IMG/VR virus record: IMGVR_UViG_3300048854_000081
Location: 128,001-192,000 of that record
Source of the DNA: a virus
Taxonomy: Duplodnaviria > Caudoviricetes
Reading direction: 5' to 3' (one strand)
DNA: 64,000 nt
Shown here: one piece after another, positions 1-64,000 of the stretch
Numbering within the stretch: the stretch's first letter is position 1
Layout: each line of letters opens with the position of its first letter
Program-made: the position numbers and the translations under genes
The notes under the pieces: model-generated
What the model saw: only the letters and a program-made list of their open reading frames with translations
What the model was told of the DNA's origin: nothing
Database searches by the model: none

Positions 1-1473
1 ATAGTGATAGTTACCTACAGCATAGGCTAAGCCCTTGTAGGAGCCTGTGTAATCAACGCGCGTCTTCCAGCGTAACTCATCACTACCCTTATCATCAGGG
101 AAGATTTCATCGCGTCTGTGGTGAGCTACGTTCTTGTATCCCCAGTTGAAGTGACAGTCACCAAACACTTCCGTATGCGATAAACGTAAGAAATCCAGAT
201 CATTATCTTCAAGAATATCAATACTCTTCTGGAACAGATTTGGAATGTATCTTACAAAACCATTCTTACATGGTTGACCCTTAAGAATCTTACCAGTTGG
301 ACTCTCACCCCAGTCAGCATCGTTCTCGCCGTCACATACCAAGAGCATATCATCTTCAAAGAAGATCATGTACTTGTGGTTACTTTTGTCAAAATGCTTT
401 GAACAGAATACACGACCATCGTTAATGCCAAGGTTATCACCTTCATGGATGACCTCAAAGCCATATTCCTTAAACAAATCGGAATATTCCTGAGCCAAGT
501 TAGGATCAGTGGAGTTATTGACTACATACTTCTTATTCTTTTCAAATTCTTCCGGGTAAGCTACACGGAAAGATTCTGCCCACATCTTAAACTGACGTGG
601 TAGATTGTAAGTGATTGCATAGAAGGCTAGTGGGAATTCTGGTTCTGCTTCAATCTTGTTCTGCTGAAGGTCTTCAAAGAACTTGTAAACAAGTCCATTA
701 CCTTCAATGTAACGAATATTGTACTTCTTAGGATCACGGTAGGTGGCTAGAGTGAATACCGATTCTTCCGTACCCATGTGACCAGCGTTCAATGTATCAT
801 TTAGAAGGTGGTAATACTGATCATTGAACGAATTGATCGCATCCTTGTTACCACCGAACACTCCACCACGACAAACGTACTTGGTGTCGGTACCAGCATA
901 TGAATTCATGGCTGATTTAGTGAAACCGTGGACTTCTACCTGACCATCATAAGGGAAAGCAAGGAACATCATCTTGTTTAGATGAGGAATGATTTGCTTT
1001 TCAAGTGCTGGGGTAAAGTACTGCTCAAGGTTTACTGTATTGGAAAGACCACCATCTACCCATAGAAAATACTTGGTATCAAAGTAATTGAATAGGGAAG
1101 CATCATTTAACATGAACTGCTTATTCATTACAAGTGGATTGTACAGTTCAAGCTTAGCTTGGGTACTATCGACTAACCAACCAGCCTGATTGTACCAGCT
1201 TGGATTAGTTCTAATTGATTGAATCTTTTCATTGAATGGAAAAGCTCTAAGATCGTCCAATGTCTTTAGGATGACGCGAGTATTTTCGCGACCTCTGATT
1301 TCCCAAACCACACTTTCGTATTGTGGTTCGATGTAGACCACCATAGGAAAGTCTAGTCTAAGCATTCTCTTGAAGCACTCTAGGTAATGATCGAAAGAGC
1401 GCTTCATACCGCCTTCCATTTCACCACGGCCTAGGTTAAACAATCCCGTTACTAAGGTTAAATTTCTTGTCAT
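1..1473 (-). CDS. Two-domain glycosyltransferase, 3'-truncated by the window edge: HtrL/WlaTC-like N-terminal domain plus GT-A (GT2-like) C-terminal domain
   Basis: Not in the ORF track; translated by hand from ATG 1473 (MTRNLTLVTGLFNLGR...YNPLVMNKQFML...YFLWVDGGL...VCRGGVFGG...MGTEESVFT). A second domain has FYAITYN...GDNLGINDGR...YMIFFEDDMLL. The frame stays open to position 1. Confidence 0.75.
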   Translation of the reverse strand, partial: MTRNLTLVTGLFNLGRGEMEGGMKRSFDHYLECFKRMLRLDFPMVVYIEPQYESVVWEIRGRENTRVILKTLDDLRAFPFNEKIQSIRTNPSWYNQAGWLVDSTQAKLELYNPLVMNKQFMLNDASLFNYFDTKYFLWVDGGLSNTVNLEQYFTPALEKQIIPHLNKMMFLAFPYDGQVEVHGFTKSAMNSYAGTDTKYVCRGGVFGGNKDAINSFNDQYYHLLNDTLNAGHMGTEESVFTLATYRDPKKYNIRYIEGNGLVYKFFEDLQQNKIEAEPEFPLAFYAITYNLPRQFKMWAESFRVAYPEEFEKNKKYVVNNSTDPNLAQEYSDLFKEYGFEVIHEGDNLGINDGRVFCSKHFDKSNHKYMIFFEDDMLLVCDGENDADWGESPTGKILKGQPCKNGFVRYIPNLFQKSIDILEDNDLDFLRLSHTEVFGDCHFNWGYKNVAHHRRDEIFPDDKGSDELRWKTRVDYTGSYKGLAYAVGNYHY

Positions 1474-1484
1474 CGTAAAATCCG

Positions 1485-2216
1485 TTAAATTATATTTGTT
1501 GATATTAGTTTGCCACCATGCAATGTTCTAAAGTTATCAGCAAATGGTGTTCTATTATTTACATTAATTATATTGATGTTGCTTTTTTGTATGGCTACTG
1601 CTAATTCAAATGCTTCAATAAAAGGATCGATGTCATTTTCAATAGCATAATCCGATATTGCCTTCCATTCTCTTAAAAAGTGATTGGTTATTTTACCGCG
1701 TGTTAAAACCATAATGGTCTCAACTGCTAGCCTAGCTTCGATAGTTGTGAAATCAATATCATGAGCTTTGGCTTTATCTGGAATGAAACGAGCTAGGCTT
1801 GTATTTTCGCAGACCTTTTCTCTGAAACGACACATTAATGTGTCATCGTGTCCATGAATGAATCGGGATATTCCTTTATCCCAACCAAATACGAATGTAT
1901 CTGCATCAATATAAATTAATGATTCACCAACCACCTGTGACGCCATATACATAGCAATAGATTTTAAATGATAATTAAACTTACCTTCAATGGTTGGTTT
2001 AAATAATTCATACTTATTGATATCTATAATCTTAAGTCTGCTACCAAAATAGTAGACATGCGGATCACAAATAGCTGGTTTGTCTGTAACTATATAAATG
2101 TCTGACGACGTGAACTTCATAACGCTCTGGACAAGCGTCAGACATTTATCGATGTACTCTTCACCTATTGCTAAGGTTACGAATACGATTTTTCTATCGA
2201 CATCATAACCACTCAC
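1485..2216 (-). CDS. GT-A fold nucleotide-sugar transferase-like protein
   Basis: IVFVTLAIGEEY, YIVTD, and a DxD motif in IYIDADTF; overlaps the upstream GT gene by 4 nt. Confidence 0.6.
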   Translation of the reverse strand: MSGYDVDRKIVFVTLAIGEEYIDKCLTLVQSVMKFTSSDIYIVTDKPAICDPHVYYFGSRLKIIDINKYELFKPTIEGKFNYHLKSIAMYMASQVVGESLIYIDADTFVFGWDKGISRFIHGHDDTLMCRFREKVCENTSLARFIPDKAKAHDIDFTTIEARLAVETIMVLTRGKITNHFLREWKAISDYAIENDIDPFIEAFELAVAIQKSNINIINVNNRTPFADNFRTLHGGKLISTNII

Positions 2217-3067
2217 AACAATCCTTCAAAAAATGCGCTGAATGACTTCATGGACGGCTCATAACATGCCCAATCTTCGTGATACCATGTATCAAAATCG
2301 AAAATGTTAAACAATTCAGGATACTGCTGGTAGATTAAGGTAAGAATCATTTCTTCTTGGAGAAGCGTGTTGTTCTCTAGAACATGATTGATGATTTCTT
2401 CCGAAGCCTCAAACATCTTAGAAATTTGTTCATTCGTACCACCGAACAGACCAGCAACCACACTACCCGGTAGGCGAGTGTCATTCATGTACAATTCGGG
2501 ATAATTATGCTGTCTATTGTTACAATAGAAGGTAAACAATCCAGTTTCGGTCAATTCGTTTAGCTTCTGAATAAGCTTACCATTGAAAGCTAAGATATTC
2601 TGAAACGATTTCTCGTAACCTTTGTCTTCCGGCATGAACGGATTGAACTTACTTGGGATGATGCCACCATGAGAAAGGCCCGCATCAATCCAGAATACCT
2701 TATCATTAACATTGGCATCAGATTCGGTCTTCAACCATTCCAGCTTCAACCACATGATTTCCACACAACGGTGTTCCCATACGTTATCATTAGCGTATAG
2801 TTCCTTGTTGATCTGTTTGATTTCATGGATTTTCTTATGATGCTTCATGGTTGGAAGCTCATAAATCTTCAAGGTCACATTCGTGATGGTATTCTGGTCA
2901 AGATATGTTTCAATCTCTTTCTTATCACGGGCAGATGTATAGCATAGAATAGGTGCGCCAAGATTTGCTAGGCATTTGAGAGAATAGAGATAGTGTCTAT
3001 CTCTATTCAATCTACCACCAAAATCTGTACCATGTAATTGATTATAAATTGCAGTTACAAATTTCAT
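2213..3067 (-). CDS. HtrL/WlaTC-family glycosyltransferase-like protein
   Basis: KFVTAIY, IMWLKLEWL, FWIDAGL, VVAGLFGG and EEMILT parallel the motifs of the 1-1473 N-terminal domain. The likely start is ATG 3067, directly after the upstream stop (track starts at 3106). Confidence 0.65.
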   Translation of the reverse strand: MKFVTAIYNQLHGTDFGGRLNRDRHYLYSLKCLANLGAPILCYTSARDKKEIETYLDQNTITNVTLKIYELPTMKHHKKIHEIKQINKELYANDNVWEHRCVEIMWLKLEWLKTESDANVNDKVFWIDAGLSHGGIIPSKFNPFMPEDKGYEKSFQNILAFNGKLIQKLNELTETGLFTFYCNNRQHNYPELYMNDTRLPGSVVAGLFGGTNEQISKMFEASEEIINHVLENNTLLQEEMILTLIYQQYPELFNIFDFDTWYHEDWACYEPSMKSFSAFFEGLL

Positions 3068-3068
3068 C

Positions 3069-5399
3069 TTAGGCATCCAACATCTTGTATCTGCTGCTGT
3101 TCTCAATCGATGAAATCAATAGATAATCATGATCCTTACCAATCTTTCCGGTATCCATGTACCACAATAGGATGCCTTCGTAATTGTTAGAGAACCATTC
3201 TAGGTTTTCTAGGTTACCACAGAAGAGTGCAGCCGTTGGGTAATGATTGATTTCAGCCTTGAAACGATCCTTGACGTAAGCCGCATCGAATATGCTTTCA
3301 ATATTCTTCTTAGAAGAAATGATGACATGCTCATCAGTCTTAGCGAACTGAGACAGAAGATCGACATCACGAGAGATATTGTAGGCATATTCACGTTCCT
3401 GTAACTCATCCAAGTTAACAAATAGGTGATATTTGCTGTTGTAAACATTGGCGTGAATCACTTCCTTACACCACAATAGCTTGATGTACTTAGCAAATTC
3501 AACCGTAGAATGCGTATGGAAGGTGAAACGTGCCGTTAGGCGAGAATCATAATAATGCTGTCTTGGTGTAATTGGGAAATACTTCAACGAGTCACTAGTT
3601 GGTAGAACAGCAGAGTATTTTTCCAAATTATACTGAGGAATCATAACAACAAGATTTCTACCATCACGGATCAAACCCTGAATCTTAGAAATATCACCAT
3701 CGATATCAGACTGATTATCCTTAAATGACAATACGTAGATCGATGTATCGTCAGATAGGGCAACCTTTTCCTGCTCTTCCTTCTGCTTTGTAAACTTATT
3801 GTTCGAAGCCTTGGAGATAATCTTACCTTCAAAGTAGACAGCATCAAGTTCGGTGTCTCTTAGAATCTTGAATGCATCTGAAAGACGGGTAAGAATAGGC
3901 TTACCGTCAACGTTAAACGACGTATTCAATAGAACACCATGACCGGTCAACTTCTCAGTCTCACCGATTAGATCATAAATTAACTGATTCTGGCTACGGG
4001 TAATGGTCTGTAGACGTGCAGTATTGTCTTCATGAGTAATAGCAGGAATCTTATCACGCCATTCTTCACGAACATTAGCCACGAACACCATGTGGCGGGA
4101 TTCAACGCCTTCATCGAATTCAAAATACTTAGGACAGTCTTCAAGACGAACCATAGGCGCGAATGGACGATACCACTCTCTATGCTTAACCTTATTGTTA
4201 AGAACATCCTTCATATCACCGACCGGGTTACAGATAATACTTCTGTTACCCAATGCACGGGAACCATGCTCAGAATTACCCTGAATCATACCGACAATGT
4301 TACCATCGGCGATAAATCGAGCCAAATCTTCTAACTGAACGTTTTCGTGAACAACTAGATCGTATTCCTGTACGTATGTACCGAATTGATTCTTATCTAG
4401 GATAGGAGCACCAGAATAGGTCAAATCAACCTGATTATCTGGCTTCAAATACCACATAAGACCACCGGAAGCAATACCACAGTCATTTACGTTAGGTGGA
4501 ACGAAAACCTTGTTATTTCTAAGCTTTAGAAGCTTGGAGTTCAACAATACGTTAAGCGCACAACCACCGGCCATTGAGACTGGCATATCTGGATACTTGT
4601 CTAGATATTTCTGTGCATACTTAAAGAACTGGTTTTCAAATGACTTCTGTGAAGTTGCTGCAATGTCCCAAGCAAGCTGACCTTCATAACGACTGGTTTC
4701 GAAGTTGAAATCATCACAACCAATACCCTTAAACAAAGCTGTTAGGGCATCATAGCGAGCTTCAGCACCACCAATGTAAGAATTACCAATGTAATTGAAC
4801 TTGGAATAGAATTCATCAAAATGAGGAACCCATTCGTCGCGAACAGTGCCGTATGAGCATAGACCCATGATTTTACCAGCATACACTAGATTACCAATAC
4901 TCAAAGCTTCCTTCTTGATATCCTTGATATAATCACAGATGATCATGTATGGGAAACCTAAGTCTTGGTTAAACTTATCGACTAGAGTAATACCAGTCTG
5001 TCTATTTGCTAGATACACATTGAAATAGCCACCATCGCCGCCACCATCAAAGGTGAAAACGAGAGATTCTTTATATGGGGACTGATAGAATGCGGTTGCT
5101 GCATGAGCGGTATGATGATCATAACCTAGAGCTTCCTTAGTATGGAATTTAGGCTTGATATTTTGTACGTAATCGGTTAGATATACGTCAACATCACTCC
5201 TGTCCGTGGTGGACAGGAGGTAGTCTGTAATTTCATCAAAGACAATCTGAGGATGCTTGCACGGCATGTAGGTGGTCAGACCTATGTTCTTAGAATTCAA
5301 CCACCTTTCGACTTCAATTACCCTATATTCACCCTTGTAATACATTGCTATTGCAGCATTGTGCGATCCATATGCCGATAGGATTAATTTGTCTTTCAT
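3069..5399 (-). CDS. O-carbamoyltransferase (NodU/CmcH/TobZ family) fused to a C-terminal HtrL-like domain
   Basis: HHTAHAATAFYQSP, DGGGD, GKIMGL, GGCALN, EHGSRALGNRSI, KHREWYRPFAP and LLNTSFN are diagnostic; there is an extra ~230-aa C-terminal domain. Confidence 0.9.
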   Translation of the reverse strand: MKDKLILSAYGSHNAAIAMYYKGEYRVIEVERWLNSKNIGLTTYMPCKHPQIVFDEITDYLLSTTDRSDVDVYLTDYVQNIKPKFHTKEALGYDHHTAHAATAFYQSPYKESLVFTFDGGGDGGYFNVYLANRQTGITLVDKFNQDLGFPYMIICDYIKDIKKEALSIGNLVYAGKIMGLCSYGTVRDEWVPHFDEFYSKFNYIGNSYIGGAEARYDALTALFKGIGCDDFNFETSRYEGQLAWDIAATSQKSFENQFFKYAQKYLDKYPDMPVSMAGGCALNVLLNSKLLKLRNNKVFVPPNVNDCGIASGGLMWYLKPDNQVDLTYSGAPILDKNQFGTYVQEYDLVVHENVQLEDLARFIADGNIVGMIQGNSEHGSRALGNRSIICNPVGDMKDVLNNKVKHREWYRPFAPMVRLEDCPKYFEFDEGVESRHMVFVANVREEWRDKIPAITHEDNTARLQTITRSQNQLIYDLIGETEKLTGHGVLLNTSFNVDGKPILTRLSDAFKILRDTELDAVYFEGKIISKASNNKFTKQKEEQEKVALSDDTSIYVLSFKDNQSDIDGDISKIQGLIRDGRNLVVMIPQYNLEKYSAVLPTSDSLKYFPITPRQHYYDSRLTARFTFHTHSTVEFAKYIKLLWCKEVIHANVYNSKYHLFVNLDELQEREYAYNISRDVDLLSQFAKTDEHVIISSKKNIESIFDAAYVKDRFKAEINHYPTAALFCGNLENLEWFSNNYEGILLWYMDTGKIGKDHDYLLISSIENSSRYKMLDA

Positions 5400-5424
5400 G
5401 TTTTCTCTTTATTATTTGCTAGTC

Positions 5425-5432
5425 TATTTATT
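5425..5432 (-). promoter_or_regulatory. Putative late (gp55-type) promoter AATAAATA upstream of the carbamoyltransferase
   Basis: The same NATAAATA octamer precedes many structural genes in this window; it lies 25 nt before the ATG. Confidence 0.55.
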
Positions 5433-5436
5433 AAAA

Positions 5437-6849
5437 TCAACTGTCTGCTAGACGGTCGATTCTAACCAACCAATCGTTCGAAGTGGTGTGCGGCCAAATC
5501 GTATAGGTCTTAGCGATGCGTGATGGATCACACATAAAGATGAAGCGATAGTCAACCCAATCACCCTTTAGATAAGCGGCAATTTCGTTAGCATCAAGGT
5601 CTTTTCTGAAGATTTCTTCGCCGTTCTCATCATGCGTACCAACGTACCAGAAATCGAAGTCAGTACCCGGATAAGTCTCTTCAACCTTAGTTTCAGGATT
5701 GACCCACTTAACGTCGTTCTTGTGAATGCATACGCGGATGTCATTCGAACGAGCAATGGTGGACTTCCATTCTTCTTCAGAATCGAAGGTCTGATATTCT
5801 AGGGTTGGTTCAACACGATCAAGAACCTTCTGCTGAACGCCACGGTACTTGAAGCTCATACCGGCATATTCTTCAAACTGCTTGACAGTACGGACAGTAC
5901 CGAAACCATACTTACCAAAATCGATCTGAGACTGGTCTTCACCGTCCATGCCGAATAGGATACGATTTCTCTTATGGCACTTGACGTTCTTTTCCCACCA
6001 ATCTTCAGTAATCTTACCCTTCTGCTTCTGCTGGGTGGTGTGGTCATCCCAAACCTTGACGCGACCCTTACGAGTATATTCGTGCCAAGCAACAGTTTTA
6101 TGTGGGTGATACAGATCGTAGCCGTGGGTGAAGGCACGAACACCGATAGAGATTTCTTCACCATGGAAGAAATATTCTGGATCATGCTGTACTTCTTCGG
6201 CAAAAGAGCCGTCAGCGAATGCAAAGTGAGCACTGTAGAAGCGCGAGAGCATTGGCTTGGTACGTTCCTTGTAATCATCAATCGTGGAAGGGCGGAAGAA
6301 CACTGCGCCTTCTGGAATGAAGCGATCAAAGTCCATTTTCCATGGTTCCTGAACACGACCGGCTGGATCGTTTTCTGGATCAAAAGAAGATATGTAAGCC
6401 GTCAATAGAGGCTTCGGACTTACATCCCTTACAGATTCTAACATTTCGATTAGTACCGTATCCCACCCCGGTATAAATCTATGATGCGAATCGAGTTGTA
6501 GGGTATATTTTTCCTTACCATAATGCTGCTGAATCTTGTTACGTGCCCAGCAAGCACCATGTGTCTTCAAATAATGAAGATCGATGAGTTCTACGGTTGC
6601 TCCATTCAACGTTAGCGTGTGGACAGTATCGCCCAACTTTTCGCCAGTAGAAACTACATCAAAAGACTTGTCGAGGAAATCCTCAACGGTTTCGTCTGCG
6701 GCATGCTGCCAACAGATAGTTACTCTTAGTAACTCTGGATGTTCTGCGTGTTCAATCATGTCAACTAGGGTTGGGATTAGTTGATGATCACGATAGCTCG
6801 CAATCTGTACGAATATCGTATTCTTGCTTTTGGTCTTAGTCTTAGCCAT
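5437..6849 (-). CDS. GT60-type glycosyltransferase (UDP-GlcNAc:polypeptide/hydroxyproline alpha-GlcNAc transferase-like)
   Basis: TIFVQIASYRD, GACWAR, YTLQLDSHHRF (DxH), FHGEE and RAFTHGYDLYHP match the Gnt1/OGNT (GT60) pattern. Confidence 0.8.
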   Translation of the reverse strand: MAKTKTKSKNTIFVQIASYRDHQLIPTLVDMIEHAEHPELLRVTICWQHAADETVEDFLDKSFDVVSTGEKLGDTVHTLTLNGATVELIDLHYLKTHGACWARNKIQQHYGKEKYTLQLDSHHRFIPGWDTVLIEMLESVRDVSPKPLLTAYISSFDPENDPAGRVQEPWKMDFDRFIPEGAVFFRPSTIDDYKERTKPMLSRFYSAHFAFADGSFAEEVQHDPEYFFHGEEISIGVRAFTHGYDLYHPHKTVAWHEYTRKGRVKVWDDHTTQQKQKGKITEDWWEKNVKCHKRNRILFGMDGEDQSQIDFGKYGFGTVRTVKQFEEYAGMSFKYRGVQQKVLDRVEPTLEYQTFDSEEEWKSTIARSNDIRVCIHKNDVKWVNPETKVEETYPGTDFDFWYVGTHDENGEEIFRKDLDANEIAAYLKGDWVDYRFIFMCDPSRIAKTYTIWPHTTSNDWLVRIDRLADS

Positions 6850-6876
6850 TTTAATCCTCTATCTTAAATGGTATTT

Positions 6877-6914
6877 CATAAAAGTGAATGTCGGGTGGGA
6901 TTCCCGACATTCAC
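6877..6914 (-). terminator. Putative intrinsic terminator
   Basis: Perfect 12-bp stem GTGAATGTCGGG/CCCGACATTCAC (6884-6914), followed on the minus strand by a short T run. Confidence 0.6.
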
Positions 6915-6941
6915 AGTTTGCGTTCTATTTAGGGCTGAAAA

Positions 6942-7382
6942 TTAACCCTTGTTTGCCTTAGGTGGGCGACCAGCCTTACGTGGAGCCTGAGCAGATTCGA
7001 CGACTGGTGCGTCAAACTGGGTCTGCGGGGCTTGTGGGTTAAGACGTGGAGCCTGAATAGCACCAGCGCGATGTAGGCTTGGTGCCATGATTTCGCCAGA
7101 GCGAGTTCTAACCTTAACAAACTGGTGGAAGTACTCTAGAGCGTTTACGCCGTTGGCGAGGGTCACCTGTGAGAATAAGTCCCAAGCTTCGTAACGAGCG
7201 GCATCACGCTTGGAAAGAATCTTCGCAGCGCGGTTACGGTCGATATCGTCAAGGTAATCAGTACGGATGAAATATACGTCACCGTTTTGCTTGTTGTGAC
7301 GCATAACGATGACTTCATAGGCGACGCCATTATTGAATAGGTCGATGGTAGAAACGTGTGGTAGCATAATGACTATCTCCAT
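6942..7382 (-). CDS. Hypothetical protein with a C-terminal AT-hook-like motif
   Basis: The ORF ends RKAGRPPKANKG; CATAAATA lies upstream (7402-7409). The true start may be 7367, which has GGAG upstream. Confidence 0.6.
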   Translation of the reverse strand: MEIVIMLPHVSTIDLFNNGVAYEVIVMRHNKQNGDVYFIRTDYLDDIDRNRAAKILSKRDAARYEAWDLFSQVTLANGVNALEYFHQFVKVRTRSGEIMAPSLHRAGAIQAPRLNPQAPQTQFDAPVVESAQAPRKAGRPPKANKG

Positions 7383-7432
7383 AAAATATTTTAGTCAAAA
7401 TTATTTATGGGTCAAAAAAATGTGTGTCGCGC

Positions 7433-8326
7433 TCAGAGTTCGACTTGATCCATGAATGTGTCGAAGTAGAAATACACTTCATTAATATTAGGAATCAAAT
7501 AGACACCATCGTAATATTTCTTGTACATCATGGAAACGTAGCCACCCCAATCGAAGCGCTCTTCCAACAGATAGACTTTATGTACTTCCATTTCCAACCC
7601 GACCAACTGAATCTTGATATCAGATTCAAATCCCTGTAAGACTGAGAATGCGTAAGCATTTCTTGGAAAGGAAGAAGAGGTCGCGATGACCAAAACGGAT
7701 ACACGCTTCTTAAGAGAAATCATCTGGTCAGCTAGGGATGCTCCTAGCCAGTCTCGCCAACCTATCCAATGCCCACCACGCTTTGGTTTAGCTGTTCTAA
7801 TACTTCTACCGTAAGATATGTTAGGCCACATAGGGATGTCCTTGGGTATCTTTCCGGCACGATAGGCTTCTAACCATTCATCCTTAGTCTTTAAACGTAA
7901 GGAACGGGCATAGTCGCGAGCTTCATGATAGTCGCGGTAAACAGGACGTAATTCAGGGAATACGTTATAGGAATTGAGGAAATCACCCCAACCCTGCCAT
8001 TCACGCTGGTAACTGCGTTGCGGGTTCTTGGGTATACGCGCGGGGACATTTGCATTCCACCAGCGGTGATAATCACTAAGCGAACTTAAACCTTCGGCAC
8101 GAATGATGTCTCTAGCATCTGCAAAGGGCATACAAAACGCTGGACGGCCGGGTTTACCGGGTATTTTATCCACTTTTTTCTTAGGTGGTCTTCCGGGTTT
8201 ACCTTTTGTTTTCGTCTTACTTTTACGAGCTTTATTGGTCGTAACGACCTTTCTGCCAGTACCATAAACATTCTTAAGACGTTTAACCTTTTTAACAGGC
8301 TTTGGTTCGTTAATTTCTTCGGTCAT
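7433..8326 (-). CDS. Putative DNA-binding protein with a basic AT-hook-like N-terminus and two integrase-repeat-like units
   Basis: KPGRPPKK and KPGRP motifs; two ~55-aa repeats ending WQGWGDFL and WIGWRDWL. The likely start is ATG 8326. Confidence 0.55.
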   Translation of the reverse strand: MTEEINEPKPVKKVKRLKNVYGTGRKVVTTNKARKSKTKTKGKPGRPPKKKVDKIPGKPGRPAFCMPFADARDIIRAEGLSSLSDYHRWWNANVPARIPKNPQRSYQREWQGWGDFLNSYNVFPELRPVYRDYHEARDYARSLRLKTKDEWLEAYRAGKIPKDIPMWPNISYGRSIRTAKPKRGGHWIGWRDWLGASLADQMISLKKRVSVLVIATSSSFPRNAYAFSVLQGFESDIKIQLVGLEMEVHKVYLLEERFDWGGYVSMMYKKYYDGVYLIPNINEVYFYFDTFMDQVEL

Positions 8327-8367
8327 TTGTGTATAAAAAATAAATACTCGTATAATATTATAAGAAC

Positions 8368-8751
8368 ATGAGCAGCCCATCAAAATTCCAACAATGGTCT
8401 AATGCCATCGCAGAAAGTGTTGATACGTGGAGAATCATACCCCGTATGATGCTTTTGGCTTACGGTGCATTGGTTATTAACCTGTACACATGGTACAAGT
8501 CAATTCCTACATTTATGCAGCAAAAATGTGATGCTGCCGTTCTTAAAATATTTATGGACGGTGGCCTTGGCGTGCAACAGGCTAAAGCTCTCGCTTGTAC
8601 CGTAGTTGACGTGGTAGGTGGTCCAACATCCAATCAATCCCTTTTCGTGACAACCATCATCGGTCTTTCGACCGGTATCTTTGGTTTATATACGGCCACG
8701 GGAAAGAAGTGGGATAATATTATCCCACCTCCGTCAAATCCTCAAACCTAA
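8368..8751 (+). CDS. Small two-TM membrane protein (holin-like candidate)
   Basis: Hydrophobic segments WRIIPRMMLLAYGALVINLYTWY and LFVTTIIGLSTGIFGLY; AATAAATA at 8339-8346. Confidence 0.45.
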   Translation: MSSPSKFQQWSNAIAESVDTWRIIPRMMLLAYGALVINLYTWYKSIPTFMQQKCDAAVLKIFMDGGLGVQQAKALACTVVDVVGGPTSNQSLFVTTIIGLSTGIFGLYTATGKKWDNIIPPPSNPQT

Positions 8752-9685
8752 AAGAATTAGTGTTGAGCATTTTAGCGTAACGCTTGGATTCATCAATGAT
8801 TCGATCAAGGTCATGATGCCTACAGAACTTCATAAACTTGATTACGTTAAATTTACCACGATTGTTCATGGCTTTAACGATAGTTTTTTCCATTCTTGCA
8901 CGAATTTCCACCGGCTGCTGGCGCAAATCCATCAGTAACTCATTTTCCTCAAACAATTCCTTGGTTTTATAAGAATGCTTACGAAGATTGCCATCCGCAT
9001 CAAATTCCTCTACCTCAAATTCATGTTCCATGAGGTTAGTTTTAAGGTATTCGTCTTTATAAGCCGCGTCAATCTTTGTCTTTCTTAATTTTGGATAACT
9101 GGATATTACGTTATCGCTTGTATCCCCTCGGATGCACTTCTCAAACATAAAGTGCTTGTGATCGAAATCCCACTCTAGAAGAGTTCTCTTCTTTTCCTTA
9201 TCTGGTTCGATAAGAGTAACGTTTGGATTGTCCAACAACTGCATGAAGTCTTTGTCGGTACTGATGATAATATGCTTATCATCAGGGTACTTATCCACGA
9301 AACCAGCGATCAAATCGTCACATTCCAGCAGATTACCTTTCAATACTATCAAAGTAGTATTTTCTTTTAGGAATTCATGGAAATCCTGAATATGAGCATC
9401 GAACACTTTCAGTTGGTCGATTTCCTTTTGAGAAAGATTCTGTCTACGCTTACCTTTGTATGGCTTATGGGTGATACCTGCATACTTGACGTATTCCTTT
9501 CTCCACGAATGAGAGTCGAATGACGCCACAATCTCATCAGGCTTGTACTTATTGTTTAGATACTGCATAGACACCAAAGCAGAATGATGACACATACTCA
9601 TTAATATGTCCTCATTATGCTTAACGTTCGCATAGAATGCCCGATATAACATGTTAGACATGTCTATGTGCATGTATGTTCTCAT
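8720..9685 (-). CDS. rnh: T4-type RNase H / 5'-3' exonuclease
   Basis: IDMSN, SFD...WRK...YKGKR, ECDDLI, ISTDKDFMQL, GDTSDNV. Confidence 0.88.
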   Translation of the reverse strand: MRTYMHIDMSNMLYRAFYANVKHNEDILMSMCHHSALVSMQYLNNKYKPDEIVASFDSHSWRKEYVKYAGITHKPYKGKRRQNLSQKEIDQLKVFDAHIQDFHEFLKENTTLIVLKGNLLECDDLIAGFVDKYPDDKHIIISTDKDFMQLLDNPNVTLIEPDKEKKRTLLEWDFDHKHFMFEKCIRGDTSDNVISSYPKLRKTKIDAAYKDEYLKTNLMEHEFEVEEFDADGNLRKHSYKTKELFEENELLMDLRQQPVEIRARMEKTIVKAMNNRGKFNVIKFMKFCRHHDLDRIIDESKRYAKMLNTNSFRFEDLTEVG

Positions 9686-9966
9686 TCGTCGTCGCTCTGC
9701 ATCAATTTGTCATCAAGGACATTCTTCATGTGGGCACGTTCAAATACCTTATAAAGGTAGGCTTCAATAACCTGCTCATCATTAATACCCGGATAACCCT
9801 TGGAGCGAAGTTCCTTGATGAAGGATTTGTTCCAATCCATTTCAACTTTGACGCCTGTATCAGCAGCCTCGATCAGTTCCAGATTGAAGAATGGTTCTTC
9901 TGAATTCTGAATCTTCTCGCGCTTTCTATAATTGAAAAAATCTCTAATTGTTTTAATCATTTGCAT
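9682..9966 (-). CDS. Hypothetical protein
   Basis: 94-aa ORF tightly packed in the replication operon. Confidence 0.6.
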   Translation of the reverse strand: MQMIKTIRDFFNYRKREKIQNSEEPFFNLELIEAADTGVKVEMDWNKSFIKELRSKGYPGINDEQVIEAYLYKVFERAHMKNVLDDKLMQSDDE

Positions 9967-9969
9967 TCC

Positions 9970-10707
9970 TTATGCTTCTGGTAGCACGTAGATGTGGAAG
10001 CCGTTTACATTGACCTTCATTACACCGCGCTTAGATATATTTACATTCAATTCTCCGTTCTCGTCCATGGCAGCGCGGAACAAAGGAAGGACGTACTTAA
10101 TTTCATACTCGTGGAAGAAGTTAGTCTTGTCAGCTTCATCATCAGTTTCGAACGTTTCTGAAATCAAATGGTCGAACATATCGCCATTTACGTCAGAGGT
10201 TCTAAACTTAACCGAACCATCCTTTTCCGAAGAGAAGGAAATCTTGGTGGTATCAATCGCGGTGGCAGCTTTTGCCATGATCTTCAAGGTATCCTCAGCA
10301 ACGGAGAATCCGTAAAAGAATGGGTCAGTGAATCGACGTGGAGCCTTGATCTTCATCACATCTTGGCATGAAAAGTCCACCTTGGTTCTCTTAGAGGACA
10401 ATACAAGCTTTCTGACGAAGATATCGCCGTTATCACGTTCCTTACCTTCATAACCAATCTCTAAAGCATCCTGATCCAGAATAGCGATACGGTTACCCAA
10501 TACCTTAATTCTAGGAATACCAATGGTGCTAAACCCGAAATTGGTAGGGATATTCTCAGTTTCTAACATGAAAATACCCTTGGAGTTATCCGTGGATTGA
10601 CCACGGATAACTTCTGGTTCAATAGCGACATCTTCAATGCCACAAATACTACAAGTCTTGATTAGCTTCTGAATGAACTTCAGGCTATCTTTGGATAATT
10701 TTTCCAT
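9970..10707 (-). CDS. Probable DNA polymerase sliding clamp (gp45-like)
   Basis: 245 aa, two-domain alpha/beta pattern, directly downstream of the polymerase; no diagnostic motif, so inferred from size and context. Confidence 0.45.
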   Translation of the reverse strand: MEKLSKDSLKFIQKLIKTCSICGIEDVAIEPEVIRGQSTDNSKGIFMLETENIPTNFGFSTIGIPRIKVLGNRIAILDQDALEIGYEGKERDNGDIFVRKLVLSSKRTKVDFSCQDVMKIKAPRRFTDPFFYGFSVAEDTLKIMAKAATAIDTTKISFSSEKDGSVKFRTSDVNGDMFDHLISETFETDDEADKTNFFHEYEIKYVLPLFRAAMDENGELNVNISKRGVMKVNVNGFHIYVLPEA

Positions 10708-10741
10708 TCAACAAATCTCTTTCTAATAGTCTATCATTTAC

Positions 10742-13339
10742 TCAATATTCAAACAAGTCATCTACCATGACTGTTTTCTTCGTTGGAGCATATTCACCGA
10801 TGGCGGTTAGGATTGACTGAAGTGGATTATCTACCAATCGTGTCAACTGTGCCTTACGATCAATCAATGGTGCAAAATGTTCCATAAACCATGGCGGTGG
10901 TGCCTTCATGTCGGTTGGAATAGCAATACTCTTAAACTTATCGAACTTCTTAGTTAGATAATACTTCTTGATCTTCATTCCTGACACGATTTTTGGTGAC
11001 TCCTTGTCTCCGTACACTTCCAGACACTTATTGTAGAATATCGCTGCCATAACGTGACCCGGTACACGTAGACCCGGTTCATTGCGGTTGTAACGATGAG
11101 TGTAATCCTCTACACCCTTAATACCACCCGGCAGACCGATATTGACCAGTTGTTCATTGATAAGGAAATCCTTATACGTCACAACCTTCTTCGCAATCGT
11201 CCTCCACTGTTCACCCTTCAAGAAAGATTCAAGATAGTCAGTCAATGTCTTACTAATTGCCTTCGGAATCGTGGTTTTCTTAATCTGAAGACCCATCACC
11301 TTCATCTTTTCCGATGGTGAACCATCAGCATACAGAAGATGCATGATGTAGAACTTCTTCTTTACGAAAATACTGCGATCCGCAATGGTATCCAATTCCG
11401 CCTTGATAAGGTCAGTGAATTCACCAATACAAAAGAATTTCTCTTTCGTGAAAATTTCGAATGAATTGTTTACCTTTTTCTCGATCAGCTTAGCCACTCT
11501 CACCGCATCTTCCAAATTATCCACAGGTGCTATTGCATAGCACGAGTCAGTATCCGAATAGATACATGATGGGGATGGGTACGTGTACTCACCGTCCAAA
11601 TGTAAGGCAACTGTCTTGACCATGTGCATCAGCGCTTCACGTCCGCTTCGGGTAGTCGATTCTGCCATTCTGATATCATAGAACTTGAAGAATTTATTAC
11701 CTAGGCAACCGTAAGTCGAGTTAAGCAGAAGCTTCATGATGAACTGCTTTCTGTTATAGAAGGCAGCTTCTTGATCATACTTCAGATATTCATCCGAACC
11801 CTTAGGATACTTTTTCATATTATCCTTGGCTTCTTTCATTTTGGCTTTGAATATCTTACGGCCTCTGTACCACTCTTCAAGGATCGACGGGATGAACCCC
11901 TTCATATCCTGTCGGAATACAGTTCCGTAGCCACTGACGCACATCTGGCGCGCTCTGAGCACATCAGGCCATTGATTGGCAGGATGCGTTTCACTGTCGC
12001 CATTATCCAGCAATAATGTAATGTTTTTGCTACTTCTATCGGTAATCTCTTCGAATGCTATAAAATCACTATGGAACTGACCGATGATCATTTCCGGACT
12101 GATATTTAACGTTCTGATTGCCGAAGGATATAGCGAGTTAACGTCAACCGAGAACACCCAATCATGCATACCGACGATTGGATCAAGAACCAAGGCACCC
12201 GCGAACTTATCGTTACTCATCGAGTAATCAGGGTCTTTGGAGTCTGGAACCTTGAAGTTTAATTCGTGGTGACATTTGTTAATGATTGCTGATTCTACAA
12301 TCTTTACTGTACCTAACACGTCGTTCATCAATGCTGTCGATGAATGATAGTTAAGAATAGCAATTTCCATGTAGCCTAGCTTTTCTTCGAAGCCCTTCAG
12401 AACTTCCGTATCTCTAACGTTGTATCGACAGAAGTGTGGGAAGTTATCGTAATACAAGCTGTACAAGCTACCATCATACTCTAACTTGGATAGTTCAGGC
12501 ATGATTTCCTCAGAAATTGCCTCCAAGCTGAACGATGGTCGAGTCGTTGTTTCGAACTTTCTAAAGATTTCCAGATAGTCGATATGAACACGACCGAAGA
12601 TGTCAACGTGTAACTGCTTCGAACCTACGAATACTTCAACTTCCTTAGTCTTCGGCTTTGGTGCGTTATGGAACGATAGACGGTTAGCCATGGCTTCACC
12701 GTAACGATCCAACATTCTCATGTAAAGATATGGTACGTCGAAGCCCGCACTGTTCCAACCGCTTATGATGTCGGAGTTTTCTATTTCATCTAGGAAACGG
12801 AGTAATAACTCCTTTTCTGTCTTACATACCGTAATATCTGACATGTCATGTAGGTCAGCCGGAATATCCTTGGCAGTCCACTTACCATTATCAGGTAGAA
12901 CTACTAGGAGCACCATTCTATCGGTATGATGATGGTAGATCGATATTGCGCTTACGGCTGCATACGGGTTTTCTGGTGAACTGAAACCACGTTTTGGATC
13001 ATAGTCTACTTCGATGTCGAATAGGCTAAAGTTTAGTCGGCCTACATCCTTACCATAGTAGTTTTCGGAAAGAACCTTGTAGATCGGGTTAATGTCCGAT
13101 TCGTAAAGTTTGATTCCTCGTTCTTTGTAATCTTTCTTGGTGTTGAAGAATTCGAATGCATTATTAAACTGAACTTTACTCAGCTTTTCACCGTGAATAT
13201 CTTGGTATTCACCTTTCTTATTTTTAATGTAGAACTCATAAGGTGCATCGTACCTTTTGGTCACTACTTTATTCTTATCACGTTCCCAAACATTTACATG
13301 CTTGCGATCCTCGGATAAGGCCGCTGAAATGTAAGTCAT
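10742..13339 (-). CDS. gp43: Family B DNA polymerase
   Basis: Exonuclease motifs FDIEVD, GWNSAGFDVPY, YNVRD; polymerase motifs DVNSLYPS, KLLLNSTYG, YSDTDS. Confidence 0.97.
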   Translation of the reverse strand: MTYISAALSEDRKHVNVWERDKNKVVTKRYDAPYEFYIKNKKGEYQDIHGEKLSKVQFNNAFEFFNTKKDYKERGIKLYESDINPIYKVLSENYYGKDVGRLNFSLFDIEVDYDPKRGFSSPENPYAAVSAISIYHHHTDRMVLLVVLPDNGKWTAKDIPADLHDMSDITVCKTEKELLLRFLDEIENSDIISGWNSAGFDVPYLYMRMLDRYGEAMANRLSFHNAPKPKTKEVEVFVGSKQLHVDIFGRVHIDYLEIFRKFETTTRPSFSLEAISEEIMPELSKLEYDGSLYSLYYDNFPHFCRYNVRDTEVLKGFEEKLGYMEIAILNYHSSTALMNDVLGTVKIVESAIINKCHHELNFKVPDSKDPDYSMSNDKFAGALVLDPIVGMHDWVFSVDVNSLYPSAIRTLNISPEMIIGQFHSDFIAFEEITDRSSKNITLLLDNGDSETHPANQWPDVLRARQMCVSGYGTVFRQDMKGFIPSILEEWYRGRKIFKAKMKEAKDNMKKYPKGSDEYLKYDQEAAFYNRKQFIMKLLLNSTYGCLGNKFFKFYDIRMAESTTRSGREALMHMVKTVALHLDGEYTYPSPSCIYSDTDSCYAIAPVDNLEDAVRVAKLIEKKVNNSFEIFTKEKFFCIGEFTDLIKAELDTIADRSIFVKKKFYIMHLLYADGSPSEKMKVMGLQIKKTTIPKAISKTLTDYLESFLKGEQWRTIAKKVVTYKDFLINEQLVNIGLPGGIKGVEDYTHRYNRNEPGLRVPGHVMAAIFYNKCLEVYGDKESPKIVSGMKIKKYYLTKKFDKFKSIAIPTDMKAPPPWFMEHFAPLIDRKAQLTRLVDNPLQSILTAIGEYAPTKKTVMVDDLFEY

Positions 13340-13352
13340 CAATTACCTCAAT

Positions 13353-13378
13353 AAAAAAGCGAGGGTTTCCCCTCGCTT
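13353..13378 (-). terminator. Intrinsic terminator
   Basis: GC-rich stem GCGAGGG/CCCTCGC followed by a T6 run on the minus strand. Confidence 0.7.
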
Positions 13379-13406
13379 AGTATGCTACCATTTAACCCTG
13401 ATTCAG

Positions 13407-13724
13407 TCAATCTTCTTCGGATTCATCATCTGAGTCAGTTGCACCAGCACCCATGATACCTTCGTAAATCAATTCGATGGCAGAATGCTCTTCGCTAATG
13501 TCGTCGAAGTTATGTTCGAAAACGATCTTAGCAATCTTAGGAATTAGCTTCTTAGGCATCTGATAGTCGTTACTTAGAACTTCTACATAGCTCTTAAGGT
13601 CTTCACGGCGATCCTTGATCGTTTGCGTGATGCCAGCCATTTCATAAAAAATGTCTCTGATCTTCTTACGATCAGCAGGGTTGGAAGGAAGGGTAAAACT
13701 TGAAGCGTCTGTATCTTTTGCCAT
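13407..13724 (-). CDS. T4 DsbA-like dsDNA-binding protein
   Basis: ~105-aa helical protein (KKIRDIFYEM...DLKSYVEVLSNDYQMPKKLIPKIAKIVF) with an acidic tail; the likely start is ATG 13724. Confidence 0.55.
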   Translation of the reverse strand: MAKDTDASSFTLPSNPADRKKIRDIFYEMAGITQTIKDRREDLKSYVEVLSNDYQMPKKLIPKIAKIVFEHNFDDISEEHSAIELIYEGIMGAGATDSDDESEED

Positions 13725-13749
13725 TTGTATTATGTCCTGAATTATTAAA

Positions 13750-14370
13750 TTAAAACCATGTTCTGTAATCACCGGGATATTGATTTTTATCATATACAAA
13801 TGGTGTCTGTGCAGTGATATGAATGCGAATTACATTCATATTACCCATAGCGACATCCGTGTATGTATTGATAAAGTAATCATTCGATGGGAACATCAAC
13901 ATTGTTCCAGCTTTAGGTATTATTGTCAACTGATGATTAAGAAATTCGACCTTACCACCAAACGATTCCATAAGAGTATCACGAATGGAACTATTCTTAG
14001 AAGAACCCAAGAAGATGAGTACCGTGAAATCAAAATCCTTGGATTTCACCCACTTGCCATCAAAGTAGGAGGCGTTGTCTGGACGCGGCGGCTCAGACTT
14101 ATAGCCTTCGGCAAGCCATTCAAACTTGAAAGGTGAAATGTTTAGAGTGGAGAAGCCGTAGTACTGTTCTGCAACATCTAGTAAAGCATCAAGCTTTTCC
14201 GTCAGACGAATCTCGGCGAGTTGGTTGGTTTTGATTGTTCGAATGGGAGTATTCTTCATATCTCTATTTGGGAGAGTATGCTTCAGACTAAGTACGATAT
14301 CCTCGCACTGTTCGAACGGAATGAAATCTTCCTGAAGAATAAAGGGAGATTTAGACGGTCTTTGATTCAT
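13750..14370 (-). CDS. 2OG-Fe(II) oxygenase (prolyl 4-hydroxylase-like) fold protein, apparently degenerate
   Basis: DFTVLIFL...FGGKVEF...IIPKAGTMLMFPS pattern; the His ligands appear to be absent. Confidence 0.6.
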   Translation of the reverse strand: MNQRPSKSPFILQEDFIPFEQCEDIVLSLKHTLPNRDMKNTPIRTIKTNQLAEIRLTEKLDALLDVAEQYYGFSTLNISPFKFEWLAEGYKSEPPRPDNASYFDGKWVKSKDFDFTVLIFLGSSKNSSIRDTLMESFGGKVEFLNHQLTIIPKAGTMLMFPSNDYFINTYTDVAMGNMNVIRIHITAQTPFVYDKNQYPGDYRTWF

Positions 14371-14818
14371 TTATTAATGTTTCCTTCAATTGTATCGATG
14401 GCTTACCTTCCTGCTTTTCAGAAAGTAATTTCAATACGAAGTTAACATTATAGGCAGCTTTCTCTAAAATGTCAATGTTTAACGTAACGTGTGCTTCGTT
14501 ATCCATTTCACATAGGTTAGACATGATAGTTCTACCAAATAGGGTGATCTTACCCGAACCGCATAGGTTTCTCATAGCTTCATAGGATTCAACATATAAA
14601 ATGTTTTCATCACCAAGCGATGCTTCTAGTATAGGAGCATCGCTAAAGTCGAGAACCTTAACCTTAAGGTTCTCTTCTACTGTATCTCCCATAGGCTCAG
14701 TCGATTTGATTTCAGGTTGATCCAATGGAATTTTCTTAAAATCAATATCGTATTGCTCGATAATCATTTTGTTATCGAGCACATATCTAAGCATATCTTC
14801 GAAGCTAGGAAATACCAT
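14351..14818 (-). CDS. Hypothetical protein
   Basis: 155-aa ORF coupled to its neighbours. Confidence 0.6.
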   Translation of the reverse strand: MVFPSFEDMLRYVLDNKMIIEQYDIDFKKIPLDQPEIKSTEPMGDTVEENLKVKVLDFSDAPILEASLGDENILYVESYEAMRNLCGSGKITLFGRTIMSNLCEMDNEAHVTLNIDILEKAAYNVNFVLKLLSEKQEGKPSIQLKETLINESKTV

Positions 14819-16371
14819 TACTGGTTACCACCCGGAACTTGTGGTGTGGTGTTCTGTGGTGTTGCAGGCTGGTTACCATTTTGTGGTACCTGCTGTTGCT
14901 GGGTCTGTTGTGCTTGCTGCGGATTAGCCTTCTGAGCATTAGCTTCATCTTGAGTGTACTGGCTATCTAGCTGTACAGACTTGATTCTAGCATTCAGTTC
15001 ATCCATTTCATAACGAAGCTTCTGCTTCTTATAGTTCTGAGTGATCTGGTCGTCAGTAGGAAGAATCTTATACTTATCCTGCAACTGAAGCTTTTCCTTC
15101 TGTAACTGCTGGACATTATCAAACTGATCTTCCTTAAGGATATTGATCGCATCCATTAAAAAGCTCTTCGATTCATTCTGAGAACCACGAGATTGCTGGA
15201 CATTGTATCTTGCGATATCAGCGTACTTCTTAGCATCCTTTTCCTTCTTTTTCTGTGCCGAAACCTGCGCTTCCACGCGGGCTAGCTCTTCCTGACGACG
15301 AACTTCCTTATCGGCAGCAATGGCAGACCATTCAGCCTGCTTAGCACGCGATTCTTCAGCGGCAGCATCAGCCTTAGCTTCTTCAGCATTAGCCTGAGCC
15401 TTAAGCATAGAAACGATTTGGTTAAGAATTGAAGTCTCATCTTGTGGAGCTTCTTCATCACCAAAATCTTCAACATTACCGTCTTCAGTGGATTCATCAG
15501 GTGGAAGACCATCTGTACCCATACCACCGGTACCATCATCCGCACCAATGTCACCAGCATTCATATCCTGACCGGTACCATCATCAGCACCAGCACCTAA
15601 CTGGTCATCTGCGGTACCCTGCGGCTGTGCTTGGTTGGTTGGACCACCTAGGGAAGCATCGCCACCTAGACTTGGGTCACCACCCATACCATCGTCCATT
15701 CCACCACCATCCATAGCACCGAAATCATCTGGTGTACTACCCATGGTGGATTGGTCACCTGTAAATTCTTCAGGAGACTTGGATGCCATATCAGCATTAT
15801 ACACAACATCGGTAGGAATAATAGGGAAGTCAACAGTAACGATTTCAAACTTATCTCTTAGATTGAAAAGAATTTCAGCTAGAGAGTTGCCTTTGATTTC
15901 AATACCGGAACTTTTGTTAGACTTAGCATCAGCCAATTGGCGAGCTAGGGTTTCTTCAAATTCTTTAGCCTGATCACCACGAACGGTGATACGCATTACG
16001 TTACCCTTGTCATCTTCGACGCCGTAGGATACTACACCAACATCGTCGGCAGCAGTCTCAACTTCGGAACCCTTTAGACGGGAAACGATATCGTTCATAT
16101 CAAAATCTTCATTCACCTTACGGCGAAGAACGAAATCCTTAAATGATCTTTTCTTGGTCTGCTTCTTCTTAGCTTCCTTAGCCTTAGCAATCTGCTCGCG
16201 CATCTTGGCATACTTTTCATTATCGGAAACTTCTTTCTTACGAGTATCTTTCCAGTCATTTTCGGAACGACGGTGTTCGCTTCTGGAATCACCAGAAGGG
16301 TTGGCTGCAATGGAACCTGCGCCAGTCGAACCACCAGCAGCGGTTTCTTGTAAAAATGTCTTAAAACTCAT
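14818..16371 (-). CDS. Low-complexity acidic/coiled-coil protein, probable internal head protein
   Basis: Starts MSFKTFLQE; D/G-rich centre, Q-rich tail; AATAAATA at 16397-16404. Confidence 0.5.
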   Translation of the reverse strand: MSFKTFLQETAAGGSTGAGSIAANPSGDSRSEHRRSENDWKDTRKKEVSDNEKYAKMREQIAKAKEAKKKQTKKRSFKDFVLRRKVNEDFDMNDIVSRLKGSEVETAADDVGVVSYGVEDDKGNVMRITVRGDQAKEFEETLARQLADAKSNKSSGIEIKGNSLAEILFNLRDKFEIVTVDFPIIPTDVVYNADMASKSPEEFTGDQSTMGSTPDDFGAMDGGGMDDGMGGDPSLGGDASLGGPTNQAQPQGTADDQLGAGADDGTGQDMNAGDIGADDGTGGMGTDGLPPDESTEDGNVEDFGDEEAPQDETSILNQIVSMLKAQANAEEAKADAAAEESRAKQAEWSAIAADKEVRRQEELARVEAQVSAQKKKEKDAKKYADIARYNVQQSRGSQNESKSFLMDAINILKEDQFDNVQQLQKEKLQLQDKYKILPTDDQITQNYKKQKLRYEMDELNARIKSVQLDSQYTQDEANAQKANPQQAQQTQQQQVPQNGNQPATPQNTTPQVPGGNQ

Positions 16372-16410
16372 TACGTTATTCCATATTAGTTCATTATATT
16401 TATTGACAAA

Positions 16411-16923
16411 TTACTTAAAGAGCGTTTTTTCAGTAGCTATTCTAAAGGTAACACCATTTTTCTTGCACCATGCTTCGGCAGCTTGCCACTTCGCCATGTT
16501 GACTGTGTATACGTAATTTTCTTGTATCTTCGTCGTAGCTTTGCGCGCTTTAGATGGTCTGGTCTGCTTATCTGGTTTGATTTCAATCAATTCTTTACGT
16601 TCGTTACCATTTTTGTCAATATATTCAACGTACAAGTCAGGGAAGTATTTTGCTCGTTTAACAGTAGCCTTACCTTTTATAATGGTAGGCTTCATGTAAT
16701 CAATACCAAATGGTTCAGAAGCCCACCCTATAATGTAAGGATTGGTGTCTAGAAACTTGAATGCTCTCTGCTCCCATGATGATCTAAAGATAATGTTAGT
16801 AGCATCACCCAAATAGCGGTGAGGATCAGTAGGGGTAAACATACCCTGACGATAGTTACCTGCTGTTTTTCTAGGCTTTTTAACCTTTGCAAATTTTCTA
16901 GGAGCTTTATCAGAAGTTTCCAA
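16411..16923 (-). CDS. gp4: Head completion protein (TnsA-like nuclease fold)
   Basis: FRSSWE, WASEP, YFPD, IEIKP, VNMAKWQAA. Confidence 0.88.
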   Translation of the reverse strand: METSDKAPRKFAKVKKPRKTAGNYRQGMFTPTDPHRYLGDATNIIFRSSWEQRAFKFLDTNPYIIGWASEPFGIDYMKPTIIKGKATVKRAKYFPDLYVEYIDKNGNERKELIEIKPDKQTRPSKARKATTKIQENYVYTVNMAKWQAAEAWCKKNGVTFRIATEKTLFK

Positions 16924-17878
16924 AATTATTACCTACGTTTAGACCACCAATACCACCGTTCAACCCGTTACCCACAAAATTACTGTTATCATCAAATGAA
17001 TTTACAATACCCTTGACGATAGGCACGCTACCCGTACCATTAGAACTTTCGGTACTGGTGTTAGGATTTGGGGATGATTCATCACTATAGGAAATGTTTA
17101 CGCTGTCATAGACGAAAACAATTTCTACATTAGTAGTATCAGATTGAGTCATATCCAATTCATCCAAGTTAACGTTGATGATCTTAGGATTTAGATATTC
17201 GTAATACACCTGTTTAGGAGTGGTTACGTCAGATAATGAGTTATCCAGCATGTGATGTGTGACTTTCATGGATTGGAATGGACCCATCTTATGTGCTAAA
17301 GCACCAATCGTCTTATTGTTAGCAGAGAACACATCAAGGTTGTCTGCATTAAGAGCGGTCTGTGTTGAGATTGGGCTGATTGAATTAATGTATCTTGAAA
17401 CTAAACTATGAGCATTATTGACCACATCATCATAAAAAGTTAAGGTAACCGTACCATAGTCCATTTTTATAGCGACCTTGGTTCGCATACCATAGAAATT
17501 CATATCCTGATAAACGACTGTTGGGGAAGGACGGGTTGCTCTCTTCAAAGCAAAACGTAGAGAATCCATGTCATCAGCACCCGTTTCCTTAAGATTAAGG
17601 ACAGAGGTTCGTGGGGTGAAGGATACCGTAAATAGGAATTTTAGCTTAGGTTGTTCATAGGTTGCAAATGCATCCGGAATATCCGATGATAATGCTGAGA
17701 AGTCAGAAGAGCCATCAGCCGAAGAGCTAGCCACAGAATTCTTAAGTAAACGATGGGGTACGTATTCATTAGCCGCTTCAGGCGATGAAGATGACGTATT
17801 AGCCGTAACTATGTTGGCATCTAGTGTAACTGCCTGTTGAGGGTCTAGTGAATTGGCTGGATTAAATATTTGAGGCAT
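16910..17878 (-). CDS. Tail tube-like baseplate protein (gp54/gp19-like)
   Basis: PKLKFLFTVSF, RATRPS, YGTVTLTFYDD, ELDMTQSD...FVYD; paralogous pattern to the gp19 gene. Confidence 0.65.
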   Translation of the reverse strand: MPQIFNPANSLDPQQAVTLDANIVTANTSSSSPEAANEYVPHRLLKNSVASSSADGSSDFSALSSDIPDAFATYEQPKLKFLFTVSFTPRTSVLNLKETGADDMDSLRFALKRATRPSPTVVYQDMNFYGMRTKVAIKMDYGTVTLTFYDDVVNNAHSLVSRYINSISPISTQTALNADNLDVFSANNKTIGALAHKMGPFQSMKVTHHMLDNSLSDVTTPKQVYYEYLNPKIINVNLDELDMTQSDTTNVEIVFVYDSVNISYSDESSPNPNTSTESSNGTGSVPIVKGIVNSFDDNSNFVGNGLNGGIGGLNVGNNFGNF

Positions 17879-18422
17879 TTATGGTTCTCGATACCGCCTG
17901 AGCGATTTGTTTACAATTTCTAATGAGTGCTGCTGAATAGTTGGTCGAAAGATACTTACCATTCTTAAGATCGTTAACTATATTGTCTACTATGTTATAA
18001 AAGGTAGTCTGTAAGGATGATGGAGCTATGTTGATAATCTGTAACATATTAAGGTTACCAACGACTATCATTCTACCTTCAGCCAATGTAACAGTCTTAA
18101 AATTTACATCTGCACCGTATATAATGTTATTGTTAAAAATATCACCCGACAATTGAGTGCCATTAACTACATTTCTATTTATTAGGGCCAAAGAGTCCAA
18201 TCCCTTCGAAATGGTTCCATTACCATAATCAGTTAGAATACTATTGAGTAGATCGTTAGGTATCTGATTGACTAACTGTTTAGGGTTTGCCGCAGCAATA
18301 CTTCCATTGGCATTCACAAAGTTGTTGCCAATGAATTGGGAAATATTCGTTCCAGCACTTCTTTTAAAGAAATTGGTGGATATCTGCCCTAAGGAATATT
18401 TTGGAATTAGCACTGATGGCAT
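17862..18422 (-). CDS. Hypothetical late protein
   Basis: N/I-rich ORF preceded by TATAAATA. Confidence 0.55.
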   Translation of the reverse strand: MPSVLIPKYSLGQISTNFFKRSAGTNISQFIGNNFVNANGSIAAANPKQLVNQIPNDLLNSILTDYGNGTISKGLDSLALINRNVVNGTQLSGDIFNNNIIYGADVNFKTVTLAEGRMIVVGNLNMLQIINIAPSSLQTTFYNIVDNIVNDLKNGKYLSTNYSAALIRNCKQIAQAVSRTINASNI

Positions 18423-18443
18423 TGTTATAACTCTCTATTCCAT

Positions 18444-18451
18444 TATTTATA
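18444..18451 (-). promoter_or_regulatory. T4-type late promoter TATAAATA
   Basis: Exact T4 late consensus, 21 nt upstream of the ATG at 18422. Confidence 0.7.
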
Positions 18452-18454
18452 AAA

Positions 18455-18482
18455 AATAAAGCCGCCCTTGGGCGGCTTTATT
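18455..18482 (-). terminator. Intrinsic terminator after the tail tube gene
   Basis: AATAAAGCCGCCC-TT-GGGCGGCTTTATT with a T-rich tail. Confidence 0.8.
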
Positions 18483-18504
18483 ATTGATCCTAAAGAGAAG
18501 ACTC

Positions 18505-19089
18505 TTAGAATGCACCTTGACCCGGATGAGCCTTGTAGACGATGCCGGTAAGCTTCTGTCTTGCATGGTCATAGCTGACGGTTAGGTTGATCTTGATAGC
18601 TTCGGATGCTGCATAGTCAAGGTCAGTGTAGTCGATATTTTCGATCCAGCAACCTTCAATTGACCACGATTCAAAAACGGTATCCTGACCGTCTAGGATG
18701 TCGATACGTGTAGCAAACTTATACAATTCACCAGCGGCACTTGCAGGTAGCAATGCACTAGGGAACTGACCGATAATGTTCTGCTGCTTCTCAAGCTGAT
18801 TCTTAAGAGCGGCGGCAACTAGACCACCGGTATCATCTTCGAAGACCATATTCATAGGATCGAAGCTGTGCTTACCAGCGATGTAGACACGAGAGTTATA
18901 ACGGTCTAACGTAATCTTTTCAAAGTTCATCTTAGGGCGTTCTGCGGTGATAGCCTGAACGGTCAAGAAATCACCGTCCGCGCTAGAAGCACCTAAACCA
19001 ACGAAGGTCAAACGCCATCTATTCTTCAATTTAGGCTGATAGATACCAAGATTACCGGTATCATTACCCACGTCACTTAAAACTGCCAT
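18505..19089 (-). CDS. gp19: Tail tube protein
   Basis: PKLKNRWRLTF, RYNSRVYIAGKHSFDP, WSIEGCW, LDYAASE, VSYDHA; has its own late promoter and terminator. Confidence 0.85.
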   Translation of the reverse strand: MAVLSDVGNDTGNLGIYQPKLKNRWRLTFVGLGASSADGDFLTVQAITAERPKMNFEKITLDRYNSRVYIAGKHSFDPMNMVFEDDTGGLVAAALKNQLEKQQNIIGQFPSALLPASAAGELYKFATRIDILDGQDTVFESWSIEGCWIENIDYTDLDYAASEAIKINLTVSYDHARQKLTGIVYKAHPGQGAF

Positions 19090-19116
19090 CAAAATTCTCC
19101 AAAAGTAATTTCATAT

Positions 19117-19191
19117 TATTTATCAATCACAGAAAAATTCCCAAGTAAAACAATAGCAATTCGGACAAATAGTAGACGGGAACGATAAATA
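19117..19191. promoter_or_regulatory. Divergent late promoters GATAAATA (19117-19124 minus; 19184-19191 plus)
   Basis: Identical octamers pointing toward each flanking gene. Confidence 0.65.
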
Positions 19192-19216
19192 ATTGTAACT
19201 AATTTCATGGAACCAT

Positions 19217-19954
19217 ATGCGCTCGTTTAAACAATACATCTTGAATGAATACCTAAACGTAAAGCCTGTTGAAAACGAGGCAATGCTCGTTTTACAGAAA
19301 ATTATTGATATGGTAGATGACGGTCATGTTGACTATGATTCTAAGCGAATCAAGATTAACGTTGGTACCCTAATTAAGAATAAGAAGTACAAGGGTCTTA
19401 ACATTTTTATCGTTAAGGGTTCTGGTGAGCCAAAGATCGGTCGTCATCAGGATGAAGAAAGCCATGCTATCTTCCTTTATGCTGACCGCATGCCAGCCAG
19501 AGAGAAAATCGATAATTTCCTAGCTGATCAGGAAAGAAGCACTGCCTTTAAATCCTTGTTTAAGAAATTCTTCAATGATGCCGTATTCGACGGTACAGAT
19601 GAGCAAGAAGGTTCTGCTTATGAACAGGGTGCTGCTCTTAATACCAGAACCAACTTTGAAAAGTCCTACGTTGAACTAGTTAGCAAGCTTAATGACGAAT
19701 CATCCAAGTATATGGATGCCAAGAAGGAAATGGAAAATCGTATCGAACGCTCCAATGACGATCTTGGTCATGGTGAAGTTCTAAAGCTTGGCCTAACTAA
19801 GCTTAAGAAGGAAATGGTTGGTAGCAACGTAAATGAATTCAAATCCAAAGCCATTGAACTATATGGTAAGGATAAGTACAAAATGTTGAATCCAGAGTTC
19901 AAAACTAAGCTCGACTCTCGACTAGAAGATTACTTCGAACATAAGTTCAAGTAA
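19217..19954 (+). CDS. Hypothetical late protein, possible internal head protein
   Basis: Starts MRSFKQYILNE; preceded by a late promoter. Confidence 0.55.
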   Translation: MRSFKQYILNEYLNVKPVENEAMLVLQKIIDMVDDGHVDYDSKRIKINVGTLIKNKKYKGLNIFIVKGSGEPKIGRHQDEESHAIFLYADRMPAREKIDNFLADQERSTAFKSLFKKFFNDAVFDGTDEQEGSAYEQGAALNTRTNFEKSYVELVSKLNDESSKYMDAKKEMENRIERSNDDLGHGEVLKLGLTKLKKEMVGSNVNEFKSKAIELYGKDKYKMLNPEFKTKLDSRLEDYFEHKFK

Positions 19955-19955
19955 G

Positions 19956-19982
19956 AAAAAGCCGCCAATTGGCGGCTTTTTT
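19956..19982. terminator. Bidirectional intrinsic terminator
   Basis: AAAAAGCCGCC-AATT-GGCGGCTTTTTT between convergent genes. Confidence 0.85.
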
Positions 19983-20785
19983 CATTCTACATCATCAAAT
20001 GGTATATCTTTGACCACTCCACCATCGATAACAAATGAATCCTTAGGTGGATCATTAATGTCTGCATCGATGGCATCCGAGAACGACTGATTCTGACGCA
20101 ATGTCTGAAGACGGACGTGAATCGTCTCAACGAAGTTCTTCTTGAAGTCGATAGGTGCCTGCAACCAGCCGTATGTACTGAAGATAATACTACATACGTT
20201 TAACTTTCTATCCGTACCAGATGGATAGTTCTCTTCAAATCCAATATTCTCTCTTTCCAATACCGTAATCTTTGCGCCATCAAATGGATCATCGCTGGTC
20301 TGAATCTGGATGGAAGGATTAAATAAGGTTAAAATTTGCTCTAGAATCTGGAACTTTTGCGATTCATTGGAAGTGAAGATGTTCAATTCGAATGCCAATT
20401 TATAAGGCATTGGAGTTAAACGATGGGGAACAACAATATCTTCAAGTCTTCCACCACGGGGAACAACAGCACGACGTTCTACCGTACCCAAACCCTTCTG
20501 GCGCTCAGGAGCGGGAGCCAAATCTACTAACTTAGCCGAAAACATTGGTAAACGTAATGGTTTATTAGTTGTATTTCCAGCAATCACAGCATCTACCACA
20601 CGATCTGCACCACCATATCTAATAGGAATCTGTATTAGATTAGTCTGCGAGTTGAAATCGTTCTTACCTATAGAAACATACATGTCCGAGAAGACAGCCA
20701 TGAACTGCTCGATATATGAAACTAATTGCTTATCGTACCAGTAATTTTCAAATGGTTTATCAAAATATACTTGTTCGTCACTCAT
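19982..20785 (-). CDS. gp15: Tail sheath stabilizer / tail terminator
   Basis: YWYDKQL, IPIRYG, PMPYKLAFELNI, QILEQILTLFNP. Confidence 0.85.
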   Translation of the reverse strand: MSDEQVYFDKPFENYWYDKQLVSYIEQFMAVFSDMYVSIGKNDFNSQTNLIQIPIRYGGADRVVDAVIAGNTTNKPLRLPMFSAKLVDLAPAPERQKGLGTVERRAVVPRGGRLEDIVVPHRLTPMPYKLAFELNIFTSNESQKFQILEQILTLFNPSIQIQTSDDPFDGAKITVLERENIGFEENYPSGTDRKLNVCSIIFSTYGWLQAPIDFKKNFVETIHVRLQTLRQNQSFSDAIDADINDPPKDSFVIDGGVVKDIPFDDVE

Positions 20786-20810
20786 ATGGTCACCTTTACC
20801 TTATTTATTA

Positions 20811-22058
20811 TCATGGAGGTGGTGCAGATGGTGATGGTGTTGGGTCAGGTGTAGGAGCAATTGTTGGTGTAGGTGTTGCCTCTGGCGTTACTGTCAAAGT
20901 CACGGACGGAGTTGGGGTTACTTCTGGTGTCACCGTCATGGTCACTGATGGTGTAGGAGTTACTGTATCACTTAACGAAATTGTTGGAGTGATAGATGGG
21001 GTAACCGTCAATGACGCAGTGATGGAAGGTGTAACAGTAATCGTAGGTGAAACGCTGATAGTCAACGAAATCGTTGGAGTTATCGACGGAGTTATACTTG
21101 GGGTAATCGTCGCGGTAACTGATGGCGTAGGAGTCAAGGACGAACCCGGAGCCGGAGTTGAGGTTGGGGTTACCGAAGGTGTTGGTGTGACTGTCGCCGT
21201 TGCCGTAGGTGTCATGGTTGTGGTTACAGCCGGAGTATTGCTGGTCGATGGTGTTACTGTCAACGTTGGAGTAACCGATGGAGTCGATGTCAATGATGGA
21301 GTCAACGAAAGTGTTGGCGTTACGGATGGTGTATCCGATATGGTTGGTGTCAATGTTGGTGTAACTGGCGGTGTTTCCGATGGAGTTACAGAAATCGTAG
21401 GCGTAATCGATGGCGTCTCCGATGGAGTTGGAGTTACCGAAGCTGTCAATGATGGCGTTACCGATATGGTAGGAGTCACAGACGCAGTTGGTGATGCTGT
21501 CTGTGTTGGTGTAATGGTTGGACTGATTGCCGGAGTCGAACTTGGAGTGATAGATACCGACATCGTGATACCCGGAGTCGAGGTCGGTGTAACCTGTGGT
21601 GTCTTCGATGGGGTCAACGATGGCGATGCTGTAGGTGTAGGTGTGGCACTCAATATGATAGTTGAGGTTGGAGTTATCGTTGGTGTAGCCGATGGTGTAG
21701 GTGTAGGCGTGGAAGAAATAGGAACTGGGGTGATTGTTTCCAATACCGTACCAAAATACAAAACTTCTACGAAACCAGTGTAAGAATTGTTACCAAAATC
21801 TACAGTGAATACGTTATCATCCACCACTAAGGTGTTTGCCTCTACTTTAGTAAAGCCTGAGGTTGCATCACCAATATAAACTCTAATGGATAGGTCGCTT
21901 GAATTAAAGTAATGATTAACCGTCCACAACGATGATGCTGTGGTTTGATTGAATTGAAAAGAATTTTGGAAATCTTCAAAATTCTTTTCCGCATTGACTA
22001 CTCTACCAGTGATTTTATCTAATAGAACCTTTTTGTAATTAGAAAATAACTTAATCAT
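20811..22058 (-). CDS. Mucin-like virion protein: ~110-aa N-terminal domain plus a ~305-aa Thr/Pro/Ser tract
   Basis: Continuous TPTP/TPSVT/TPSIT repeats to the C-terminus. The likely start is 22058 (ATGA overlap with the upstream stop); the track starts at 22079. Confidence 0.75.
20814..21737 (-). repeat. Degenerate Thr/Pro/Ser codon repeat tract
   Basis: TP[S/T][V/I]T units repeated at protein level with variable codons. Confidence 0.9.
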
Positions 22059-24685
22059 TGGGTTAGTTTGCCCGCCCAAGTGTCAATAACAACATCAGTA
22101 TAAGCCGATGCACTTGGTAGTAATCCAAAAACATGACCATCGTTATAAATGTCGGAGGCACCTGAATAGTTCATCGTCTGAGTAGGGATATCAAATACAT
22201 AGATACCAAATCCAAAGGTATAAATTGTGATAGTATTTGCATTACTCTTTACAGTTCTCAGTCTAGCATCGGTAGCAGTCATACCTTGGAATTGATTCTG
22301 TGGTATCTGGTTTGTCAATGTTAAGGATGTGACATCTGTAACGTTATTAGTTGAATCTAGCGATCTAACGTTTAGTACACAGAATTCTGGAACGTCAGTT
22401 GTGACATCACTGCTAGCACCAAAAGTTAAGCTTGAAGGTGGTACAACTGGATTTATTACGAACAAGTAATTATCAGTTATGCTTATATAACCATAATCAT
22501 TAGCATTATAGATTACATTTTCAAGCTGTTGGGTTGCTCTATTATAGACGGCAACATAGGATTCATTGCTATCAATTACATTCTGAGACGTTAGGAATAG
22601 GTCTTGTCTTCTGCTATTGATGTTATTTGCAACGGATATGTAATCCTTCTCACCAAAGCTCTTGGATTCATAAATTTCACCATTGGTATCTTCCAAATTA
22701 TCTAAATGATATAAAGGAATTGTATCGGAAGATTGAATTACATCGAATGTATAAGTGACATCGACAGACGAATCTTCCACATTAATATTGGTTAGTCCAA
22801 TTTTGATTAATGTAAGTTTGTTCGTTTCATCTTCAACACCTAACATAAAGGCTGTACCATCACCCAAAACGTCCATACCATGCAAACCAACACAAGTTGT
22901 TGAGTTGGAGTTGGTAAAATCGTTCAATTGATTGACAGCAAGTTGGTTACCATTGGAAAATACAACAAGAGAATCGATATTTTGGCTGGTAGAGAATCTA
23001 TATGTGCCGTATTGTAGTCCAGTTGTAATATCTACCGCGTATGCAGATATCGATATGAAGCCTTCCGAATTATTTGGGATGGTGAATACTGGATGGGTTA
23101 TAGATGGTGCGAAACTACTATCATATTCGAAATCATTATCGGCATAGATACCAGACCAATAAAGATTACCGTCATTGCGATCTGTACCGACAAAGTTAGG
23201 TGGGTTTATGGATATGAATCCACCATTATCAAATCCACGAAGTTTACGTGTAAATTTATCTCCGACATCCTCACCATCACTGGAAACGCGCCACGATACA
23301 CTAAATTGACCAATATCATTACGAGTAGCACCATCAAATGAAGATAGTGCTACTTGTGCTGTTTTATCATTAGCATTCGTTAATGGGAATGCTGATTTAT
23401 AGAATAAAGAAATAGCATCTGGCGAATTCGATATTACTGTTGGTGAAGTGGTTACCGATGGTGTAATTGTAGGCGTTGGTGATGGTGTCACTGTTGTCGA
23501 ACTAGTAACCGTTGGGGTTGGAGTTAGAGTTGCCGAAAGTGTGACTGTCGGGGTTTGTGTATGCGTTGGTGTTGGAGTAGGGGAAATACCCAACGAAGAT
23601 GTTGGTGTAGGTGTTAACGATTGTGTGGCCGTTACCGATGGAGACAACGATGTTGTTGGGGTTGGTGAGGGAGTCAAGCTAACACTACGCGATGGCGTAA
23701 TGGTTGGGGTTGGTGAAGGTGTTGGACCCGGAATTCTGTTCTCAATCCATACAATTTCTTGTAGATCGATGAATACCGTGTCAGATGAGACAATGTGTCC
23801 CACTTTCTGTAGAGAATACTGTTGTGGAACGTCAACTGTGATCTGACCAGTATCACCAACGAACAATGGTGTGTTAGGTGCTTGGGTCCAATTCCAATTG
23901 TTATAATTGGTTAGAAAACCTTTTGTAATAAACTGTTTGACTTCATTGATACCAGCCGGTTCGACTGAAATGCCCACGCATGGGCGGGTGTAGTCGATAT
24001 AGGACGCAACACCAAGTTGCTTTGGTCCTTTCCATGTCAAGCAATGATAAGCTGGAATAGGTTCAATAGCTTTACCATCCATAAGAATGGAGTCGATTTT
24101 ATAAGCATTATGAATGTCTTGCTGGGTGTGAACCGGGTCTTCGGTCGTTAGAAAATAGTATCTACCACTACGATCTACCACGCGAAGGGCAATTCCATTT
24201 ACGTCAAATAGGATATAACCAAAAGATATCTGACCATTTAGTGCAACTTGCGATCCGATTGGCTGTGGCGTGAAAATACCACCGCTACCAATCTTACCAG
24301 CAAACACGCGAAGCTTTTCGTTCCAAGCTACGCCACTCCACACTTTCATTTTCTTATCAGCATAATCAAAGAAATGCTGACCTACCGAAGGATTGGCTGG
24401 TAATGAATTACCATAGGATGGTGCGTATGGGGTGGTGCCGAAGGTTCTAAGGCCAGTGGCAAGATCGATATCCCAATAAAGATAGGTATCTATCCCGGTA
24501 GGGAATGGACCCCATGCTCCTACAACTGCTTCGGCTTCCGTAAACAAATAATCATGAGTACCGTAAGCAAATGCAATATCTAGACGTTGAACATCTACGT
24601 TAATATTAACTTTACCACCCACAAGTTGTAGGTAGTTGTTATTCACTTGCGCTGCGATTATGCCTTGGCGAAAATTTATGATCAT
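22055..24685 (-). CDS. Virion fibre/decoration-like protein with a central Thr/Pro/Ser tract
   Basis: N-terminal structural region, ~100-aa TP tract (~23430-23730), beta-rich C-terminal region. Confidence 0.65.
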
Positions 24686-24743
24686 AGGAATAAGGAGTCT
24701 TTAATCATACTATTTATTCCCATGACCAATTAAGTCATTTTAC

Positions 24744-27560
24744 TCAGGTAAATGCAGATGTTGGTGGGATGAACCCGGCTGAAGTATATGGTGAAGACAT
24801 GCGCGTTACGCGAACCTCATCAATATAGCCAACCCAAGGATAGCCAGTATTGTAATAAACACCGATATTTAATTCGGTTGAGCTTCCGAAATTATCTCCA
24901 CTATCAATCGCATTAATGACAACCGTACCATTAATAGCTAACATGATAGCCGTACCGACTCGATATGCGGCCCAATGGAACCAACCAGTAGGAATAGTTG
25001 TAGCTGCTGATGCTTCTACTGATCCATTATGATAAAGTTGCCATGTTAATCCAGCATCATCCCAGCCACAACCAAGAGAGCTTGGTGAGCTATTTAAGAA
25101 CATCTGGAAGATGCCTCTAGGGGTCGCCGTTGCGTTTGCCCAACCTTCTATACAGAAATCACCATCAAGAGTACTACCAATGTTTGTAGTTCTCACATAA
25201 CCACCATTTACGAACAACGATGAACCACCAAATTTAGACTGAGCAGTCGATATTTGGGCTGGTGCAGTGCGTGTCCATGTGGTTGTCCCATGAGAATCCG
25301 TTATCGTCGTACTACCATTTGCTCCATCAAAATGTAGTAATGGACCGGTAGAAGCTATAGGCGAGTGAGTTACAGACGGAGTAGGAGTTACCGGAGGTGT
25401 TTTTGTGACTGATGACGTGACTGTAATGGTTGGCGTGACTGTCGGGGACGTTACTAATGTCTTAGTAATTGATGGTGTTAGTGTAATTGTTGGTGTAGGC
25501 GTTGGTGTTAGTGAAAAAGCATCCAATGTGAACGTACGCTTCTCGGCTGCGCCCCAAGCAGTTTGGTTGGTAATCGTTGCTGCAACTATCCAACTACTAT
25601 TATCATCAGAATATTCTATGGTGAAGTTTTTTGGCGCAAGAGCAGACTGATCCCCACCATTATATTGACCAGTCACACCAACAGTTTTAACCAATGTTGG
25701 CGTACCAAAATCCCAACCAATATAACCAGTAGTGCTACCAGCCGTCCATTTTGTTGAAACTAATCCATCAAACGCAAATGATCCATTATTGGCGCTATTT
25801 GCTTCACTTGATTCCAAATAGTTAGACCCTGCCAAGGCAGATTTTACTAGATTCACCGATGAGGTGCTATCATTATAGAAGGCCAGTTCAGCAACACCTA
25901 CATAGTTTGAATCTCCATTATTTAAGGAAATATTCATTCTCCAATATCTATGTGCAAACGCTGCCCATCCCGATGATGGGGTTGGCGTTGGTGTGGAAGA
26001 TATAGTTGGAGTTACAGAGATTGTAGGTGTAATCGTTCTAGAGACAGTGATACTTTTAGTGACAGATGGGGTTATCGTTATTGTCTTTGTTACAGATGGG
26101 GTTACCGTTGGGGTCAAAGTCTGTGTTGGTGTTGGAGTAGGCGTAATAAAGAAATCACGCTTAATACCAAAATTACGCATATAAGAGTTTGAACCACCAT
26201 TGTGATCGCCATTAAGACCTACAAAGTTACCGAACTGCTGTAATGGAATAGATGTGGCAACTACTGCTCCATCAACCAACATTTCTAATGTAATACCTGC
26301 GTCAGCCAGAGTTTTTACTCTAATAGTTACTGACTTCCAAACACCTGTTGGTAATGCATAGAGTGTTCCACCATTACCGATGGTTGGGTCATCTGTTTGA
26401 GCCCAGCTTGTCCAAGAGAAGTTCTGTAAGAAACCACAGTATAGTGTTGGTCCACCAGAATTTCCATTATTATAGTTTCTGGAATCGAAACGAGCCATGA
26501 TACCATGACCATTCGAATCACAACCAAGTAGAACGTCAGACACAGAATCCGTGTTTACCATGTACACGTCTACTGTGATTTGAGTTGAGATATCAAATGG
26601 CTGCGAACAGTTGATGTAAGCATAAGAATCCTCAGGAACACCAATTACCTGCAAGCTTGGATTTGTTGGATCAGGTGACATCACTGCGCCAACGTTCGTC
26701 CAACCACTTAGTGATGAACCATCAAAGGTACAATCATGCTGTGTTAGTGTTACTGATGGAGTTGGAGTCAATGTTTGCGTAACCGTTGCCGAAGGCGTGA
26801 ATGTACTCGTGTTTGTTGGTGTTGGTGTTATACCCGGAGTACCTGTTAAGGTAGGAGTTGCACTATTACCGGGAGTTCCGGATGGTGTAATAGAAACTGT
26901 GGCTGTTGGAGTAGCCGTATTTGTTGGGGTAAATGTTGGGGTAATAGATGGAGTAATAGAAACGGTAGCTGTTGGTGTTACCGTCGAGTCCATACTACCA
27001 GTTACCGAAACGGATACCGTATTCGATGGAGTAATAGATGGAGTTACCGAAATTGTGTTGGTGACGGACGGCGTTACAGTATTTGTTGCTGTCGCCGTTA
27101 GGGTTGGACTGGGAGACACCGATGGAGTATGTGAAACCGATAGCGTTACCGTCTGAGTTGGTGTCAGCGTTGGTGTAGGACTTGGAGTAATGGATGGATC
27201 AGGATAATTACAATTGTCCGTTCTATCTGTTGAATCCAAAAACACTAAATTTACATAGCCTGTAACCGGCTTTGAGAAGGTAATTTCTATGGCACAACCA
27301 TCAATAATTCTGACATCTGCGGATGCAAGTTCGTTATCTAGGTAAATATTTTCAGTAAACGCTTTCGATTTGGCGTTATGATAGATCGTCCATACGTTAG
27401 ATAGATCATATTGGATATGTTGGTACCCAAATACTGCATCATATACTTCATCCTTGGCGACCAAAACACCATCACTGAATCGTCTGAATAATTGTTTAAT
27501 ATTATTTTTATCGACCGAATGAGTCAGTGATGGTGTTGGAGTTGGGGTTAAGTCCGCCAT
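24744..27560 (-). CDS. Modular adhesin-like virion protein: anchor - TP - ConA-like - TP - discoidin/F5-8C - TP - LamG
   Basis: HRYWRMNI...AFDG...YIGWDFG...PKNFTIEYSDD (discoidin-like); LLHFDGANGST...SKFGGSSL...DFCIEGW...YIDEVRVT (LamG); three TP tracts. Confidence 0.75.
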   Translation of the reverse strand: MADLTPTPTPSLTHSVDKNNIKQLFRRFSDGVLVAKDEVYDAVFGYQHIQYDLSNVWTIYHNAKSKAFTENIYLDNELASADVRIIDGCAIEITFSKPVTGYVNLVFLDSTDRTDNCNYPDPSITPSPTPTLTPTQTVTLSVSHTPSVSPSPTLTATATNTVTPSVTNTISVTPSITPSNTVSVSVTGSMDSTVTPTATVSITPSITPTFTPTNTATPTATVSITPSGTPGNSATPTLTGTPGITPTPTNTSTFTPSATVTQTLTPTPSVTLTQHDCTFDGSSLSGWTNVGAVMSPDPTNPSLQVIGVPEDSYAYINCSQPFDISTQITVDVYMVNTDSVSDVLLGCDSNGHGIMARFDSRNYNNGNSGGPTLYCGFLQNFSWTSWAQTDDPTIGNGGTLYALPTGVWKSVTIRVKTLADAGITLEMLVDGAVVATSIPLQQFGNFVGLNGDHNGGSNSYMRNFGIKRDFFITPTPTPTQTLTPTVTPSVTKTITITPSVTKSITVSRTITPTISVTPTISSTPTPTPSSGWAAFAHRYWRMNISLNNGDSNYVGVAELAFYNDSTSSVNLVKSALAGSNYLESSEANSANNGSFAFDGLVSTKWTAGSTTGYIGWDFGTPTLVKTVGVTGQYNGGDQSALAPKNFTIEYSDDNSSWIVAATITNQTAWGAAEKRTFTLDAFSLTPTPTPTITLTPSITKTLVTSPTVTPTITVTSSVTKTPPVTPTPSVTHSPIASTGPLLHFDGANGSTTITDSHGTTTWTRTAPAQISTAQSKFGGSSLFVNGGYVRTTNIGSTLDGDFCIEGWANATATPRGIFQMFLNSSPSSLGCGWDDAGLTWQLYHNGSVEASAATTIPTGWFHWAAYRVGTAIMLAINGTVVINAIDSGDNFGSSTELNIGVYYNTGYPWVGYIDEVRVTRMSSPYTSAGFIPPTSAFT

Positions 27561-27617
27561 GGTTCAATTAATCCGATAATCAACTATTTATTACCGGATC
27601 ATAATGTCTACAATTCC

Positions 27618-30600
27618 TCATGGACATTCACAACAGTTTGGACTTACGAAGGTACCGTCCGTACCGCCCGCACATACGCCCGCACAATCCTTTAGGTTGT
27701 GATGCAAGATGTACGAATTTTCTGTTTCACCAGCCCAAAAACACTTGTCGCCTACTGTAATGTGCTGTACTTCTTGATTACCAGCATCAGTTACAGAAAT
27801 TACTTCATCCCACATTGCTGCACCATTGATCATGGTAGCGATTTCTTCACCATAAACATCTGGTGCTAATAGGAAACCCTTATCCTTCGAAGGAATTGGA
27901 GCAGAGGTGGAACATACTAGCGAAGCACCCGACTTGGTTTCAATTCTTACACAAGGCTTAATTTCAGTCTTAGAGTAAGACACCACACCAGTACCCGGTT
28001 CAAGGGTTCTGTCATCAGCTAGAATCATAGTATCAGACACTTTAATATCACCAGCTAGTTTACCATCAGGTAGATATGAAGATACTGCTACACAACATTG
28101 ATAACCGATACTTGTACAATCTGGACATGCCGAAGCATTAGTTGGTGTAGGAGTCGGTGTTGGTTGTGGTGTATTCGATGGTGCTGGTGTGTTTGATGGT
28201 GCTGGTGTAGGAGTTACAGTCCTAGTTACCGTTGGTGTAATTGTTCTGGTAATGGTAACAGTAGGGGTAATCGTACTTGTTACCGTTGGGGTAATTGTAA
28301 GCGTTGGGGTAGTAGTCAACGTTGGTGTTGGGCTTGGTGTAGGTGTTGGTGATGGAGAAATTGGTACACCCGTGATTGCTTCGTAATGGGAGCGAATTTC
28401 ATCATCTTCCAAAGCTACGCCATACAATGAGAAGTTATCCAAACCACCGACATAGTTGTTTATGCTTGGTACGTTGTATGGAGAACCACCGATGCTTAGA
28501 CCGTAAATTTGCGAGAACAAGTTTGCACCCGAAACTGTTGTCGATGCTTCTTCCTGAGCATTGATGAAGATCGTCTGCTTATTACCCTGTCTTCTACACG
28601 TGATCATGTATGGTGTACCGTCAGCCGACACGGTTGTCTGTACTTCCGAGAATGCCTGATCGGTTGTAGCAATACGGTAAGCATACTTACCAGTATCTCT
28701 ATCAATATACAACATAAACTGTGGCTGCTGCGATCCAGCATTAAACGGAATGTAAACTAGAACTGGAATTGCAGCGTCCTGTTCCGTAACGTCAGCGTCC
28801 GAGAATATTTCAAACGTATAATCACCAGCCAAGTCTAGGAATGGACCATACTGGCCCAATACCATATTGTTCTGAGTAAAATCGTCAGATATTGTGATCG
28901 AACGTGCCGATTGCGAGAACAATCCAGCATCACCCAACGTTATGTTACCATTGAAGAAACCATCGTTACCATATAGTGAACTGTCGTGTGCAACCGTTGT
29001 GTTCAAGTCATCAAACTTGTAGTAAACAATTGGGTTACCATTTAGTACGGCAGTATCATACGCTGTAATTGGTACTGGCGAAGCTGTTGGTGTAATGGTT
29101 GGAACCGGGGTCATCGTAGGTGAGGCCGTGATGGTTGGGGTTACCGTAGGTGTACTAGTCAACGTTGGGGTAATCGTTGTGGTGCTGGTCAACGTTGGAG
29201 TCTGTGATGGTGTAGCAGTCACGCCCGGTGTGGCAGTGATTGTTGGGGTGATCGTTACCGTAGCAGTCATTGTCGGGGTAGCAGTCATCGTCGGAGTTAC
29301 CGATGGTGTCAACGATGGGCTTACCGATACAGTGATTGTTGGTGTAACTGATGGAGTTGGCGAAGGCGATGGTAGAGGTGGTAGGGTTGGAACCACAATG
29401 TTATCATCGATATCACAAGCACCACCCGGCTGAATGTTGTCAGACGTGATTGGAGCATTAACGTTGTTTACGTTAACATTCTGAGAAACGTCAAGCGCTA
29501 CCCATGAGGTCTTAAAGATATCGGAACTGTTGTACTTCAAGCTCATGGCATCATGTAGTGTAGCAAAGAAGATTGTGTTCACATTGGATGCGTCAAAGCC
29601 TTCGAAAATAGCGTACATAGCCGTTACAATATTATTCACATTGTCGAATGAGTATGTGGCTAGGAACGAGTTGATATCAATGTTAATGAAATCCTGAGAC
29701 GGATCATTCAAGATAGCCTGTATAGTCGATAGACCCAATTCTGGCGTGACGAAAATTTGCTCATCACCTAGACCATACTGAGTGTCAGTACCGTATAGGT
29801 TGTCGAATAGAATTCTGTCTAGCGAAGGAATCGTTACCGAAGTATCGATGATCTTGTCAACGACCGGATAACCGATCAATGAAGAGATTAGCTTTTCCCA
29901 CAAGTATTGATCGATCTTCTGTGTCTGCTTCTCACGGAATAGCTTCCATTCAACATGGACATTCTTAAGTGCAAGCGGTGTTCTGACAGCATTCTCAAAC
30001 GAATAATCGTAGATATCACCGTTGTATGGCATTCTGTCTCTCAACGTGAAGTCACGGATGAAGCGTAGAGCGTAACGCTCATCTTCATTAACGCCACCCT
30101 TCAATCCACGCACAACCAATTGGCTGTAACGGATTGGTAGATCGTATGGTAGAGAATCGAATACGTTACCGAAGATGACACCAAAGCCATCGTCCTGATA
30201 TCTTAGACCAGTCATAATCATGTAAGGATTTGGATTTGTAATCAAATCCTTCTGTGCCTGCAACAATGTGGACTGATAATTCGATGTGCTGGTCAATACC
30301 GTAGGCTTATTACTTACCCAAAAGTAGTAATAAGGAATTGGATCACCATTGTTTTCGTTAATCTTGTAGTTGGTCGAGTACGGTGTATCGTACTTGTAAA
30401 CAAGATTCGTCAAATCGTCCTGTGTTGGAATTGGCTTAGGAAGGATAACAGTGATGTAATCCTGAATGTTTGGCTTAACGGTTTGACCCGGTAGCATATC
30501 ACCATAAACATACTGACTGAAATCGTACTGATTTAGGTCCATGGAAAGATCGAACTTACCATTTCTGTAAACATTTACGACACCATCAAATGGGATCACC

Positions 30601-33600
30601 GTGCTATCTTGTACCAATACAGCCAAAATACTGAACTTCAGGTCATCGATCAAGTTCCAGTTAGGATTAGTGATCGAACCATTGTTAAAGTATAGGGAGG
30701 TCTTTGGAGTTCCACCATTGACATAGGTTAGCTCAAATTGTGCTGGCGGAACTGTTGATTCAGTCCACTGATATAGTGTCAACGAACCAACATCCGAAAG
30801 CTTAGCCCAGTTTGCAACACGATCATTGATCAAAGGGAATACACCATTATCGTAGTAAGGAATGTAATCGATCTTGGACATATCCATCCAAACAGTATTT
30901 TCCTTACCCTTCAACCAAATGTTATTGTAGGTATTACCGGTGTAATCCACCGAGTAAACGGCTGGATCAGCTTCGGTCTTGATATCCACTAACGAATAAG
31001 CATACTGGTTTGGCTGGTTTAGGGCTGGATTCCAGATAGCAATTTGATTTACGATAACGCCTGCCGACTTGTCCACAAAAACGGCTGGACTATGGGCATT
31101 ATAGTTATAGGTTAGGCAGCTTACCGATAGGTTAGCTAATGCTCTTGGATCGTTGGTGAACTGAAGAACACGGTTGTTAACCATCGAATAATCAGACAAA
31201 TTGATCATCTGACGCACGATACCAGCATTATCAGTGTAAGAAATCACCACACCATCGTAAGCACCATCAAGAACTAGTAGATATCTACCATTGATGACCT
31301 GCACTTGGGATGCGGCATTCGATATGATTTTTGGTACGCGAGCATTGAACAAGAACGACTTGTTTGGAGCCATCTTATCCAATACGTCAGGCTGATCCCA
31401 CCATCTGGTGTTATCGGTCAAGCTGATTGTAGTGAAGGTGTCATTCAAAGCATTTTCGTCAGGATTGACGAATTCAGCACGGAATTCAGTACCAACAGAG
31501 TCAGCACGCTTTAACTTCAATTCAATGTAGTTCTTTTCCTTAGCATCACCAAAGGTGGCGATTTTGTAAGCCCAAAACTCATCCAAATCAGCATTGTTGA
31601 ACAATGTCTGGTTGGTGTAAGCATTGATGGAAAGGTTGGTACCCTTGTTCTGGATCATACCACGCCAGAAGATGAAATCTGACTTAGCATTGATGTTCAA
31701 ATCCTGCATGTAGGACGAACGACCGGTGTAACCTAGGGAACGACGGACTTCCTGAATTAGAGGCTTGGATTCGATTACCTTATAGGTATCATATAGGAAT
31801 CTTAGATCGTTTACCGCAGATTCAAAGTTCTGCACTAGATCGTCATCAGATACGAAGAAACCACCCATGTTTGGACGTAGAGTCATGGTTTCCTGACGAT
31901 TAAATTCGACATAGAAACGCTGAGTTCTTAGACCCAAATAGGAATCGTAGATTAGGTTATCAGATACCGAATAATCACTAAAGCTAATGATATGCTCGTA
32001 AGCATCCATAAAGGCATGCATACCAGTGATGTACGTAGGATAGGCTGAAATTGTGTTCGAAATGACGGTCTGGTCAGCCAAGAAAATCTGGCTGGATTCA
32101 TCATTTCTAAGAACCAATAGCTTGTCCTTGGTCAAAAGATTACCGTATTGATCGTAAATCTTCTGATTGGTTAGAACGTCCTTTCTATCATTGCTGATTG
32201 TGTCGGCAAGAATACCTTGTGGATGGTTGATCGTCAAAGCCTTCTTGTAAGGATTCAACATGAATTGAGGATATAGAGTCTGCTCTCTGTAAATCTTAAA
32301 GTAATAATTACCCTTACCCGGAGCACCAAATTCAATGAATCGACCAGCCTTGGCATCTGCGTTCGTGTAAGACAACTGGAAACCCTTACCGTCGTTCGTA
32401 GGAACGATGAAGTAAGGCACAAACTGCTTCAATGGATTGTCAAACGGTTCCGGTAGAATGGTATTGTCTGGCGCAATCAGAACTACTCTCTGAGCAAGAT
32501 TTGCTTGAGTGCTAGCAATGTTTACATTGGAATCAGTGTATAGGAATCGGTTATTCTTATAATCGGCAGTGATTTGATATTCAAGATCAGTTTCCTGTCT
32601 CAAGGAAGACTGTGTGTACAACCAATTGATATAGTATTCAATTTCTAGCTGCCATTCGTTCATACGACCAGTCGAAGGGTCGGTGTTATCTGCATCAAGA
32701 ACCTTGGTATCAAAACCAATGCTTGCTAGATAATCCGAATAACCATCGATAAAGTCAACCATCTGCTGGATACCAGTGATGTAGATTGGCTGAGCAACAG
32801 TCTTGACCGCGCGAGTATCCGAGTAATGCTTTCTCCATGAAGTAGCAATTACATTACCACCCATGGCGTTAAAGGTGTACTGGATTCTACCGACGTATGG
32901 CTGTGTAGTTCCGCTTGAAATAGGCGTTATCAAACCCTTCGACTGTAGAGCACCCGCAGAGGTGGTACTTAGCGAGAACTTGTAATCAGTCAATCTTACG
33001 ATGTAATACGGGGTATTGTCATCGAATGGGGCTGGTAGAACGCTATCGGTGGATAGATACACTTCTGTACCGGTTGCCCAAGTATCTGGAAGAGTTCTTC
33101 TATTGGAAGGATAAGCTATACCATCGACTGTAGCCGATGTCAAGGTTACCGATTCAGAAACGAAAATCTTGGTGATCGAATTAGCAATATCGTAATAAAT
33201 CGACTTAATGGTGTATGTACCGTTAAATTGAGTCGAACCACCGATGGTGAAGGTCGAACCTTCTTCAAAGGCACCCGTCAAGTTACCATTAAGGTCAAAG
33301 AACTTCTGGAACTCATAACCACCATTAATTGGAGTGGATACGGCTACATAATTGTCGTGCATGGTAGCAAATAGACCCATATCCGACACGCTGATCGTAG
33401 AATTGGATTGAATGGAGATATTACCATTATTCAAATAAGCAAGCGCGGCAGTACCCAACTGATCATTCAATGCATTGATAGCATCGTTAATGGTTGGAGC
33501 TAAAGCCTGCGTCAAGCTCAATGTAATGGTAGACGAACCAACTGTAACGTTAGCCTTATACTGTGTGGTACCAATATAATTTGTGGTGTCTGATAGATCG

Positions 33601-36600
33601 GCAGTTTCACTATAGCTTACATTCACGTAAGTTACTGGTGAAGTAATACCTGCGTCAACGATGTCGTACGCATAGATTTCAAACTGGTTCGAATTCTTGA
33701 CGACACGGAATTCAAAGTTTTCTTTAGGATAGAACGAAATATCACGACTTACTGGGGAAGTCGTGGTGAACTGTGCTGTCCAACCCGCACCCAAGCTTCT
33801 TGTCTTGGAATACTTTGAAGGAATGCTTAGTGTAGTAGAAATTAACGAATCGAACCAAATGTCATTAAAACCATAAGTTTTCTTTACACCGACGGCATAA
33901 TCCTTGCTGGTGATGTCAAATACTTGACTATCCACGCTCAGGGTTGGCGTATCGATATAGGAACCTACAAGATAGGATAGGTTGGTGTCCCAAGTCTTCC
34001 AAAGAGCCTTGAACTGGGAAGCCTCACCATCATAACCATGATAGCGGTTGTACTGAATGTACCACTGGTTTAGACCATGGGAAACGAATACGTTACCGTT
34101 TGGATCGTTATCACCGTGGAAAATCGTATCCATGTGGGAGAATACACGCATGGTGGTATCGTCCACATCGAGACAGTTAATTTTTTCAAACTTATTGGCA
34201 TTGAACGTTCTGTAGATGAAGTTAATTGGATCGATTTTGAAGGCGATCATCATCTTATCGTAAAGATACTGTGCCGATGTCTTCCAAGCCCATTCATTAG
34301 GGTTACCATCACCGAACGTATAGTCGATGTTTGGTGTATTAACTACCTGATCCAAGTTGGCATCATAAGGAGTTCTTACCTTTGGATTACTGCTGTTAGC
34401 ACTATTCCAGTAAGGAGGTAGCAATGCATCAGCCACATAACCGTCAGCGGTGGATACTGCATTCATGTTAACTGGAATGTAAGCATACTTAGGAACTGTC
34501 GAGTTGGCAAAGCCAGTCGAAATTGTACCATTTGGTAATAGCTGGCTCTGCGGTACGATACCGGTTAGGATATTGTTCCACATGAAGCTCTTCCAACGAC
34601 GAGCACCAGTTGTGTCAAGGTAAGTTGTGTCCCACCATGTAGGCTTGTTGGTGTAACCCTGAAGCTTCCATGGTTCCATGTGAGGATATGGTGTCTTATA
34701 AAGCTTTGTGTACAGAACTTCGAAGCTGGCTGCAACATCGTAAGATGGAAGACCGGTTACTGGGTGGCTCTGAACTGGGGTAAACTCATAATTCCAAGTA
34801 AATGGATCATTCTGGCGGAAACCCGTGTTTAGTAGTGGAGTCTTCACATTGTTGGAAGCTGCCCACGAACTGAACTGTGTATTGCTTAGAGCGGTGTAGC
34901 GTTCATTTGTTTCGCTGGTCGTGTAGTCATAGATCGGCGAAGTAACGACTGGACATGCGTCGTATAGCTCCTGTTCGATGGCTAGTGCCAATCCGGAGTA
35001 CAATGCTTGGAAATCTATGGCTTCCCATGTCGTGTTGACTGCTAAGCGATACAGGGTGCGTGTCTTGGCTACTGTATTCAGACGAACCAGTAGAGAACCG
35101 TTAGGTAGTGTTGGGAATGCTGTTGCTTCCGATGTTACAGTCTGTTGAACAACACCCGACTTGGCTAGATTATTGTAGAACGAAAGAATGACTGAGGTTG
35201 GAAGAGTTACGTCCTGAATATGACCGTCATGACACACGACGGAATGAATACCCATCGAAGCATCGTCTAATAGATATGGAGCAACCTTTTGGGTCAAGCC
35301 AAGGAATGCTGTTGTAGCGATCCAACCCTTGATACCGGTGTCAGTAGCAGCATCATAAGTCGTGCTGTCACCAAACCATTCGTCAACCTTATCATTGGTC
35401 TCATATTCTTCGATCATGTCAGAATTAAAGCCAGCCACAAGACCGGTCAAATTGGTAAAGCTGGTACCAGACAATAGCGAAGAGCATACATTCTTGATGT
35501 ATTCTTCTTGAATTAGATTGTAACCGTTCAAATACTGATCGTTGGCAAACTGGAACAATTGTAACGGAGTTACATTGTTTACGAATACAGACGATACCGA
35601 TAAGTCGAAACCGTTGTTATGTTCCTTGATTGTACCACCTAGACCATAGTTTACGTTATCACTCAAGTAAACCTGATTGATATTGCTAGAGTTTACGATA
35701 CCCGGTACTTTTTGGGATAGGATAATAGTACTGAAATGCTTCAAGCATTCCGATAGATTGATATCCGATCTTAGTTCATGGTCAATGTTGTAGAACCATG
35801 TATTAGGGATATCCCACGAACCATCACTTAGCTTGACCGGTACGAACTGCTCATTCTTCAAACCGCGCTTCCAAATGGTCTGAAGTGGGTAATTAGGCTG
35901 GGAGAAGTTCTTGTACGAATATAGTTCACCGGTATCTGGATTGGACAATTCCTGTACGAAGCCATAATCATTAGTCGATGTATCGTTAACGATTCTCTTC
36001 AATACGTAATTGTTGACCGGATAGGTGTTCTCTTCACGGTAGGTAAAGATGCGGGAAGCAATATCCTTAGCCTGACCATGAATGTCATAGATGTTGAAGA
36101 ATGGATAAACGTTCTTCTCTGGCTTGTCCTGTTCTAGCTTTCTGTATCTGGTTAGGTTAACCAAATCGTAAGGTAGGGTTGGATCAAGCACATTCTGTGT
36201 GGTAACCACACGCACTGCACGTCTACCGATGTCATTTAGGGTGTACTCACCCAATTCTACACGAATTAGATCGTCGATGCTGAATTTAACGTTACTGTTA
36301 AACTTGATAGAACCAACATAATCATTATTGATATCCGAACGAATATCTTGGAAATTACCGTACTGGCGTTCACCATTTAGATAAACACGGATGTCGCCTT
36401 CCTGATAGTCATCATAAAGAACCAAACTATGCAATGAATTATCAAAGCGAATGGTTGGACCATAGACATCACCACCGTAGAAAGATAGCGACTGCCATAC
36501 TAGACCTACGTTGGTTTCAAATTGGTTATTGGTGTCTACATAAGACTTGACAAACACGTCAAGCATAGGGTTTTTATCAGGATTCATGGAAGATGCAGAA

Positions 36601-38654
36601 ACATCCTTCATGCCATAGAAAATCCAATGCTTATCATAACCCGACCACTGGTCACCCTTCGCGGTGAATTCTGGACCGACAAAGGCACCGATTGGTAGGT
36701 CGAAAGGATCAACTACATTTGCGGTTAGAGTAATGAAAGTCTGGAATGCACTAACTACACCAGTCTGCTTGAAAGTTGCCGAAGCGACTGTGTATAGACC
36801 GTTATTGGAATGGGAACCACCAATGCGGATACGTGAACCCGGTAGGATATCCTGTGCAAGATTACCAAACGACTGATTCAAAAGAATAGTGTTGGAGCTT
36901 GAGAAGATAAAGGCTGGATTGTTGGTATCGTTAATGGAAATATTCGATATTTCGAATATGGTTGGTTCAACCGTCGTGTCGCTATACAGGTCAGTGGTTA
37001 GGGTTTTGTACTTCCACTCATAACCAACTAGGGAAACAGAAGACAACTCTAGGAATGGATCGAATTCGATGATTGGTAGCTGTGCTCTGGATTTACCAGA
37101 GAACGACACCAATTCATTCTTATGAATCCACTTGTTAGCAGCCGACCATGCGTCAGTCTGTGTCAGCGACAATTTGTAACGCTGATGTGTAGCCGCTACA
37201 AGAAGCGAGATATTGTACACGACCGAAGTCCACGCAGTACCATTCCACTGGTTTAGCGTGTCTGTGGTTGGATTCACCCACAACTGATAAATGGTTGGGA
37301 ATGTTGGCGGTGTTTCGCTGATAATGTAATCGTAAATGGTCTGACGCGAAATGGTGTAATCCAGTTCGACCTTAGAGAATGCACGGACACTGGAATCGAT
37401 ACCCAAGAAATTGCTTTCTACGGAAATGATCTGATATTCACCAGCATTTGGACCATTCAATACCTGAAGCACGTCACCCGGACGAACCTGTTCATTAACG
37501 AAATTGAAGCTGTTATCACGGATACCATGCTCACCTAGGTTAGAATAACCCGACGAAGACGAAATTAGTAGTTGGTTTCTGAACCAAACTAGACCACCTA
37601 GAAAAATATTGTCCCATTTAGCATTATAATTAATGATCGAATCACCAGAAACCGATTCAAATTCAGCATCCACCAACGATGCCATAGGCATCATCGATAT
37701 AAACTTCCATGAAGGGCTGGTAGGAATAGTTTCGTTAACGATAATTGTGGTGGTATTCGTAGGAATATCATAGGACGAAGACACTGTGGACCATAGAGTA
37801 TCAGTTCCAGCGTTGTTCTTCAAGGTAATGAATACATAACCTTCGGTAAATACCGTGCTAAAGTCACCGGTCAATACAAATGCATTATTGACATTATCGG
37901 TAGATTTGATAGCGATGTTGAAATTATAGATTGTCTGATAGTCAATATCGCTACCTAAACTGTTCAACAACTGAATTTGTGTCTTACCCGTAGTTGGGTT
38001 CAATGAAATGTTTACAATTTCATTAATTAAATAATTATTAGCCGATGCACCAAGCAATACGTAGTCACCGATAAGGAAATTGGTCAGTACGTTACCTGTG
38101 ATAGCCACATTGAATTCATCTACCTTGGTAATAGAGAATGCTGGTCTGATCTTGGTGATGGTCTTCTTGAACTCGACACTACGTGCCTGAGTCCATGTTT
38201 TCTGGTTCTTGATCGTAATATAATCAGGAACGTCATTGATGTCAACCGAATCCCAGTAATAGTCCTGATAATTAACCAATTTGTCTACGTCAATAGGTGG
38301 CACGTAGTTAAACTGTAGAGAATTACCCCATTCATTAAACTTATCAACGTCAACATCCAAGCGTGCGAGACGCTTTAGATAATCTTCGAAAGTAAGGTAT
38401 AGGGTTTCAGAACCAATGGTTGCGGATGCAATTGGTTGTAGCTGGTTATTTTGACGATAGGTGGTTTGTTCGATTACACGCTTAAGCGGGCTTGCCGGAT
38501 CGTTATCCCCGATAATACCCACGATGTGCTGATACTCATCCTTGGTTAGATATCTGTTGAATAAGTTTTCATTTAGATTCTTAAGAAATGCAGTCTTATT
38601 CTGTGCAGGTAAAAAATCATTAAGATTAGTACGTGGCTTTTTGTAATCACTCAT
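27618..38654 (-). CDS. Giant baseplate wedge protein (gp7-like) with C-terminal TP tracts, LamG domain and Hint domain
   Basis: 3678 aa, directly downstream of gp6; PPIDVDKLVNYQDYYW and FWRGMIQNKGT resemble jumbo T4-like wedge proteins; C-terminal modules are visible. Confidence 0.7.
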   Translation of the reverse strand: MSDYKKPRTNLNDFLPAQNKTAFLKNLNENLFNRYLTKDEYQHIVGIIGDNDPASPLKRVIEQTTYRQNNQLQPIASATIGSETLYLTFEDYLKRLARLDVDVDKFNEWGNSLQFNYVPPIDVDKLVNYQDYYWDSVDINDVPDYITIKNQKTWTQARSVEFKKTITKIRPAFSITKVDEFNVAITGNVLTNFLIGDYVLLGASANNYLINEIVNISLNPTTGKTQIQLLNSLGSDIDYQTIYNFNIAIKSTDNVNNAFVLTGDFSTVFTEGYVFITLKNNAGTDTLWSTVSSSYDIPTNTTTIIVNETIPTSPSWKFISMMPMASLVDAEFESVSGDSIINYNAKWDNIFLGGLVWFRNQLLISSSSGYSNLGEHGIRDNSFNFVNEQVRPGDVLQVLNGPNAGEYQIISVESNFLGIDSSVRAFSKVELDYTISRQTIYDYIISETPPTFPTIYQLWVNPTTDTLNQWNGTAWTSVVYNISLLVAATHQRYKLSLTQTDAWSAANKWIHKNELVSFSGKSRAQLPIIEFDPFLELSSVSLVGYEWKYKTLTTDLYSDTTVEPTIFEISNISINDTNNPAFIFSSSNTILLNQSFGNLAQDILPGSRIRIGGSHSNNGLYTVASATFKQTGVVSAFQTFITLTANVVDPFDLPIGAFVGPEFTAKGDQWSGYDKHWIFYGMKDVSASSMNPDKNPMLDVFVKSYVDTNNQFETNVGLVWQSLSFYGGDVYGPTIRFDNSLHSLVLYDDYQEGDIRVYLNGERQYGNFQDIRSDINNDYVGSIKFNSNVKFSIDDLIRVELGEYTLNDIGRRAVRVVTTQNVLDPTLPYDLVNLTRYRKLEQDKPEKNVYPFFNIYDIHGQAKDIASRIFTYREENTYPVNNYVLKRIVNDTSTNDYGFVQELSNPDTGELYSYKNFSQPNYPLQTIWKRGLKNEQFVPVKLSDGSWDIPNTWFYNIDHELRSDINLSECLKHFSTIILSQKVPGIVNSSNINQVYLSDNVNYGLGGTIKEHNNGFDLSVSSVFVNNVTPLQLFQFANDQYLNGYNLIQEEYIKNVCSSLLSGTSFTNLTGLVAGFNSDMIEEYETNDKVDEWFGDSTTYDAATDTGIKGWIATTAFLGLTQKVAPYLLDDASMGIHSVVCHDGHIQDVTLPTSVILSFYNNLAKSGVVQQTVTSEATAFPTLPNGSLLVRLNTVAKTRTLYRLAVNTTWEAIDFQALYSGLALAIEQELYDACPVVTSPIYDYTTSETNERYTALSNTQFSSWAASNNVKTPLLNTGFRQNDPFTWNYEFTPVQSHPVTGLPSYDVAASFEVLYTKLYKTPYPHMEPWKLQGYTNKPTWWDTTYLDTTGARRWKSFMWNNILTGIVPQSQLLPNGTISTGFANSTVPKYAYIPVNMNAVSTADGYVADALLPPYWNSANSSNPKVRTPYDANLDQVVNTPNIDYTFGDGNPNEWAWKTSAQYLYDKMMIAFKIDPINFIYRTFNANKFEKINCLDVDDTTMRVFSHMDTIFHGDNDPNGNVFVSHGLNQWYIQYNRYHGYDGEASQFKALWKTWDTNLSYLVGSYIDTPTLSVDSQVFDITSKDYAVGVKKTYGFNDIWFDSLISTTLSIPSKYSKTRSLGAGWTAQFTTTSPVSRDISFYPKENFEFRVVKNSNQFEIYAYDIVDAGITSPVTYVNVSYSETADLSDTTNYIGTTQYKANVTVGSSTITLSLTQALAPTINDAINALNDQLGTAALAYLNNGNISIQSNSTISVSDMGLFATMHDNYVAVSTPINGGYEFQKFFDLNGNLTGAFEEGSTFTIGGSTQFNGTYTIKSIYYDIANSITKIFVSESVTLTSATVDGIAYPSNRRTLPDTWATGTEVYLSTDSVLPAPFDDNTPYYIVRLTDYKFSLSTTSAGALQSKGLITPISSGTTQPYVGRIQYTFNAMGGNVIATSWRKHYSDTRAVKTVAQPIYITGIQQMVDFIDGYSDYLASIGFDTKVLDADNTDPSTGRMNEWQLEIEYYINWLYTQSSLRQETDLEYQITADYKNNRFLYTDSNVNIASTQANLAQRVVLIAPDNTILPEPFDNPLKQFVPYFIVPTNDGKGFQLSYTNADAKAGRFIEFGAPGKGNYYFKIYREQTLYPQFMLNPYKKALTINHPQGILADTISNDRKDVLTNQKIYDQYGNLLTKDKLLVLRNDESSQIFLADQTVISNTISAYPTYITGMHAFMDAYEHIISFSDYSVSDNLIYDSYLGLRTQRFYVEFNRQETMTLRPNMGGFFVSDDDLVQNFESAVNDLRFLYDTYKVIESKPLIQEVRRSLGYTGRSSYMQDLNINAKSDFIFWRGMIQNKGTNLSINAYTNQTLFNNADLDEFWAYKIATFGDAKEKNYIELKLKRADSVGTEFRAEFVNPDENALNDTFTTISLTDNTRWWDQPDVLDKMAPNKSFLFNARVPKIISNAASQVQVINGRYLLVLDGAYDGVVISYTDNAGIVRQMINLSDYSMVNNRVLQFTNDPRALANLSVSCLTYNYNAHSPAVFVDKSAGVIVNQIAIWNPALNQPNQYAYSLVDIKTEADPAVYSVDYTGNTYNNIWLKGKENTVWMDMSKIDYIPYYDNGVFPLINDRVANWAKLSDVGSLTLYQWTESTVPPAQFELTYVNGGTPKTSLYFNNGSITNPNWNLIDDLKFSILAVLVQDSTVIPFDGVVNVYRNGKFDLSMDLNQYDFSQYVYGDMLPGQTVKPNIQDYITVILPKPIPTQDDLTNLVYKYDTPYSTNYKINENNGDPIPYYYFWVSNKPTVLTSTSNYQSTLLQAQKDLITNPNPYMIMTGLRYQDDGFGVIFGNVFDSLPYDLPIRYSQLVVRGLKGGVNEDERYALRFIRDFTLRDRMPYNGDIYDYSFENAVRTPLALKNVHVEWKLFREKQTQKIDQYLWEKLISSLIGYPVVDKIIDTSVTIPSLDRILFDNLYGTDTQYGLGDEQIFVTPELGLSTIQAILNDPSQDFINIDINSFLATYSFDNVNNIVTAMYAIFEGFDASNVNTIFFATLHDAMSLKYNSSDIFKTSWVALDVSQNVNVNNVNAPITSDNIQPGGACDIDDNIVVPTLPPLPSPSPTPSVTPTITVSVSPSLTPSVTPTMTATPTMTATVTITPTITATPGVTATPSQTPTLTSTTTITPTLTSTPTVTPTITASPTMTPVPTITPTASPVPITAYDTAVLNGNPIVYYKFDDLNTTVAHDSSLYGNDGFFNGNITLGDAGLFSQSARSITISDDFTQNNMVLGQYGPFLDLAGDYTFEIFSDADVTEQDAAIPVLVYIPFNAGSQQPQFMLYIDRDTGKYAYRIATTDQAFSEVQTTVSADGTPYMITCRRQGNKQTIFINAQEEASTTVSGANLFSQIYGLSIGGSPYNVPSINNYVGGLDNFSLYGVALEDDEIRSHYEAITGVPISPSPTPTPSPTPTLTTTPTLTITPTVTSTITPTVTITRTITPTVTRTVTPTPAPSNTPAPSNTPQPTPTPTPTNASACPDCTSIGYQCCVAVSSYLPDGKLAGDIKVSDTMILADDRTLEPGTGVVSYSKTEIKPCVRIETKSGASLVCSTSAPIPSKDKGFLLAPDVYGEEIATMINGAAMWDEVISVTDAGNQEVQHITVGDKCFWAGETENSYILHHNLKDCAGVCAGGTDGTFVSPNCCECP
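27696..28094 (-). other. Hint (intein-like) domain, 133 aa
   Basis: Starts CVAVSSYL, contains VRIETKSGASLVCS, ends VQHITV...ILHHN. Confidence 0.8.
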
Positions 38655-38705
38655 TTAGACAGTCCATCATAAAATATATCTACTATTTATGGATGGACTG
38701 TCTAA
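38655..38705 (-). promoter_or_regulatory. Late promoter CATAAATA inside a 14-bp inverted repeat abutting the gp7-like start codon
   Basis: TTAGACAGTCCATC ... GATGGACTGTCTAA with the promoter at 38684-38691 between the arms. Confidence 0.7.
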
Positions 38706-38721
38706 GTTTATTTTGACCTTT

Positions 38722-41619
38722 TTAATACAACTTTAAGGTCGCAGGAGTTAAGGAATCGACAATGATAATATCATCAACCGAAATGCTTGGCTGAATTATC
38801 TCATTTTCCTTAGCATACACTTGGAACATTTCACCAAAAACGTGAGTATTGTAGGTTGGAACCGGTACAATAGAGCTAATATCGTTTGGTAATGTTGAGT
38901 GAATGTAGGTCGCCATGTCAGTGAAATAGAACGTCTGACCAAATTCCCATTGATTAATATCGAAATATGTGTTAATAGCATCCACAATCGCAGTCTTAAT
39001 CTGGTTATTAGTTAAAGTTTTATTCTGCGATCTAATAACCTTGAAGGAAGCCTGTAGAGTATTATCAGCCTTATCACCAAATACTAACTTAATGACACCC
39101 GGATGTAAGATAACTGTATCGGTAATCATCTTACTTTCTAGTAGATAACTATAGCTCGACTTCAATTCAAATGGTGTTGGGGCCTTTGGCTTGTCGGTGA
39201 TCTTGTCAGTCAACCACTGTCTCAATAGAGTGTAGTAGCCGCGAGTGACAACATAGGTATCGATAATGTTCGATGGTGAAGGATCAACCAAGTGGTAACG
39301 TGGAGTTCTATGCAACCACAAGAAATTGATATTTTCTCTACCATTTTCTCTCTTCCACAATCCAGTACCAGCAGCTTGATCAGCAGCATATGCATTCAAG
39401 GTAGCGGTAGAAGCTGGTACGAATACCCATTCACAGCCATTGGTGCAGGCACGGTTGAAGTAGACGAAGGTAGAAGGCGAAATCAAATACGATAATGTTA
39501 CGAAGTCAGGAATGCCATCACCATCTGAGTCACCCGGTAGAGTGATTACATCGCTGGTGCTTTCCAATCCCTTATTCTCACCAGTATCAAAAATCATCTG
39601 GCTGGCAACATTCAGGGTGTAGTTCGTCGTTAGGATCGAACCGGTTGGAGTCGTATTCGCAGACAATACCACAATCTCATCATAATTACCATTTAAAGTA
39701 TCATAAGTGATCGTTTTAGCATTATTATTAGAAATCCAGAACTTCACGCTGTCACTGTGAACAATGATGCGTTGAGCCAAGAAATTGATGTTCCAATAGT
39801 TGTCAGTCTGTAACTCTACAGAAATCCAGTACGTTACTGGCTGATCCAATGCAACCTGCCATGTATTCGAAGATACATCAAAGTTTAGATAAACGGTCTT
39901 AGGTGGAGCATTGATCGCTACCGATAGAGCATTTCTGATAGCTAATTTTTCTGCGGAGGTGAATGTAGTTCTTACCAAAGCAGGAATGACACCAGCTAGT
40001 AACGACTTGATATAGAATTCATTGGTCGAAAGAATTGGCTCAATGTAGTTGGAAACAAGAGCAGTCGTCAGACTGATGTTGGCACCAAAGTCAGCAGCCG
40101 GTAGGAAACCCGGAGCAACGCGGTTATTAACCACATAATTATTGAAATATATTACACCATCATCCGAGAATATCTTGACGTTATCATAATATTCCTTTGC
40201 ATCATGCCATTCAATATACTTCGAATCACCAGCGAAAGTACGGTTGATTGAACGAAGCTTAAGAATACTGTTATCCTGAAGCATGAATTCGTTATAGTCA
40301 CGACCGTTAACCATTCTGTCCTGTGTATAGTATACGGCAGGCGCAATTCTCTTAATGTGTTCAATGTCTTCAGATGGAGCGGCATTCTGGATAGAATCCA
40401 CCAACGAGAAGGCAAACGTTAGAGTCTGCTTCTTACCATTGTTATCTGCATATGGAAGGGTGTTAGATGAACTCTGAATAGCATTAGCTGGAATGACAAT
40501 ATCATCATTTGCAGAAACACGAGACCAGATTTCAAATGTACCTGAAGGAATGTTAGCAAAGTTACCATCACCGAAGATCAAACGGAACTGATCGTTATCC
40601 AAAGTTTCGGTTTCGTACTTGTTACGATTTGGATTGGTGTTGAAGATGATGTTCTGAGAGTTAGCAACGTCAACCTGAACCCATTCACCCGCACGTAGTT
40701 CTGTACTACCGTCACCAACCACGATTTGGCCTGTAGTTGGATCAATATTGTTTACCCAAACGTCAGTATCATTCGAATTATTAATAAGAATATCAAAGGT
40801 TTGGTTAGGAGTTACACCGTCAAAGACAGTCTGTGTACGCTGCAACTGACCCTGTTTAGTAAAGAAGAAGAAGCCTGTGTTATCGGAAGCATCACCAAGA
40901 CCGTCAGACAAATATAGGATATTCATCTTTAAGTTCTTTTCTGGACGCTTTTCGTAAGGACCATTCTCATTCAACTGGGCGCTTACCAATTCCATAGGGT
41001 AAGTCTGACCGGAAACGCTGATGTTGTAGGTCAAAACGTTATTATTGATAGGATTGTTATCCAAACCATAAAGTTCAAATACAACGTCCTGTACCTGCAC
41101 ACGATCCGAAGGAACAACTGAACCGAAGTTCTGTTCCAACACACGGTTCATGATTATAATGAATTGATCTTTCCACTGGTCATTATTTGGATCATTCCAG
41201 TAGATCGTCTTATTAGTTAGGTCATTACCTCTTGAATCGAATACCTGTTCTGTAGTAGAAACAGAATTAATCTTTACCAAGCCACGGGCTGGTAGGTTTC
41301 TTGAGGAATTATAGGATAAAGTCTTGGCTACACGAAGGACGGACTCTTTTCTACTGGCCTGAGTACCAATAGATTCATGAGCGTTCATATCCTGACGATA
41401 GGCGATAAGCTCACCGACGTAGGCGAACAATTCAAGGATAGCAACTAGTTCGGATGATTCAATGTAGTCGTTGAAATCTTCTTCAGGATAATAAAGTTTC
41501 AAGTAGTCTAGCAAAGACTTTTTGATGGTATCGTAATCCCACGCAGTGAAATTCACCTGCTGAAAGGCTTCATATGCCATTTCCCAAGTTTCTGCTCTAC
41601 TGATAATTCTAGCTGCCAT
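38722..41619 (-). CDS. gp6: Baseplate wedge subunit
   Basis: DYDTIKKSL, DFNDYIESSE, LIFGDGNF, EDIEHIKRIAP...TQDRMVNGRDY. Confidence 0.9.
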   Translation of the reverse strand: MAARIISRAETWEMAYEAFQQVNFTAWDYDTIKKSLLDYLKLYYPEEDFNDYIESSELVAILELFAYVGELIAYRQDMNAHESIGTQASRKESVLRVAKTLSYNSSRNLPARGLVKINSVSTTEQVFDSRGNDLTNKTIYWNDPNNDQWKDQFIIIMNRVLEQNFGSVVPSDRVQVQDVVFELYGLDNNPINNNVLTYNISVSGQTYPMELVSAQLNENGPYEKRPEKNLKMNILYLSDGLGDASDNTGFFFFTKQGQLQRTQTVFDGVTPNQTFDILINNSNDTDVWVNNIDPTTGQIVVGDGSTELRAGEWVQVDVANSQNIIFNTNPNRNKYETETLDNDQFRLIFGDGNFANIPSGTFEIWSRVSANDDIVIPANAIQSSSNTLPYADNNGKKQTLTFAFSLVDSIQNAAPSEDIEHIKRIAPAVYYTQDRMVNGRDYNEFMLQDNSILKLRSINRTFAGDSKYIEWHDAKEYYDNVKIFSDDGVIYFNNYVVNNRVAPGFLPAADFGANISLTTALVSNYIEPILSTNEFYIKSLLAGVIPALVRTTFTSAEKLAIRNALSVAINAPPKTVYLNFDVSSNTWQVALDQPVTYWISVELQTDNYWNINFLAQRIIVHSDSVKFWISNNNAKTITYDTLNGNYDEIVVLSANTTPTGSILTTNYTLNVASQMIFDTGENKGLESTSDVITLPGDSDGDGIPDFVTLSYLISPSTFVYFNRACTNGCEWVFVPASTATLNAYAADQAAGTGLWKRENGRENINFLWLHRTPRYHLVDPSPSNIIDTYVVTRGYYTLLRQWLTDKITDKPKAPTPFELKSSYSYLLESKMITDTVILHPGVIKLVFGDKADNTLQASFKVIRSQNKTLTNNQIKTAIVDAINTYFDINQWEFGQTFYFTDMATYIHSTLPNDISSIVPVPTYNTHVFGEMFQVYAKENEIIQPSISVDDIIIVDSLTPATLKLY

Positions 41620-41648
41620 TAATAATCCTGAAGTTTGTACTATTTATT

Positions 41649-42020
41649 TTAACTACTGGCGAATTCAATTCGCAGATCAAATTTGTCACTAAAGTTTAAA
41701 TAAGCATAATAAACGTCAGCAAACACCATAATTGCGTTTTGGTCATACACCGGTACAATCTGTAACTCGTTTAATTGAACGCGAGGATCATTTTTGAAAA
41801 CTTTAGTGATATCTTCTTCAATAATGAAAATGGTTGTATCATCCAATGGTTCGAAGACCAAATCTGGAATACGCGTACCATATTCGAACATCATTACGCG
41901 CTCACCCGGACGGGTGTATATTTCATTTACCAAATCCTGTTTGATAAGAGAGACATTCGTTAAAATGAATTCTTTCTTGGTTTGGAATTGTAATGTTGAA
42001 AAACCTACGTAACGATCCAT
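41649..42020 (-). CDS. gp25: Baseplate wedge subunit
   Basis: TRPGERVMMFEYGTRIPDLVFEP, NDPRV. Confidence 0.92.
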   Translation of the reverse strand: MDRYVGFSTLQFQTKKEFILTNVSLIKQDLVNEIYTRPGERVMMFEYGTRIPDLVFEPLDDTTIFIIEEDITKVFKNDPRVQLNELQIVPVYDQNAIMVFADVYYAYLNFSDKFDLRIEFASS

Positions 42021-42044
42021 AAATTACCTATAATCCAATATTTA

Positions 42045-42371
42045 TTATCTGCGCCAGAACTGACCGCGCTGGATCGTGTCCTCACCTTCAACTCGGTTGA
42101 TGGATTGGGAACCCGTACCACCATCGTCGGTGAACTGTGGCTCGTGACCAGTGTTATATTCTGATTGATCGCTTGGTGAGTTTGTCGAACTGTTACCCAT
42201 CAAACCTCTAGCCCACGGCTCATGCTGTGGAACACGATTGGTCATCGGTGCACTATCAGCGTTAGATAGGCAAGCAGGGCTTGCAATCTTAGGCATTGAT
42301 GAGTTATACACCGGATCAATCGGGAAGGCAGGCATACCATTGACTACACCATCATTAACTACAATACTCAT
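42045..42371 (-). CDS. Small gp5-associated protein
   Basis: ATGA-coupled to gp5; contains RVPQHEPW. Confidence 0.5.
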   Translation of the reverse strand: MSIVVNDGVVNGMPAFPIDPVYNSSMPKIASPACLSNADSAPMTNRVPQHEPWARGLMGNSSTNSPSDQSEYNTGHEPQFTDDGGTGSQSINRVEGEDTIQRGQFWRR

Positions 42372-44914
42372 GGGATAATGGTTCCTCCGTTCAAGTTAAA
42401 GTTTTCATTCTGGAAAATCGAGGTCGCCGAACCCGGTAGTGGTGGAATTACCTGTGATTTAATCTGATCCAAGTTTATACATAGACCACTGTTGATCATG
42501 TTCATGATGGCTGTAAAGCCAGACGGTAATGCAATACCTTGTGATTCTAGAATTTGAATAATGGCTTGTGCATTGACTGGGAAGTTAATACCATGTCCAG
42601 TAATCAAGCTAATTGCAGCCATGGCAAGACTTGCGTAATATGCTAATGTGTTCAATTCTAGCGATATTTCATTGACCTTCGTTACCACACCAGCAAAATA
42701 TGGTGTAGAGAACTGTTGGCTCAACGAACCAATAGCCACGTCCTGTAGAGATTGTAAGCTAATACCATCAGTACCAATCTTAATGGACGATAGACCCGGA
42801 CATGCGCCAAAGATCAATGGTTCAGCACCAGTGATGGTGAACTCATTTGCGTCAAGACTCATTGGAGTCGTACCGGCACACATGTTATTGATTGCAGTAA
42901 CCGCAGGATTCATATTGTTGGCAGCAAGGTAGGTTCCAGCCGTATAGGTAGACCATGCTCTGAAGTTCTTACCGCTACCGGAAAATACGAAAGCTGCGTT
43001 TGCATTATATTGTGGATCGAATAGCTGATCCTTGACTCTCAAGGTATCTGGATAATTCCATTGAGTTGGATTTACCAGCGAACGAACCTGCCAGAAACCG
43101 CACGATGGACCCCATTTAGAATCCTGTAAACCAACGTCACCAATAGCGGTTGGGTTGAATCGTGATTCGGCACCCGAGATAGCCACGGCAATAGTCAAGG
43201 ACTGACCTCTGAAACCAGCATTCCATGCTACGCGAGCCGCTAGATCGGCACCGCTAAATCCTGCAATAGGAACCTGAGCCGGTAGATTACATGTGATAGC
43301 TGGAACCTGTGATTCGTCAGGGAATGGTGGTGCCTGCGCGGTAGGTGCATTCGTCTGCATCGTAGTGTTACCACCCGAAGCAATGTTCATATTACCGTTA
43401 GTAGAAATGTCAGCACCAGCATCACTCAACGAAATCTGCGAATTTGGAGTCTTAAGAACGATACCGCCTGTTCCACCAGAGTTTCCACCCACGCTTTCCA
43501 TAGAGAATCCACCACTGACGGATTTCATATTAATATTTTGCTGTGAACCAATGCTCATTTCACCAAAGTAAGAATAGAATTCGAAGTTACCTCTGGATGC
43601 GTACTTGGAACCAAGTATGGAGAACTCGTTAATATGTCCTGTGACGGCGACGTTTAGATCACCGTTGACAGTCAGATTGTAGTCACCAGCATTAGTAATA
43701 AAATCTACCTGACCTTGTACCTGCGTCTTGGATGTACCACCGACAGTTGTACAAGCATTTTCACCGATTTCAAAAATTGTATCTTCGAATGATAGCTGTC
43801 TCAAATTCTTGGAGACAAGATGCATATCGTCCTGTGACTGAATTCTAACTTGTCCTGAGGCTGGGGCTTCACTCATCTGTGGATTGGTGTTATCACCACC
43901 GGCATAGATGTACACACCATCCTTACCCTGAATACGCACCGTCTTTCCAGAGTTGATATTGATATCCATATCAGCATTCAATGAAATACGACGGGATGCA
44001 TAGGCATCAATGTTACCGGCTGAATCTAATTCAGCCCAAGCATTACCGGTATTGGTACGAACGTAAATTCTTTCATTAACGTCGTCTAAAATAATGGTGT
44101 GACCAGATGCCGAACGGAATCGTGTTCTGGTACTGGTCAAACGATCATCCATGGTTATCGAGGCAAAACCCGGCGTAGACCATGAGAATACTTTCGACGC
44201 CTTGATTGGAATACTACCATAACCCGACCAATCATAACCATCACCGCCTACAATATCCTTATTGAAAGCGAACTGCTGAGCGCCAGCAATATCTTGCTGG
44301 GTCTGATCGGTGTTTATTCCATCACTATTGGTTGGTTTTGCGCTTATTGCTGCTGCGGAATATTCAGCCTCGCGTGACTGCCACTCCGGAGAGTTGTTCT
44401 TGCCACCGTAGGCCATCTGTGCATTGCTGTACGCTGGTTCGATAGGGTTTCCCGATGAGGATAGGGGTCCATTGGCGGTACCGCCTGACGACCACTCATA
44501 GCGTCCATTGCCTATAGTGTGAACCTTCTGCTGATCAAAAATAACGCCAGCCCAGTAACGACGACGTAAGTCTCCGTCAATACAACCAACAAGCACGTTG
44601 GCACCAAGGTCTGGAATCGACCAGAAACCATAAGCTACTGTACCTTCGGTCTCGTGACCCATTCTTTCGTAACTACGGGAATTGATCGTGCCACCAAATG
44701 GTGAAACGTAAACACACCACGGTAGCTGGAATATCTTGGATGGATCATCACCATGTGAAGGACAAAATACTCTTAGGCGACCCATTTGTAGGGGGTCATC
44801 CGTGTCTACTACGATACCGGCTGTCATACCAGTAGTTACATGGAAATAGTCACCCTTGTTGTCTGTAGAATATCTTTTATCTAAGATATCCAACAGTTCG
44901 TCTTGATTCATCAT
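42368..44914 (-). CDS. gp5: Baseplate central spike with an SLT/lysozyme-like domain
   Basis: DPLQMGRLRVFCP (OB fold), RSASGHTIILDD, beta-helix repeats; AISGAESRFNP...GFWQV...FDPQYNANAA...AWSTY hydrolase domain. Confidence 0.85.
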   Translation of the reverse strand: MMNQDELLDILDKRYSTDNKGDYFHVTTGMTAGIVVDTDDPLQMGRLRVFCPSHGDDPSKIFQLPWCVYVSPFGGTINSRSYERMGHETEGTVAYGFWSIPDLGANVLVGCIDGDLRRRYWAGVIFDQQKVHTIGNGRYEWSSGGTANGPLSSSGNPIEPAYSNAQMAYGGKNNSPEWQSREAEYSAAAISAKPTNSDGINTDQTQQDIAGAQQFAFNKDIVGGDGYDWSGYGSIPIKASKVFSWSTPGFASITMDDRLTSTRTRFRSASGHTIILDDVNERIYVRTNTGNAWAELDSAGNIDAYASRRISLNADMDININSGKTVRIQGKDGVYIYAGGDNTNPQMSEAPASGQVRIQSQDDMHLVSKNLRQLSFEDTIFEIGENACTTVGGTSKTQVQGQVDFITNAGDYNLTVNGDLNVAVTGHINEFSILGSKYASRGNFEFYSYFGEMSIGSQQNINMKSVSGGFSMESVGGNSGGTGGIVLKTPNSQISLSDAGADISTNGNMNIASGGNTTMQTNAPTAQAPPFPDESQVPAITCNLPAQVPIAGFSGADLAARVAWNAGFRGQSLTIAVAISGAESRFNPTAIGDVGLQDSKWGPSCGFWQVRSLVNPTQWNYPDTLRVKDQLFDPQYNANAAFVFSGSGKNFRAWSTYTAGTYLAANNMNPAVTAINNMCAGTTPMSLDANEFTITGAEPLIFGACPGLSSIKIGTDGISLQSLQDVAIGSLSQQFSTPYFAGVVTKVNEISLELNTLAYYASLAMAAISLITGHGINFPVNAQAIIQILESQGIALPSGFTAIMNMINSGLCINLDQIKSQVIPPLPGSATSIFQNENFNLNGGTIIP

Positions 44915-47340
44915 GTCTTGTCGTCAGTCCTGTATAGCTCTAGTTGCTGGGTAAAGAATCCGCCAGCTAGGGAAGTCTTCACTCTACCCAAATGGTAATA
45001 TCCTTTGTAATAATATTGACGTGGCGTATCCTTGTCTAAGGTAATACCAACGTTATTGGACGGTTTGATATAGATATCAAGCTTTGCGTACATTGGATAG
45101 TACTCAGGGTACTTATAGAAAAATGGTTCGTCTGCATCTTCGTCCACCACCTTTTGTGGATTTCTGAACAAGTCAGACAATAGGTTAGGGTTACCCACAA
45201 TCGTAATCAAAAGCTTCGATGTCTGAGCCAGATTGGTCTTGACTAGGTTATCAATGGAAACTGGACCGTTAGGACGTTCCAAACCAAAGTTGCGAGGATT
45301 AGCCATACCACGAACACCACTGAATGATGTCTGGAAGAAATCGACCGTTGGGTTTCTTTCCAACATAATCTGCTCACGATTACCCACCACAACACGGTTA
45401 TCCGTACTGTTATTAGGCTGGCTCATAATTCCTAGGTCACTATCCGAGAATAGGGACATGGACAAGTTAATGATATCTCGGTCCTTGGCATCTTTCTGAT
45501 AGGTGAAAGATAGAGGACTCTGAGAACCTTCACCCGGACCAGTGTCAGTCGTCGAACTGTTTAGAGGAACTACATACTGTGCAATATGAATATCAAACTG
45601 GTATTTCTTATCACAAGTCTTCAAACATGAGATATTGCATTTGTAGCTCTTTTGCTTTGTAAGAGACGACAAGGCATCACTACCGACCTGATTGGATAGT
45701 TTCATCAAGTTATTGACAGTCTTAGTTAGCATTTTACCCGGCTTGACTTGGAAAACCTTGATGCCAGATGCAGTCTGCGAAATATCAGGCTGTTCAAACG
45801 ATAGGTTTCTATTGTCAATAACATAATCAAAATAGATTGGATCAAGCTTTACGTTATAGTCGATAGGTAGAACGCCACCACTCTTGACCTGTTCATTAGG
45901 TAATAGTGGATCAACATAGTCATCATTGATACTACCCAACCATGACGATAGTCTGGATTCAGGTGGTGTCTTCTGAGCTTTCAAGGCGGCTTCAAACCCT
46001 TCCATGACATCCTTGATGTTCATCATGGTCTTGTCTGCGGCAATTCTCTCATTACGGTAATCGTTTAGAGCTTTGTTGCGCTTAATGATGTCAATCTGTC
46101 TGGATGCAGCACTTGGTACAGAATTCTGTGTTGGACCCGGTTGGTCACCCGTTGGAGGCGGTAACCCGCCGAAAATGGCAGCTTCGTCAGCACGACGATT
46201 GACCAATCCTTGTAAAACCTTACCACCAGCATACACATACTTACCGAAAGCCTGCTGAGCACCATCATAGTCAGGCTTGTTCAATGTAGCCAACAATCCT
46301 TTGTAACCTGCGCTACCAAGGTTATATGTAAGACTGCATAGAGCATCAAACTTGCCTTGATCGAGAAGCACGCTCACATTTTTTCTTACGGCATTCTGAG
46401 CCCACTGACAGTCTTCCAAAAGGAATGCATCAGCCTGAGTCTGTGTGATTACGTCACCCTGCTTGACACCTTTAGTATGACCATAGCCAATCGTCCACAC
46501 GCCAACAGAATCTTGATAAGCCACAAGGCGCAAACCTTCAAACTGTTTGATGATGTTAGTACCTGCGGAACTAATACTGAAGGAAGATGCCGGAGCACCA
46601 CCGCCAATGGTTGGTGTAGGTGTCAACGATGTAACTGGGGTTGGGGTTATGGTAGGAGTAACCGTGATAGTAGCAGTTGTCGATGGGGTAGGGCTTGGCT
46701 TAAAAGCCTCAGGGGAAATCGTATTCGCGAGCGAACTACTATCCTTATGTGTAATCGTCATCTGGAAAACTTTAGAATAGTTAGGCAGAAGAGCAAACGT
46801 ATTATAGTCTGCTACATACATAATGGTATAGAAGTTATGAGCAATATCTTTGTTATTATATGAATGTGCCAGATTGTACATATGGAAGATCAATGGCTTG
46901 ATCGGCACGATTTCTTCCTTACCATCATAGGTGGTTCCGATGATGTAAGTCTTTAAAGCAAAGATAATATGAGTTTCAGAGACATTTAGCTTGGTAGCTA
47001 CTTCGTCTCTTAAGAAATTCTGAAAATATCCACCTACACCATCGGTGATGGTAAGGGAACCGGTCATTGAGGTGGTTGAATGGTCAAACTTAGAATGAAA
47101 GGTAAATTCGTTCTCATGACCAAAGATAATGAATTTAGAGTCAGAGAATTCGTTTACAACCACAATTCCTTTCTGAGAGCATCCATTTCCTTGAATTTCA
47201 GTACCACATTTACCCACGCTATAATCTAGCTTGGTGTTGATGGCATCAGAGGTAGTCGAGAACGCCACCAAAATACTCTTTGAAGAGTACGTTCTGAAAC
47301 GCATCAATGGGTTTTGTGTAGTATCTAAAGGATTTGCCAT
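44911..47340 (-). CDS. Baseplate hub-like protein (gp27-like) with an inserted GH24 lysozyme domain
   Basis: Position between gp53 and gp5; ITIVGNP and GGFFTQQLEL near the C-terminus; IKQFEGLRLVAYQDSVGVWTIGYGHT lysozyme with E/D/T residues. Confidence 0.7.
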   Translation of the reverse strand: MANPLDTTQNPLMRFRTYSSKSILVAFSTTSDAINTKLDYSVGKCGTEIQGNGCSQKGIVVVNEFSDSKFIIFGHENEFTFHSKFDHSTTSMTGSLTITDGVGGYFQNFLRDEVATKLNVSETHIIFALKTYIIGTTYDGKEEIVPIKPLIFHMYNLAHSYNNKDIAHNFYTIMYVADYNTFALLPNYSKVFQMTITHKDSSSLANTISPEAFKPSPTPSTTATITVTPTITPTPVTSLTPTPTIGGGAPASSFSISSAGTNIIKQFEGLRLVAYQDSVGVWTIGYGHTKGVKQGDVITQTQADAFLLEDCQWAQNAVRKNVSVLLDQGKFDALCSLTYNLGSAGYKGLLATLNKPDYDGAQQAFGKYVYAGGKVLQGLVNRRADEAAIFGGLPPPTGDQPGPTQNSVPSAASRQIDIIKRNKALNDYRNERIAADKTMMNIKDVMEGFEAALKAQKTPPESRLSSWLGSINDDYVDPLLPNEQVKSGGVLPIDYNVKLDPIYFDYVIDNRNLSFEQPDISQTASGIKVFQVKPGKMLTKTVNNLMKLSNQVGSDALSSLTKQKSYKCNISCLKTCDKKYQFDIHIAQYVVPLNSSTTDTGPGEGSQSPLSFTYQKDAKDRDIINLSMSLFSDSDLGIMSQPNNSTDNRVVVGNREQIMLERNPTVDFFQTSFSGVRGMANPRNFGLERPNGPVSIDNLVKTNLAQTSKLLITIVGNPNLLSDLFRNPQKVVDEDADEPFFYKYPEYYPMYAKLDIYIKPSNNVGITLDKDTPRQYYYKGYYHLGRVKTSLAGGFFTQQLELYRTDDKT

Positions 47341-47342
47341 TA

Positions 47343-47678
47343 TTAGTTGCCGGTTAGGTTATATATCGCTCTGGCATAGGAGGGTACGATTAGCACCGAA
47401 CCAATTCCCAATTCCTCAGTGATATCGACAATATTATTATATTGTAACACCAACCACTGAAAATCTGAACGCCCATATAATTTATAAGCAATTTTGTCCG
47501 CACGATATGCGAAGTCAGCCGTGACCGTGAACTTTTCATCAGTGATATCATCGTGGGGAAGATCGATTGGAGTCCAATAGCCAACAAAGTTACCGACGAT
47601 TTCAGCCGTACCACCTTGAACGTAACGGGAGTTCTTTTGTTGAAGAACACTCTTATTTTGATATAGTTTAAATGCCAT
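47343..47678 (-). CDS. gp53: Baseplate wedge subunit (LysM-like)
   Basis: YRADKIAYKLYGRSDFQWLVLQYNNIVD. Confidence 0.8.
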   Translation of the reverse strand: MAFKLYQNKSVLQQKNSRYVQGGTAEIVGNFVGYWTPIDLPHDDITDEKFTVTADFAYRADKIAYKLYGRSDFQWLVLQYNNIVDITEELGIGSVLIVPSYARAIYNLTGN

Positions 47679-47684
47679 GATTGA

Positions 47685-48554
47685 TTACCATTGATCCAAT
47701 TTGCCTGATTTAAAACTGTCGTAATCAAAAGATGCCAAATCTTCGATGCTTCTTACTTCAAGTAAGCCAATACCTACTTCCTGAATGATAGGAACCCATG
47801 CACCATCGCTGGTCTGGATGTAATCCACTTCAGATGAATAATTAACGTTAATAGACGTAATCATGACTGGAATGCCCTTGAGAACGTTACCGTAAGCAAA
47901 TAGTCTTAGGGTTTCTGGCTCTGCACCGTAGGATTCACCAGATTTCAAGGTAGGCATTCTCCATGCCTTTAGCCAATTAACGTATTGAAAATTCTTTGTA
48001 GCTTCTTCTACCGTTCTGGAAACGAACTTAGCGTTCAACGTAAAGGTTCTAGAAGGGCTACCCATGTAAATGACAACTGAGGCGGCAGCACGGATTTCAC
48101 CAATATTGACCAGAATGGTTGTTCCTGCTTCGCTTAACTCAGGTGTAGCTTCAAATACGACCACAGACATTGAGTCGCCGACCGATTGAACTGTATTACC
48201 TCGGCTGAATCCTGAGGTTAAGGCTCGTGCACCCGCACCCGTGCGACCCACTAGAGCAACCTTCTGCGAATTGCTATTTTCGGCAATGGCAGACTTTCTA
48301 GCATTGTAGTCATCGGTAGAAGACTTATTGTTAGCTTCTACAGCCATCTTACTTGAACCATTCGATATGCTATTGGCAGTTGAGGCGACCGATCCTTGGG
48401 CTAGTTCTGCCTGACTCGGGTTCGTGGTCTTCCCACCTGTAGATGCTGCTGGCTGTGCAGCCGGGTTTACCGCACCCGAAGATGAGCTATTTTGTACAGG
48501 TTTTGGAGGTGGTGCTGTGGAAGCAACCTGATTTGCGTTAACTGGACCGGTCAT
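47685..48554 (-). CDS. Baseplate tail-tube cap (gp48-like)
   Basis: SRTFTLNAKF...EEA, PVMITSINVNY; low-complexity N-terminus. Confidence 0.6.
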   Translation of the reverse strand: MTGPVNANQVASTAPPPKPVQNSSSSGAVNPAAQPAASTGGKTTNPSQAELAQGSVASTANSISNGSSKMAVEANNKSSTDDYNARKSAIAENSNSQKVALVGRTGAGARALTSGFSRGNTVQSVGDSMSVVVFEATPELSEAGTTILVNIGEIRAAASVVIYMGSPSRTFTLNAKFVSRTVEEATKNFQYVNWLKAWRMPTLKSGESYGAEPETLRLFAYGNVLKGIPVMITSINVNYSSEVDYIQTSDGAWVPIIQEVGIGLLEVRSIEDLASFDYDSFKSGKLDQW

Positions 48555-48578
48555 AAAATATTGAACTTCATTTTTAAA

Positions 48579-48633
48579 TATTTATCACCGTCACAAAAAC
48601 CCAATTTTCGCATTTCCATAGCGGTCATAAATA
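48579..48633. promoter_or_regulatory. Divergent late promoters CGGTGATAAATA (minus) and CGGTCATAAATA (plus)
   Basis: Octamers at 48579-48586 and 48626-48633 share a CGGT 5' flank. Confidence 0.65.
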
Positions 48634-48655
48634 ATTCGAAATCTGAGAATCAGTA

Positions 48656-49486
48656 ATGACCAACGAAACAAAAGCTTACAACCCTCTTATTAATAAATTA
48701 AATAAGAGTAATAACATTCCCGGCATGACTTTCCGTCTTCCTTCGAAGGGTCTTCCCTACAAGGCTGGCGAACTTGCCGATGACGTAATGGATGGTGAAA
48801 TCGTCATCTTCCCTATGTCCACTCTGGATGAAATATATTTAAAGACTCCCGACATGTTGTTCCAAGGAACGGCTATCGAGCGTACTATCTCCCGTTGCTG
48901 CCCACAGGTTCTAAAGCCTTTGGAACTCCTTTCGAAGGACGTTGACTACATTCTTACATGCATGCGTCTAGTTTCCTACGGAAATATCTTGACCGTGCCG
49001 TTCAAATGTGATTGTGGTAAGGCAGATGAAGTCGATCTTCAGGTTCCGATCAGTAGTTTCCTTAGCACCACCAAGACTATTGAGAAGGAAGATATCGACC
49101 GTGCGACCTTCGAACTTGAAGGTTTCGTTATTAAAACCAAGTTCGTATCCTTCCTGAACATGATCAAAGTCACTCAGGAACATGACACCAGCACCAATGA
49201 TCCAGAAAAGCTATTCAATCTATTCATTGATAACCTTTCATTGAACGTTGAGTCCATTGATACCATCGATGATAAGGAAATGATTGTTGACTTCCTTAAG
49301 GCTCAGCACAGAAAGTTCCAGATGGACCTTCTAGATAACATCCAGAAAATCAATAACTGGGGTATCAAGTTTGAATATGTTCACCGCTGTAAGTGGTGTG
49401 ACAAAGACAAGACACTTCCAATCTCGCTTAACCCTGTAAGTTTTTTTTCGGAACCCTCAAGTCAGGCACCAGAGAGCAACGCCTAA
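48656..49486 (+). CDS. gp26: Baseplate hub assembly chaperone (gp26-like)
   Basis: LPSKG, DVDYILTCMRLVSYG, two CxC/CxxC motifs, and SFF near the C-terminus. Confidence 0.8.
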   Translation: MTNETKAYNPLINKLNKSNNIPGMTFRLPSKGLPYKAGELADDVMDGEIVIFPMSTLDEIYLKTPDMLFQGTAIERTISRCCPQVLKPLELLSKDVDYILTCMRLVSYGNILTVPFKCDCGKADEVDLQVPISSFLSTTKTIEKEDIDRATFELEGFVIKTKFVSFLNMIKVTQEHDTSTNDPEKLFNLFIDNLSLNVESIDTIDDKEMIVDFLKAQHRKFQMDLLDNIQKINNWGIKFEYVHRCKWCDKDKTLPISLNPVSFFSEPSSQAPESNA

Positions 49487-49677
49487 AACTTAACTCGGAG
49501 CTTGAGGGGCAACGAAAGCAATTGTACCGCAATGGCATAGAGTTAATTTACTTTATGCGTGGTGCTCTAAGCAGAGAAGACATGCTTGATATGGTTCCAT
49601 TTGAACGAGAAATCATAATGGAATTCATCAACGAAAGATTGGAAGTGGAAGGTAAGAGAACAAACCCGGTGTATTAA
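49447..49677 (+). CDS. Unannotated 76-codon -1 frame ORF (small gp51-like chaperone segment), probably reached by frameshift from gp26
   Basis: Hand translation FGTLKSG...YFMRGALSREDMLDMVPFEREIIMEFINERLE...PVY*; fills the gap and overlaps the next ATG (TAATG). Confidence 0.7.
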   Translation, partial: FGTLKSGTREQRLKLNSELEGQRKQLYRNGIELIYFMRGALSREDMLDMVPFEREIIMEFINERLEVEGKRTNPVY

Positions 49678-50378
49678 TGGATAAGAACGTAATCGCAATA
49701 GACCCATCCCTTAACAGTACTGCCATGGTTGTAAATGATATCAAATTCATTTACGCCAAGGCCGATTATGGTATGTCAGAGAAGACAGGTAAGCTTAAGA
49801 AATGGTTTGAACTATGTGATCATTTAATTACGTATCGTTGGATCACCTACAAGAAGATCGCTGACCATTCTGAACAAGAGATTCTTAAGCTTGTTCAGTA
49901 TGATGAACTCACGGATCGTATTATTCAAGATATCTTAGATAACATCGATCCCAATCTTCCTACCATTGCTGGTATCGAAGGTTATAGCTATTCATCCAGT
50001 GCCGGTCCACTCATCGATCTTGTTACATTCAGTACCTTCATACGAAGCAAGCTTTATAATAAGGTAACTGAAAATATCGTAGTTTACCAGCCAGCCCATT
50101 TGAAGCTGGAAGCGGCCAAGCTAACTTATGCACCAACGGTCAAGGGTGTCAAGGTCAAGAAGTATGAGTTCCGTAACAATCAAGGTATCTCAGGTGGTAA
50201 GTTCAAGAAGCCTGAAATGTACCGTGCCTTGATCGATAATACCAACATTAACTGCCTTTGGGTAAAGTTTCTTCGCCAGAATGCCAAGGATATCATTGAC
50301 CTCAATACGGTACCAAAACCGATTGAAGACATGAACGATGCCAAATTGATGTATGAAATAATATTAAAGAATAAATAA
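49677..50378 (+). CDS. RuvC-like Holliday junction resolvase/nuclease
   Basis: IAIDPSLNSTA, IEGYSY and DMNDA supply the acidic residues. Confidence 0.7.
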   Translation: MDKNVIAIDPSLNSTAMVVNDIKFIYAKADYGMSEKTGKLKKWFELCDHLITYRWITYKKIADHSEQEILKLVQYDELTDRIIQDILDNIDPNLPTIAGIEGYSYSSSAGPLIDLVTFSTFIRSKLYNKVTENIVVYQPAHLKLEAAKLTYAPTVKGVKVKKYEFRNNQGISGGKFKKPEMYRALIDNTNINCLWVKFLRQNAKDIIDLNTVPKPIEDMNDAKLMYEIILKNK

Positions 50379-50403
50379 TTGATATTAAAAGATTACATTG
50401 ACC

Positions 50404-51378
50404 ATGGCATCCTCCCAAGAAATCTACTCACAGATCACCCAAGCAATCAATCCCGACAACTCATCTAAGCGTCCAACGTTAGGATGGGTTGCTGGTGCAT
50501 TCAAGCGTGCCTACGACTTCGGTCGCATTCAGGCTGTCTTGAATAATCGTTCTGATGAACTTGATCCTGATACTCGCCAGACCTACCAAAACCTATTGAA
50601 GCTTCGCGATATCGCGGTGAACAATGGTTTGATGGTTGCCGAAGGTAACAAATATAAGGTTACTAACGCTGGTAGCAAGTTCGTACAGGACTTGGCTAAG
50701 AACATCAAGCAGTGGGAGTCGATTAACGATCTTACTTTCAAGCAACTTCGTGGTGAGGTTCAATCTGCCAAGGGTCAAGCCGATCAGGAATGGTACAACA
50801 GTCTTTCTCCTATCGAACAGCATATCATTGATCTATATTCTAAGCTAACTATCAAGGAATTCCATTTCTTGACGGGTGTGAAGAATGACAAGGATGGTAA
50901 GAACAGATATGTTAACCGTATCGAAACCATGGAAGACAGTGATCCAGAATCTTACAATATGTTAAGAGATTTGGGATTCATCACCAAAAAGAATACCATC
51001 AATGATGCCTTGGTATCCACATTCTTCAGAACGTTAGGTAAGTACGATTATCGTCATCTTCGTTCGTTCAACCGTAGCATTTCCAGCCGTAGTGATAGAC
51101 TTGCTGCCGATGCCGCATTGAACCAGAACCATGCAGACCGTATGGCAACAGATCGCAATCCTACTGATGGTGGCATGATGTCGGATCGTGAGCGAATGGT
51201 AGCAAACTCTAGAATGCCTTCCGATGTGGAAGAGCCAAACAACCGTCAGCAACAGCGTTCCAGAATCTTGGGTGGCCGTAAGGACGCCTTTAATGATAGA
51301 ATGCGTCGTACAAGACCGGCTAATGAATCTAAGAGTTTGTCCTTCAAACAATTTTTAATTGAAAAGATTGACAAATAA
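50404..51378 (+). CDS. Hypothetical late protein
   Basis: AATAAATA at 50370-50377; ends SLSFKQFLIEKIDK. Confidence 0.55.
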   Translation: MASSQEIYSQITQAINPDNSSKRPTLGWVAGAFKRAYDFGRIQAVLNNRSDELDPDTRQTYQNLLKLRDIAVNNGLMVAEGNKYKVTNAGSKFVQDLAKNIKQWESINDLTFKQLRGEVQSAKGQADQEWYNSLSPIEQHIIDLYSKLTIKEFHFLTGVKNDKDGKNRYVNRIETMEDSDPESYNMLRDLGFITKKNTINDALVSTFFRTLGKYDYRHLRSFNRSISSRSDRLAADAALNQNHADRMATDRNPTDGGMMSDRERMVANSRMPSDVEEPNNRQQQRSRILGGRKDAFNDRMRRTRPANESKSLSFKQFLIEKIDK

Positions 51379-51395
51379 AAATTTCGTGGTATAAG
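51368..51395 (+). promoter_or_regulatory. Sigma70-type promoter firing into the non-coding region
   Basis: TTGACA-16 nt-TATAAG with an extended TG. Confidence 0.6.
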
Positions 51396-51401
51396 TCTTT
51401 C

Positions 51402-51835
51402 CATAGATGAATCGTTAATGAACGGTTCATGGATTGCAATTTCACAGGAAGTGATACAATTTACAAATCTTGATTAGGCTGATCTAGTAGGTGCAATACC
51501 GAAGGACGGAGGGTTAAGACATATTATGTTTAGAGACTGATATGTTCAGTAAGCCCGCACGGTCTATGTGAGAGTGTTATAGAAATATAGTTTTTCCGAG
51601 ATTAAACTTTTCTACAACTACTTGACTCACTAAAAATACCATTCATCCTCTAAGGTGATGGGATCGGAGGAATCAGTTAGGAACTGAAACCAATGTAGCC
51701 GTATATAGAGCACGCAGTCAACACATTTGCTCTAGATCGATGTTAGTGATACATGGCATAAACGTATCGGGTTTGGTAGCGAACTAGTTAACCCATAATA
51801 TTAAAATATATTATAAAAAACGGGGGTAGGGTAGA
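51402..51835 (+). ncRNA. Candidate structured non-coding RNA (family not recognised)
   Basis: No ORF of 60 aa or more; upstream promoter; dense succession of stems, several with G-U pairs on the + strand. Confidence 0.4.
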
Positions 51836-51880
51836 TCATAAAGCTCTTCTCTATAAACTAATATAAAAAGTCCATAATTG

Positions 51881-51936
51881 GAATTAGAACGAAGTTCTAA
51901 TTCAATTTAGAAATAAACTTCGTTTATTTCTAAATT
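51881..51936. repeat. Two abutting perfect palindromes with GAA/TTC triloops
   Basis: GAATTAGAAC-GAA-GTTCTAATTC and AATTTAGAAATAAAC-TTC-GTTTATTTCTAAATT. Confidence 0.9.
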
Positions 51937-52005
51937 CATTTAATATTGATTTATAGATATTTAATATTATTAATTATGCACCAATTACATTACATATAAA
52001 AGCAC

Positions 52006-52034
52006 TTGACAAGAAAGCAATAAGCGCATATAAT
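52006..52034 (+). promoter_or_regulatory. Consensus sigma70 (early) promoter for the helicase-gp47-gp46 operon
   Basis: TTGACA-17 nt-TATAAT, exact match. Confidence 0.85.
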
Positions 52035-52149
52035 GCACTTGCTCTACAAGGAAAGAAGATACTATTAAAAGCAATAGATTTATATTATGTGAATTAGACA
52101 TTGTAGATTTCTATGTGATAGTATCCCGGTCCCCACAAGAGGCAAAGCA

Positions 52150-53754
52150 ATGACTGACTCCAACATCCTAAATTACTGGCCTATGCCTAATTTCCCACCT
52201 CGCTTCTCCCAAGAGAAAGTGCTGAAGTGGATGGAATCTCTACCACCGAATATCAAGTACATTCTATGTGAAATCCCTGTTGGTGGTGGTAAGTCACCTA
52301 TCGGTCTGAATCTAAGTGCATACCTAGCCAATTCATACGGCAACTCCTTCATTCTTACCCCACAGAAGATTCTACAAAAGCAGTATCAAGACTCCTTTGA
52401 TAAGGAACACCTCTTTTCTCTCTATGGGAAAGGGAACTACAAGTGTGCTCCAAAGGACACCAATTGTGATGTAGGTGCTGATCTAAAGCCGCGTTGCGAA
52501 AGCTGTCCACATAGGAACGCCATGACACAGGCGAAGTCCTCACCTAATATCGTATTGAACTACACCTTGGCTCTTCTCCTGTTCATGCTAAACAATGAAT
52601 TGAAGATTTCCAAGAGAAAGCTAATTGTATTCGACGAATGCCATACCTTGGAACATCACCTAACCGAATTCAAAGCACTTCAAATTGGTGAGAAGCGCTG
52701 CCGTCAGTTCAAGGTCAAGTTTCAGACACCTAAGAACGAATATGAAGCAGTTGAATGGCTAGCTGATATCTACAAGCCAGCAGTTATCAAGGAATACAAT
52801 TCCCTTAAGGCAGTTGTAGATGAAATCATGTCTCGTTACGAAGATGGCGAAGCCATGGAACGTGCTGACGCAGAACTGATCAATAAGCTAAAGGATGTCG
52901 TCGGACACCTAGATTCGCTTAATGAATACACAGCTATGACCATTGATGAGATATTAGAGAAGTACGCACTCATTCGTGATAAGTCATTTTTCAAATTCAA
53001 GCCACTCTATGGCAAGGAGCTATTCCGCCAGTACATCAATCCAATGGCTGATCGATTCCTTTTCATGTCCTCTACCATTCTGGACAAGGACGCCTATTGC
53101 CGTGATCTTGGTATTCCGCCAAGTGAAGCCGCTTTCATTTCTATTGACTCGGAATTTGAGCTAGACAATCGTCCAGTGATCTACAGCCCTACCATGAAGA
53201 TGACCTATGGCTGGGATAAGGACGACAAGCGCAACGACAGAAAAGTCATGATAAGTAAGATTATGGAGATATGCGAAACTCATAGCGATGAGTCTGGTGT
53301 GATCCATACGGGTAGCTTCCAAGTAGCCTCATGGCTGATCAAAGAGCTACAGGGTAAGGTACCACATCACTTGATGCACCATAATCCCGAATCGGATTCA
53401 TCCCGTGATCAGGTGATTGAAGAGTTTACTAACAATAATGGTCTTCAGCCATGTTTACTGATCAGTCCTAGCGTCACCGAAGGTCTCGACCTGAAGGATG
53501 ACCGTGGCCGATTCTCCATCATCGTGAAGGTTCCGTATCCATACCTTGGGGATAACTGGGTCAAGCGTCGCCAAGAGCTATCCAAGGAGTGGTACACCCG
53601 TCAGGCTATGATCGGTATTATTCAGGCGACTGGTCGTATCGTTCGTTCAAAGACGGACTGGGGTTACAATTATATTTTAGATGAATCCTTTGGATCACTG
53701 GCGAAGATGTATTCTCGCAACATTCCAAAGTGGTTCAAAGATTCTATCCTTTAA
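52150..53754 (+). CDS. DinG/XPD-like SF2 helicase
   Basis: PVGGGKS, four-Cys cluster, FDECH, EGLDLKDD...KVPYP, QATGRIVRS. Confidence 0.88.
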   Translation: MTDSNILNYWPMPNFPPRFSQEKVLKWMESLPPNIKYILCEIPVGGGKSPIGLNLSAYLANSYGNSFILTPQKILQKQYQDSFDKEHLFSLYGKGNYKCAPKDTNCDVGADLKPRCESCPHRNAMTQAKSSPNIVLNYTLALLLFMLNNELKISKRKLIVFDECHTLEHHLTEFKALQIGEKRCRQFKVKFQTPKNEYEAVEWLADIYKPAVIKEYNSLKAVVDEIMSRYEDGEAMERADAELINKLKDVVGHLDSLNEYTAMTIDEILEKYALIRDKSFFKFKPLYGKELFRQYINPMADRFLFMSSTILDKDAYCRDLGIPPSEAAFISIDSEFELDNRPVIYSPTMKMTYGWDKDDKRNDRKVMISKIMEICETHSDESGVIHTGSFQVASWLIKELQGKVPHHLMHHNPESDSSRDQVIEEFTNNNGLQPCLLISPSVTEGLDLKDDRGRFSIIVKVPYPYLGDNWVKRRQELSKEWYTRQAMIGIIQATGRIVRSKTDWGYNYILDESFGSLAKMYSRNIPKWFKDSIL

Positions 53755-53762
53755 GGAAATAA

Positions 53763-54821
53763 ATGAGTAAGACTTTAAAGAAAGCAGCACTGTTCACGGA
53801 TATCCATTACGGTGCTCATAACAATTCCGAGCAACACAATAAAGATTGCTTAGCATATATGGATTGGTTCATCGGGGAAGTCAAAAACGACCCCGATATC
53901 GACCATATCATCTTCACTGGTGATTACTTTGAACATCGTGCATCGATTTCAGGATTAACATTACATTATTCCTATATTGGTGCTAAGAAGATCAATCAGC
54001 TTGGATTGCCTGTGTATTTCATCACAGGCAATCACGATTATTTCAATCGCAATAATCGTGATATCCATAACACCTTTGCCTTTGAAGCTTTATCCAACTT
54101 CATAGTCGTCAATTCCATCCAGTCCTTTGATGAACTGGGTGAAAAAGGTGCGGTACTATCACCATTTCTCTTTGAGCATGAATTTGTCCAACTATTAGGA
54201 TATATCGAATATCCAGTAGTCTTTGGACATTTTGAATTCAAGGATTTCGTAATCACGGGTGATACTATCGTTAAGGAACATGGACCTGATCACAAGCTCC
54301 TGAAGTCATTCAAGAGAATCATGTCAGGCCACTATCATAAGCGTCAGCAGAAGGATAACGTTGTATACATCGGCAATACCTTCCCGACCAACTTCGCAGA
54401 TGCTAATGATACTCATCGTGGTATGGCTAAGTACACTTACAAAGGTGACAAGATAGAATTCTTGGATTGGGCAGATGCACCAACCTACATCAGATGCAAG
54501 CTGTCAGATGTATTAGCTCATGCAAAGTCTATTCTTAAACCACAATCTACGGTACAATGTAAAGTTGACGTGGATTTATCTTATGAAGAATCTCTTGAAC
54601 TCAAGGCTAGTTTGATCAAGAAATACAAGCTTCGTGAGTTAACTCTTGATGAGGGTTTTGATCTTGACGATAACCTCAATGGCGAAGTGACAGAAGAAGA
54701 TGAGGATATGGACGATAGCGCGATGTCTGCGATCATCGTAGGCAAGCTAAAAACCGTATCTGCGAAGAACATTGATAATGAAAAGCTCATTACGATGTTC
54801 GAAGGACTAAATGAACGATGA
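53763..54821 (+). CDS. gp47: Mre11/SbcD-like recombination nuclease
   Basis: FTDIHYG, TGDYF, TGNHD, FGHFE, SGHYH. Confidence 0.92.
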   Translation: MSKTLKKAALFTDIHYGAHNNSEQHNKDCLAYMDWFIGEVKNDPDIDHIIFTGDYFEHRASISGLTLHYSYIGAKKINQLGLPVYFITGNHDYFNRNNRDIHNTFAFEALSNFIVVNSIQSFDELGEKGAVLSPFLFEHEFVQLLGYIEYPVVFGHFEFKDFVITGDTIVKEHGPDHKLLKSFKRIMSGHYHKRQQKDNVVYIGNTFPTNFADANDTHRGMAKYTYKGDKIEFLDWADAPTYIRCKLSDVLAHAKSILKPQSTVQCKVDVDLSYEESLELKASLIKKYKLRELTLDEGFDLDDNLNGEVTEEDEDMDDSAMSAIIVGKLKTVSAKNIDNEKLITMFEGLNER

Positions 54822-57073
54822 AGACACCTATCAGACTAATTTCTCTTTCGATGAGAAATTTTTTGTCGTACGGAAATAACCTTACGACAATCAACTTAGA
54901 ATTTGAGGAACCTACCCTTATTATCGGTAGGAATCTGGATACAATGGTCAGCGGTCAGATTGATTCCAATGGTTCCGGCAAGACCACTATCGTTAATGCT
55001 TTGGCGTGGTGTCTGTATGGCAAGCCGATTTCCAAGATTGCTCAAGACAAGTTGATCAATAATGTAAATAAAAAGAACATGGAAGTCACGGTAGTATTTG
55101 AGAAAGATGGCAAATACTACATGGTTAAACGTTATAGAAAGCATAAGGTATTGGGTGATACAGGTGTTCGTCTGTTTGAAGCAGCTTCGCTTGATGATCT
55201 TAAGGATGACAAACTTAACCTCAAGGATGGCGATAAGGCTGAGGCTAATATCAGCTTGACCAACCAGCAGTTGGTTCGCATCATTGACATGACGTATGAA
55301 GTCTTCACGATTCTTGTTATCTACAGTGCCAGACACGAACCCTTCTTTGATTTACCATCGACTTCAAAGACTGGACCCAACCAGTCAGATATCATGGAAG
55401 AATTGACTGGACTTACTGAGTTAAGTAAGTGGGCAGATGATCTAGACAAGAAAGTTAAGAAGAATAATACTGAACTTGAAATGGTGAAGGAAGTTCAGAA
55501 AGAAATTGATCGCCAAAAAGAACGTTTTGGCGAAAAGCTGAATTCGATCAAGGCTCGTGTCCAACAGTGGGAAGATATTAATGTTACTAATATCCAGCAA
55601 ACGAAAAATAAGATTGAAGAGCTTTCCAACATTGATTTTGATTTACAGAAAGAATGTCTTGAACATTATAATGTAAATAGGGAAAAGTTGAAGGAGACGT
55701 CTACTCTACTTGACCTAAAGTCAATGGAATTAACCAATCTTCAAGAAAAAGCTGAGAGTGCTCATCGTTGGGTAAAGGATCAGCAAGTCAAGCTGGAACA
55801 AGCCAGAACAAAGTTAGAATCTTTAGATGAAGTAGATTATGCTTCTGAAGAAGAAAAATTAGTAAAGATCGAAACCTTAAAGAGTGAAAGTGAGGTACTT
55901 GTACGAGCAATCAAAACCCGTACAGTGACAACCACACAGAATCATCGTCGCATGTCGGAAATTGCCGATGAGCTTGATCATCTAACTGGTAACAAGTGTC
56001 CTTACTGCTTACAGAAGTTCCAAGATGCCAAGACCAAGATAGATGATCTTGAGACTGAAAAGGGAACCTTGTATGGTGAGGTCATAAAACTTGATAAGGA
56101 AAATCTGAAAGATTCTGCCGTCGTAGAGAAGAACAAGGATGATCTGGAACAATTACAAGGTCAGGTCAATTTTAATTCATTAGTAGCACTGAACTCTCAC
56201 AAGAATCAGTACGAAAATAGTAAAAATGAAGTAGCAAGACTTGAATCGCAAGTCAATCCATATGCTGATGTAAATATGGATGAGCTTAATGAATCCATTG
56301 ATAATCTTCTAAAGGAATGGAAGAGTCTTGAGAAGAAGAAAGCCAAGTTCGCCACGGTCGTCGCAACGATCAAAGAAGAATTGATTTATGATACTGAAAC
56401 ACAATTAATCAATGATTTAAATAAGATTAATGTATTGAAGGATGAGTTGGTCAAGCTTGAGGCCGGAACTAACCCACATACTGAAACGTTAGATGATCTA
56501 TCTAACATGAAGTTTGATGAAGACAATTATAAGAAGATTGATGAGCTAGAAAAGGAAATCCTTCACCAGAAATTCCTTTACAAGCTTCTGACCAAGAAAG
56601 ATTCGTTCATTCGTAAGTCGCTTCTAAGTAAGAGTCTGAAGTTCCTAAACGAAAGGCTGAAAGACTACATGGGCATGCTTGGTATGAACCATAAAGTTAA
56701 GTTCACCGAAGAGCTAACTGCCAAGATCAGTCAGTTTGGAAATGAATTGGATTTCGGTAACCTTTCAGCCGGACAGCAAGCACGTGTAAATCTGGCACTA
56801 TCTTTCGCCTTCAAGGATGTTCTACAGAAGAGATATGGTAAGATTTCATTCTGTATCTTGGACGAATGTCTGGATGTAGGTCTTGGATCGGTAGGTGTGC
56901 AGATGGCAGCAAAGATGGTGAAGACCATTGCTATTAGAGATAAGCTATCCATGTTCATCATCAGTCACAAAGATGAAATTGCCAACATGTTCCCCAACGT
57001 GATGGAGATTGAGTTAAACAAGGGTTTCTCGTCTATCTTGAAATCTAAATTATCAAGTACTGAATATGCATAA
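54818..57073 (+). CDS. gp46: Rad50/SbcC-like recombination ATPase
   Basis: NFLSYG, NGSGKTT, CPYC zinc hook, LSAGQ, ILDE, ISH. Confidence 0.93.
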   Translation: MKTPIRLISLSMRNFLSYGNNLTTINLEFEEPTLIIGRNLDTMVSGQIDSNGSGKTTIVNALAWCLYGKPISKIAQDKLINNVNKKNMEVTVVFEKDGKYYMVKRYRKHKVLGDTGVRLFEAASLDDLKDDKLNLKDGDKAEANISLTNQQLVRIIDMTYEVFTILVIYSARHEPFFDLPSTSKTGPNQSDIMEELTGLTELSKWADDLDKKVKKNNTELEMVKEVQKEIDRQKERFGEKLNSIKARVQQWEDINVTNIQQTKNKIEELSNIDFDLQKECLEHYNVNREKLKETSTLLDLKSMELTNLQEKAESAHRWVKDQQVKLEQARTKLESLDEVDYASEEEKLVKIETLKSESEVLVRAIKTRTVTTTQNHRRMSEIADELDHLTGNKCPYCLQKFQDAKTKIDDLETEKGTLYGEVIKLDKENLKDSAVVEKNKDDLEQLQGQVNFNSLVALNSHKNQYENSKNEVARLESQVNPYADVNMDELNESIDNLLKEWKSLEKKKAKFATVVATIKEELIYDTETQLINDLNKINVLKDELVKLEAGTNPHTETLDDLSNMKFDEDNYKKIDELEKEILHQKFLYKLLTKKDSFIRKSLLSKSLKFLNERLKDYMGMLGMNHKVKFTEELTAKISQFGNELDFGNLSAGQQARVNLALSFAFKDVLQKRYGKISFCILDECLDVGLGSVGVQMAAKMVKTIAIRDKLSMFIISHKDEIANMFPNVMEIELNKGFSSILKSKLSSTEYA

Positions 57074-57075
57074 AG

Positions 57076-57100
57076 AAAAGCCCGCTTTCGCGGGCTTTTT
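57076..57100. terminator. Bidirectional intrinsic terminator
   Basis: AAAAGCCCGC-TTTC-GCGGGCTTTTT between convergent genes. Confidence 0.85.
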
Positions 57101-57101
57101 C

Positions 57102-57602
57102 TTATTCTGAGAAATCTGTGTCGGTTACATCTATTACTTCGGAAGCGGAATATTCGAATGTGGTATCACTTACACTATCGCTGGTAGACATGTGACTTTC
57201 AAAGTCATCGAAACCATTACGATCTAGGAAGGAGAAGGATGGGGATTCACCATGAGAAATTAGAATTTCGTCTCTGATGTCTCTCTGCTTTCTTTCTGTA
57301 TTATCAAACTGGAAGAAAGCGTGCTTGATGGTTTGAGTAAAATAAGCGAATGGGTTGTTACTTTTCTGTGCATTGAATCCCTTCCACACCTTGACGATGG
57401 TTAGAAGAGCAAATGCTTGCATATCTTCATTATACGTATAATTGGCAAATCGGCCTTTCATAGCAAATCGATGGGTTAGCATCATAAGCATTCTGGTCAA
57501 ATTGTCAGTCATCTTACTTTGACTATTACTAATTTCTAACTCTTTGAGAAGGTCAGCATTGTTAATATAGTTCTTTTTCTTTTTAGGCTTAATTTCGGTC
57601 AT
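57102..57602 (-). CDS. gp55: Late transcription sigma factor
   Basis: NYINNADLL, FANYTYNEDM, NPFAYFTQ. Confidence 0.9.
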   Translation of the reverse strand: MTEIKPKKKKNYINNADLLKELEISNSQSKMTDNLTRMLMMLTHRFAMKGRFANYTYNEDMQAFALLTIVKVWKGFNAQKSNNPFAYFTQTIKHAFFQFDNTERKQRDIRDEILISHGESPSFSFLDRNGFDDFESHMSTSDSVSDTTFEYSASEVIDVTDTDFSE

Positions 57603-57629
57603 TGTTTACTCATACATGTAATGTTATAA

Positions 57630-57659
57630 AATATATCATAATTATCTATTATTTGTCAA
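57630..57659 (-). promoter_or_regulatory. Sigma70-type promoter for gp55
   Basis: TTGACA-18 nt-TATATT with an extended TG. Confidence 0.5.
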
Positions 57660-57712
57660 CAATATATAAACTTCTATTTACATAAATATCAATATATTTG
57701 AGTGAATAGTAG

Positions 57713-60607
57713 ATGGCAACCAATGATATCGATGTACAAGCATTAAGAAATGCTGTCAATGCGATGGCTAAAGCCCTAGGTGGGAATACCGGATTCAGCG
57801 GTGCCGCCACTGGCGGTAGGAGTAGTGCATACTCTTCCTATAAGAATGACGATAATAATGAGGTCGATTACGACAAGCTAAAGCGCATCATGAAAAATAA
57901 TGGTGACGTAGCTCAGCAGATATTAGTTACCTTAAAAAATGTATCAAAATCCAATAGTAAGATTGCCGATCTATATTCAGACCTAGAAAAATCTACTCGT
58001 AACCAGACCGATATCCAGAGAAAAGCTGCATTGGCACTGGCTGATTTCCTTTCCAAAACCAAGGATGTGACCGGTTCTTTGGAAAAAGTTTCCATTACAA
58101 TGAAGAAAACCAACGATAGTCTTAAGGGTAGCGATGCTGCCATTGAGGCTTGGCAGAAAGCCGTTGCCCGTCAACAGTTTCTACTAAAGCAGATGAATGA
58201 CTCGGAAGAGGCTTTCATTAAGAAGCGTAAGGAACTGGAAGAAAAGATTGCTAAGCAGACTGCTCAAAAGAAAGGCACAACGAAAACCAAGGAAGAATTG
58301 GCAGACGTTATGGATGAATTTGCCGAAGATGTAAAGGCATACCATGAAGAGCTAGATAAGAATAAGAAAAGTCTAGATGCCCTTGATGAATCCGTATCGG
58401 AAATTATCAAAAATTTTGAAGACCTAGATAAAATCACGAATACTCTTACTGCTGCACAGAAAGACCAGTTAAAGCGCTATAGAGATATGACCGCTGATCA
58501 GCGTAAAGCATCAGGCATCAATGATTCCCTAAAGGAAAGTATTGAAGGTCTAGATGGTGGTACCAAGATTGCAGCCGATAACATTGTAAAGAATTCTAAA
58601 ACTGCCGGTGACAGCTTGGTCAAGGCTGGTCAGTATGCATTAAAGTTCGGTAAACTATTGGTAGCCATGGTTCCCGGCTTGGTCAATGACATGCTTGCCC
58701 GTGATCGTTACAACGTTAGTACCCATGATTACAAGGGTGACATCGGTCGAGGTATCAGTGAGCAAGAGCGTGCACAGTTAATCGGTACCAACCGTAATAT
58801 TTTTAGATCATCCGGTGGTGGTGACGAAACCAAGGGCTTTAACAACTCGGCTGAATTGCAGAGAACCGCACATCTATTTGGTGTGACGGGTGCCGATGCT
58901 ATTAAGAAAGTACTAGAAACTCAACAGACATCTGCTGGATTCGGTGTTTCGTACGGTAACATTGCAGCCCAAAAGCTTCAGATGACCACCATGCGAGAAA
59001 TGGCTAAGCAGATTGGTGTGACTGATGATGAGCTTAAGGATTTCTATAGTTCGCTTCAGGATATGGGTCAGACTGCTGCTCTGAGTCAGAAGTATGCTGA
59101 TAAGAACGATATTGAACGTTCTAAGGCTATTAACAAGGAAATCTACGAAAGAACCCGATTGAATACTGCGTTGGGTATCAGCCTAGAACAGCAAAAGCAA
59201 GCTCAACAAGCCGCAGTTAACCAAAAATACGGTGGTATCGAATCCTTAATCAAAGGTAAGATTGGCGGTGATATATTAACCAAAGATTTTGAAAATAATG
59301 GTGGACAATTAACCGCCCGCCAAAAGCAATTGGTTACTGATAATATTCAGACCAAGGGTGCATATTTGACTGGTAAAGATGCCGATGATTATCAGTCGGC
59401 TGTACAGTCTATAGCCTCCCAGCGTTCCGGAAGATTACAAAAAGCCGGTGAAGCTAACTCTCAGGGTAACTATAGACCTTTAGCTGGTGAAGAAGCCAAC
59501 AATGCGATTTACAGTTCGTTAGGATTGGACGTTCAAGACTTTGACGTTACAAACTCTAAGAATGCTCAACAGCGTAAAGCTCAGGGTGAGAATGCTGTTG
59601 GTAATGCTTCATTTAATGACGTTCTTAAATCGGCCCAGTCATCCCTTGATGGTCCTGATGGCTTCACTGCTGCTGTCTATAATGCTACTGAAGCTTTGAC
59701 TGGTTTGAAGAAATCCCCAGTTGGTGACATTGCAGCATTTGTTGGTGGTGCTATTGCACAATATTTGGGACAAAAGGTTGTAGGTAAAGCTGCCGGATGG
59801 ATAGCAGGTAAGGTCGCTGGTACTGCCGGAGGTGCAGCCGCCGAAGGTCTTGCTGGAACTGTCGCCGGTGGAACAGTAGGTAAAGCTGCCGGTTTACTTG
59901 CTAAAGCTAAGGGTTTTGGTGCGAGAGGTATTGCCGGTGGTCTTGCTGCTTACGGTATCAATGCGCTCTATGGTGATGCGGATACATTATCCGAAGGTAA
60001 TGATGACTTAGGATCACAAGCATTGCGCGGTGGCGATTACGTAGCCAATGCTGCCATGGGTTCAGGTTTCCTTCCAGCCATGGCATTAGGTGGTACGTAT
60101 AAGGTCGCAACGCGTGCTGGCAACTCCATTCAAAAACAATTAGCTAAATCCTCTACCTTCAATGATCTATCTGACGTTGCCTTTGGTTCTACCATTGGTG
60201 GTGTTCAGGCATTGTTTGGTGGTGATAAGGCTGGTTGGAATCAGGCGAAAAGTGGAGCTTATTCACTATCCAACAGTGTTAGATCACTTGTTGGTCTAGA
60301 CCCATTAAGCCAATCCACAGGTACAAACAACTTCGTACCACCTCAGGCTGGTCAAACTCCTAACCAGACATTGAATAATCAAATTATGCAGCAGGCTCAG
60401 CAGGCTCTATCTAATGGTGATGCCGATAAGGCAACGAAATTACTAGAGTCTATCGCTAAGTCGAATGCGGAAATGAATAGCCGTGACGATAAGGATGCCC
60501 AACAGAAGGCCGCAGAACAGCAGGCTAACATTGGTTCGGCTTACTCTGAATACGCTAAACACTTGGATGGCGTATTTGGGTCGGTCAGTCACGGTACTGC
60601 CGCTTAA
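57713..60607 (+). CDS. Tape measure-like protein
   Basis: 964 aa, helical A/K/Q-rich with a G/A-rich hydrophobic segment; CATAAATA at 57681-57688. Confidence 0.55.
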   Translation: MATNDIDVQALRNAVNAMAKALGGNTGFSGAATGGRSSAYSSYKNDDNNEVDYDKLKRIMKNNGDVAQQILVTLKNVSKSNSKIADLYSDLEKSTRNQTDIQRKAALALADFLSKTKDVTGSLEKVSITMKKTNDSLKGSDAAIEAWQKAVARQQFLLKQMNDSEEAFIKKRKELEEKIAKQTAQKKGTTKTKEELADVMDEFAEDVKAYHEELDKNKKSLDALDESVSEIIKNFEDLDKITNTLTAAQKDQLKRYRDMTADQRKASGINDSLKESIEGLDGGTKIAADNIVKNSKTAGDSLVKAGQYALKFGKLLVAMVPGLVNDMLARDRYNVSTHDYKGDIGRGISEQERAQLIGTNRNIFRSSGGGDETKGFNNSAELQRTAHLFGVTGADAIKKVLETQQTSAGFGVSYGNIAAQKLQMTTMREMAKQIGVTDDELKDFYSSLQDMGQTAALSQKYADKNDIERSKAINKEIYERTRLNTALGISLEQQKQAQQAAVNQKYGGIESLIKGKIGGDILTKDFENNGGQLTARQKQLVTDNIQTKGAYLTGKDADDYQSAVQSIASQRSGRLQKAGEANSQGNYRPLAGEEANNAIYSSLGLDVQDFDVTNSKNAQQRKAQGENAVGNASFNDVLKSAQSSLDGPDGFTAAVYNATEALTGLKKSPVGDIAAFVGGAIAQYLGQKVVGKAAGWIAGKVAGTAGGAAAEGLAGTVAGGTVGKAAGLLAKAKGFGARGIAGGLAAYGINALYGDADTLSEGNDDLGSQALRGGDYVANAAMGSGFLPAMALGGTYKVATRAGNSIQKQLAKSSTFNDLSDVAFGSTIGGVQALFGGDKAGWNQAKSGAYSLSNSVRSLVGLDPLSQSTGTNNFVPPQAGQTPNQTLNNQIMQQAQQALSNGDADKATKLLESIAKSNAEMNSRDDKDAQQKAAEQQANIGSAYSEYAKHLDGVFGSVSHGTAA

Positions 60608-60644
60608 AAAACGCATAAATAATTGAATCAAAGAGATTTTCAAG

Positions 60645-62342
60645 ATGGCTAATCCAGAAAATGGAAAAATAGTAAAATTCTATAAGTTTATTACTCCTGA
60701 ATCGCCACGAACTAGCGTCACTGACAGTCAAGATACTGTAGGTAATTATGGTTTGTATGGTAACTATTCATGGATGAATAAGCTTATGCAGGGTAGTTCC
60801 ATGCGCCTGCAACGCTATCGTGAATACGACATGATGGATGAAGACACCGACGTATCCAGAGCATTGGACATCATTGCCGAAGAAATCGTAGGAAATAATC
60901 CAAAGTCTAAACTTCCATTAGAATTGAAGATTACGGCTGGTGACGAACAGAATGTTTCCAGTACCACAGTTGTAACCCTGAAGGCAGCACTTAAAACGTG
61001 GTGCACTATTCATCGTTGGAATCGTCGTTTATATACAATGGTAAGAAATACCATCAAGTACGGTGATACATTCTTCTTCAGAAACAAGAAGCAGAACCTT
61101 CCAATGAAGTTCGTTAACCCTAAGAATGTTATCGGTGCCATCGTTAGCGAAGATGATGTTAATGAAATTGAAGGTTGGCAGATTCGTACCGATTACAATA
61201 AGGCTGTCCAGAACGTAAATTTTGCTATGACTGGTGCTTCTTCGGAGACCTATAACGTACAAAATTTCAAGGCATCCGAAGTTGTAAGATTCGGTTTACA
61301 TGATGATATGAGCGACGAAGCTCCATTCAGCTTGTCAATTCTTAAGGCTGCATACAAAATCTTCAAACAGAAGCAAATGTTGGAAGATTCTCTATTAATC
61401 TATCGTATTCAAAGAGCACCAGAAAAGCGCGTCTTCAAGCTAGAGTTGGGTAATACACCACCTCACCTAAGAGCACAAATGCTTGAGAATGCTAAGAATG
61501 AAATCAAACAGCGCAAGATTCCTACCCCATACGGTGGTGGTAATCAGGTCGAGTCGATTTATTCACCAATGTCAATGAACGAAGATTTCTTCTTCGCAAT
61601 GAAGAACGGTCAGGGTTCCACTGTAGAAACTCTACCGGCTGGACAGAACCTTGGTCAGCTAGATGACCTTAACTACTTCTTTAACAAGATGTGGAGAGCT
61701 TTAAGAATTCCTCAGTCATATATGGACAACACCACCGAAGGTGGTACACCATTTAATGACGGTAAGGTCGGTATTGCTTATCAGCAGGAAATCAAGTTCA
61801 CATTGTACATTGAATCATTACAGATTCACTTTGAAGATGTTCTAGATAGAGAATTCAAGAAATTCTTGCTAGATCAAGGTATCAACATTGATCCTACTAT
61901 CTTCAAGATTGTTCTACCTGAACCATCTAACTTCAAGAAATCCAGAGATAATGAAATTGATCAGGTATTGGTCAATCTAACAACTTCTGCCCTAGGTATC
62001 GAAGGTCTATCGAAGCGTTTCGTATTTGGTAAGTATCTACAGATGACTAAGGAAGAAATGATCCTTAATGAAAGAATGAAGGCTGAAGAGCTTGGTCTTG
62101 ATCCAAATGACCCACGTAACATGGCTAAGATTTACTCACCAGATAATGCCGATTCCGGTGGTTATGACGGTGGTCTAACCGGTGGCGGTGGTGGAGGTTC
62201 TGGCTCTGACCTAGGTAGCGATGACTTTGGTGGTGACGATACAGACACCGACGTAGACACCAGTGATGGTTCTGAAAACAAACCCGGAGACACTAAGGGT
62301 GGACCAGCCGGTGGTCAGGCTAATCAAAATAGCCAAAAATGA
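60645..62342 (+). CDS. gp20: Portal protein
   Basis: YREYDMM, LEDSLLIYRIQRAPEKRVF, EDFFF, VETLPAGQNLG, ALRIPQSY; CATAAATA at 60614-60621. Confidence 0.95.
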   Translation: MANPENGKIVKFYKFITPESPRTSVTDSQDTVGNYGLYGNYSWMNKLMQGSSMRLQRYREYDMMDEDTDVSRALDIIAEEIVGNNPKSKLPLELKITAGDEQNVSSTTVVTLKAALKTWCTIHRWNRRLYTMVRNTIKYGDTFFFRNKKQNLPMKFVNPKNVIGAIVSEDDVNEIEGWQIRTDYNKAVQNVNFAMTGASSETYNVQNFKASEVVRFGLHDDMSDEAPFSLSILKAAYKIFKQKQMLEDSLLIYRIQRAPEKRVFKLELGNTPPHLRAQMLENAKNEIKQRKIPTPYGGGNQVESIYSPMSMNEDFFFAMKNGQGSTVETLPAGQNLGQLDDLNYFFNKMWRALRIPQSYMDNTTEGGTPFNDGKVGIAYQQEIKFTLYIESLQIHFEDVLDREFKKFLLDQGINIDPTIFKIVLPEPSNFKKSRDNEIDQVLVNLTTSALGIEGLSKRFVFGKYLQMTKEEMILNERMKAEELGLDPNDPRNMAKIYSPDNADSGGYDGGLTGGGGGGSGSDLGSDDFGGDDTDTDVDTSDGSENKPGDTKGGPAGGQANQNSQK

Positions 62343-62381
62343 AATCTAAAGACATAAATAATAACTATCCTAGGAACAGTC

Positions 62382-62768
62382 ATGGAACCAAAAGAATATT
62401 TACAGCAAGTCGTTGATGCCATTATTCGTGGTGATCAGCAGCAAGCTAAAGATGCTCATCATGCATACATTGAGCTAAAAACAAAAGATATGCTTAAGGA
62501 AGATCATGATGTTCTTCTAACATCGGAAGGTCTTGAAACTTTTATCAAGACTCTCCATAAGCGTGCCAAGAAGGCCAAGAAAGAGGAAGCTTTCCTAATG
62601 TGTTTAGGTAAGCATTCCGGTCACGATAACTGCTCAGTTAAGGATTTTGCATCCTGTGCTGACCATCTAGCTAAGAATAAGAAGAAAGCTGACAAGTTCA
62701 TTCATGCCGTTGAGCATGAATTGAAGTTGGAAAAAGATGACCCTGCTAAGGATATTAAGGGCGAATGA
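62382..62768 (+). CDS. Prohead core protein (gp67-like)
   Basis: VVDAIIRGDQQQAK; located between portal and protease; CATAAATA at 62353-62360. Confidence 0.5.
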   Translation: MEPKEYLQQVVDAIIRGDQQQAKDAHHAYIELKTKDMLKEDHDVLLTSEGLETFIKTLHKRAKKAKKEEAFLMCLGKHSGHDNCSVKDFASCADHLAKNKKKADKFIHAVEHELKLEKDDPAKDIKGE

Positions 62769-62965
62769 AGATTTTAGATGTACTGTCAATCACCATTCCT
62801 AATGCTTACAAGGACAAAAATCCTAAGAAAGTAGCCTATAAGAAGGGTAAGTCCCCTTATGGTGCGAATGGTGCTCCAAGTTCTACGGACGGATCGGGTG
62901 CCACGGGTGGCGCATCTTCTGGTGGTCCTGATGGTGGTGGCGCAGGCGGCGGGGGTGGAGAGTGA
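62765..62965 (+). CDS. Small Gly-rich hypothetical protein
   Basis: Coupled to both neighbours by 4-nt overlaps. Confidence 0.5.
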   Translation: MKILDVLSITIPNAYKDKNPKKVAYKKGKSPYGANGAPSSTDGSGATGGASSGGPDGGGAGGGGGE

Positions 62966-63165
62966 AAAAAGTAAAGGCTGGATCATTCAAAGAATACGTA
63001 AACAATCTAAAGATGTCTCCTTATAATTATCTTATCTCAAATACTGAGGAATTTAAGAAAGAGGAAGAAGAGGCTGGGATTGAACCGACACCAGAAGAGA
63101 AAGAGGAAGAGAATTCAAAGTCTCTCCTACAATACCTTCTAGTAGCAAATCAAGTAAACCGATAA
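62962..63165 (+). CDS. Small acidic hypothetical head-module protein
   Basis: Contains SFKEYV; coupled to the upstream ORF. Confidence 0.5.
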   Translation: MKKVKAGSFKEYVNNLKMSPYNYLISNTEEFKKEEEEAGIEPTPEEKEEENSKSLLQYLLVANQVNR

Positions 63166-63178
63166 TTAAGGATTAAAA

Positions 63179-63652
63179 ATGAGTAATATTGAAGATTTAA
63201 AAACCGTGTTTGACAGTGTTGTAAAGGGTGATGATGAAGCTGCACGTCAGGCTTTTCATACATATGCTACCGAAAAGGCAGCAGAAATCCTAAAGAGCAT
63301 GAAGGAAGAGAAGTCTCCTATCAAGTTGAAGGGTGATGATGTTTACGTTGAAGACAAGCATGTCGGTTCCGTAAAGCATGATGTCGAAGGTGACAAGGGT
63401 TACGAATATACCTCTAAGGATGGTAAGAAGAAAAAGTTCGAAAGCCTAAAGGATATGTACGCACATATCGGTGTGGAGCATAAGCTACACGAAGGCGTCA
63501 AGAATTATGAAAAAGAGGTTCAGGCTCTACCAAATCGTGACAAGTCCAAGGATGAAAAAGCATTTGAAGACGGTATCGATGGTAAGCCAGACGGTAAGGT
63601 AAAGCGTAAGGCTAAGGTCGAAAAGCTAGTCAGTGACATCGAAAAGAAGTAA
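63179..63652 (+). CDS. Prohead core protein (second gp67-like)
   Basis: VFDSVVKGDDEAARQAF; AAGGA RBS. Confidence 0.5.
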   Translation: MSNIEDLKTVFDSVVKGDDEAARQAFHTYATEKAAEILKSMKEEKSPIKLKGDDVYVEDKHVGSVKHDVEGDKGYEYTSKDGKKKKFESLKDMYAHIGVEHKLHEGVKNYEKEVQALPNRDKSKDEKAFEDGIDGKPDGKVKRKAKVEKLVSDIEKK

Positions 63653-63666
63653 TCTAAGGAAAAGAA

Positions 63667-64000
63667 GTGGAACTATTAATCGAACGTTATACAAGCTCTG
63701 AAGCAAACATTATTACTGAGCAGATGAATGGTGGTAAGGATGTATTTCTTAATGGCCGTTTCCTTTCTGGTGCTATAAAGAATAGAAATGGTAGAGTCTA
63801 TCCAGTTAATGAAATCGCTAATGCGGTTAGAACTATTAACGAAATGATTCAGGGTCATGGTAGCGTCGTTGGCGAGCTTGACCACCCATCTAATCGTCTA
63901 ACCACCGAACTTAAGTATGCTTCGCATGTCATCACCGAGCTTCGTATGGATGGTGACCATGCAAATGGTAAGTTAAAGCTTCTTGCTACACCATACGGTG
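63667..64000 (+). CDS. gp21: Prohead protease, 3'-truncated by the window edge
   Basis: Hand translation from GTG 63667 (RBS AAGGA): KNRNGRVYP, GELDHP, SHVITEL, TPYG. Confidence 0.9.
   Translation, partial: MELLIERYTSSEANIITEQMNGGKDVFLNGRFLSGAIKNRNGRVYPVNEIANAVRTINEMIQGHGSVVGELDHPSNRLTTELKYASHVITELRMDGDHANGKLKLLATPYG

What the first reader, a model, noticed from the sequence alone, without database searches (positions are those of the whole stretch)
3069..5399. Carbamoyltransferase fused to an HtrL-like glycosyltransferase domain, behind a late-type promoter
Seen: the last ~230 aa (YIKLLWCKEVIHANVYNSKYHLFVN...ALFCG...DHDYLL) echo the motifs of the two neighbouring HtrL-like proteins but lack the W-x-D-x-G motif. 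AATAAATA lies 25 nt upstream. Inference: the fusion ties carbamoylation to a glycan, and late timing fits virion rather than DNA-precursor modification. Alternative (known): some phage carbamoyltransferases modify 5hmC, but no hydroxymethylase is visible in this window.
Basis: partly seen in the sequence, partly recalled or inferred. Interest (0 to 1): 0.7.

Follow-up and report, generated by a model that had tools for sequence, protein, structure and literature searches.

The report
Phage carbamoyltransferase with degenerate HtrL-like tail
A 350-kb jumbo phage makes, probably late in infection, an intact sugar-carbamoylating enzyme fused to a sugar-transferase-like domain that has lost that family's signature residues; it most likely caps the sugar coat of the phage's own tail and baseplate proteins rather than modifying DNA, but no sugar has been measured.

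Summary
Both parts of the observation hold. ORF 3069-5399 (minus strand, 776 aa) is a complete TobZ/NodU-type O-carbamoyltransferase with all four metal ligands, joined by a short linker to a 228-aa domain. That domain has no Pfam hit. It is nevertheless a distant HtrL_YibB relative (hhalign 95.7%, E 9e-9; shuffled controls E at least 0.009). Its model (pLDDT 91) has a GT-A fold, and its nearest ESM Atlas neighbours are all HtrL clusters (TM 0.72-0.78). The HtrL signature is lost: D140 to N662, G142 to D664, H182 to I700, E237 to H757.

AATAAATA lies exactly 25 nt upstream. ATAAATA is a real, positioned, T4-late-type element here: 61 of 528 genes carry it, against 4 for the reverse complement. 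It precedes portal, tail-tube and baseplate genes. A gp55 late-sigma homologue is encoded, and the motif is kept in orthologous loci.

The only thymidylate-synthase homologue has canonical ThyA residues, so 5hmC carbamoylation is unlikely.

The gene leads a coupled operon of HtrL-like transferases next to a GT60-like gene, in a genome rich in Thr/Pro-tract virion proteins. The best reading is late carbamoylation of virion O-glycans, with the tail as a probably non-catalytic targeting module. This scan has already noted the same cassette in other genomes. It is a new variant of a known kind.

The parts
5425..5432 (-). AATAAATA, a T4-late-type promoter element (genome-wide core ATAAATA), 25 nt before the ATG
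   Evidence: Sequence read. Positional enrichment. An exact ATAAATA is kept upstream of the orthologues in L028, L029 and RAS14.
3069..5399 (-). Whole gene: 776-aa carbamoyltransferase plus HtrL-like tail (includes the stop codon)
   Evidence: Full-length homologues of about 776 aa, aligned.
4365..5399 (-). Kae1/ASKHA-like transfer domain (residues 1 to about 345) with metal ligands H95, H99, D118 and D306
   Evidence: PF02543. Alignment to TobZ (3VEN family). All four ligands are invariant in A4.
3810..4322 (-). YrdC-like domain (residues 360-530, Carbam_trans_C), which makes carbamoyl-AMP in TobZ
   Evidence: PF16861 at 1.2e-57 over the full profile 1-170. TobZ alignment.
3756..3809 (-). Low-conservation Lys/Glu-rich linker (residues 531-548)
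   Evidence: Identity of 6-72% across homologues, lower than both flanking domains in most of them.
3072..3755 (-). C-terminal GT-A-fold domain (residues 549-776), a distant HtrL_YibB relative with the signature residues lost
3414..3416 (-). Codon of N662, at the position of the invariant HtrL Asp (W-x-D-x-G) at the end of strand beta-4
   Evidence: N in all 11 close homologues, D in XacN1 and RAS14.
5437..6849 (-). Upstream neighbour: GT60-like (PF11397 'GlcNAc') glycosyltransferase, the candidate chain initiator
   Evidence: PF11397 at 1.3e-77 and PHROG 24687. The same neighbour occurs in XacN1, L028 and L029.
6884..6914 (-). Terminator-like hairpin (12-bp stem followed by a T run) upstream of the GT60-like gene
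2213..3067 (-). Downstream gene 1: HtrL-like protein with an intact signature. Its ATG overlaps the stop of the fusion gene.
   Evidence: PF09612 at 5.3e-6. Sequence. Gene spacing.
1485..2216 (-). Downstream gene 2: 243-aa protein with a D-A-D motif and no family hit (a weak GT8-like lead only). Its start overlaps the previous stop.
1..1473 (-). Downstream gene 3 (runs off the window; 564 aa in the genome): HtrL_YibB domain plus a second domain
   Evidence: PF09612 at 6.4e-18. Genome coordinates.
57102..57602 (-). Homologue of the T4 gp55 late sigma factor, the likely reader of the ATAAATA promoters
   Evidence: T4 gp55 search, E 8.3e-8. PHROG 234 'late sigma transcription factor', 7.9e-27.

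Best explanation
The gene encodes an active TobZ/NodU-type O-carbamoyltransferase. By homology, its YrdC-like domain makes carbamoyl-AMP from carbamoyl phosphate and ATP, and its Kae1-like domain transfers the carbamoyl group to a sugar hydroxyl.

The enzyme carries a C-terminal GT-A domain that descends from the same HtrL-like stock as the two transferases encoded just downstream. In this clade the tail has lost that family's Asp-Gly, His and second Glu. It therefore most likely no longer transfers sugar. Instead it probably binds the glycan or nucleotide-sugar and holds the carbamoyltransferase on its substrate or on the glycan assembly line.

The gene is the first of a translationally coupled four-gene operon. 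A gp55-dependent, T4-type late promoter drives it.

Together with the adjacent GT60-like enzyme, the products build and cap O-glycans on the Thr/Pro-rich stalks of the phage's own virion proteins.

Shown here: domain identities, conserved catalytic ligands, loss of the HtrL signature, the promoter class, and operon layout and synteny. Inferred: late timing, a glycan acceptor, virion proteins as carriers, and a non-catalytic tail.
For: Carbamoyltransferase:
- Pfam and PHROG hits cover the whole enzyme.
- TobZ is the best solved relative, and H95, H99, D118 and D306 align to its metal ligands. All four are invariant in 13 homologues.

The tail is HtrL-like:
- hhalign gives 95.7%, with controls far lower.
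- The fold model has pLDDT 91.
- The fold is GT-A, and the nearest Atlas folds are all PF09612.

The tail is degenerate but maintained:
- Of 10 aligned HtrL invariants only K118 is kept, and E236 becomes Asp.
- Non-synonymous difference is 0.22-0.31 against synonymous 0.84-0.91, about 2.3-fold the rate of the enzyme domain.
- The domain occurs only fused. Every 'standalone' hit that was examined is a contig-edge fragment.

Late operon:
- The motif statistics are strong.
- The motif precedes portal, tail-tube, tail-sheath-stabiliser and baseplate-wedge genes, but not the DNA polymerase gene.
- A gp55 homologue is encoded.
- The motif is conserved in orthologous loci, in RAS14 directly after a terminator hairpin.
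- Stop and start codons overlap down the operon.

Glycan on virion proteins:
- The cassette of GT60-like gene, fusion gene and HtrL genes is conserved in XacN1, RAS14, L028 and L029, with a variable extra gene.
- At least 13 proteins have 50-residue windows of 58% or more Thr+Pro, several of them baseplate or virion proteins behind late motifs.
- XacN1 virions contain at least two glycoproteins (PMC5852040).
- PMC8670742 reports that carbamoyltransferases on unmodified-DNA contigs sit next to glycosyltransferases.
Against: - No HtrL_YibB protein has a demonstrated activity. Which invariants are catalytic is therefore an assumption.
- The Asp is kept in the XacN1 and RAS14 tails, so the domain may be active there, and Asn could still serve here.
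- One replication gene, topoisomerase II large subunit, also carries the motif, so the motif is not strictly structural-gene specific.
- The GT60-like gene itself has no exact motif.
- No glycan, carbamoyl group or transcript has been measured in this phage.
- The acceptor could be some other glycan.
Confidence: 0.45

Rival explanations
1. The protein is a bifunctional tailoring enzyme. The C-terminal HtrL-like domain is an active glycosyltransferase that adds the sugar, and the N-terminal enzyme then carbamoylates it. This mirrors PBCV-1 A064R, where a transferase domain adds the terminal rhamnose and the fused methyltransferase domain methylates it.
For: - The tail is confidently folded and under purifying selection.
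- XacN1 and RAS14 keep the Asp.
- HtrL domains in viruses are often fused to other glycan enzymes such as GT2 and FkbM methyltransferases.
- A064R-D2 is an inverting, cation-independent transferase that in silico analyses missed (PMC9614988). Loss of a DXD-like Asp therefore need not abolish activity.
Against: - In the window's clade, 11 of 11 sequences have Asn at the invariant Asp position.
- The invariant Gly142, His182 and Glu237 are also replaced.
- The tail evolves more than twice as fast as the enzyme domain.
- Two intact HtrL paralogues are encoded immediately downstream, so the operon would still hold HtrL-type domains with the full signature if the tail were inactive.
Confidence: 0.3
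2. The enzyme is a DNA-modifying enzyme. It carbamoylates 5-hydroxymethylcytosine, as a nucleotide or in DNA, like the enzyme found by MetaGPA.
For: - It belongs to the same enzyme superfamily. A phage homologue makes 5-carbamoyloxymethylcytosine in vitro (PMC8670742).
- The cluster lies next to the replication module of DNA polymerase and 5'-3' exonuclease.
- A thymidylate-synthase homologue lies about 10 kb away.
Against: - That homologue is the only one in the genome. It keeps L143, C146, H147, D169 and N177, is 39% identical to E. coli ThyA, and passes the thymidylate synthase equivalog model.
- The dCMP-directed enzymes in PMC8670742 and PMC13326640 carry N177D, with L143D/E or D169N.
- No Tet/JBP match was found, although the control for that search was silent.
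- The late-type promoter and the glycosyltransferase neighbours fit the 'unmodified contig' context described in PMC8670742.
- The XacN1 authors used BssHII, NaeI and SpeI digests of its DNA to check genome structure (PMC5852040). That these enzymes would be blocked by bulky cytosine adducts is general knowledge, not tested here.
Confidence: 0.04
3. The operon modifies another glycan: host envelope polysaccharide or LPS, or a free oligosaccharide or small molecule, rather than phage proteins.
For: - HtrL_YibB genes in bacteria sit in lipooligosaccharide loci (PMC4172580).
- NodU and TobZ act on free oligosaccharides and aminoglycosides (established knowledge of those enzymes).
- No acceptor has been identified here.
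Against: - Late expression in a lytic jumbo phage leaves little time for remodelling the host surface to pay off.
- The cassette lies between the baseplate and replication modules and travels with a GT60-like, polypeptide-type transferase.
- The genome is unusually rich in Thr/Pro-tract virion proteins.
- XacN1 virions carry glycoproteins.
Confidence: 0.15

Closest known systems
TobZ (Streptoalloteichus tenebrarius O-carbamoyltransferase, PDB 3VEN and related), with NodU/NolO, GdmN and NovN
   Same: Same two-domain enzyme of a Kae1-like plus a YrdC-like domain. The four metal ligands are conserved. It is the best solved match at E 3e-44. NCBIfam NodU matches at 1.5e-52, though far below its equivalog cut-off.
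   Different: None of these carries a GT-A or HtrL-like C-terminal domain. Their acceptors are an aminoglycoside, a Nod-factor GlcNAc, or polyketide and aminocoumarin scaffolds. The acceptor here is unknown.
XacN1 ORF333 'carbamoyl transferase' and its homologues in Xoo-sp13, RAS14 and CM1
   Same: Full-length orthologues with 49-52% identity and 100% coverage. They share the same domain order and the same neighbouring genes.
   Different: Their tails are only 21-27% identical to this one and keep the Asp at the W-x-D-x-G position. The deposited annotations do not mention the extra domain.
HtrL_YibB family (Pfam PF09612), including the two neighbouring genes
   Same: Same GT-A-type fold with significant profile-profile similarity. 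K118, the F-x-G of the FGG motif and an acidic residue at E236 are kept.
   Different: No member of the tail family reaches PF09612 even at E of 10 or less. D140, G142, H182 and E237 are replaced. HtrL_YibB itself has no demonstrated activity.
PBCV-1 A064R (two glycosyltransferase domains plus a methyltransferase on one chain)
   Same: A viral multidomain enzyme in which a sugar-adding module and a sugar-capping module are fused and act on virion-protein glycans (PMC9614988).
   Different: The cap is methyl rather than carbamoyl, the host is eukaryotic, and the glycans are N-linked. Whether A064R-D2 is HtrL-like could not be tested here.
5-hydroxymethylcytosine carbamoyltransferase from MetaGPA (PMC8670742)
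   Same: A phage-borne member of the same carbamoyltransferase superfamily that uses carbamoyl phosphate and ATP.
   Different: That enzyme is a 63-kDa protein on contigs that also carry a thymidylate-synthase homologue, and such homologues on modified contigs mostly have Asp177. Here there is an extra GT-A domain, the neighbours are glycosyltransferases, and the ThyA is canonical.

Membership tests
NodU/CmcH/TobZ O-carbamoyltransferases (PF02543 + PF16861) | Both Pfam domains score above their gathering thresholds, in the right order | tested here: met
   89.4 bits against a cut-off of 24, and 194.6 bits against 27.
NodU/CmcH/TobZ O-carbamoyltransferases (PF02543 + PF16861) | His-His-Asp-Asp metal site of the Kae1-like domain (TobZ H114, H118, D137, D338) | tested here: met
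   H95, H99, D118 and D306 align to these residues. All four are invariant in 13 homologues.
NodU/CmcH/TobZ O-carbamoyltransferases (PF02543 + PF16861) | Carbamoyl phosphate- and ATP-dependent O-carbamoylation activity | not testable with these tools
   Needs an enzyme assay.
HtrL_YibB (PF09612) | Match to the family HMM above the gathering threshold | tested here: not met
   No hit for P0001, nor for any of the 19 tail-family members at E of 10 or less.
HtrL_YibB (PF09612) | Homology detectable by profile-profile comparison and by fold | tested here: met
   hhalign gives 95.7%, E 9.4e-9, with controls at E of 0.009 or more. The top Atlas folds are all PF09612, TM 0.72-0.78.
HtrL_YibB (PF09612) | Invariant W-x-D-x-G, His182 and Glu236-Glu237 | tested here: not met
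   The positions read N662, D664, I700 and D756-H757. Both neighbours keep them.
GT-A fold glycosyltransferases | Rossmann-like GT-A fold | tested here: met
   The Foldseek top hits are GT6 alpha-1,3-galactosyltransferase and the blood-group GTA/GTB enzymes, E 2e-6, TM 0.54-0.58.
GT-A fold glycosyltransferases | DXD-type acidic motif at the end of strand beta-4 | tested here: not met
   The window clade has N-L-D or N-L-N, and XacN1 and RAS14 have D-L-A or D-L-S. No residue of the triplet is conserved across the family. Some GT-A enzymes work without DXD, so this does not prove inactivity.
5hmC carbamoyltransferase system (PMC8670742) | Co-occurring thymidylate-synthase homologue with Asp at position 177 (dCMP-directed) | tested here: not met
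   The single homologue has N177, H147, L143 and D169.
5hmC carbamoyltransferase system (PMC8670742) | Discriminating residues at TobZ W408, G421 and R423 | tested here: inconclusive
   P0001 has M371, G384 and R386 at these positions. The text of the paper does not say which states mark the DNA-modifying class.
T4-type late promoter | TATAAATA-like -10 element at a fixed distance upstream, enriched genome-wide | tested here: met
   AATAAATA sits 25 nt before the ATG. 61 genes carry the motif against 4 in the reverse-complement control.
T4-type late promoter | A phage-encoded gp55-type late sigma factor | tested here: met
   Window 57102-57602: E 8.3e-8 to T4 gp55 and PHROG 234 at 7.9e-27.
T4-type late promoter | Late, replication-coupled transcription from this site | not testable with these tools
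   Needs an RNA time course or 5'-end mapping. A sequence search with the T4 gp45 clamp found nothing, which is uninformative.

The most novel reading that the evidence does not exclude
A former glycosyltransferase domain has been turned into a non-catalytic glycan reader. It aims a carbamoyltransferase at mucin-like O-glycans on phage tail and baseplate proteins. That would give the first carbamoylated glycoprotein coat described for any virus, made by a phage-encoded, late-expressed cytoplasmic O-glycosylation line.
Probability: 0.35. Interest if true: 0.6.

Novelty: new variant of a known kind. Interest (0 to 1): 0.45.

Why it matters
Glycosylated phage particles are rarely documented. A carbamoyl cap on a viral glycan was not mentioned in the giant-virus glycan review I searched (PMC9614988, zero occurrences of 'carbamoyl').

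If the reading holds, this gene gives a simple mass tag (+43 Da) for detecting and following a phage-made glycan coat. It would also be a clear case of a transferase domain recycled as a targeting module.

The gene also helps to separate the two uses of phage 'Nol-like' carbamoyltransferases, which current annotation does not distinguish:
- Glycan capping goes with glycosyltransferase neighbours, a late promoter and a canonical ThyA.
- DNA hypermodification goes with an Asp177 thymidylate-synthase homologue.

The wider cassette had already been noted elsewhere in this scan, and cultured relatives exist, so the step forward is moderate.

Tried and rejected
- BLASTP of the tail against the three neighbouring proteins gave nothing significant; the best hit was E 0.28, on the W-x-K motif.
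- Pfam scans of all 19 tail-family members found no family.
- A language-model look-alike search gave only weak GT-A-type leads: Nucleotid_trans, GT8 and GT_PLOD on 10-58% of cluster members.
- A search for standalone forms of the tail turned up only contig-edge fragments. The frame is open upstream, and in L011 it continues into carbamoyltransferase sequence.
- A co-folding job for the enzyme part against the tail returned 'no answer'. It is not used as evidence either way.
- PHROG annotation of ten motif-bearing genes outside the window was mostly 'unknown function'. It also revealed one exception, topoisomerase II.
- The Tet/JBP family search found nothing, but its control was silent. The T4 gp45 search found nothing and is uninformative.
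- A dN/dS estimate failed because synonymous sites are saturated. Only raw proportions are reported.
- A literature search for cyanophage carbamoyltransferase function was swamped by 'Nodularia' matches.
- A sigma-70-like match overlapping the late motif (9 of 12 positions) is at chance level: 22 sites were found against 26 expected.
- I considered that a late transcript from further upstream might read through into the cluster. A strong hairpin at 6914-6884 lies upstream of the GT60-like gene, and that gene has no exact late motif of its own, so its timing is left open.
Full report
**What is there**

The window is bases 128001-192000 of a single 350,036-bp virus record with 42% G+C. ORF 3069-5399 on the minus strand encodes 776 residues.

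- Residues 73-312 match Carbam_trans_N and residues 360-530 match Carbam_trans_C over the whole profile.
- PHROG 1601 ('Nol-like carbamoyltransferase') covers residues 4-529.
- The best solved relative is the O-carbamoyltransferase TobZ (E 3e-44).
- In that alignment H95, H99, D118 and D306 fall on the four metal ligands of TobZ. All four are invariant in 13 full-length homologues.

The enzyme part therefore looks complete and active.

**Relatives**

No phage record matches at the DNA level. At the protein level the full 776 residues align at 49-52% identity to Xanthomonas phages XacN1 and Xoo-sp13 and to Stenotrophomonas phages CM1 and RAS14. All four have genomes of 309-385 kb. Cyanophage and pelagiphage 'Nol-like' enzymes align only over the first ~530 residues. 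Metagenomes hold about a dozen closer full-length forms of 773-779 aa.

The neighbourhood is conserved in XacN1, RAS14 and two metagenomic contigs. The order is DNA polymerase, 5'-3' exonuclease, a PF11397 (GT60-like) glycosyltransferase, the fusion gene, an HtrL-like gene of about 285 aa, sometimes a gene of about 243 aa, and an HtrL-plus-second-domain gene of about 565 aa.

**The C-terminal domain**

Residues 549-776 have no Pfam or PHROG hit, and BLASTP against the neighbours is not significant.

- An exhaustive search of 1.8 billion representatives found only 13 relatives.
- Those that looked free-standing sit at contig edges. In L011 the reading frame stays open upstream and continues into carbamoyltransferase sequence. 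I found no evidence that the domain exists on its own.
- None of the 19 members hits any Pfam family.
- A profile of this family against a profile of 20 HtrL_YibB proteins gives hhalign probability 95.7%, E 9.4e-9, over 201 columns. Reversed and block-shuffled controls scored 25 or less, against 64.9 for the real comparison.
- The AlphaFold model is confident (pLDDT 91, pTM 0.89).
- In the PDB it matches GT-A enzymes, the GT6 alpha-1,3-galactosyltransferase and blood-group transferases, at E 2e-6 and TM 0.54-0.58.
- A model of the neighbour's HtrL domain (pLDDT 92) also matches GT-A and nucleotide-sugar folds, including the same GT6 enzymes.
- In the ESM Atlas the six best rows are all PF09612 clusters, mostly viral, at TM 0.72-0.78 over 208-222 residues.

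**Loss of the HtrL signature**

I mapped the HtrL invariants through the profile alignment:

| HtrL invariant | Residue in this protein |
|---|---|
| K118 | K640 (kept) |
| G208 (of the FGG motif) | G728 (kept) |
| E236 | D756 (conservative change) |
| D140 | N662 |
| G142 | D664 |
| H182 | I700 |
| G207 | C727 |
| E237 | H757 |

N662 lies at the end of strand beta-4, where GT-A enzymes carry their DXD motif. All 11 close homologues have Asn there. XacN1 and RAS14 keep Asp, reading FVDLA and YVDLS. Both neighbouring HtrL-like proteins keep the full signature.

The tail is still maintained. Against two orthologues the non-synonymous difference is 0.22-0.31, while synonymous sites are saturated at 0.84-0.91. 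Against the same two orthologues the enzyme domain shows 0.09-0.12. Amino-acid identity tells the same story: 53-70% for the tail against 78-88% for the enzyme within the clade, and 21-27% against 62-65% to XacN1 and RAS14.

My reading is a conserved but probably non-catalytic domain. The caveat is that no HtrL_YibB protein has a demonstrated activity. The family is known only from lipooligosaccharide loci (PMC4172580).

**The promoter**

AATAAATA occupies 5432-5425 on the minus strand, with 25 nt between it and the ATG. Taken alone the octamer is not over-represented in the genome. The heptamer ATAAATA, however, is the most enriched word upstream of genes, at 11.5-fold.

- 61 of 528 predicted genes carry it ending 15-35 nt before the start codon.
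- Only 4 carry the reverse complement in the same regions, and 2 carry the motif in size-matched coding windows.
- Those 61 sites are 59% of all 104 occurrences in the genome.
- Genes behind the motif include the portal, a tail-tube protein, a tail-sheath stabiliser, two baseplate-wedge proteins and a virion structural protein.
- The DNA polymerase gene lacks it. One replication gene, topoisomerase II large subunit, has it.
- The phage encodes a homologue of the T4 late sigma factor gp55 at 57102-57602 (E 8e-8 to T4 gp55; PHROG 234 at 8e-27).
- An exact ATAAATA is kept before the orthologous gene in L028 (TATAAATA) and L029 (AATAAATA). It is also kept in RAS14 (AATAAATA), where it directly follows a terminator-like hairpin. 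XacN1 has GTAAATA.

The fusion gene's stop overlaps the next gene's ATG, the next pair overlaps by 4 nt, and the last gap is 11 nt. The motif therefore probably drives a four-gene operon. Timing itself is inferred, not measured.

**DNA or glycan?**

A phage carbamoyltransferase that makes 5-carbamoyloxymethylcytosine is known. It co-occurs with thymidylate-synthase homologues, and those on modified contigs mostly carry Asp177 (PMC8670742).

- This genome has one PF00303 match, 7.6 kb left of the window.
- It is 39% identical to E. coli ThyA and passes the thymidylate synthase equivalog model.
- It keeps L143, C146, H147, D169 and N177. Those are the canonical states at the positions that distinguish dCMP hydroxymethylases (N177D, L143D/E) and 5-hydroxy-dCMP synthases (D169N), according to PMC8670742 and PMC13326640.
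- PMC8670742 also notes that carbamoyltransferases on unmodified contigs are flanked by glycosyltransferases.
- For XacN1, the authors report at least two virion glycoproteins and used BssHII, NaeI and SpeI digests of the DNA (PMC5852040).
- In this genome at least 13 proteins have 50-residue windows of 58% or more Thr+Pro, and ten of them reach 60% or more. They include the 3678-aa giant protein and a protein with baseplate-wedge hits, mostly behind late motifs.
- The adjacent gene matches PF11397 at 1e-77. By established knowledge of CAZy GT60, this is the family of the protist polypeptide GlcNAc-transferases.

An earlier follow-up in this scan reached the same view of the GT60-like gene. 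I re-checked only its Pfam hit and the Thr/Pro tracts.

**Mechanism proposed**

1. Late in infection the gp55-type sigma factor directs transcription from the ATAAATA element.
2. The GT60-like enzyme starts O-glycans on Thr/Pro stalks of virion proteins.
3. The intact HtrL-like and other transferases extend the chains.
4. The fusion enzyme makes carbamoyl-AMP and caps a sugar hydroxyl, as TobZ and NodU do on their substrates.
5. Its degenerate HtrL-like tail binds the glycan or a nucleotide-sugar and keeps the enzyme on target.

The first step rests on motif statistics and homology. The others are inference from homology and context.

**Rivals**

- The tail is still an active transferase, as in the modular PBCV-1 enzyme A064R (PMC9614988).
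- The target is another glycan.
- The target is DNA, which I rate as unlikely.

**Novelty**

Orthologues are already deposited as 'carbamoyl transferase' or 'hypothetical protein' without mention of the tail. This scan has also noted the same cassette in several other genomes. The contribution here is fourfold:

- the tail is shown to be a degenerate HtrL-type GT-A domain found only in fused form;
- the late-promoter assignment is supported;
- a residue-level argument is made against the 5hmC route;
- an earlier lead is confirmed, that Thr/Pro-rich virion proteins could serve as acceptors.

I rate it a new variant of a known kind, of moderate interest.

Noticed in passing
window 57102-57602 (-): A homologue of the T4 late sigma factor gp55 (PHROG 234, 8e-27). 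It carries no ATAAATA motif of its own. It sits between structural-gene blocks.
   Followed up: partly
G000:C1:88859-90682 (-), outside the window: The topoisomerase II large-subunit gene has an exact ATAAATA 20 nt before its start. It was the only replication gene found behind the late-type motif.
   Followed up: no
window 20811-21827, 22055-24685, 24744-27560, 27618-38654 (all -), and others genome-wide: At least 13 proteins carry long Thr/Pro-rich tracts (TPT-type repeats, up to 70% T+P in 50-residue windows). Among them are the 3678-aa giant protein and proteins with baseplate-wedge hits. PHROG 15511 (unknown function) recurs in many of them.
   Followed up: partly
window 6884-6914: A perfect 12-bp hairpin followed by a T run on the minus strand, between the 141-aa gene (6942-7367) and the GT60-like gene. 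The GT60-like gene has only a near-motif (TATGAAATA) about 20 nt before its ATG, so its timing is unclear.
   Followed up: partly
window 1485-2216 (-): A 243-aa protein with a D-A-D motif and no Pfam or PHROG hit. A language-model search gives only a weak GT8 lead. The gene is present in XacN1 and L029 but absent from RAS14 and L028, so it is a variable part of the cassette.
   Followed up: partly
G000:C1:120357-121256 (-), 7.6 kb left of the window: A canonical thymidylate synthase with an insertion of about 24 residues relative to E. coli ThyA, after the conserved YG-x-QWR motif.
   Followed up: partly
L002 (RAS14) 8930-8970: A terminator-like hairpin abuts the AATAAATA motif directly upstream of the orthologous fusion gene. 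This is a tidy terminator-promoter junction.
   Followed up: no
ESM Atlas rows: HtrL_YibB domains in viruses, including giant viruses, are very often fused to GT2, FkbM-type methyltransferase or Gly_transf_sug domains. This suggests the family is a common module of viral glycan-tailoring enzymes.
   Followed up: no

Follow-up and report, generated by a model that had tools for sequence, protein, structure and literature searches.

A jumbo-phage GT60 glycosyltransferase with an Ig-like C-terminal domain, a candidate for O-glycosylation of Pro/Thr-rich tracts in tail and baseplate proteins

What a phage might glycosylate with an enzyme of family GT60, whose characterised members are to our knowledge confined to protists, is the question raised by an open reading frame in the 64,000-nucleotide stretch analysed here (the window; positions 128,001 to 192,000 of IMGVR_UViG_3300048854_000081, an IMG/VR record of a jumbo phage, 350 kb long and with a completeness rating of 100%). 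The gene occupies positions 5437..6849 on the (-) strand and encodes a 470-aa protein (P0001), in which a glycosyltransferase domain is followed by a C-terminal tail. No earlier description of GT60/PF11397 in phages, of VgrG PT-repeat glycosylation, or of phage tail-fibre O-glycosylation was found in the literature, and the glycosylation of virions is, as far as we know, understood in only few phages, chiefly mycobacteriophages. A megablast search of window positions 2000-9000 against a phage collection gave zero matches.

The sequence-only reading had taken the protein for a GT60 enzyme encoded by a phage, and this is borne out by the Pfam family PF11397 ('GlcNAc'), which matches residues 11-333 with an E-value of 1.3e-77 (262.1 bits; cutoff 21) and of which profile positions 1-350 of 352 are covered, with a genome-level profile search giving the same assignment and phrog_24687 matching residues 10-464. 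The Pfam range, the invariant columns, and the fold matches place the GT-A catalytic domain at residues 11-333 (5851..6819, (-) strand). The full motif set recognised earlier is found here on conserved columns, with FVQIASYRD at residues 13-21, QLDSH at 118-122, GEE at 230-232, and THGYD at 241-245, every column of which is invariant or at least 90% conserved in an alignment of 47 sequences. Asp120 and His122 of the D-x-H motif and His256 are invariant in the same alignment, a pattern that points to a DxH-type metal site in which these residues would coordinate the metal. Searching the PDB for folds similar to the AF2 model of the whole protein (pLDDT 94.8, pTM 0.90) returned polypeptide GalNAc-transferases at E of about 1e-9 and 12-14% identity as all of the best 50 matches. 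The structural case against the GT60 reading, that the fold would prove to be that of a generic GT2 polysaccharide enzyme, fails because these 50 solved structures are all mucin-type ppGalNAc-transferases, with no GT2 polysaccharide synthase among them. PF00535 and other GT2-type or GT27 Pfam families gave no match at E<=0.01, the GT60 family profile found nothing among PDB sequences at E<=1, and no hydrophobic or membrane segment is present in the protein (maximum Kyte-Doolittle value 0.68).

The C-terminus had been described as some 100 residues of unrelated, beta-rich sequence, for which structure prediction and a fold search were proposed. Both were run, and the description holds. The tail beyond the Pfam domain totals 136 aa (residues 335-470; 5440..5847, (-) strand), which the structure model resolves into a short linker and a confidently predicted beta-sandwich of ~100 residues (about 365-470) with 7-8 strands and one short helix (pLDDT 92.8), and Pfam has no match to residues 335-470 even at E<=10. 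The tail resembles FN3 and Ig domains with VIA Z-scores of 5.5-6.9 (the best, 6.9, with an rmsd of 3.1 over 84 aligned residues), but matches stand out in VIA from a Z of about 8, so the likeness is one of common arrangement only; Foldseek with the tail alone returned nothing significant (best E 0.02). The analogy previously drawn with the lectin domain of ppGalNAc-transferases survives in part, in that the C-terminal position is analogous, whereas the domain itself is modelled as an Ig/FN3-like sandwich with no lectin similarity found; a beta-trefoil (ricin-B lectin) is absent from the VIA and Foldseek lists of the tail, an absence which is not in itself proof. Residues W361, D397, F400, R415, W452, H454, and W460 of the tail are conserved, and its sequence occurs nearly always together with PF11397. 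The sandwich may be an accessory domain specific to the GT60 family, which might help to hold an extended acceptor. That the tail may affect substrate choice or processivity is perhaps hinted at by a single contrast, in which a large neighbour bearing a Pro-Thr (PT) tract was found for 19 of 69 tail-bearing bacterial homologues and for none of the 11 that lack the tail (p=0.06).

The architecture of GT60 domain plus tail is common in both bacteria and phages, with more than 7,300 such proteins, at least 593 viral contigs, and the genomes of at least 150 bacterial species carrying it. The nearest sequence clusters of the phage enzyme belong to Uroviricota and Pseudomonadota, its named best homologues are all from phages or bacteria, and a tree of phage and bacterial sequences requires at least 11 switches between phage and bacterium. 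The 'eukaryote-type' label of the sequence-only reading was not upheld, and as a name for this enzyme it is misleading. The enzyme's orthologue in the cultured Xanthomonas phage XacN1, ORF334 (62.9% identity), lies in the same module and in synteny.

That module, new to this study, is conserved and is headed by the GT60 gene, with a NodU/TobZ-like O-carbamoyltransferase and two HtrL/YibB-like proteins encoded on the same (-) strand. The carbamoyltransferase (776 aa; 3069..5399) comprises Carbam_trans_N and Carbam_trans_C and matches phrog_1601; NodU is its best NCBIfam match, under that family's cutoff, and among solved structures it is closest to TobZ (E 3e-44) and to the novobiocin carbamoyltransferase. 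It ends in an extension of ~250 aa to which Pfam has no match at E<=10. An HtrL-like nature of this extension was considered and is not supported, with BLASTP against both HtrL-like proteins giving E>=0.3, a level at which remote similarity is still possible. HtrL/YibB-like protein A (297 aa; 2213..3106) matches PF09612 at E 5.3e-06 (26.7 bits, cutoff 24.1), and HtrL/YibB-like protein B, whose C-terminus lies past the window edge (1..1473), matches the same family at E 6.4e-18 (65.7 bits, cutoff 24.1) and is the orthologue of XacN1 ORF330 (546 aa). The TIGR02192 score of protein B is under the cutoff, neither HtrL-like protein reaches an NCBIfam equivalog cutoff, and a profile of protein B found nothing among PDB sequences. 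Between the two lies a conserved gene for a 243-aa protein (1485..2216, (-) strand), syntenic with XacN1 ORF331 and matchless in Pfam, PHROG, and NCBIfam. An HtrL partner adjoins GT60 at 74 of the 80 viral loci and at 24 of the 80 bacterial ones, with the two fused in P0141, L141, L145, L147, and L149.

The nature of the acceptor is suggested by a second association. Tracts coding for PTPTPT are present in 26 of 31 GT60-positive phage records and in 1 of 16 GT60-negative relatives (Fisher p=2.8e-7), a comparison in which the phage records cluster phylogenetically and the GT60-negative controls taken from IMG/VR are mostly fragments belonging to other clades; a strict PTPTPT match is absent from G006, a complete GT60-positive phage of 175 kb. 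At bacterial GT60 loci, a PT-tract protein of at least 300 aa is encoded within about 10 kb in 19 of 80 cases, with about 1.3% expected, and the remaining 61 have no PT neighbour in the flanks fetched. In Burkholderiaceae this neighbour is a VgrG spike whose end is a (PT)33-128 tract, Pfam-confirmed at three loci, while at other bacterial loci giant PT-tract proteins adjoin the gene, and in Paraherbaspirillum soli 4.7 Mb of sequence contain a single (PT)>=4 tract, at a distance of 2.6 kb from the GT60 gene. These neighbours fall in several separate lineages on the tree. As GT60 is repeatedly found together with PT-tract proteins, be they phage tail parts or type VI secretion spikes, it probably sugar-coats those tracts.

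In this phage, S/T/P tracts measured by sliding window occur in 16 proteins and amount to about 3,860 residues, about 1,765 of them Ser/Thr. Family scanning covered the five tract proteins inside the window, all of which are baseplate, tail, or virion proteins, with the nearest PT-tract gene lying 13-14 kb from the GT60 module. These candidate acceptors, all encoded on the (-) strand, are a 422-aa protein matching phrog_15511 (20811..22079; tract at residues 109-422), an 876-aa protein (22055..24685; tract at residues 313-427), a 938-aa baseplate-wedge-like protein with five tracts between F5/8-C and Laminin_G_3 modules (24744..27560), a 3,678-aa virion structural protein (27618..38654; residues 3085-3201 and 3422-3517), and an 809-aa virion protein with a lysozyme domain (44911..47340; residues 201-253). 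XacN1 ORF325, the counterpart of the 3,678-aa protein, likewise contains PTPTPT matches.

The best reading of these sequence data, which we hold with modest confidence, is that the GT60 enzyme would transfer O-HexNAc onto PT tracts in the cytoplasm. As a soluble, cytoplasmic GT-A enzyme with a DxH metal site, it would most likely start mucin-type O-glycosylation. By family analogy the HexNAc would be GlcNAc taken from UDP-GlcNAc, as the GT60 enzymes that have been characterised transfer alpha-GlcNAc to polypeptides (PMC6939170). The acceptors would be the Thr/Ser hydroxyls of Pro/Thr-rich linker tracts in virion proteins of the phage itself, those of the tail and baseplate included, modified before or during virion assembly. 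We infer an order of steps in which the adjacent HtrL/YibB-like proteins would then probably lengthen the glycan and the NodU/TobZ-like enzyme would probably O-carbamoylate a sugar hydroxyl, the latter step being supported by its solved relatives, which act on sugar hydroxyls. In favour of this reading, virions of XacN1, which carries the orthologue, contain at least two PAS-positive glycoproteins (PMC5852040). Against it count the position of the module beside replication genes and 13-14 kb from a tract gene, the 61 bacterial loci that lack a PT neighbour, the absence of a strict match in G006, and the LOS/LPS loci from which HtrL/YibB proteins are otherwise known. A broader proposal, to which we give somewhat less than even credence, is that bacteria and phages share an undescribed cytoplasmic mucin-type system, in which GT60 with its Ig-like tail would initiate the glycan, an HtrL-type protein would extend it, and O-carbamoylation would optionally cap it, and which would be dedicated to the Pro/Thr linkers of contractile injection machines. 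Its targets would be phage baseplate and tail proteins and the VgrG spikes of type VI secretion, the tracts of which would be sugar-coated stalks, not bare linkers.

Other acceptors have to be weighed against PT tracts. The module could remodel a glycan of the host envelope (LPS/LOS core, O-antigen, or exopolysaccharide), for example as a superinfection block, with a sugar or lipid-linked acceptor for GT60. HtrL/YibB proteins, to whose family the PF09612 matches belong, are otherwise known from LOS/LPS loci (PMC4172580), NodU-type enzymes carbamoylate oligosaccharides, and a comparative review of jumbo phages takes phage glycosyltransferase clusters as modifiers of surface polysaccharides (PMC7824862). 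We nevertheless consider this unlikely, with the GT60 protein lacking a membrane segment, the module genes matching only carbamoyltransferase and HtrL_YibB families in Pfam and PHROG and nothing transporter-like, and the structural neighbours of GT60 being polypeptide transferases rather than polysaccharide synthases; an envelope target also leaves unexplained the repeated linkage to PT tracts, including those of VgrG, which is assembled in the cytoplasm. Glycosylation of host or target-cell proteins in place of PT tracts, by a phage takeover factor or a bacterial effector associated with type VI secretion, is more doubtful again. Whilst the PHROG category ('moron, auxiliary metabolic gene and host takeover') and the location of the Burkholderiaceae gene near vgrG would suit such a role, GT60 and vgrG are convergent in L091, where a cargo gene is usually co-directional, the family adjoins PT-tract proteins unrelated to type VI secretion in other phyla, and its close pairing and fusion with HtrL-like partners suits the building of a glycan better than a toxin.

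The remaining alternatives concern proline and DNA. Hydroxyproline is the specific acceptor of the Gnt1-type GT60 enzymes (PMC6939170), and this phage encodes a P4H-type 2OG-Fe(II) oxygenase (PF13640, 45.7 bits), so the acceptor could be hydroxyproline instead of Thr/Ser, with the tract prolines hydroxylated first in the manner of the Skp1 pathway, in which Gnt1 acts after a prolyl hydroxylase. This is very unlikely, as the oxygenase does not track with GT60: this phage and its closest relative are alone in passing the cutoff, and the gene is absent from XacN1, Xoo-sp13, and RAS14, and from nine more complete or near-complete GT60-positive records (with one sub-cutoff match). Least credible of all is glycosylation of the phage DNA as a hypermodified base protecting against restriction, which the position of the module suits, since it adjoins the replication genes RNase H and DNA polymerase (PolB) in all XacN1-like phages. 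GT-A enzymes that glycosylate DNA do exist in phages, but those known resemble the base-J glycosyltransferase and TarP (R..DDD..EDY/F) and not the DxH, ppGalNAc-transferase-like type (bioRxiv 10.1101/2023.12.21.572611). The ThyA-like gene of this phage, moreover, scores 214.8 bits with the canonical thymidylate synthase equivalog, whose cutoff is 108, no C5-methyltransferase was found, XacN1 DNA is cut by BssHII, NaeI, and SpeI (PMC5852040), and chromosomal bacterial GT60 copies beside VgrG are hard to fit with a DNA substrate. TET/JBP enzymes were not found either, but this absence is weak because the positive controls of the search also gave no match.

Cytoplasmic glycosylation of PT tracts, the preferred reading, has partial precedents. 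The protist GT60s (Dictyostelium/Toxoplasma Gnt1 and Trypanosoma cruzi OGNT; PMC6939170) share family PF11397 with the phage enzyme, Gnt1 being likewise soluble and cytoplasmic and the T. cruzi mucin enzyme having a Pro/Thr-rich polypeptide acceptor of the kind proposed for the phage enzyme. The latter differs in its subfamily, which is one of prokaryotes and phages and has the additional Ig-like tail, and in its HtrL-like and carbamoyltransferase partner genes, and, in contrast to the Gnt1 pathway, GT60-positive phage records have no consistently linked prolyl hydroxylase. The animal ppGalNAc-transferases (GT27), the best structural matches of the catalytic domain, share with it a DxH-type metal motif, a C-terminal accessory beta domain, and, as predicted for the phage enzyme, Thr/Pro-rich acceptors. 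However, identity to GT27 is only 12-14%, with no Pfam GT2/GT27 match and no membrane anchor, and where GT27 has a ricin-B beta-trefoil the phage tail is modelled as the ~100-aa Ig/FN3-like sandwich. The neighbouring gene belongs to the same two-domain sugar O-carbamoyltransferase family as NodU/NolO, TobZ, and NovN, from which it differs in its ~250-aa extension and in its substrate, which would be a protein-linked glycan.

The glycosyltransferase families of mycobacteriophage virion glycosylation are not known to include GT60. In those phages, glycosyltransferases of the phage modify virion proteins while these are still in the cytoplasm of the host (Freeman et al. 2023, as cited in PMC12619734). 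The glycans described in PMC12619734 are located on the C-termini of capsid and tail-tube subunits, whereas the candidate acceptors here are PT tracts that are long and internal to proteins of the tail and baseplate. The authors of the XacN1 study (Yoshikawa et al. 2018) proposed that phage glycosyltransferases make the virion glycoproteins they detected (PMC5852040); their paper covers neither the glycosyltransferase family nor its tail domain, and it does not deal with the module, the PT tracts, or the identity of the glycosylated proteins.

If the preferred reading is true, phage and bacterial proteins that now carry the annotation 'hypothetical with PT linker' would be glycoproteins in their thousands, the VgrG spikes of type VI secretion among them, with a bearing on the mechanics of tails and spikes, resistance to proteases, recognition of receptors, and immune recognition of therapeutic phages. 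The HtrL/YibB family, itself uncharacterised, would gain a testable function, and mucin-like glycopeptides could be made by a simple route in the bacterial cytoplasm. XacN1 is a cultured phage with public virion proteomics data (ProteomeXchange PXD008065; PMC5852040), in which the PT-tract hypothesis is directly testable.

The timing of expression of the module is not readable from the sequence, with the T4-type late promoter TATAAATA found once in the window against 4.5 matches expected and none near the GT60 gene. A hairpin resembling an intrinsic terminator, with a 12-bp stem and a T-run, was read from the sequence at 6878..6914 ((-) strand), in the interval that separates the GT60 start codon from the gene upstream, and suggests that the module begins its own transcription unit.

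The ORF at window positions 5437–6849 on the minus strand is clean and encodes a protein of 470 residues, with residues 11–333 matching the GT60 family Pfam PF11397 “GlcNAc” (E = 1.3e-77, 262 bits, cutoff 21). This match, together with a tail beyond residue 334, bears out the sequence-only reading of a GT60-type enzyme with an extra C-terminal region in a phage, and the four motifs listed in that reading (residues 13–21, 118–122, 230–232, and 241–245) fall in columns of a 47-sequence alignment that are invariant or conserved to 90% or more. The source virus record spans 350,036 bp and is rated 100% complete in IMG/VR, with the jumbo phages XacN1, Xoo-sp13, CM1, and RAS14 as cultured relatives (59–63% identity between GT60 proteins, ~50% between PolB proteins). 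An AlphaFold2 model from the 47-sequence alignment has a pLDDT of 94.8 and a pTM of 0.90, and the 50 best Foldseek matches in the PDB are exclusively polypeptide GalNAc-transferases of family GT27 (E ~1e-9, 12–14% identity), including human T1, T2, T4, T7, T10, and T12, Drosophila PGANT9, and Toxoplasma T3. Generic GT2 polysaccharide enzymes, named beforehand as the structural neighbours that would speak against the proposal, are absent from these 50, and a sequence search of the PDB with the family profile detects no solved structure. The gene is a new member of the known GT60 family, and its product is predicted to be well folded. With a maximum Kyte-Doolittle value of 0.68 and no hydrophobic segment, the protein is predicted to be soluble and cytoplasmic, as is the protist enzyme Gnt1, and unlike the Golgi enzymes.

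The tail (residues 335–470) matches no family in a Pfam scan, even at E ≤ 10, however phrog_24687 spans residues 10–464, placing the tail within a phage protein family. Modelled alone (pLDDT 92.8), it consists of a short linker and a β-sandwich of 7–8 strands, in agreement with the ~100 residues of β-rich sequence originally proposed. Exhaustive structural comparison returns FN3/Ig-like domains (Z 5.5–6.9 over ~80 aligned residues), a resemblance rated as a common arrangement only, and Foldseek with the tail alone returns nothing significant. The lectin domain of the polypeptide GalNAc-transferases occupies the same position, with nothing to suggest that the two are identical. In an exhaustive tail-only search the last ~70 residues recur almost solely alongside PF11397, which makes the tail a companion domain of a prokaryotic GT60 subfamily; such an Ig-like companion domain has not been described previously. 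The first half of the tail (window 5653–5823, residues 343–399) shows weak repeated similarity to the WxxW/CysD repeats in one animal gel-forming mucin, with 13 stretches of this 4,323-residue protein (P0128) aligning at a summed E of 5.5e-14 and pairwise identities of 37–44% over 36–57 residues. Pfam PF13330 does not match the tail in the scan to E ≤ 10, and the resemblance may be coincidence.

Relatives are abundant in phages and bacteria, and the earlier description of the enzyme as eukaryote-type does not hold. Among 5.8 billion proteins there are >7,300 matches, with the best 120 all aligning near full length, and relatives occur in at least 593 IMG/VR contigs and the genomes of at least 150 bacterial species, including Burkholderiaceae, Gemmatimonadota, Verrucomicrobiota, Acidobacteriota, Myxococcota, Bacteroidota, and Planctomycetota. 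The closest Atlas clusters are viral and Pseudomonadota. A FastTree phylogeny of 161 viral and bacterial sequences requires 11 or more changes between viral and bacterial carriers, of which 6 are imposed by strongly supported branches, and nests the present protein in a Burkholderiales-dominated set. It belongs to a large prokaryote/phage GT60 subfamily. Longer homologues also exist (P0002, 797 aa; P0016, 768 aa; P0105, 701 aa), the first of which, at 1,172 bits, suggests a duplicated or extended architecture.

The GT60 gene heads a conserved glycan-building module, being the first gene of a co-directional set in all XacN1-like phages. It is followed by a 776-residue NodU/TobZ-type O-carbamoyltransferase (3069–5399, minus strand), an HtrL/YibB-like protein, a ~245-residue protein without family, and a longer HtrL/YibB-like protein, HtrL_B (1–1473, minus strand). 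A strong terminator-like hairpin (12-bp stem and T-run) directly upstream of the GT60 gene at 6878–6914 parts the module from the upstream gene. An HtrL_B-like gene accompanies GT60 in 74 of 80 viral loci, compared with 13 for the carbamoyltransferase; many of the 80 belong to lineages without PolB/RNase H synteny. GT60 and HtrL thus form a conserved two-enzyme core, with carbamoylation optional. HtrL_B also adjoins GT60 in 24 of 80 bacterial loci, with several fused. Single-ORF fusions of GT60, tail, and HtrL_YibB (P0141; L141:9908–12904; L147:7267–11802; L149:9854–13549) come from Myxococcota and Vicinamibacterales MAGs. The nearest solved relatives of the carbamoyltransferase, TobZ (E = 3e-44) and the novobiocin enzyme, both carbamoylate sugar hydroxyls; the TobZ and NovN alignments stop at residue ~530, and the ~250-residue C-terminal extension (window 3069–3830, residues ~525–776) has no detectable Pfam family. 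A 316-residue protein at 7433–8383, without match in Pfam and PHROG scans, carries repeated AT-hook-like motifs (KPGRPPKK/GKPGRP) near its N-terminus; in the 11 XacN1-like viral loci it keeps its synteny with the module.

Ser/Thr/Pro-rich tracts occur in 16 proteins of the phage, totalling ~3,860 tract residues (~1,765 Ser/Thr), the longest single tract being 626 residues. Five of these proteins lie in the window's tail block: a baseplate-wedge-like protein that carries F5/8-C and Laminin_G modules, a lysozyme-domain virion protein, two proteins of unknown family, and a 3,678-residue virion structural protein (27618–38654; XacN1 counterpart ORF325, 3,313 residues) with a Laminin_G_3 module and two tracts near its C-terminus. 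In-frame PTPTPT-coding patterns number 11–31 per genome in four GT60-positive genomes (reversed control pattern, 0–1), compared with 0, 1, 0, 0, and 0 in five related jumbo phages without PF11397. The pattern is present in 20 of 25 further GT60-positive IMG/VR records (10 of the 11 at least 90% complete), and of 13 PolB-related IMG/VR records only the two that have GT60 carry it. Overall, 26/31 GT60-positive and 1/16 GT60-negative records contain the pattern (Fisher p = 2.8e-7). These records cluster by phylogeny, and the IMG/VR records that lack GT60 are fragments from other clades.

An independent association of this kind is observed on bacterial chromosomes, where in 19 of 80 loci the flanks encode a protein of at least 300 residues bearing a Pro-Thr tract of at least 20 residues, against ~1.3% expected from genome-wide tract density. 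These neighbours occur in several separate lineages of the 161-sequence tree and, as low-GC Saprospiraceae and Planctomycetaceae loci also show them, are not a GC artefact. They accompany 19/69 tail-bearing and 0/11 tail-less homologues (p = 0.06 only). Nine Burkholderiaceae-type loci have as this neighbour a protein of ~800–950 residues with a C-terminal (PT)33–128; the three that were scanned proved to be VgrG spikes, carrying Phage_GPD, gp5 OB, and gp5 C-terminal domains. The tails of these T6SS VgrG proteins (L091:13909–16467; L096:12273–15134; L100:15108–17603) are pure (PT)n, and a literature search found no description of such tails or of their glycosylation. In Paraherbaspirillum soli the VgrG tail is the sole (PT)≥4 tract in 4.7 Mb, 2.6 kb from the GT60 gene, and in an Acidobacteriota MAG all 16 matches lie 8–18 kb from it. 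A Pro-Thr-tract protein of 1,200–1,450 residues with an Rv2525c-like glycoside-hydrolase domain lies directly upstream in one Sphingomonas genome and in two MAGs of Pseudomonadota.

Family membership, fold, module conservation, and Pro-Thr association are observed or computed, and the function we consider most likely, with moderate confidence, is that GT60 initiates O-glycosylation of virion proteins, and in bacteria of VgrG spikes, at their Pro/Thr tracts. The complete system would represent a novel variation on known virion and mucin-type glycosylation. In XacN1, at least two virion protein bands are reported to be periodic acid-Schiff-positive, with the authors suggesting that the phage glycosyltransferases ORF328 and ORF334 make these glycoproteins (PMC5852040); ORF334 is the orthologue of the GT60 gene. 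Remodelling of host LPS/EPS by the module is improbable: whilst HtrL/YibB is associated with LOS loci (PMC4172580) and such a role has been proposed generally for jumbo-phage glycosyltransferase clusters (PMC7824862), it leaves the Pro-Thr linkage and structural neighbours unexplained. Modification of host proteins, or a T6SS-effector role, is possible, although neither the HtrL pairing nor the contexts outside T6SS agree well with it.

For O-glycosylation of Pro/Thr tracts we infer the acceptor residue, as we do the donor, glycan structure, and tail function. Hydroxyproline is a conceivable acceptor, with the phage encoding a 263-residue P4H-type 2OG-Fe(II) oxygenase (PF13640, 45.7 bits; L253:1057–1848, genome 286398–287189, outside the window), however this oxygenase does not track with GT60 and is common to the closest relative only, among the phages tested. 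Glycosylation of phage DNA is weakly supported, solely by the adjoining replication genes. Against it, the product of the ThyA-like gene scores above the cutoff of the canonical thymidylate synthase equivalog, no C5-methyltransferase was detected, nor any TET/JBP match in a search whose positive controls also gave none, and the known DNA-modifying phage GT-A enzymes are of a different structural class (bioRxiv 10.1101/2023.12.21.572611). Furthermore, XacN1 DNA is digested with BssHII, NaeI, and SpeI (PMC5852040), which argues against heavy base hypermodification.

Follow-up and report, generated by a model that had tools for sequence, protein, structure and literature searches.

A Hint domain set within a split cysteine motif at the end of a giant phage virion protein, with features that suggest BIL-like self-processing

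Class 1 inteins begin with Cys or Ser, end in His-Asn, carry a T-x-x-H motif in block B and are followed by Cys, Ser or Thr at position +1; they occupy conserved sites of essential proteins, for which intein-less alleles exist. In most inteins the block-B His plays an important part in the N-S acyl shift, and position 4 of block F is usually Asp. The thioester formed by the Hog domain of Hedgehog is resolved by a non-peptide route, with no terminal Asn cleavage and with use of a sterol-recognition region. Type A BIL domains (PT-HINT, PF07591) have an N-terminal Cys and a C-terminal His-Asn, lack a +1 nucleophile, and are placed in variable regions of surface or secreted proteins. They form a thioester, the Asn cyclises, and an amine then attacks the thioester, which amounts to splicing (PMC4031507); in vitro, cleavage products dominate and spliced product is the minority (PMC4031507, PMC7664689). 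In BIL2 of Tetrahymena BUBL1, a eukaryotic domain with ubiquitin-like flanks, a block-B-type His (H69) and Zn activation, the thioester is resolved by a Lys side chain, and an isopeptide forms with no need for ATP (PMC8616854). Phage tail spikes and fibres carry a self-cleaving C-terminal module in the peptidase S74 chaperone domains, the only such device noted in a survey of jumbo phages (PMC7824862). For the locus described here S74 is a functional analogue only, with Ser-Lys protease chemistry and an unrelated fold.

The locus encodes the last 170 residues of a 3678-aa protein from a 350-kb soil phage, where a Hint domain lies within a small, putative Cys-rich knob. The window is the whole stretch of phage DNA that was analysed, 64,000 nucleotides in length; feature positions within it are given in Table 1. 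The 3678-aa protein matches phrog_10938, which PHROGs labels a virion structural protein. Over residues 2-2875 it shares 40% identity with ORF325 of XacN1. That gene comes after the XacN1 baseplate wedge gene, and the 3678-aa protein has the same gene order. The description "giant baseplate protein", used in an earlier note on this DNA, is a reasonable deduction. The XacN1 orthologue ends in a different module, and the XacN1 paper contains no data on the Hint-bearing proteins of that phage. A megablast search of the region against deposited phages gave no DNA match. The Laminin_G_3 domain lies upstream of the last Thr/Pro tract; a match of PDB entry 8zvk_A to residues 3432-3586 is taken as compositional, due to this tract. 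Translation of window positions 28095-28130 gives the N-flank, ACPDCTSIGYQC (residues 3509-3520), and the 133-aa module that follows runs from CVAVSS to ILHHN (residues 3521-3653). Its block B reads C-S-T-S-A-P, with no His, and the +1 residue after N3653 is Leu (L3654). The 25-aa C-flank, which includes a conserved P-N-C-C, differs from the ubiquitin-like flanks of BIL2, as does the Thr/Pro linker with its Cys motif on the other side; the stop codon occupies 27618-27620.

Table 1. Features of the 3678-aa protein gene and its C-terminal module, in window coordinates.
Feature	Position	Strand	Basis
3678-aa virion (baseplate-associated) protein, module at C-terminus	27618..38654	-	ORF list, translation, phrog_10938
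Laminin_G_3 (ConA-like lectin) domain, residues 3276-3420	28395..28829	-	Pfam PF13385, E 2.1e-8
Thr/Pro-rich linker, residues 3421-3508, up to Hint module	28131..28394	-	Translation
N-flank Cys motif C-x2-C-x6-C (C3510, C3513, C3520)	28095..28130	-	Translation
Hint (Hedgehog/intein) domain, C3521-N3653, 133 aa	27696..28094	-	Profile, AlphaFold2, Foldseek, VIA-align
Cys1 = C3521, predicted thioester nucleophile	28092..28094	-	130/130 family members; aligns to intein residue 1
Block B, S3582-T-S-A3585	27900..27911	-	S 130/130, A 130/130; aligned to gp41-1 S-E-E-H
H3631, block F position 4	27762..27764	-	His in 107/130 members
H3651-H3652-N3653, module end	27696..27704	-	H 130/130, H 128/130, N 130/130
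K3655 (+2), candidate amine acceptor	27690..27692	-	+2 Lys in 104/130 members
C-flank, 25 aa, residues 3654-3678, five Cys (C3657, C3661, C3674, C3675, C3677)	27621..27695	-	

The earlier note had proposed a Hint domain from the letters of the sequence, and a Hint fold is indeed predicted. The AlphaFold2 model has a pLDDT of 87 overall and of 93-98 in the Hint core. Foldseek with this model (probability 1.00, E 1e-7) matched DnaB mini-inteins, the C. thermocellum BIL domain and Tetrahymena BIL2, with TM up to 0.80 to the mini-inteins. VIA-align gave Z 18.0-18.5 and rmsd 1.5-2.1 Å over 120-131 residues for Hedgehog and the DnaB, RecA and gp41-1 inteins, and paired model residues 25 to 157 (C3521 to N3653) with intein residues 1 to the end. 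The top Z values (18.2-18.5) belonged to Hedgehog Hog (PDB 1at0, 6tyy). Class 1 mini-inteins (Ssp and Npu DnaB, gp41-1, Mtu RecA; Z 18.0-18.4) were among the best structural matches and were the only PDB matches at the sequence level, where six of the seven profile matches were inteins. The C. thermocellum type A BIL domain (PDB 2lwy) shares the fold, with Z 16.6 and rmsd 2.1 Å over 129 residues, and so does BIL2 (PDB 6y75, 6tmm; Z 16.7). The module's own-family profile recovered 819 representative proteins; the Pfam, NCBIfam and PHROGs models gave no Hint annotation. For the module of the 3678-aa protein, Pfam showed no match at E ≤ 1 to Hint, Hint_2, PT-HINT or Intein_splicing, which sets it apart from type A BIL domains; across 130 family members, the Pfam Hint models touched three, weakly, one of them through PT-HINT (PF07591) at E 0.037. 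NCBIfam returned a sub-threshold DnaB-intein stretch only. These missing matches are a gap in the curated libraries and not evidence against the fold, and we regard residues 3521-3653 as a genuine Hint domain with hardly any reservation.

The 819 representatives were found at E ≤ 1e-3, 81 of them at E ≤ 1e-30, and the match extends exactly from Cys1 to the Asn, well outside what chance would produce. This large Hint family is unnamed and is missed by Pfam and NCBIfam. Its hosts are phage tail and baseplate proteins, unlike those of type A BIL domains, and the module stands at or near their C-termini, a position shared with Hedgehog Hog. A set of 130 family sequences shares only ~45% identity, with Cys1, the block-B Ser, the terminal His-His-Asn and one Phe invariant or nearly so. 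All 130 have Ala at the position of the catalytic block-B His of inteins, after a Ser at the intein Thr position, so that the block-B motif is S-x-x-A and aligns with S-E-E-H of the gp41-1 intein. Replacement of this His by an invariant Ala counts against the processing scheme favoured below, whose first step would have to rely on a rearranged active site. H3631 is a candidate substitute for the absent His, judging from its alignment with the Asp in the L-I-D-I-E-V segment of gp41-1, which we take to be D107, at block F position 4. A D107C variant of gp41-1 is the subject of PDB entry 6riz, and a class-3 WCT motif has been engineered into the same intein (PMC7664689). The family also has a non-nucleophilic +1 residue and, in 80% of members, a Lys at +2. 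The earlier note had read the chemistry as BIL-like and not canonical, from Cys1, the terminal His-Asn and the missing +1 nucleophile and block-B His, and these family-wide features fit that reading; the block-B Ala, the block F His and the conserved +2 Lys distinguish the family from type A BIL domains. Our literature search found no experiment on any member of the family and no paper on the device.

Could the Hint domain be an ordinary selfish mini-intein that splices canonically? We consider this extremely unlikely. The fold, Cys1 and the His-Asn (C3521, H3652, N3653) agree with such an element, but Leu at +1 contradicts it, and Ser, Thr or Cys is found at +1 in only 8 of 166 family junctions (5%). 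The domain, moreover, lacks a homing endonuclease and is placed at chain ends or in linkers, not at conserved sites of host proteins; its GC content equals that of its surroundings, the phage genome holds three paralogous copies, and no intein-less alleles were found.

It is also improbable, in our view, that the domain performs no processing and is a stable insert that serves, say, in binding or as a spacer. It would then loop out of a Cys-rich mini-domain, the two halves of which would fold together because a Hint domain has adjacent ends. The lost block-B His and the failure to find a Hint-less allele speak for such an insert; conservation of Cys1, His-His-Asn and the block-B Ser through 130 divergent sequences is hard to explain without catalysis.

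The residues on either side of the module bear on how a thioester would be resolved. Lys occupies +2 in 104 of the 130 sequences and +1 in a further 17, hence +1 or +2 in 121 of 130, and +2 in 117 of 166 junctions of the wider set. This Lys is kept even where the tail has only 2-6 residues, and tails of at most 10 residues make up 31% of family junctions. The Lys chemistry of BIL2 is a possible model for the +2 Lys. Most family members have a poly-Gly N-flank and, as in Hedgehog, a Gly-Cys junction. One might imagine that an outside nucleophile, such as a lipid, a glycan or a Lys in a different virion protein, captures the thioester and anchors the tip of the stalk by a covalent bond, as in the cholesteroylation of Hedgehog or the ubiquitin-like conjugation by BUBL. 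Both Hedgehog and BIL2 set a precedent and match the structure strongly, and the poly-Gly flank recalls ubiquitin-like Gly-Gly ends. Here, however, the -1 residue is a Cys within a conserved motif and not a Gly tail, and the same chain offers an acceptor Lys at +2. The module further differs from Hedgehog in its invariant His-His-Asn, in having only 25 residues after it and in the lack of any extra sterol-type region in the model. No partner is indicated by the data, and we think such intermolecular ligation very unlikely; the suggestion in the earlier note that the mucin stalk becomes attached to another molecule finds nothing to lean on.

What is new here is a Cys-flanked subfamily, in which the Hint domain is embedded in a conserved two-part Cys motif, a difference from type A BIL domains. 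It comprises 19 sequences, including a 453-aa fibre-like paralogue in the same phage, and places the Hint domain between C-x2-C-x6-C and phi-K-x-C...P-N-C-C. The N-flank motif is conserved in 16 of 18 subfamily proteins examined, and the other two have C-x2-C only. In the 18 proteins and in locus L016 the N- and C-flank Cys clusters occur together, and never one alone. The motif is conserved for 11 residues on the upstream side of the junctions and for ~20 on the downstream side, W-x2-P-N-C-C included. When the Hint domain is left out, the sum of flank Cys is even in 18 of 18 proteins (6, 8, 10 or 14), with tail counts of 3, 5, 6, 7 or 11 that are odd where the N-flank has three Cys and even where it has two; the tail count is even in both proteins without the -1 Cys. 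The Hint core itself contains 2, 3 or 4 Cys and obeys no parity rule. The 18 sequences are related, and the rule corresponds to ~7 independent parity-preserving changes, counted by eye on a quick tree that does not separate one from several origins of the Cys flanks.

Flank Cys are lost in pairs, namely those at +3 and +6, and those before the Trp and after N-C-C. The reported invariant core has three Cys on each side, and at least one pair must therefore span the junction. From the even sums, the paired losses and this 3+3 core, we infer that in the mature protein the two flanks are probably tied into a single disulfide knot. A Zn(Cys)4 clasp was rated below disulfides, since four does not divide the flank counts of 6, 10 and 14 and since Cys are lost in twos; the six-Cys core may hold a metal site. 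Reassembly of the flanking cysteines, as the earlier note had imagined it, accords with clusters that always occur together and always add up to an even number. Retention of the 25-aa peptide looks more probable than its release as a free product, which that note had also raised.

A different fate for the flanks would follow if the domain were a cap that removes itself: the thioester at C3520-C3521 would be hydrolysed, the Hint domain and 25-aa tail discarded, and the stalk left ending at C3520, and the role of the flank Cys would be limited to timing the cut, as a switch that responds to redox state or metal. We judge this unlikely. BIL domains yield mainly cleavage products, the many short tails in the family suit it, and paralogue P0175 of the same phage has a tail of only 8 residues; redox traps are known in inteins (PDB 3nzm is among the structural matches), as are effects of Zn (PMC8616854). 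But the stalk would keep an odd number of flank Cys (three), and neither the parity of the tail count with the N-flank count, nor the paired losses of tail Cys, nor the conserved W-x2-P-N-C-C ~20 residues from the junction would be explained, any more than the invariant terminal Asn and the +2 Lys. Parity and co-occurrence do not argue in the same way against an unprocessed protein, because flanks folded together with the Hint domain looped out fit the parity rule equally well. The absence of parity among the Cys of the Hint core, on the other hand, is as expected if the domain is missing from the oxidised mature form.

The explanation that we favour, tentatively, is excision in the manner of a type A BIL domain, in which the flanks are retained side by side and perhaps joined again by way of an amine; that BIL domains give mostly cleavage products in vitro speaks against it. 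Cys3521 would attack the C3520-C3521 peptide bond to form a thioester, with C3520 (-1) giving the carbonyl, and cyclisation of Asn3653 would cut the chain directly after that residue. Since +1 is Leu, the canonical branched intermediate cannot form. The Hint domain would leave the two-part Cys motif while the flanks stay together, and re-joining would come from attack on the thioester by an amine; the candidates are the epsilon-amine of K3655 and the alpha-amine that Asn cyclisation exposes on L3654. Once the cell has lysed, oxidation of the flanks would give a knob of ~37 residues with eight Cys in four disulfides, forming the distal tip of the Thr/Pro stalk. The parts of this scheme differ in strength. 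Self-processing of some kind is highly probable; that both flanks are kept in the mature protein appears fairly probable from the Cys pattern; and covalent re-ligation, for which the analogy with BIL domains is the guide, is conceivable but less than probable. More doubtful again is the full picture of non-selfish splicing in virion maturation, in which a Hint domain without +1 nucleophile or block-B His would join a split Cys knot by an amine, possibly as a Lys3655 isopeptide branch, and an adhesin-like knob of eight Cys would arise only after splicing and oxidation. Neither of two AlphaFold2 runs, the second with flank columns from the subfamily only, predicted a knob structure, and flank pLDDT was 50-67 in both.

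We searched for Hint-less versions of the motif in several ways. A contiguous Hint-less Cys motif was found neither in five phage records nor among 120 homologues, and the evidence by which splicing of inteins is usually proved is therefore missing. The 453-aa paralogue has APSNTP-type repeats before its Hint module, like the linker of the 3678-aa protein, and the linker DNA of the two shows patchy identity of 74-80%; among 96 Hint-less homologues of this paralogue, none has the Cys tail. When the phage genome itself was scanned in six frames, the P-N-C-C tail turned up in the two Hint proteins and nowhere else, and five related phage records, scanned by pattern, contained nothing beyond the known copies and short chance frames outside genes. 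One frame considered as a motif carrier, an 80-aa startless antisense frame in L034, was judged to be chance. Hint-less alleles were also sought for the long-tailed member P0014, with only three proteins returned, and Pfam matched neither the two flanks hypothetically joined nor the long P0168 tail. Scanning bacterial genomes with the subfamily alignment, we identified nine loci in Burkholderiales and Xanthomonadales-like genomes, none of which (0/9) has Cys flanks.

Self-processing at the ends of phage fibres has so far been known from the S74 chaperone-protease. If our reading is true, a second, thioester-based device occurs across hundreds of phage tail proteins and represents a new maturation route. 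Intein chemists would have reason to look at its rearranged site, in which block B has Ala and block F has His at position 4, and the conserved +2 Lys hints at amine or isopeptide ligation. The co-varying flank Cys motif serves as a built-in reporter of whether flanks are ligated or discarded; should the splicing reading be true, the parity rule would be the first sequence-level evidence in this family for ligation of flanks over mere self-cutting. If the family does ligate, a compact ligation tool that needs no +1 nucleophile may be possible.

Translating the exact coordinates reproduced the three segments that the earlier note had described at the end of the giant, baseplate-associated protein, namely an N-flank, a 133-aa module and a five-Cys tail, together with a block B that reads C-S-T-S-A-P without His, and Leu at +1 (numbering starts after the terminal Asn; -1 precedes Cys1). 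We detected no Pfam match for the module at E <= 1, and nothing in NCBIfam beyond a sub-threshold DnaB-intein stretch; DnaB mini-inteins were the sole matches in a PDB sequence search (E 0.11 and 1.4). An exhaustive HMMER search identified 819 representative proteins at E <= 1e-3, 81 of them at E <= 1e-30, with matches that span exactly Cys1 to Asn. When a profile built from 130 family sequences was searched against the PDB, six of the seven matches were inteins, the best being gp41-1 (E 0.006). AlphaFold2 models based on the 130-sequence alignment had a core pLDDT of 93-98, and Foldseek matched the model only to inteins, BIL domains and Hedgehog (E down to 1e-7, TM up to 0.80). VIA-align superimposed it on Hedgehog 6tyy and 1at0, Ssp DnaB, Mtu RecA and gp41-1 with Z 18.0-18.5 and rmsd 1.5-2.1 A over 120-131 residues, in a register that places C3521 on residue 1 and N3653 on the last residue. 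Thus, a Hint fold is predicted, and the assignment that the earlier note had made dependent on such a prediction holds, since profile matches, AlphaFold2, Foldseek and VIA-align all point to Hint, though Pfam and NCBIfam are silent.

Features of the giant protein and its paralogues
Feature	Location	Strand	Remark
Giant protein ORF, 3678 aa	window 27618-38654	-	module at its C-terminus
N-flank A-C-P-D-C-T-S-I-G-Y-Q-C	residues 3509-3520		translation of exact coordinates
Hint module, 133 aa	C3521 to N3653		translation of exact coordinates
C-terminal tail, 25 aa, five Cys	after N3653		translation of exact coordinates
615-aa and 453-aa fibre-like paralogues, adjacent (loci L005, L006)	G000:C1:265072-268286 (the phage's own record), outside window

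We counted invariant residues over the 130 family sequences, which are ~45% identical to the module. Cys1 is present in 130/130, and the terminal His-His-Asn in 130, 128 and 130 sequences, respectively. Block B opens with a Cys-Ser pair (Cys, C3581 here, in 129/130; Ser in 130/130), a pair also found in gp41-1. The position of the intein block-B His, aligned to the His of gp41-1 S-E-E-H, is Ala in all 130. At block F position 4, His occurs in 107/130, aligned to the Asp of the gp41-1 L-I-D-I-E-V segment, which we take to be D107. One Phe is kept in every sequence, and C3638, the Cys of D-K-C-F-W inside the core, in 93/130. The -1 residue is mostly a Gly that closes a poly-Gly run; the family has Leu, Val, Ile, Lys, Met or Ala at +1, with Ser, Thr or Cys in only 8 of 166 junctions. 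Lys is at +2 in 104/130 sequences and at +1 in a further 17, and this flank Lys is retained even in ORFs with only two to six residues after Asn. Tails have <=10 residues in 31% of junctions and >30 in 40%.

A literature search found no paper describing this family. Most of its host proteins come from phage tails or virions; hosts include PKD-repeat tail proteins, DUF4815 proteins, proteins that end with a tape-measure-like motif, XacN1, PhiXhv, RTH11 and Stenotrophomonas DLP_6 'VlrC' proteins, and a few RHS-repeat proteins. RHS-repeat proteins (DUF6531 plus RHS repeats) at P0072 and L048 (Burkholderiales MAG) carry Hint close to their N-terminus, with no obvious phage tail context. Several phage proteins (P0014, P0038, P0009, P0061, L010, L015) carry Hint between two Gly-rich linkers, with a conserved C-terminal G-P-G-T-G-x-S-D-S-I-P-A-x-L-S-x-G-E behind it whose PHROGs match is to tape measure proteins; since linkers and motif surround it, Hint is often internal rather than a cap. 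Six proteins (P0043, P0071, P0075, P0085, P0125, P0128) have tandem Hint domains, the second beginning 5-7 residues past the first His-Asn; in five of these the protein ends with the second copy, whose terminus is degenerate (H-C-G, H-H-D, H-H-S or V-H-E) and so has no Asn.

Within the 350,036-bp virus record, the gene upstream of the giant protein matches baseplate wedge family phrog_10646 (E 7e-293). Residues 2-2875 share ~40% identity with ORF325 of Xanthomonas jumbo phage XacN1 and its relatives, and in XacN1 this gene likewise comes after the baseplate wedge gene. In the appendage here, a LamG domain (Pfam E 2e-8) lies between two Thr/Pro tracts, the second of which is followed by the Cys-Hint-Cys unit. 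We regard this appendage as a swappable tip because the XacN1 orthologue ends in a different, Hint-less module behind its own Thr/Pro linkers (L033:11428-12927, the ORF325 C-terminus); between these linkers lie two copies of a Cys-bracketed acidic repeat, C-G-x-G-x-D-D-R...E-D-G-x-C-R-I-V-E-P. GC across the Hint module equals that of its surroundings. A PDB sequence match to 8zvk_A ('AaBgIC'; E 2e-19) on the Thr/Pro tract (residues 3432-3586, window 28095-28400) is probably compositional, to the Pro/Thr linker. Downstream, a 938-aa protein (window 24744-27560, - strand) contains F5/8 type C (discoidin) and LamG domains with Thr/Pro tracts between them, and its C-terminal part also matches a baseplate wedge PHROG.

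The phage has three Hint-family copies, the other two being in the fibre-like paralogues, which have an N-terminal domain (phrog_15511) and Thr/Pro stalks in common and both end in the Hint family; a third paralogue downstream of the pair has a different end. The junction of the 615-aa protein is Gly|Cys and its tail has 8 residues; the 453-aa protein has Hint between the same Cys motifs as the giant protein. With further members from homologue searches and IMG/VR, this Cys-flanked subfamily comprises 18 proteins plus locus L016. Its N-flank reads C-x2-C-x6-C|C, usually with P-F-x3 ahead, and its C-flank phi-K-C-C-Y-C-x(4-6)-C-x-W-x2-P-N-C-C-x-C; the two clusters are never found apart. A quick tree groups the 15 fibre-type members in one clade (SH-aLRT 95), with the Hint of the giant protein beside it in no settled position; two variants fall elsewhere with weak support. 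A single origin of the subfamily is possible.

We summed the Cys of both flanks, excluding Hint, in the 18 proteins. The sum is even in all of them (6, 8, 10 or 14), these being related sequences with only about seven independent parity-preserving changes, counted by eye on the quick tree. Tail Cys alone number 3, 5, 6, 7 or 11: the tail count is odd in each of the 16 proteins whose N-flank has three Cys, and is six in the two without the -1 Cys. The Hint core's own Cys (2, 3 or 4) follow no parity rule. Losses come in pairs, with {+3, +6} missing in P0157, P0162 and the giant protein, and {pre-Trp, post-NCC} in P0156, P0165, L016 and P0162. An even count with pairwise loss is what a fully disulfide-bonded unit usually shows; such a unit would here comprise both flanks and exclude Hint. 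Counts of 6, 10 and 14 are more in line with pairs than with Zn(Cys)4 sites. Across the 16 proteins and L016 that have the P-N-C-C anchor, the constant Cys are at -11, -8 and -1 upstream and at +4 and the N-C-C pair downstream. As each flank has three, one or more bonds must cross the junction. AlphaFold gave the flanks a pLDDT of only 50-67.

Type A BILs carry Cys1 and His-Asn but no +1 nucleophile; an N-terminal thioester is formed, Asn cyclisation cuts the chain at the C-terminus, and the flanks can then be joined by attack of the freed amine on the thioester, with cleavage dominating in vitro (PMC4031507; PMC7664689). In Tetrahymena BIL2, a Lys side chain resolves the thioester and an isopeptide results; Zn binding is coupled to the active-site His (PMC8616854). 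The module would work like a type A BIL, but by sequence is not a PT-HINT member. We ruled out a class 1 intein from the +1 residue, block B and insertion logic. In the processing we propose, C3521 would form a thioester with the C3520 carbonyl, H3631 may replace the missing block-B His, N3653 would cyclise, and the thioester would be captured by the alpha-amine of L3654 or the epsilon-amine of K3655. The thioester might alternatively be captured by an external nucleophile, and the ligation to another molecule that the earlier note had envisaged found no support here.

Virion assembly takes place in the reducing cytoplasm, so if two cuts simply freed the tail there, it would be lost with no disulfide yet able to retain it. 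Since the parity rule puts the tail in the mature unit, we argue, indirectly, that the flanks are covalently re-joined; after lysis, the 12-residue N-flank motif and 25-residue tail would oxidise to an 8-Cys knob. As alternatives, cleavage may be delayed until after oxidation, or Hint may be looped out with no processing. Reassembly of the flanks, as first suggested in the earlier note, is supported by Cys parity, pairwise loss and co-occurrence of the clusters, and the 25-aa peptide is more likely to be retained than to be released free. The Cys-flanked subfamily makes it possible to test directly whether the flanks are ligated or discarded in this widespread phage Hint family.

What the first reader, a model, noticed from the sequence alone, without database searches (positions are those of the whole stretch)
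51368..51835. Promoter-driven ~430-nt ORF-free segment packed with stems: candidate novel large ncRNA or replication primer RNA
Seen stems: 51407-16/51421-30; 51511-15/51552-56 enclosing 51536-40/51546-50; 51568-72/51626-30 enclosing 51580-85/51609-14; 51639-47/51654-61; 51673-78/51682-87; 51706-12/51728-34; 51748-52/51764-68; 51769-73/51790-94. A GGGGGTAGGG tract follows at 51822-51831. This is the only large intergenic gap in an otherwise packed window. It lacks tRNA, tmRNA and RNase P signatures I can recognise. Inference: an unknown structured RNA, or a ColE1 RNAII/T4 ori-like R-loop primer.
Basis: partly seen in the sequence, partly recalled or inferred. Interest (0 to 1): 0.7.

Follow-up and report, generated by a model that had tools for sequence, protein, structure and literature searches.

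The report
New pseudoknotted RNA gene in jumbo phages
The gene-free stretch is a real gene for a roughly 435-540-base folded RNA that makes no protein, is shared by at least 23 related giant phages, matches no catalogued RNA family, and has no known job yet.

Summary
Window 51368-51835 has no ORF, starts at a sigma-70-type promoter and ends in the G tract.

The window is part of a 350-kb T4-like jumbo phage from IMG/VR. The same element lies on the same strand, just upstream of the DinG-like helicase gene, in 23 distinct viral or metagenomic contigs. The helicases of these contigs are only 45-72% identical to the window's.

On structure-blind MAFFT alignments, 39 tested base pairs covary far beyond the shuffled and slid controls. 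They include two pseudoknots. G-U pairs show that the + strand is the RNA. An invariant 3' tail (A-run, then G-run) occurs in every locus with the 5' core and in none without it.

Rfam 15 and ARAGORN find nothing, here or in relatives. The nearest complete relative lacks the RNA, so it is dispensable.

My reading: a new family of large, independently transcribed, structured phage RNA that acts as RNA. The function is unknown. The scan noted this same stretch before on this genome only, as an origin idea.

The parts
51368..51395 (+). Sigma-70-type promoter of the RNA gene. TTGACA at 51368-73, 16-nt spacer, TG-extended TATAAG at 51390-95. Its -35 box lies within the last codons of the upstream 326-aa gene (stop codon 51376-78). 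Predicted start about 51402.
   Evidence: Sequence. TTGACAA is invariant in the three closest copies. TTGACA and a TATAA-type -10 are seen in most homologs.
51407..51430 (+). H1, a 5'-terminal hairpin (10 bp, AAUG loop).
   Evidence: compensatory CG/AU/GC at one pair. A 5'-terminal hairpin of different sequence is seen by eye in L039, L079, L040 and L082.
51442..51454 (+). H2, a short hairpin with an AGGAA loop (UCAC/GUGA).
   Evidence: the AU pair changes to GC in two of four sequences. The loop reads RGGAU in most homologs.
51466..51472 (+). PK1 5' strand (AAUCUUG). It pairs with the loop of hairpin P_c at 51597-51603 (CGAGAUU), forming a long-range pseudoknot.
   Evidence: helix columns 13-18/170-175 are 87.9% paired and 4 of 6 pairs change on both sides. 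Examples: AAUCUUG/CGAGAUU, AAUUCUG/CGGAAUU, AACUUCG/CGAAGUU, AAUAUUG/CGAUAUU. The untrained member L044 keeps it.
51476..51565 (+). P_a (AGGCU 51476-80 with GGUCU 51561-65). It encloses the H3 arm (base pairs 51483-85/51504-06; hairpin 51490-93/51497-500) and the variable hairpin H4 (base 51511-15/51552-56).
   Evidence: P_a is 99.1% paired. The variant clade has GGUUG plus AAGAUC, a C-G to U-A double change in 4 sequences. The H3-arm base pairs change on both sides in 6-7 sequences. G-U at two P_a pairs in 21 of 22 sequences fixes the + strand.
51568..51630 (+). P_b (GUGAG 51568-72 with CUCAC 51626-30), its extension P_b2 (51573-85 with 51609-22), and hairpin P_c (51589-93 with 51604-08), whose loop carries the PK1 3' strand. 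The conserved single strand UAAAA(C)A follows at 51631-37.
   Evidence: P_b is 97.3% paired and all 5 pairs change on both sides. All 5 P_c pairs also change on both sides. P_b2 is supported.
51639..51687 (+). H6 (51639-46 with 51654-61, pyrimidine-rich CCUCU-type loop) and H7 (51673-78 with 51682-87, AGGA loop).
   Evidence: H6: where 7 of 8 pairs change on both sides among the four closest sequences; hairpins at the same place are seen by eye in about 14 homologs. H7: hairpins with different stems and UGGA-type loops are seen by eye in L004, L031, L076 and L034.
51700..51739 (+). H8, a long hairpin flanked by the conserved (C)AGCCG and CGAU(C/G).
   Evidence: 6 of 11 pairs change on both sides among four sequences. 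The flanks are conserved.
51740..51768 (+). PK2, an H-type pseudoknot. Stem 1 is AUGUU 51740-44 with GGCAU 51755-59. Stem 2 is GAUAC 51748-52 with GUAUC 51764-68.
   Evidence: stem 2 is 98.8% paired and all 5 pairs change on both sides. Stem 1 is 75.6% paired (register slips in the MAFFT alignment) and 3 pairs change on both sides.
51769..51814 (+). Helix Y (GGGU 51769-72 with ACCC 51791-94, with the conserved UUUGG and an inner hairpin) and the AU-rich hairpin Z (51795-801 with 51808-14).
   Evidence: the three outer Y pairs covary (GGCG/CGCC, GAG/CUC, AAG/CUU). Z is present with different sequences in homologs but is weak in the window itself (-2.5 kcal/mol).
51815..51834 (+). Invariant 3' tail: AAAAAA then CGGGGGUAGGGUAG. 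It reads AAAAAAYGGGGGAGGGAG in most other members. I predict it is single-stranded.
   Evidence: An A-run plus G-run lies 220-345 nt upstream of the helicase gene in the loci with the 5' core and in none of about 60 loci without it. It occurs once in the 350-kb genome.
51881..51936 (+). Two abutting strong hairpins (51881-903 and 51904-936), followed by U-rich, very AT-rich DNA. These are the probable terminators of the RNA gene.
   Evidence: -22.7 kcal/mol, z = -6.1. Strong hairpins of different sequence lie at the same place: a tandem pair in L004 (z = -9.0) and one long hairpin each in L079 (z = -6.0) and L034 (z = -3.9). GC falls from 0.38-0.39 in the RNA to 0.21-0.23 here.
52006..52034 (+). 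A separate promoter (12 of 12 consensus) for the helicase operon. It is context only, not part of the RNA.
   Evidence: Helicase-proximal promoters are also seen in homologs.

Best explanation
This is a gene for a stable, independently transcribed non-coding RNA of a new family.

Inferred transcription unit: host RNA polymerase starts at the strong promoter at 51368-51395 (start about 51402) and stops at the twin hairpins at 51881-51936. The conserved core spans 51402-51834, about 433 nt.

Shown fold: a 5' domain in which a three-way junction (P_a enclosing H3 and H4) is tied to the neighbouring P_b/P_c arm by pseudoknot PK1, and a 3' domain with hairpins H6-H8, an H-type pseudoknot (PK2) and helix Y.

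Inferred mechanism: the rigid, nuclease-resistant fold (5' hairpin, pseudoknots, 3' hairpins) acts in trans as RNA, as a scaffold for a protein or nucleic-acid partner, or as a catalyst. The invariant A-run/G-run tail and the conserved junction strands (GGCUGCA, GUCGGA, AAGGUC, UAAAAC, CAGCCG, GGGUUUGG) would be the working surfaces.

The RNA is an accessory function, because a complete close relative has lost it. The molecular target is unknown.
For: Conservation and synteny:
- 23 distinct copies, always on the helicase strand and directly upstream of the helicase gene.
- One of them, L044, was never used for training and scores 116.8 bits.
- Nucleotide identity in the element is 74-82% in relatives whose flanking proteins are only 61-69% identical.

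Structure:
- 5' core: 89.3% of cells paired against 76.1% in shuffles; 18 of 24 pairs change on both sides; covariation score 0.527 against 0.268; slid controls 33-53%.
- 3' part: 77.3% against 65.8%; 12 of 15 pairs change on both sides.
- Both alignments were structure-blind MAFFT alignments.

Strand: G-U pairs at fixed positions in 21 of 22 sequences, and the promoter is conserved on the + strand.

One unit: the 5' core and the tail co-occur one to one.

Own transcription unit: a promoter in front, strong hairpins behind, then a second consensus promoter for the helicase. GC is 0.38-0.39 against 0.21-0.23 in the neighbouring spacer.

Not coding and not an intron:
- No ORFs.
- The C-terminus of the upstream protein is intact and conserved.

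Not a known family.
Against: - No transcript, stability or binding data exist.
- The single-sequence folding z-score is only about -2, and is the same on both strands.
- The nearest complete relative G001 (helicase 77% identical) and the L030/L077 lineage lack the RNA. It is therefore not essential, and the 'working surface' idea has no identified partner.
- No intramolecular or genomic partner of the tail was found above chance.
- Gene-content profiling gave no partner protein.
- The fixed position next to replication and recombination genes, and the G-run tail, fit a cis or DNA-level role as well.
Confidence: 0.6

Rival explanations
1. RNA-primed replication origin. The strongly transcribed RNA stays hybridised to the template through its G-run (rG:dC), next to the AT-rich, hairpin-rich DNA at 51840-52000. 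After processing it primes leading-strand synthesis, as ColE1 RNA II or T4 oriF/oriG R-loops do. The folded 5' part would steer hybrid formation. The neighbouring DinG-type helicase could remove or regulate the R-loop.
For: The order is promoter, folded RNA, A-run plus G-run, twin hairpins, then 21-23% GC DNA. The tail is the most conserved single-stranded part of the family. The locus always adjoins the helicase and the Mre11/Rad50-like genes. From my own knowledge, not tested here: G-runs stabilise R-loops at ColE1 and at mitochondrial CSB II, and E. coli DinG unwinds R-loops.
Against: Cumulative GC skew shows no turn at the locus; the minimum is at 145 kb and the locus is at 179.4 kb. This is weak evidence for T4-like phages. 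Two covarying pseudoknots and conserved loops exceed what known primer RNAs need (from my own knowledge). Complete relatives replicate without the element. No antisense regulator or iterons were seen.
Confidence: 0.2
2. Cis-acting leader of the helicase-Mre11/Rad50 operon. The folded RNA senses a ligand or protein, or modifies RNA polymerase, and so controls read-through of the twin hairpins into the downstream genes (riboswitch-like or put/antitermination-like).
For: The RNA has the same strand and a fixed position 220-345 nt upstream of the helicase start in every member. Terminator-like hairpins lie between the RNA and the operon.
Against: The helicase has its own 12/12 consensus promoter downstream of the hairpins, and homologs have one too. 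About 45 nt of unconserved spacer separates the tail from the hairpins, so no alternative pairing links the fold to the terminators. Relatives without the RNA keep the operon. At about 430 nt with two pseudoknots it is far larger than known leaders.
Confidence: 0.08
3. Not a functional RNA: a decaying remnant (an intron, a mobile element or a dead gene), or a small-protein gene that happens to look folded.
For: Patchy distribution among close relatives. Modest folding z-score.
Against: Compensatory changes at 30 of 39 tested pairs. Conservation across phages whose helicases are only 45% identical. No ORF. The flanking gene is not interrupted. Single copy, with no repeats elsewhere in the genome.
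Confidence: 0.02

Closest known systems
Large 'ornate' bacterial and phage RNAs of unknown function: GOLLD, ROOL, OLE (Rfam families; cryo-EM in PMC12286853)
   Same: Several hundred nucleotides long. Many helices with pseudoknots. Found by conservation and covariation rather than by function. GOLLD and ROOL are described as bacterial RNAs tied to phages and prophages (PMC12286853 mentions phage). No protein partner is known.
   Different: No sequence or structure match to any of them in Rfam 15. This RNA is smaller (about 433 nt core). It lies next to a helicase gene, not next to tRNA genes. It carries a distinctive A-run/G-run 3' tail. Self-assembly was not tested.
ColE1 RNA II and T4 oriF/oriG R-loop primers
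   Same: A promoter-driven transcript of several hundred nt. A G-rich segment that could hold an RNA-DNA hybrid. An AT-rich region downstream. Replication genes nearby.
   Different: No antisense RNA I-like partner and no plasmid context. Pseudoknotted architecture with conserved loops. No origin signal in GC skew. Dispensable in relatives. No homology was testable.
RNase P RNA, tmRNA, group I and group II introns (the classical large pseudoknotted RNAs, some phage-borne)
   Same: Size range. Long-range pseudoknots. Conserved single-stranded junctions.
   Different: No match to any Rfam model, including the models for these families. ARAGORN finds no tmRNA. No gene is interrupted. I saw none of the signature sequences I know: the RNase P P4 strands, the T-arm/CCA end, or group II domain V.
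Conserved element in the same slot of the cultured phages XacN1, Xoo-sp13 and RAS14
   Same: It occupies the same gap between the hub-like gene and the helicase (685-820 nt). It has no annotated gene on its own strand; XacN1 has one small predicted ORF (ORF313) on the opposite strand and the other two records have none. It is conserved among the three phages and ends in ACGGGGGG just before the helicase promoter. It contains a helix followed by CUAAAAC.
   Different: No detectable similarity to this family by nhmmer or by the covariance model. Its G-run has an internal complementary AAACCCCCCG, which this family lacks. Whether it is a diverged homolog or an analog is open.

Membership tests
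Any Rfam 15 family (4227 models, including GOLLD, ROOL, OLE, HEARO, raiA, RNase P, tmRNA, 6S, group I/II introns, riboswitches) | Score at or above the family's gathering threshold, or at least a consistent sub-threshold match across homologs | tested here: not met
   No hits at gathering threshold in the whole window. Only three chance-level hits at E up to 10 in 51200-52300. No hit inside the element in nine related loci.
tmRNA / tRNA | tRNA-like acceptor and T arm; tag reading frame | tested here: not met
   ARAGORN finds no tRNA or tmRNA in the window.
Group I / group II intron | Interrupts a host gene whose exons rejoin into a conserved product | tested here: not met
   The upstream protein aligns to its conserved C-terminus in front of the element. 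The length difference from relatives is an internal indel. No downstream exon ORF exists.
ColE1-type RNA II primer | Overlapping antisense RNA I; RNase H-processed 3' end at an origin; persistent hybrid through a G-rich RNA and C-rich DNA contact | not testable with these tools
   Only the G-run is visible. Only chance-level - strand consensus matches (9 of 12) were listed in the region, and the total number of sites equals the shuffle expectation. Hybrid formation and processing need experiments.
T4-type R-loop origin (oriF/oriG) | Origin activity; promoter followed by a DNA-unwinding element | tested here: inconclusive
   An AT-rich tract (GC 0.21-0.23) follows the RNA. GC skew shows no signal at the locus, but that measure is weak for such phages.
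Structured non-coding RNA gene (generic criteria) | Conserved secondary structure shown by compensatory base changes on an alignment made without reference to structure | tested here: met
   30 of 39 pairs change on both sides. No shuffle reaches the observed covariation score or paired fraction, and 0 and 6 of 500 reach the count of pairs changed on both sides. Slid controls collapse.
Structured non-coding RNA gene (generic criteria) | Own promoter and terminator, no coding capacity, defined strand | tested here: met
   G-U pairs fix the strand.
Structured non-coding RNA gene (generic criteria) | A detectable transcript | not testable with these tools
   No expression data are available for this uncultured phage.

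The most novel reading that the evidence does not exclude
This is a new class of large phage RNA that acts without a dedicated phage protein. It would be either a ribozyme or RNA-only assembly, or a G-run-anchored R-loop primer that defines a replication origin of T4-like jumbo phages. In both versions the pseudoknotted core positions the invariant A-run/G-run tail.
Probability: 0.2. Interest if true: 0.9.

Novelty: new variant of a known kind. Interest (0 to 1): 0.72.

Why it matters
Large bacterial and phage RNAs with many helices and pseudoknots are rare. From my own knowledge, those whose function became known are mostly ribozymes or cores of RNA-protein machines. A few others (GOLLD, ROOL, OLE) were recently shown to build RNA-only assemblies (PMC12286853).

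This family adds a well-supported new example. It is specific to a clade of T4-like jumbo phages and has a clear promoter, clear ends and a striking invariant tail.

It offers a defined target for several tests: expression, structure probing, cryo-EM, pull-downs and deletion. Natural with/without pairs of near-identical genome organisation (G000 versus G001) can help these tests.

If the tail anchors an R-loop, it would also mark a replication origin in phages where none is known.

Tried and rejected
1. Known families: Rfam at gathering and at permissive thresholds, on the window and on nine relatives, and ARAGORN. Nothing found.

2. Intron hypothesis, raised because the upstream protein is about 67 aa shorter than in some relatives. 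Rejected: the difference is an internal indel and the C-terminus is conserved.

3. DNA similarity to 50,697 GenBank phage records: none.

4. The cultured relatives XacN1, Xoo-sp13 and RAS14: no match by nhmmer or by covariance model R1, even with filters off. They carry a different conserved element in the same slot.

5. A second copy or a relocated copy:
- There is a single copy in the phage's own genome.
- There is none anywhere in the complete nearest relative G001.

6. Prokaryotic genomes: 82 pattern hits, none a family member by nhmmer.

7. A partner for the tail:
- Best duplexes within each RNA fall at inconsistent places. The pyrimidine strand of helix Y is the most frequent, but this is G-U driven and not convincing.
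- An 11-nt perfect complement at genome position 319434, inside a small ORF, is about what chance allows. It is not recurrent in four other genomes, where counts equal the controls.

8. A partner protein by gene-content profile. Proteins shared by the RNA-bearing genomes G000, G002 and G004 but missing from the RNA-less G001 are only a thymidylate synthase and a DUF4326 protein. This gives no lead.

9. Origin signal by cumulative GC skew: none at the locus.

10. CsrA-type GGA sponge idea, raised by the GGA loops of H2 and H7. By my own count and estimate from the sequence, there are about 8 GGA where about 7 are expected by chance, so no enrichment. Dropped.

11. Anti-Shine-Dalgarno pairing of the tail. 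The window's own subgroup (GGGGGUAGGGUAG) lacks GGAGG. Dropped.

12. Literature searches for a description of this RNA: none found.
Full report
**Context**

The window is bases 128001-192000 of a 350,036-bp IMG/VR virus record. The genes have a T4-like layout:
- a T4-type portal;
- a long leftward late-gene block;
- a rightward block with a T4 baseplate-family protein, two proteins with no Pfam family (233 and 326 aa), a DinG/XPD-type helicase, and Mre11-like and Rad50/SMC-like proteins.

The nearest named phages are the Xanthomonas jumbo phages XacN1 and Xoo-sp13 and Stenotrophomonas phages. They are only about 53% identical in portal and helicase.

The finding lies in the 771-nt gap between the 326-aa gene (ends 51378) and the helicase gene (starts 52150).

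**The observation**

The stretch has no + strand ORF of 30 aa or more.

It begins with TTGACA (51368-73), a 16-nt spacer and a TG-extended TATAAG. It contains GGGGGTAGGG at 51822-31.

Nine coincide with helices kept in relatives. 51536-40/51546-50 is not kept.

The folding energy of the single sequence is only marginally better than shuffles, and equally so on both strands (z = -1.96 and -2.05). Energy alone proves nothing here.

Rfam 15 gives no hit at gathering threshold in the whole window and only noise at E up to 10 in the region. ARAGORN finds nothing.

**Relatives**

I fetched loci through the helicase protein and then through an alignment of helicases. This gave 47 viral and 80 metagenomic loci.

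blastn found two homologs of the element, and iterated nhmmer found many more. A covariance model of the 5' core (R1) found 29 matches, 23 of them distinct, in 100 sources. All lie on the helicase strand, a few hundred bases upstream of the helicase start. Scores are 61-134 bits.

One match, L044, was never used in training.

The helicases of the member phages are 45-72% identical to the window's.

In the two closest members the element is 74-82% identical in DNA, while the flanking proteins are 61-69% identical. The spacer after the tail is not alignable. The element is therefore under purifying selection.

The promoter boxes are kept in most members.

**Structure**

I derived helices by eye from alignments. 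I then tested them on fresh MAFFT alignments made without any structural input.

*5' core* (22 sequences, window 51455-51637):

| measure | observed | control |
|---|---|---|
| cells forming a standard pair | 89.3% | 76.1% in shuffles (0 of 500 as high) |
| pairs changed on both sides | 18 of 24 | |
| cells with a double change | 96 | 31 in shuffles |
| covariation score | 0.527 | 0.268 in shuffles |
| cells paired when the partner is slid 1-3 columns | | 33-53% |

Individual helices in the 5' core:
- P_b (GUGAG/CUCAC): 97% paired, all five pairs covary.
- P_a (AGGCU/GGUCU): 99% paired. A distant clade has GGUUG with AAGAUC, a clean double change.
- PK1: the loop of hairpin P_c pairs with a strand 125 nt upstream. 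Matched variants are AAUCUUG/CGAGAUU, AAUUCUG/CGGAAUU, AACUUCG/CGAAGUU and AAUAUUG/CGAUAUU. This is a long-range pseudoknot.

*3' part* (18 sequences, window 51728-51817): 77.3% paired against 65.8% in shuffles, and 12 of 15 pairs change on both sides.
- PK2 is an H-type pseudoknot. Stem 2 is 98.8% paired with all five pairs covarying.
- Stem 1 and helix Y are supported but blurred by register slips in MAFFT.

RNAalifold on the four closest sequences adds H1, H2, H3, H4, P_b2, H6 and H8. Of its 97 pairs, 31 show a compensatory change.

Fixed G-U pairs (21 of 22 sequences at two P_a positions) would be A-C mismatches on the other strand. The + strand is therefore the RNA.

**The 3' end**

After a variable AU-rich hairpin (Z) comes the most conserved single-stranded part: an A-run, one pyrimidine, then a G-run. 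It reads AAAAAACGGGGGUAGGGUAG in the window and AAAAAAYGGGGGAGGGAG in most others.

A scan of the 1000 nt upstream of every helicase gene found an A-run plus G-run in the loci with the 5' core and in none of about 60 loci without it. Core and tail are therefore one unit.

About 45 unconserved bases further on lie two abutting strong hairpins, 51881-903 and 51904-936 (z = -6.1). Strong hairpins of different sequence lie at the same place in three relatives I folded: a tandem pair in L004, and one long hairpin each in L079 and L034.

GC content drops from 0.38-0.39 in the element to 0.21-0.23 after it.

A separate 12/12 consensus promoter for the helicase follows at 52006-34. Homologs have helicase-proximal promoters too.

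I read this as an independent transcription unit. The primary transcript is about 540 nt and the conserved core about 433 nt.

**What it is not**

- *Not an intron.* The upstream protein reaches its conserved C-terminus before the element.
- *Not coding*.
- *Not repeated* in the genome.
- *Not found in prokaryotic genomes.* None of 82 pattern matches is a member.
- *Not essential.* The complete genome of the nearest relative (G001, helicase 77% identical) has no copy anywhere, and the L030/L077 lineage has only promoters and hairpins in the gap.

The cultured phages XacN1, Xoo-sp13 and RAS14 do not match the model. Their equivalent gap (685-820 nt) holds a different element that is conserved among the three. 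It ends in ACGGGGGG and carries an internal complementary AAACCCCCCG. It may be a diverged homolog or an analog.

**Search for a mechanism**

- *A pairing partner for the tail.* Within each RNA the best duplexes fall at inconsistent sites. In the genome, one 11-nt perfect complement sits inside a small ORF at position 319434. This is about the chance expectation, and similar sites in four other genomes are no more frequent than the controls.
- *A co-inherited protein.* Of 523 ORFs in G000, only a thymidylate synthase and a DUF4326 protein are shared with the RNA-bearing genomes G002 and G004 yet absent from the RNA-less G001. Neither is a plausible partner.
- *An origin signal.* GC skew shows no feature at the locus.

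So the partner is either a host factor, a core phage protein or a nucleic acid, or the RNA works alone.

**Interpretation**

*Shown:* a conserved, strand-specific, double-pseudoknotted RNA structure. It has its own promoter and terminator-like hairpins and belongs to no known family.

*Inferred:* it acts in trans as a stable RNA. The 5' hairpin, the compact fold and the 3' hairpins suggest stability. The conserved junction strands and the tail would be its functional surfaces. I give this reading about 0.6.

*Rivals:*
The G-run, the AT-rich hairpin region and the replication-gene neighbourhood fit it. The elaborate tertiary-type architecture and the loss in relatives argue against it.
- A cis-regulatory leader gets about 0.08, because the helicase has its own promoter.
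- A non-functional remnant is essentially excluded by the covariation.

**Novelty**

The closest known kind is the set of large 'ornate' bacterial and phage RNAs of unknown function: GOLLD, ROOL and OLE (PMC12286853). This RNA shares their scale, complexity and mystery. It has no detectable homology to them, sits in a different genomic setting and carries a distinctive tail.

I found no description of it in the searchable literature. Earlier notes of this scan on the same genome only repeat the origin idea for this stretch and for the twin hairpins.

Noticed in passing
window 51881-51936: Two abutting strong hairpins with three-base loops (GAA and UUC), z = -6.1. L004 has a tandem pair of different sequence at the same place, and L079 and L034 each have one long hairpin (z = -3.9 to -9.0). 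I read them as the terminators of the RNA gene.
   Followed up: partly
L156:1760-2345 (XacN1), L157:1750-2345 (Xoo-sp13), L158:1650-2375 (RAS14): The same gap upstream of the helicase in three cultured jumbo phages holds a different conserved element of about 600 nt. It has many local hairpins, a helix followed by CUAAAAC, and a 3' ACGGGGGGUUUAUU that is complementary to an internal AAUAAACCCCCCG. It is probably another structured RNA, and an experimentally accessible one.
   Followed up: partly
G000:C1:319434-319444 (outside the window): ACCCTACCCCC, a perfect 11-nt complement of the RNA tail, lies near the 5' end of a small ORF (about 85 codons from the ATG at 319375; the longest frame, 319354-319632, has 92). 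It is the only such site in the genome, which is close to the chance expectation.
   Followed up: partly
window 50398-51378: The 326-aa protein upstream of the RNA lacks an internal segment of about 67 aa that is present in the 392-395-aa versions in L002, L003 and L006. The promoter -35 box of the RNA lies within its last codons (stop codon 51376-78).
   Followed up: partly
window 49677-50378: The 233-aa protein between the baseplate-family gene and the 326-aa gene has no Pfam family. It weakly matches PHROG 159, 'RuvC-like Holliday junction resolvase' (E = 4.5e-8).
   Followed up: no
window 52006-52034: A perfect 12/12 sigma-70 consensus promoter (TTGACA, 17 nt, TATAAT) lies in front of the helicase gene. 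Part of this region is conserved in the RNA-less relative L002 (74% over 81 nt).
   Followed up: no
G000:C1:120339-121271 and 297060-297434 (outside the window): A ThyA-type thymidylate synthase and a DUF4326 protein are present in G000, G002 and G004 but have no tblastn match in the otherwise closest complete genome, G001.
   Followed up: no
window 62769-63178: A second ORF-poor gap of about 410 nt lies downstream of the portal-proximal genes. So the RNA locus is the largest gap in the window, not the only one. Not examined.
   Followed up: no
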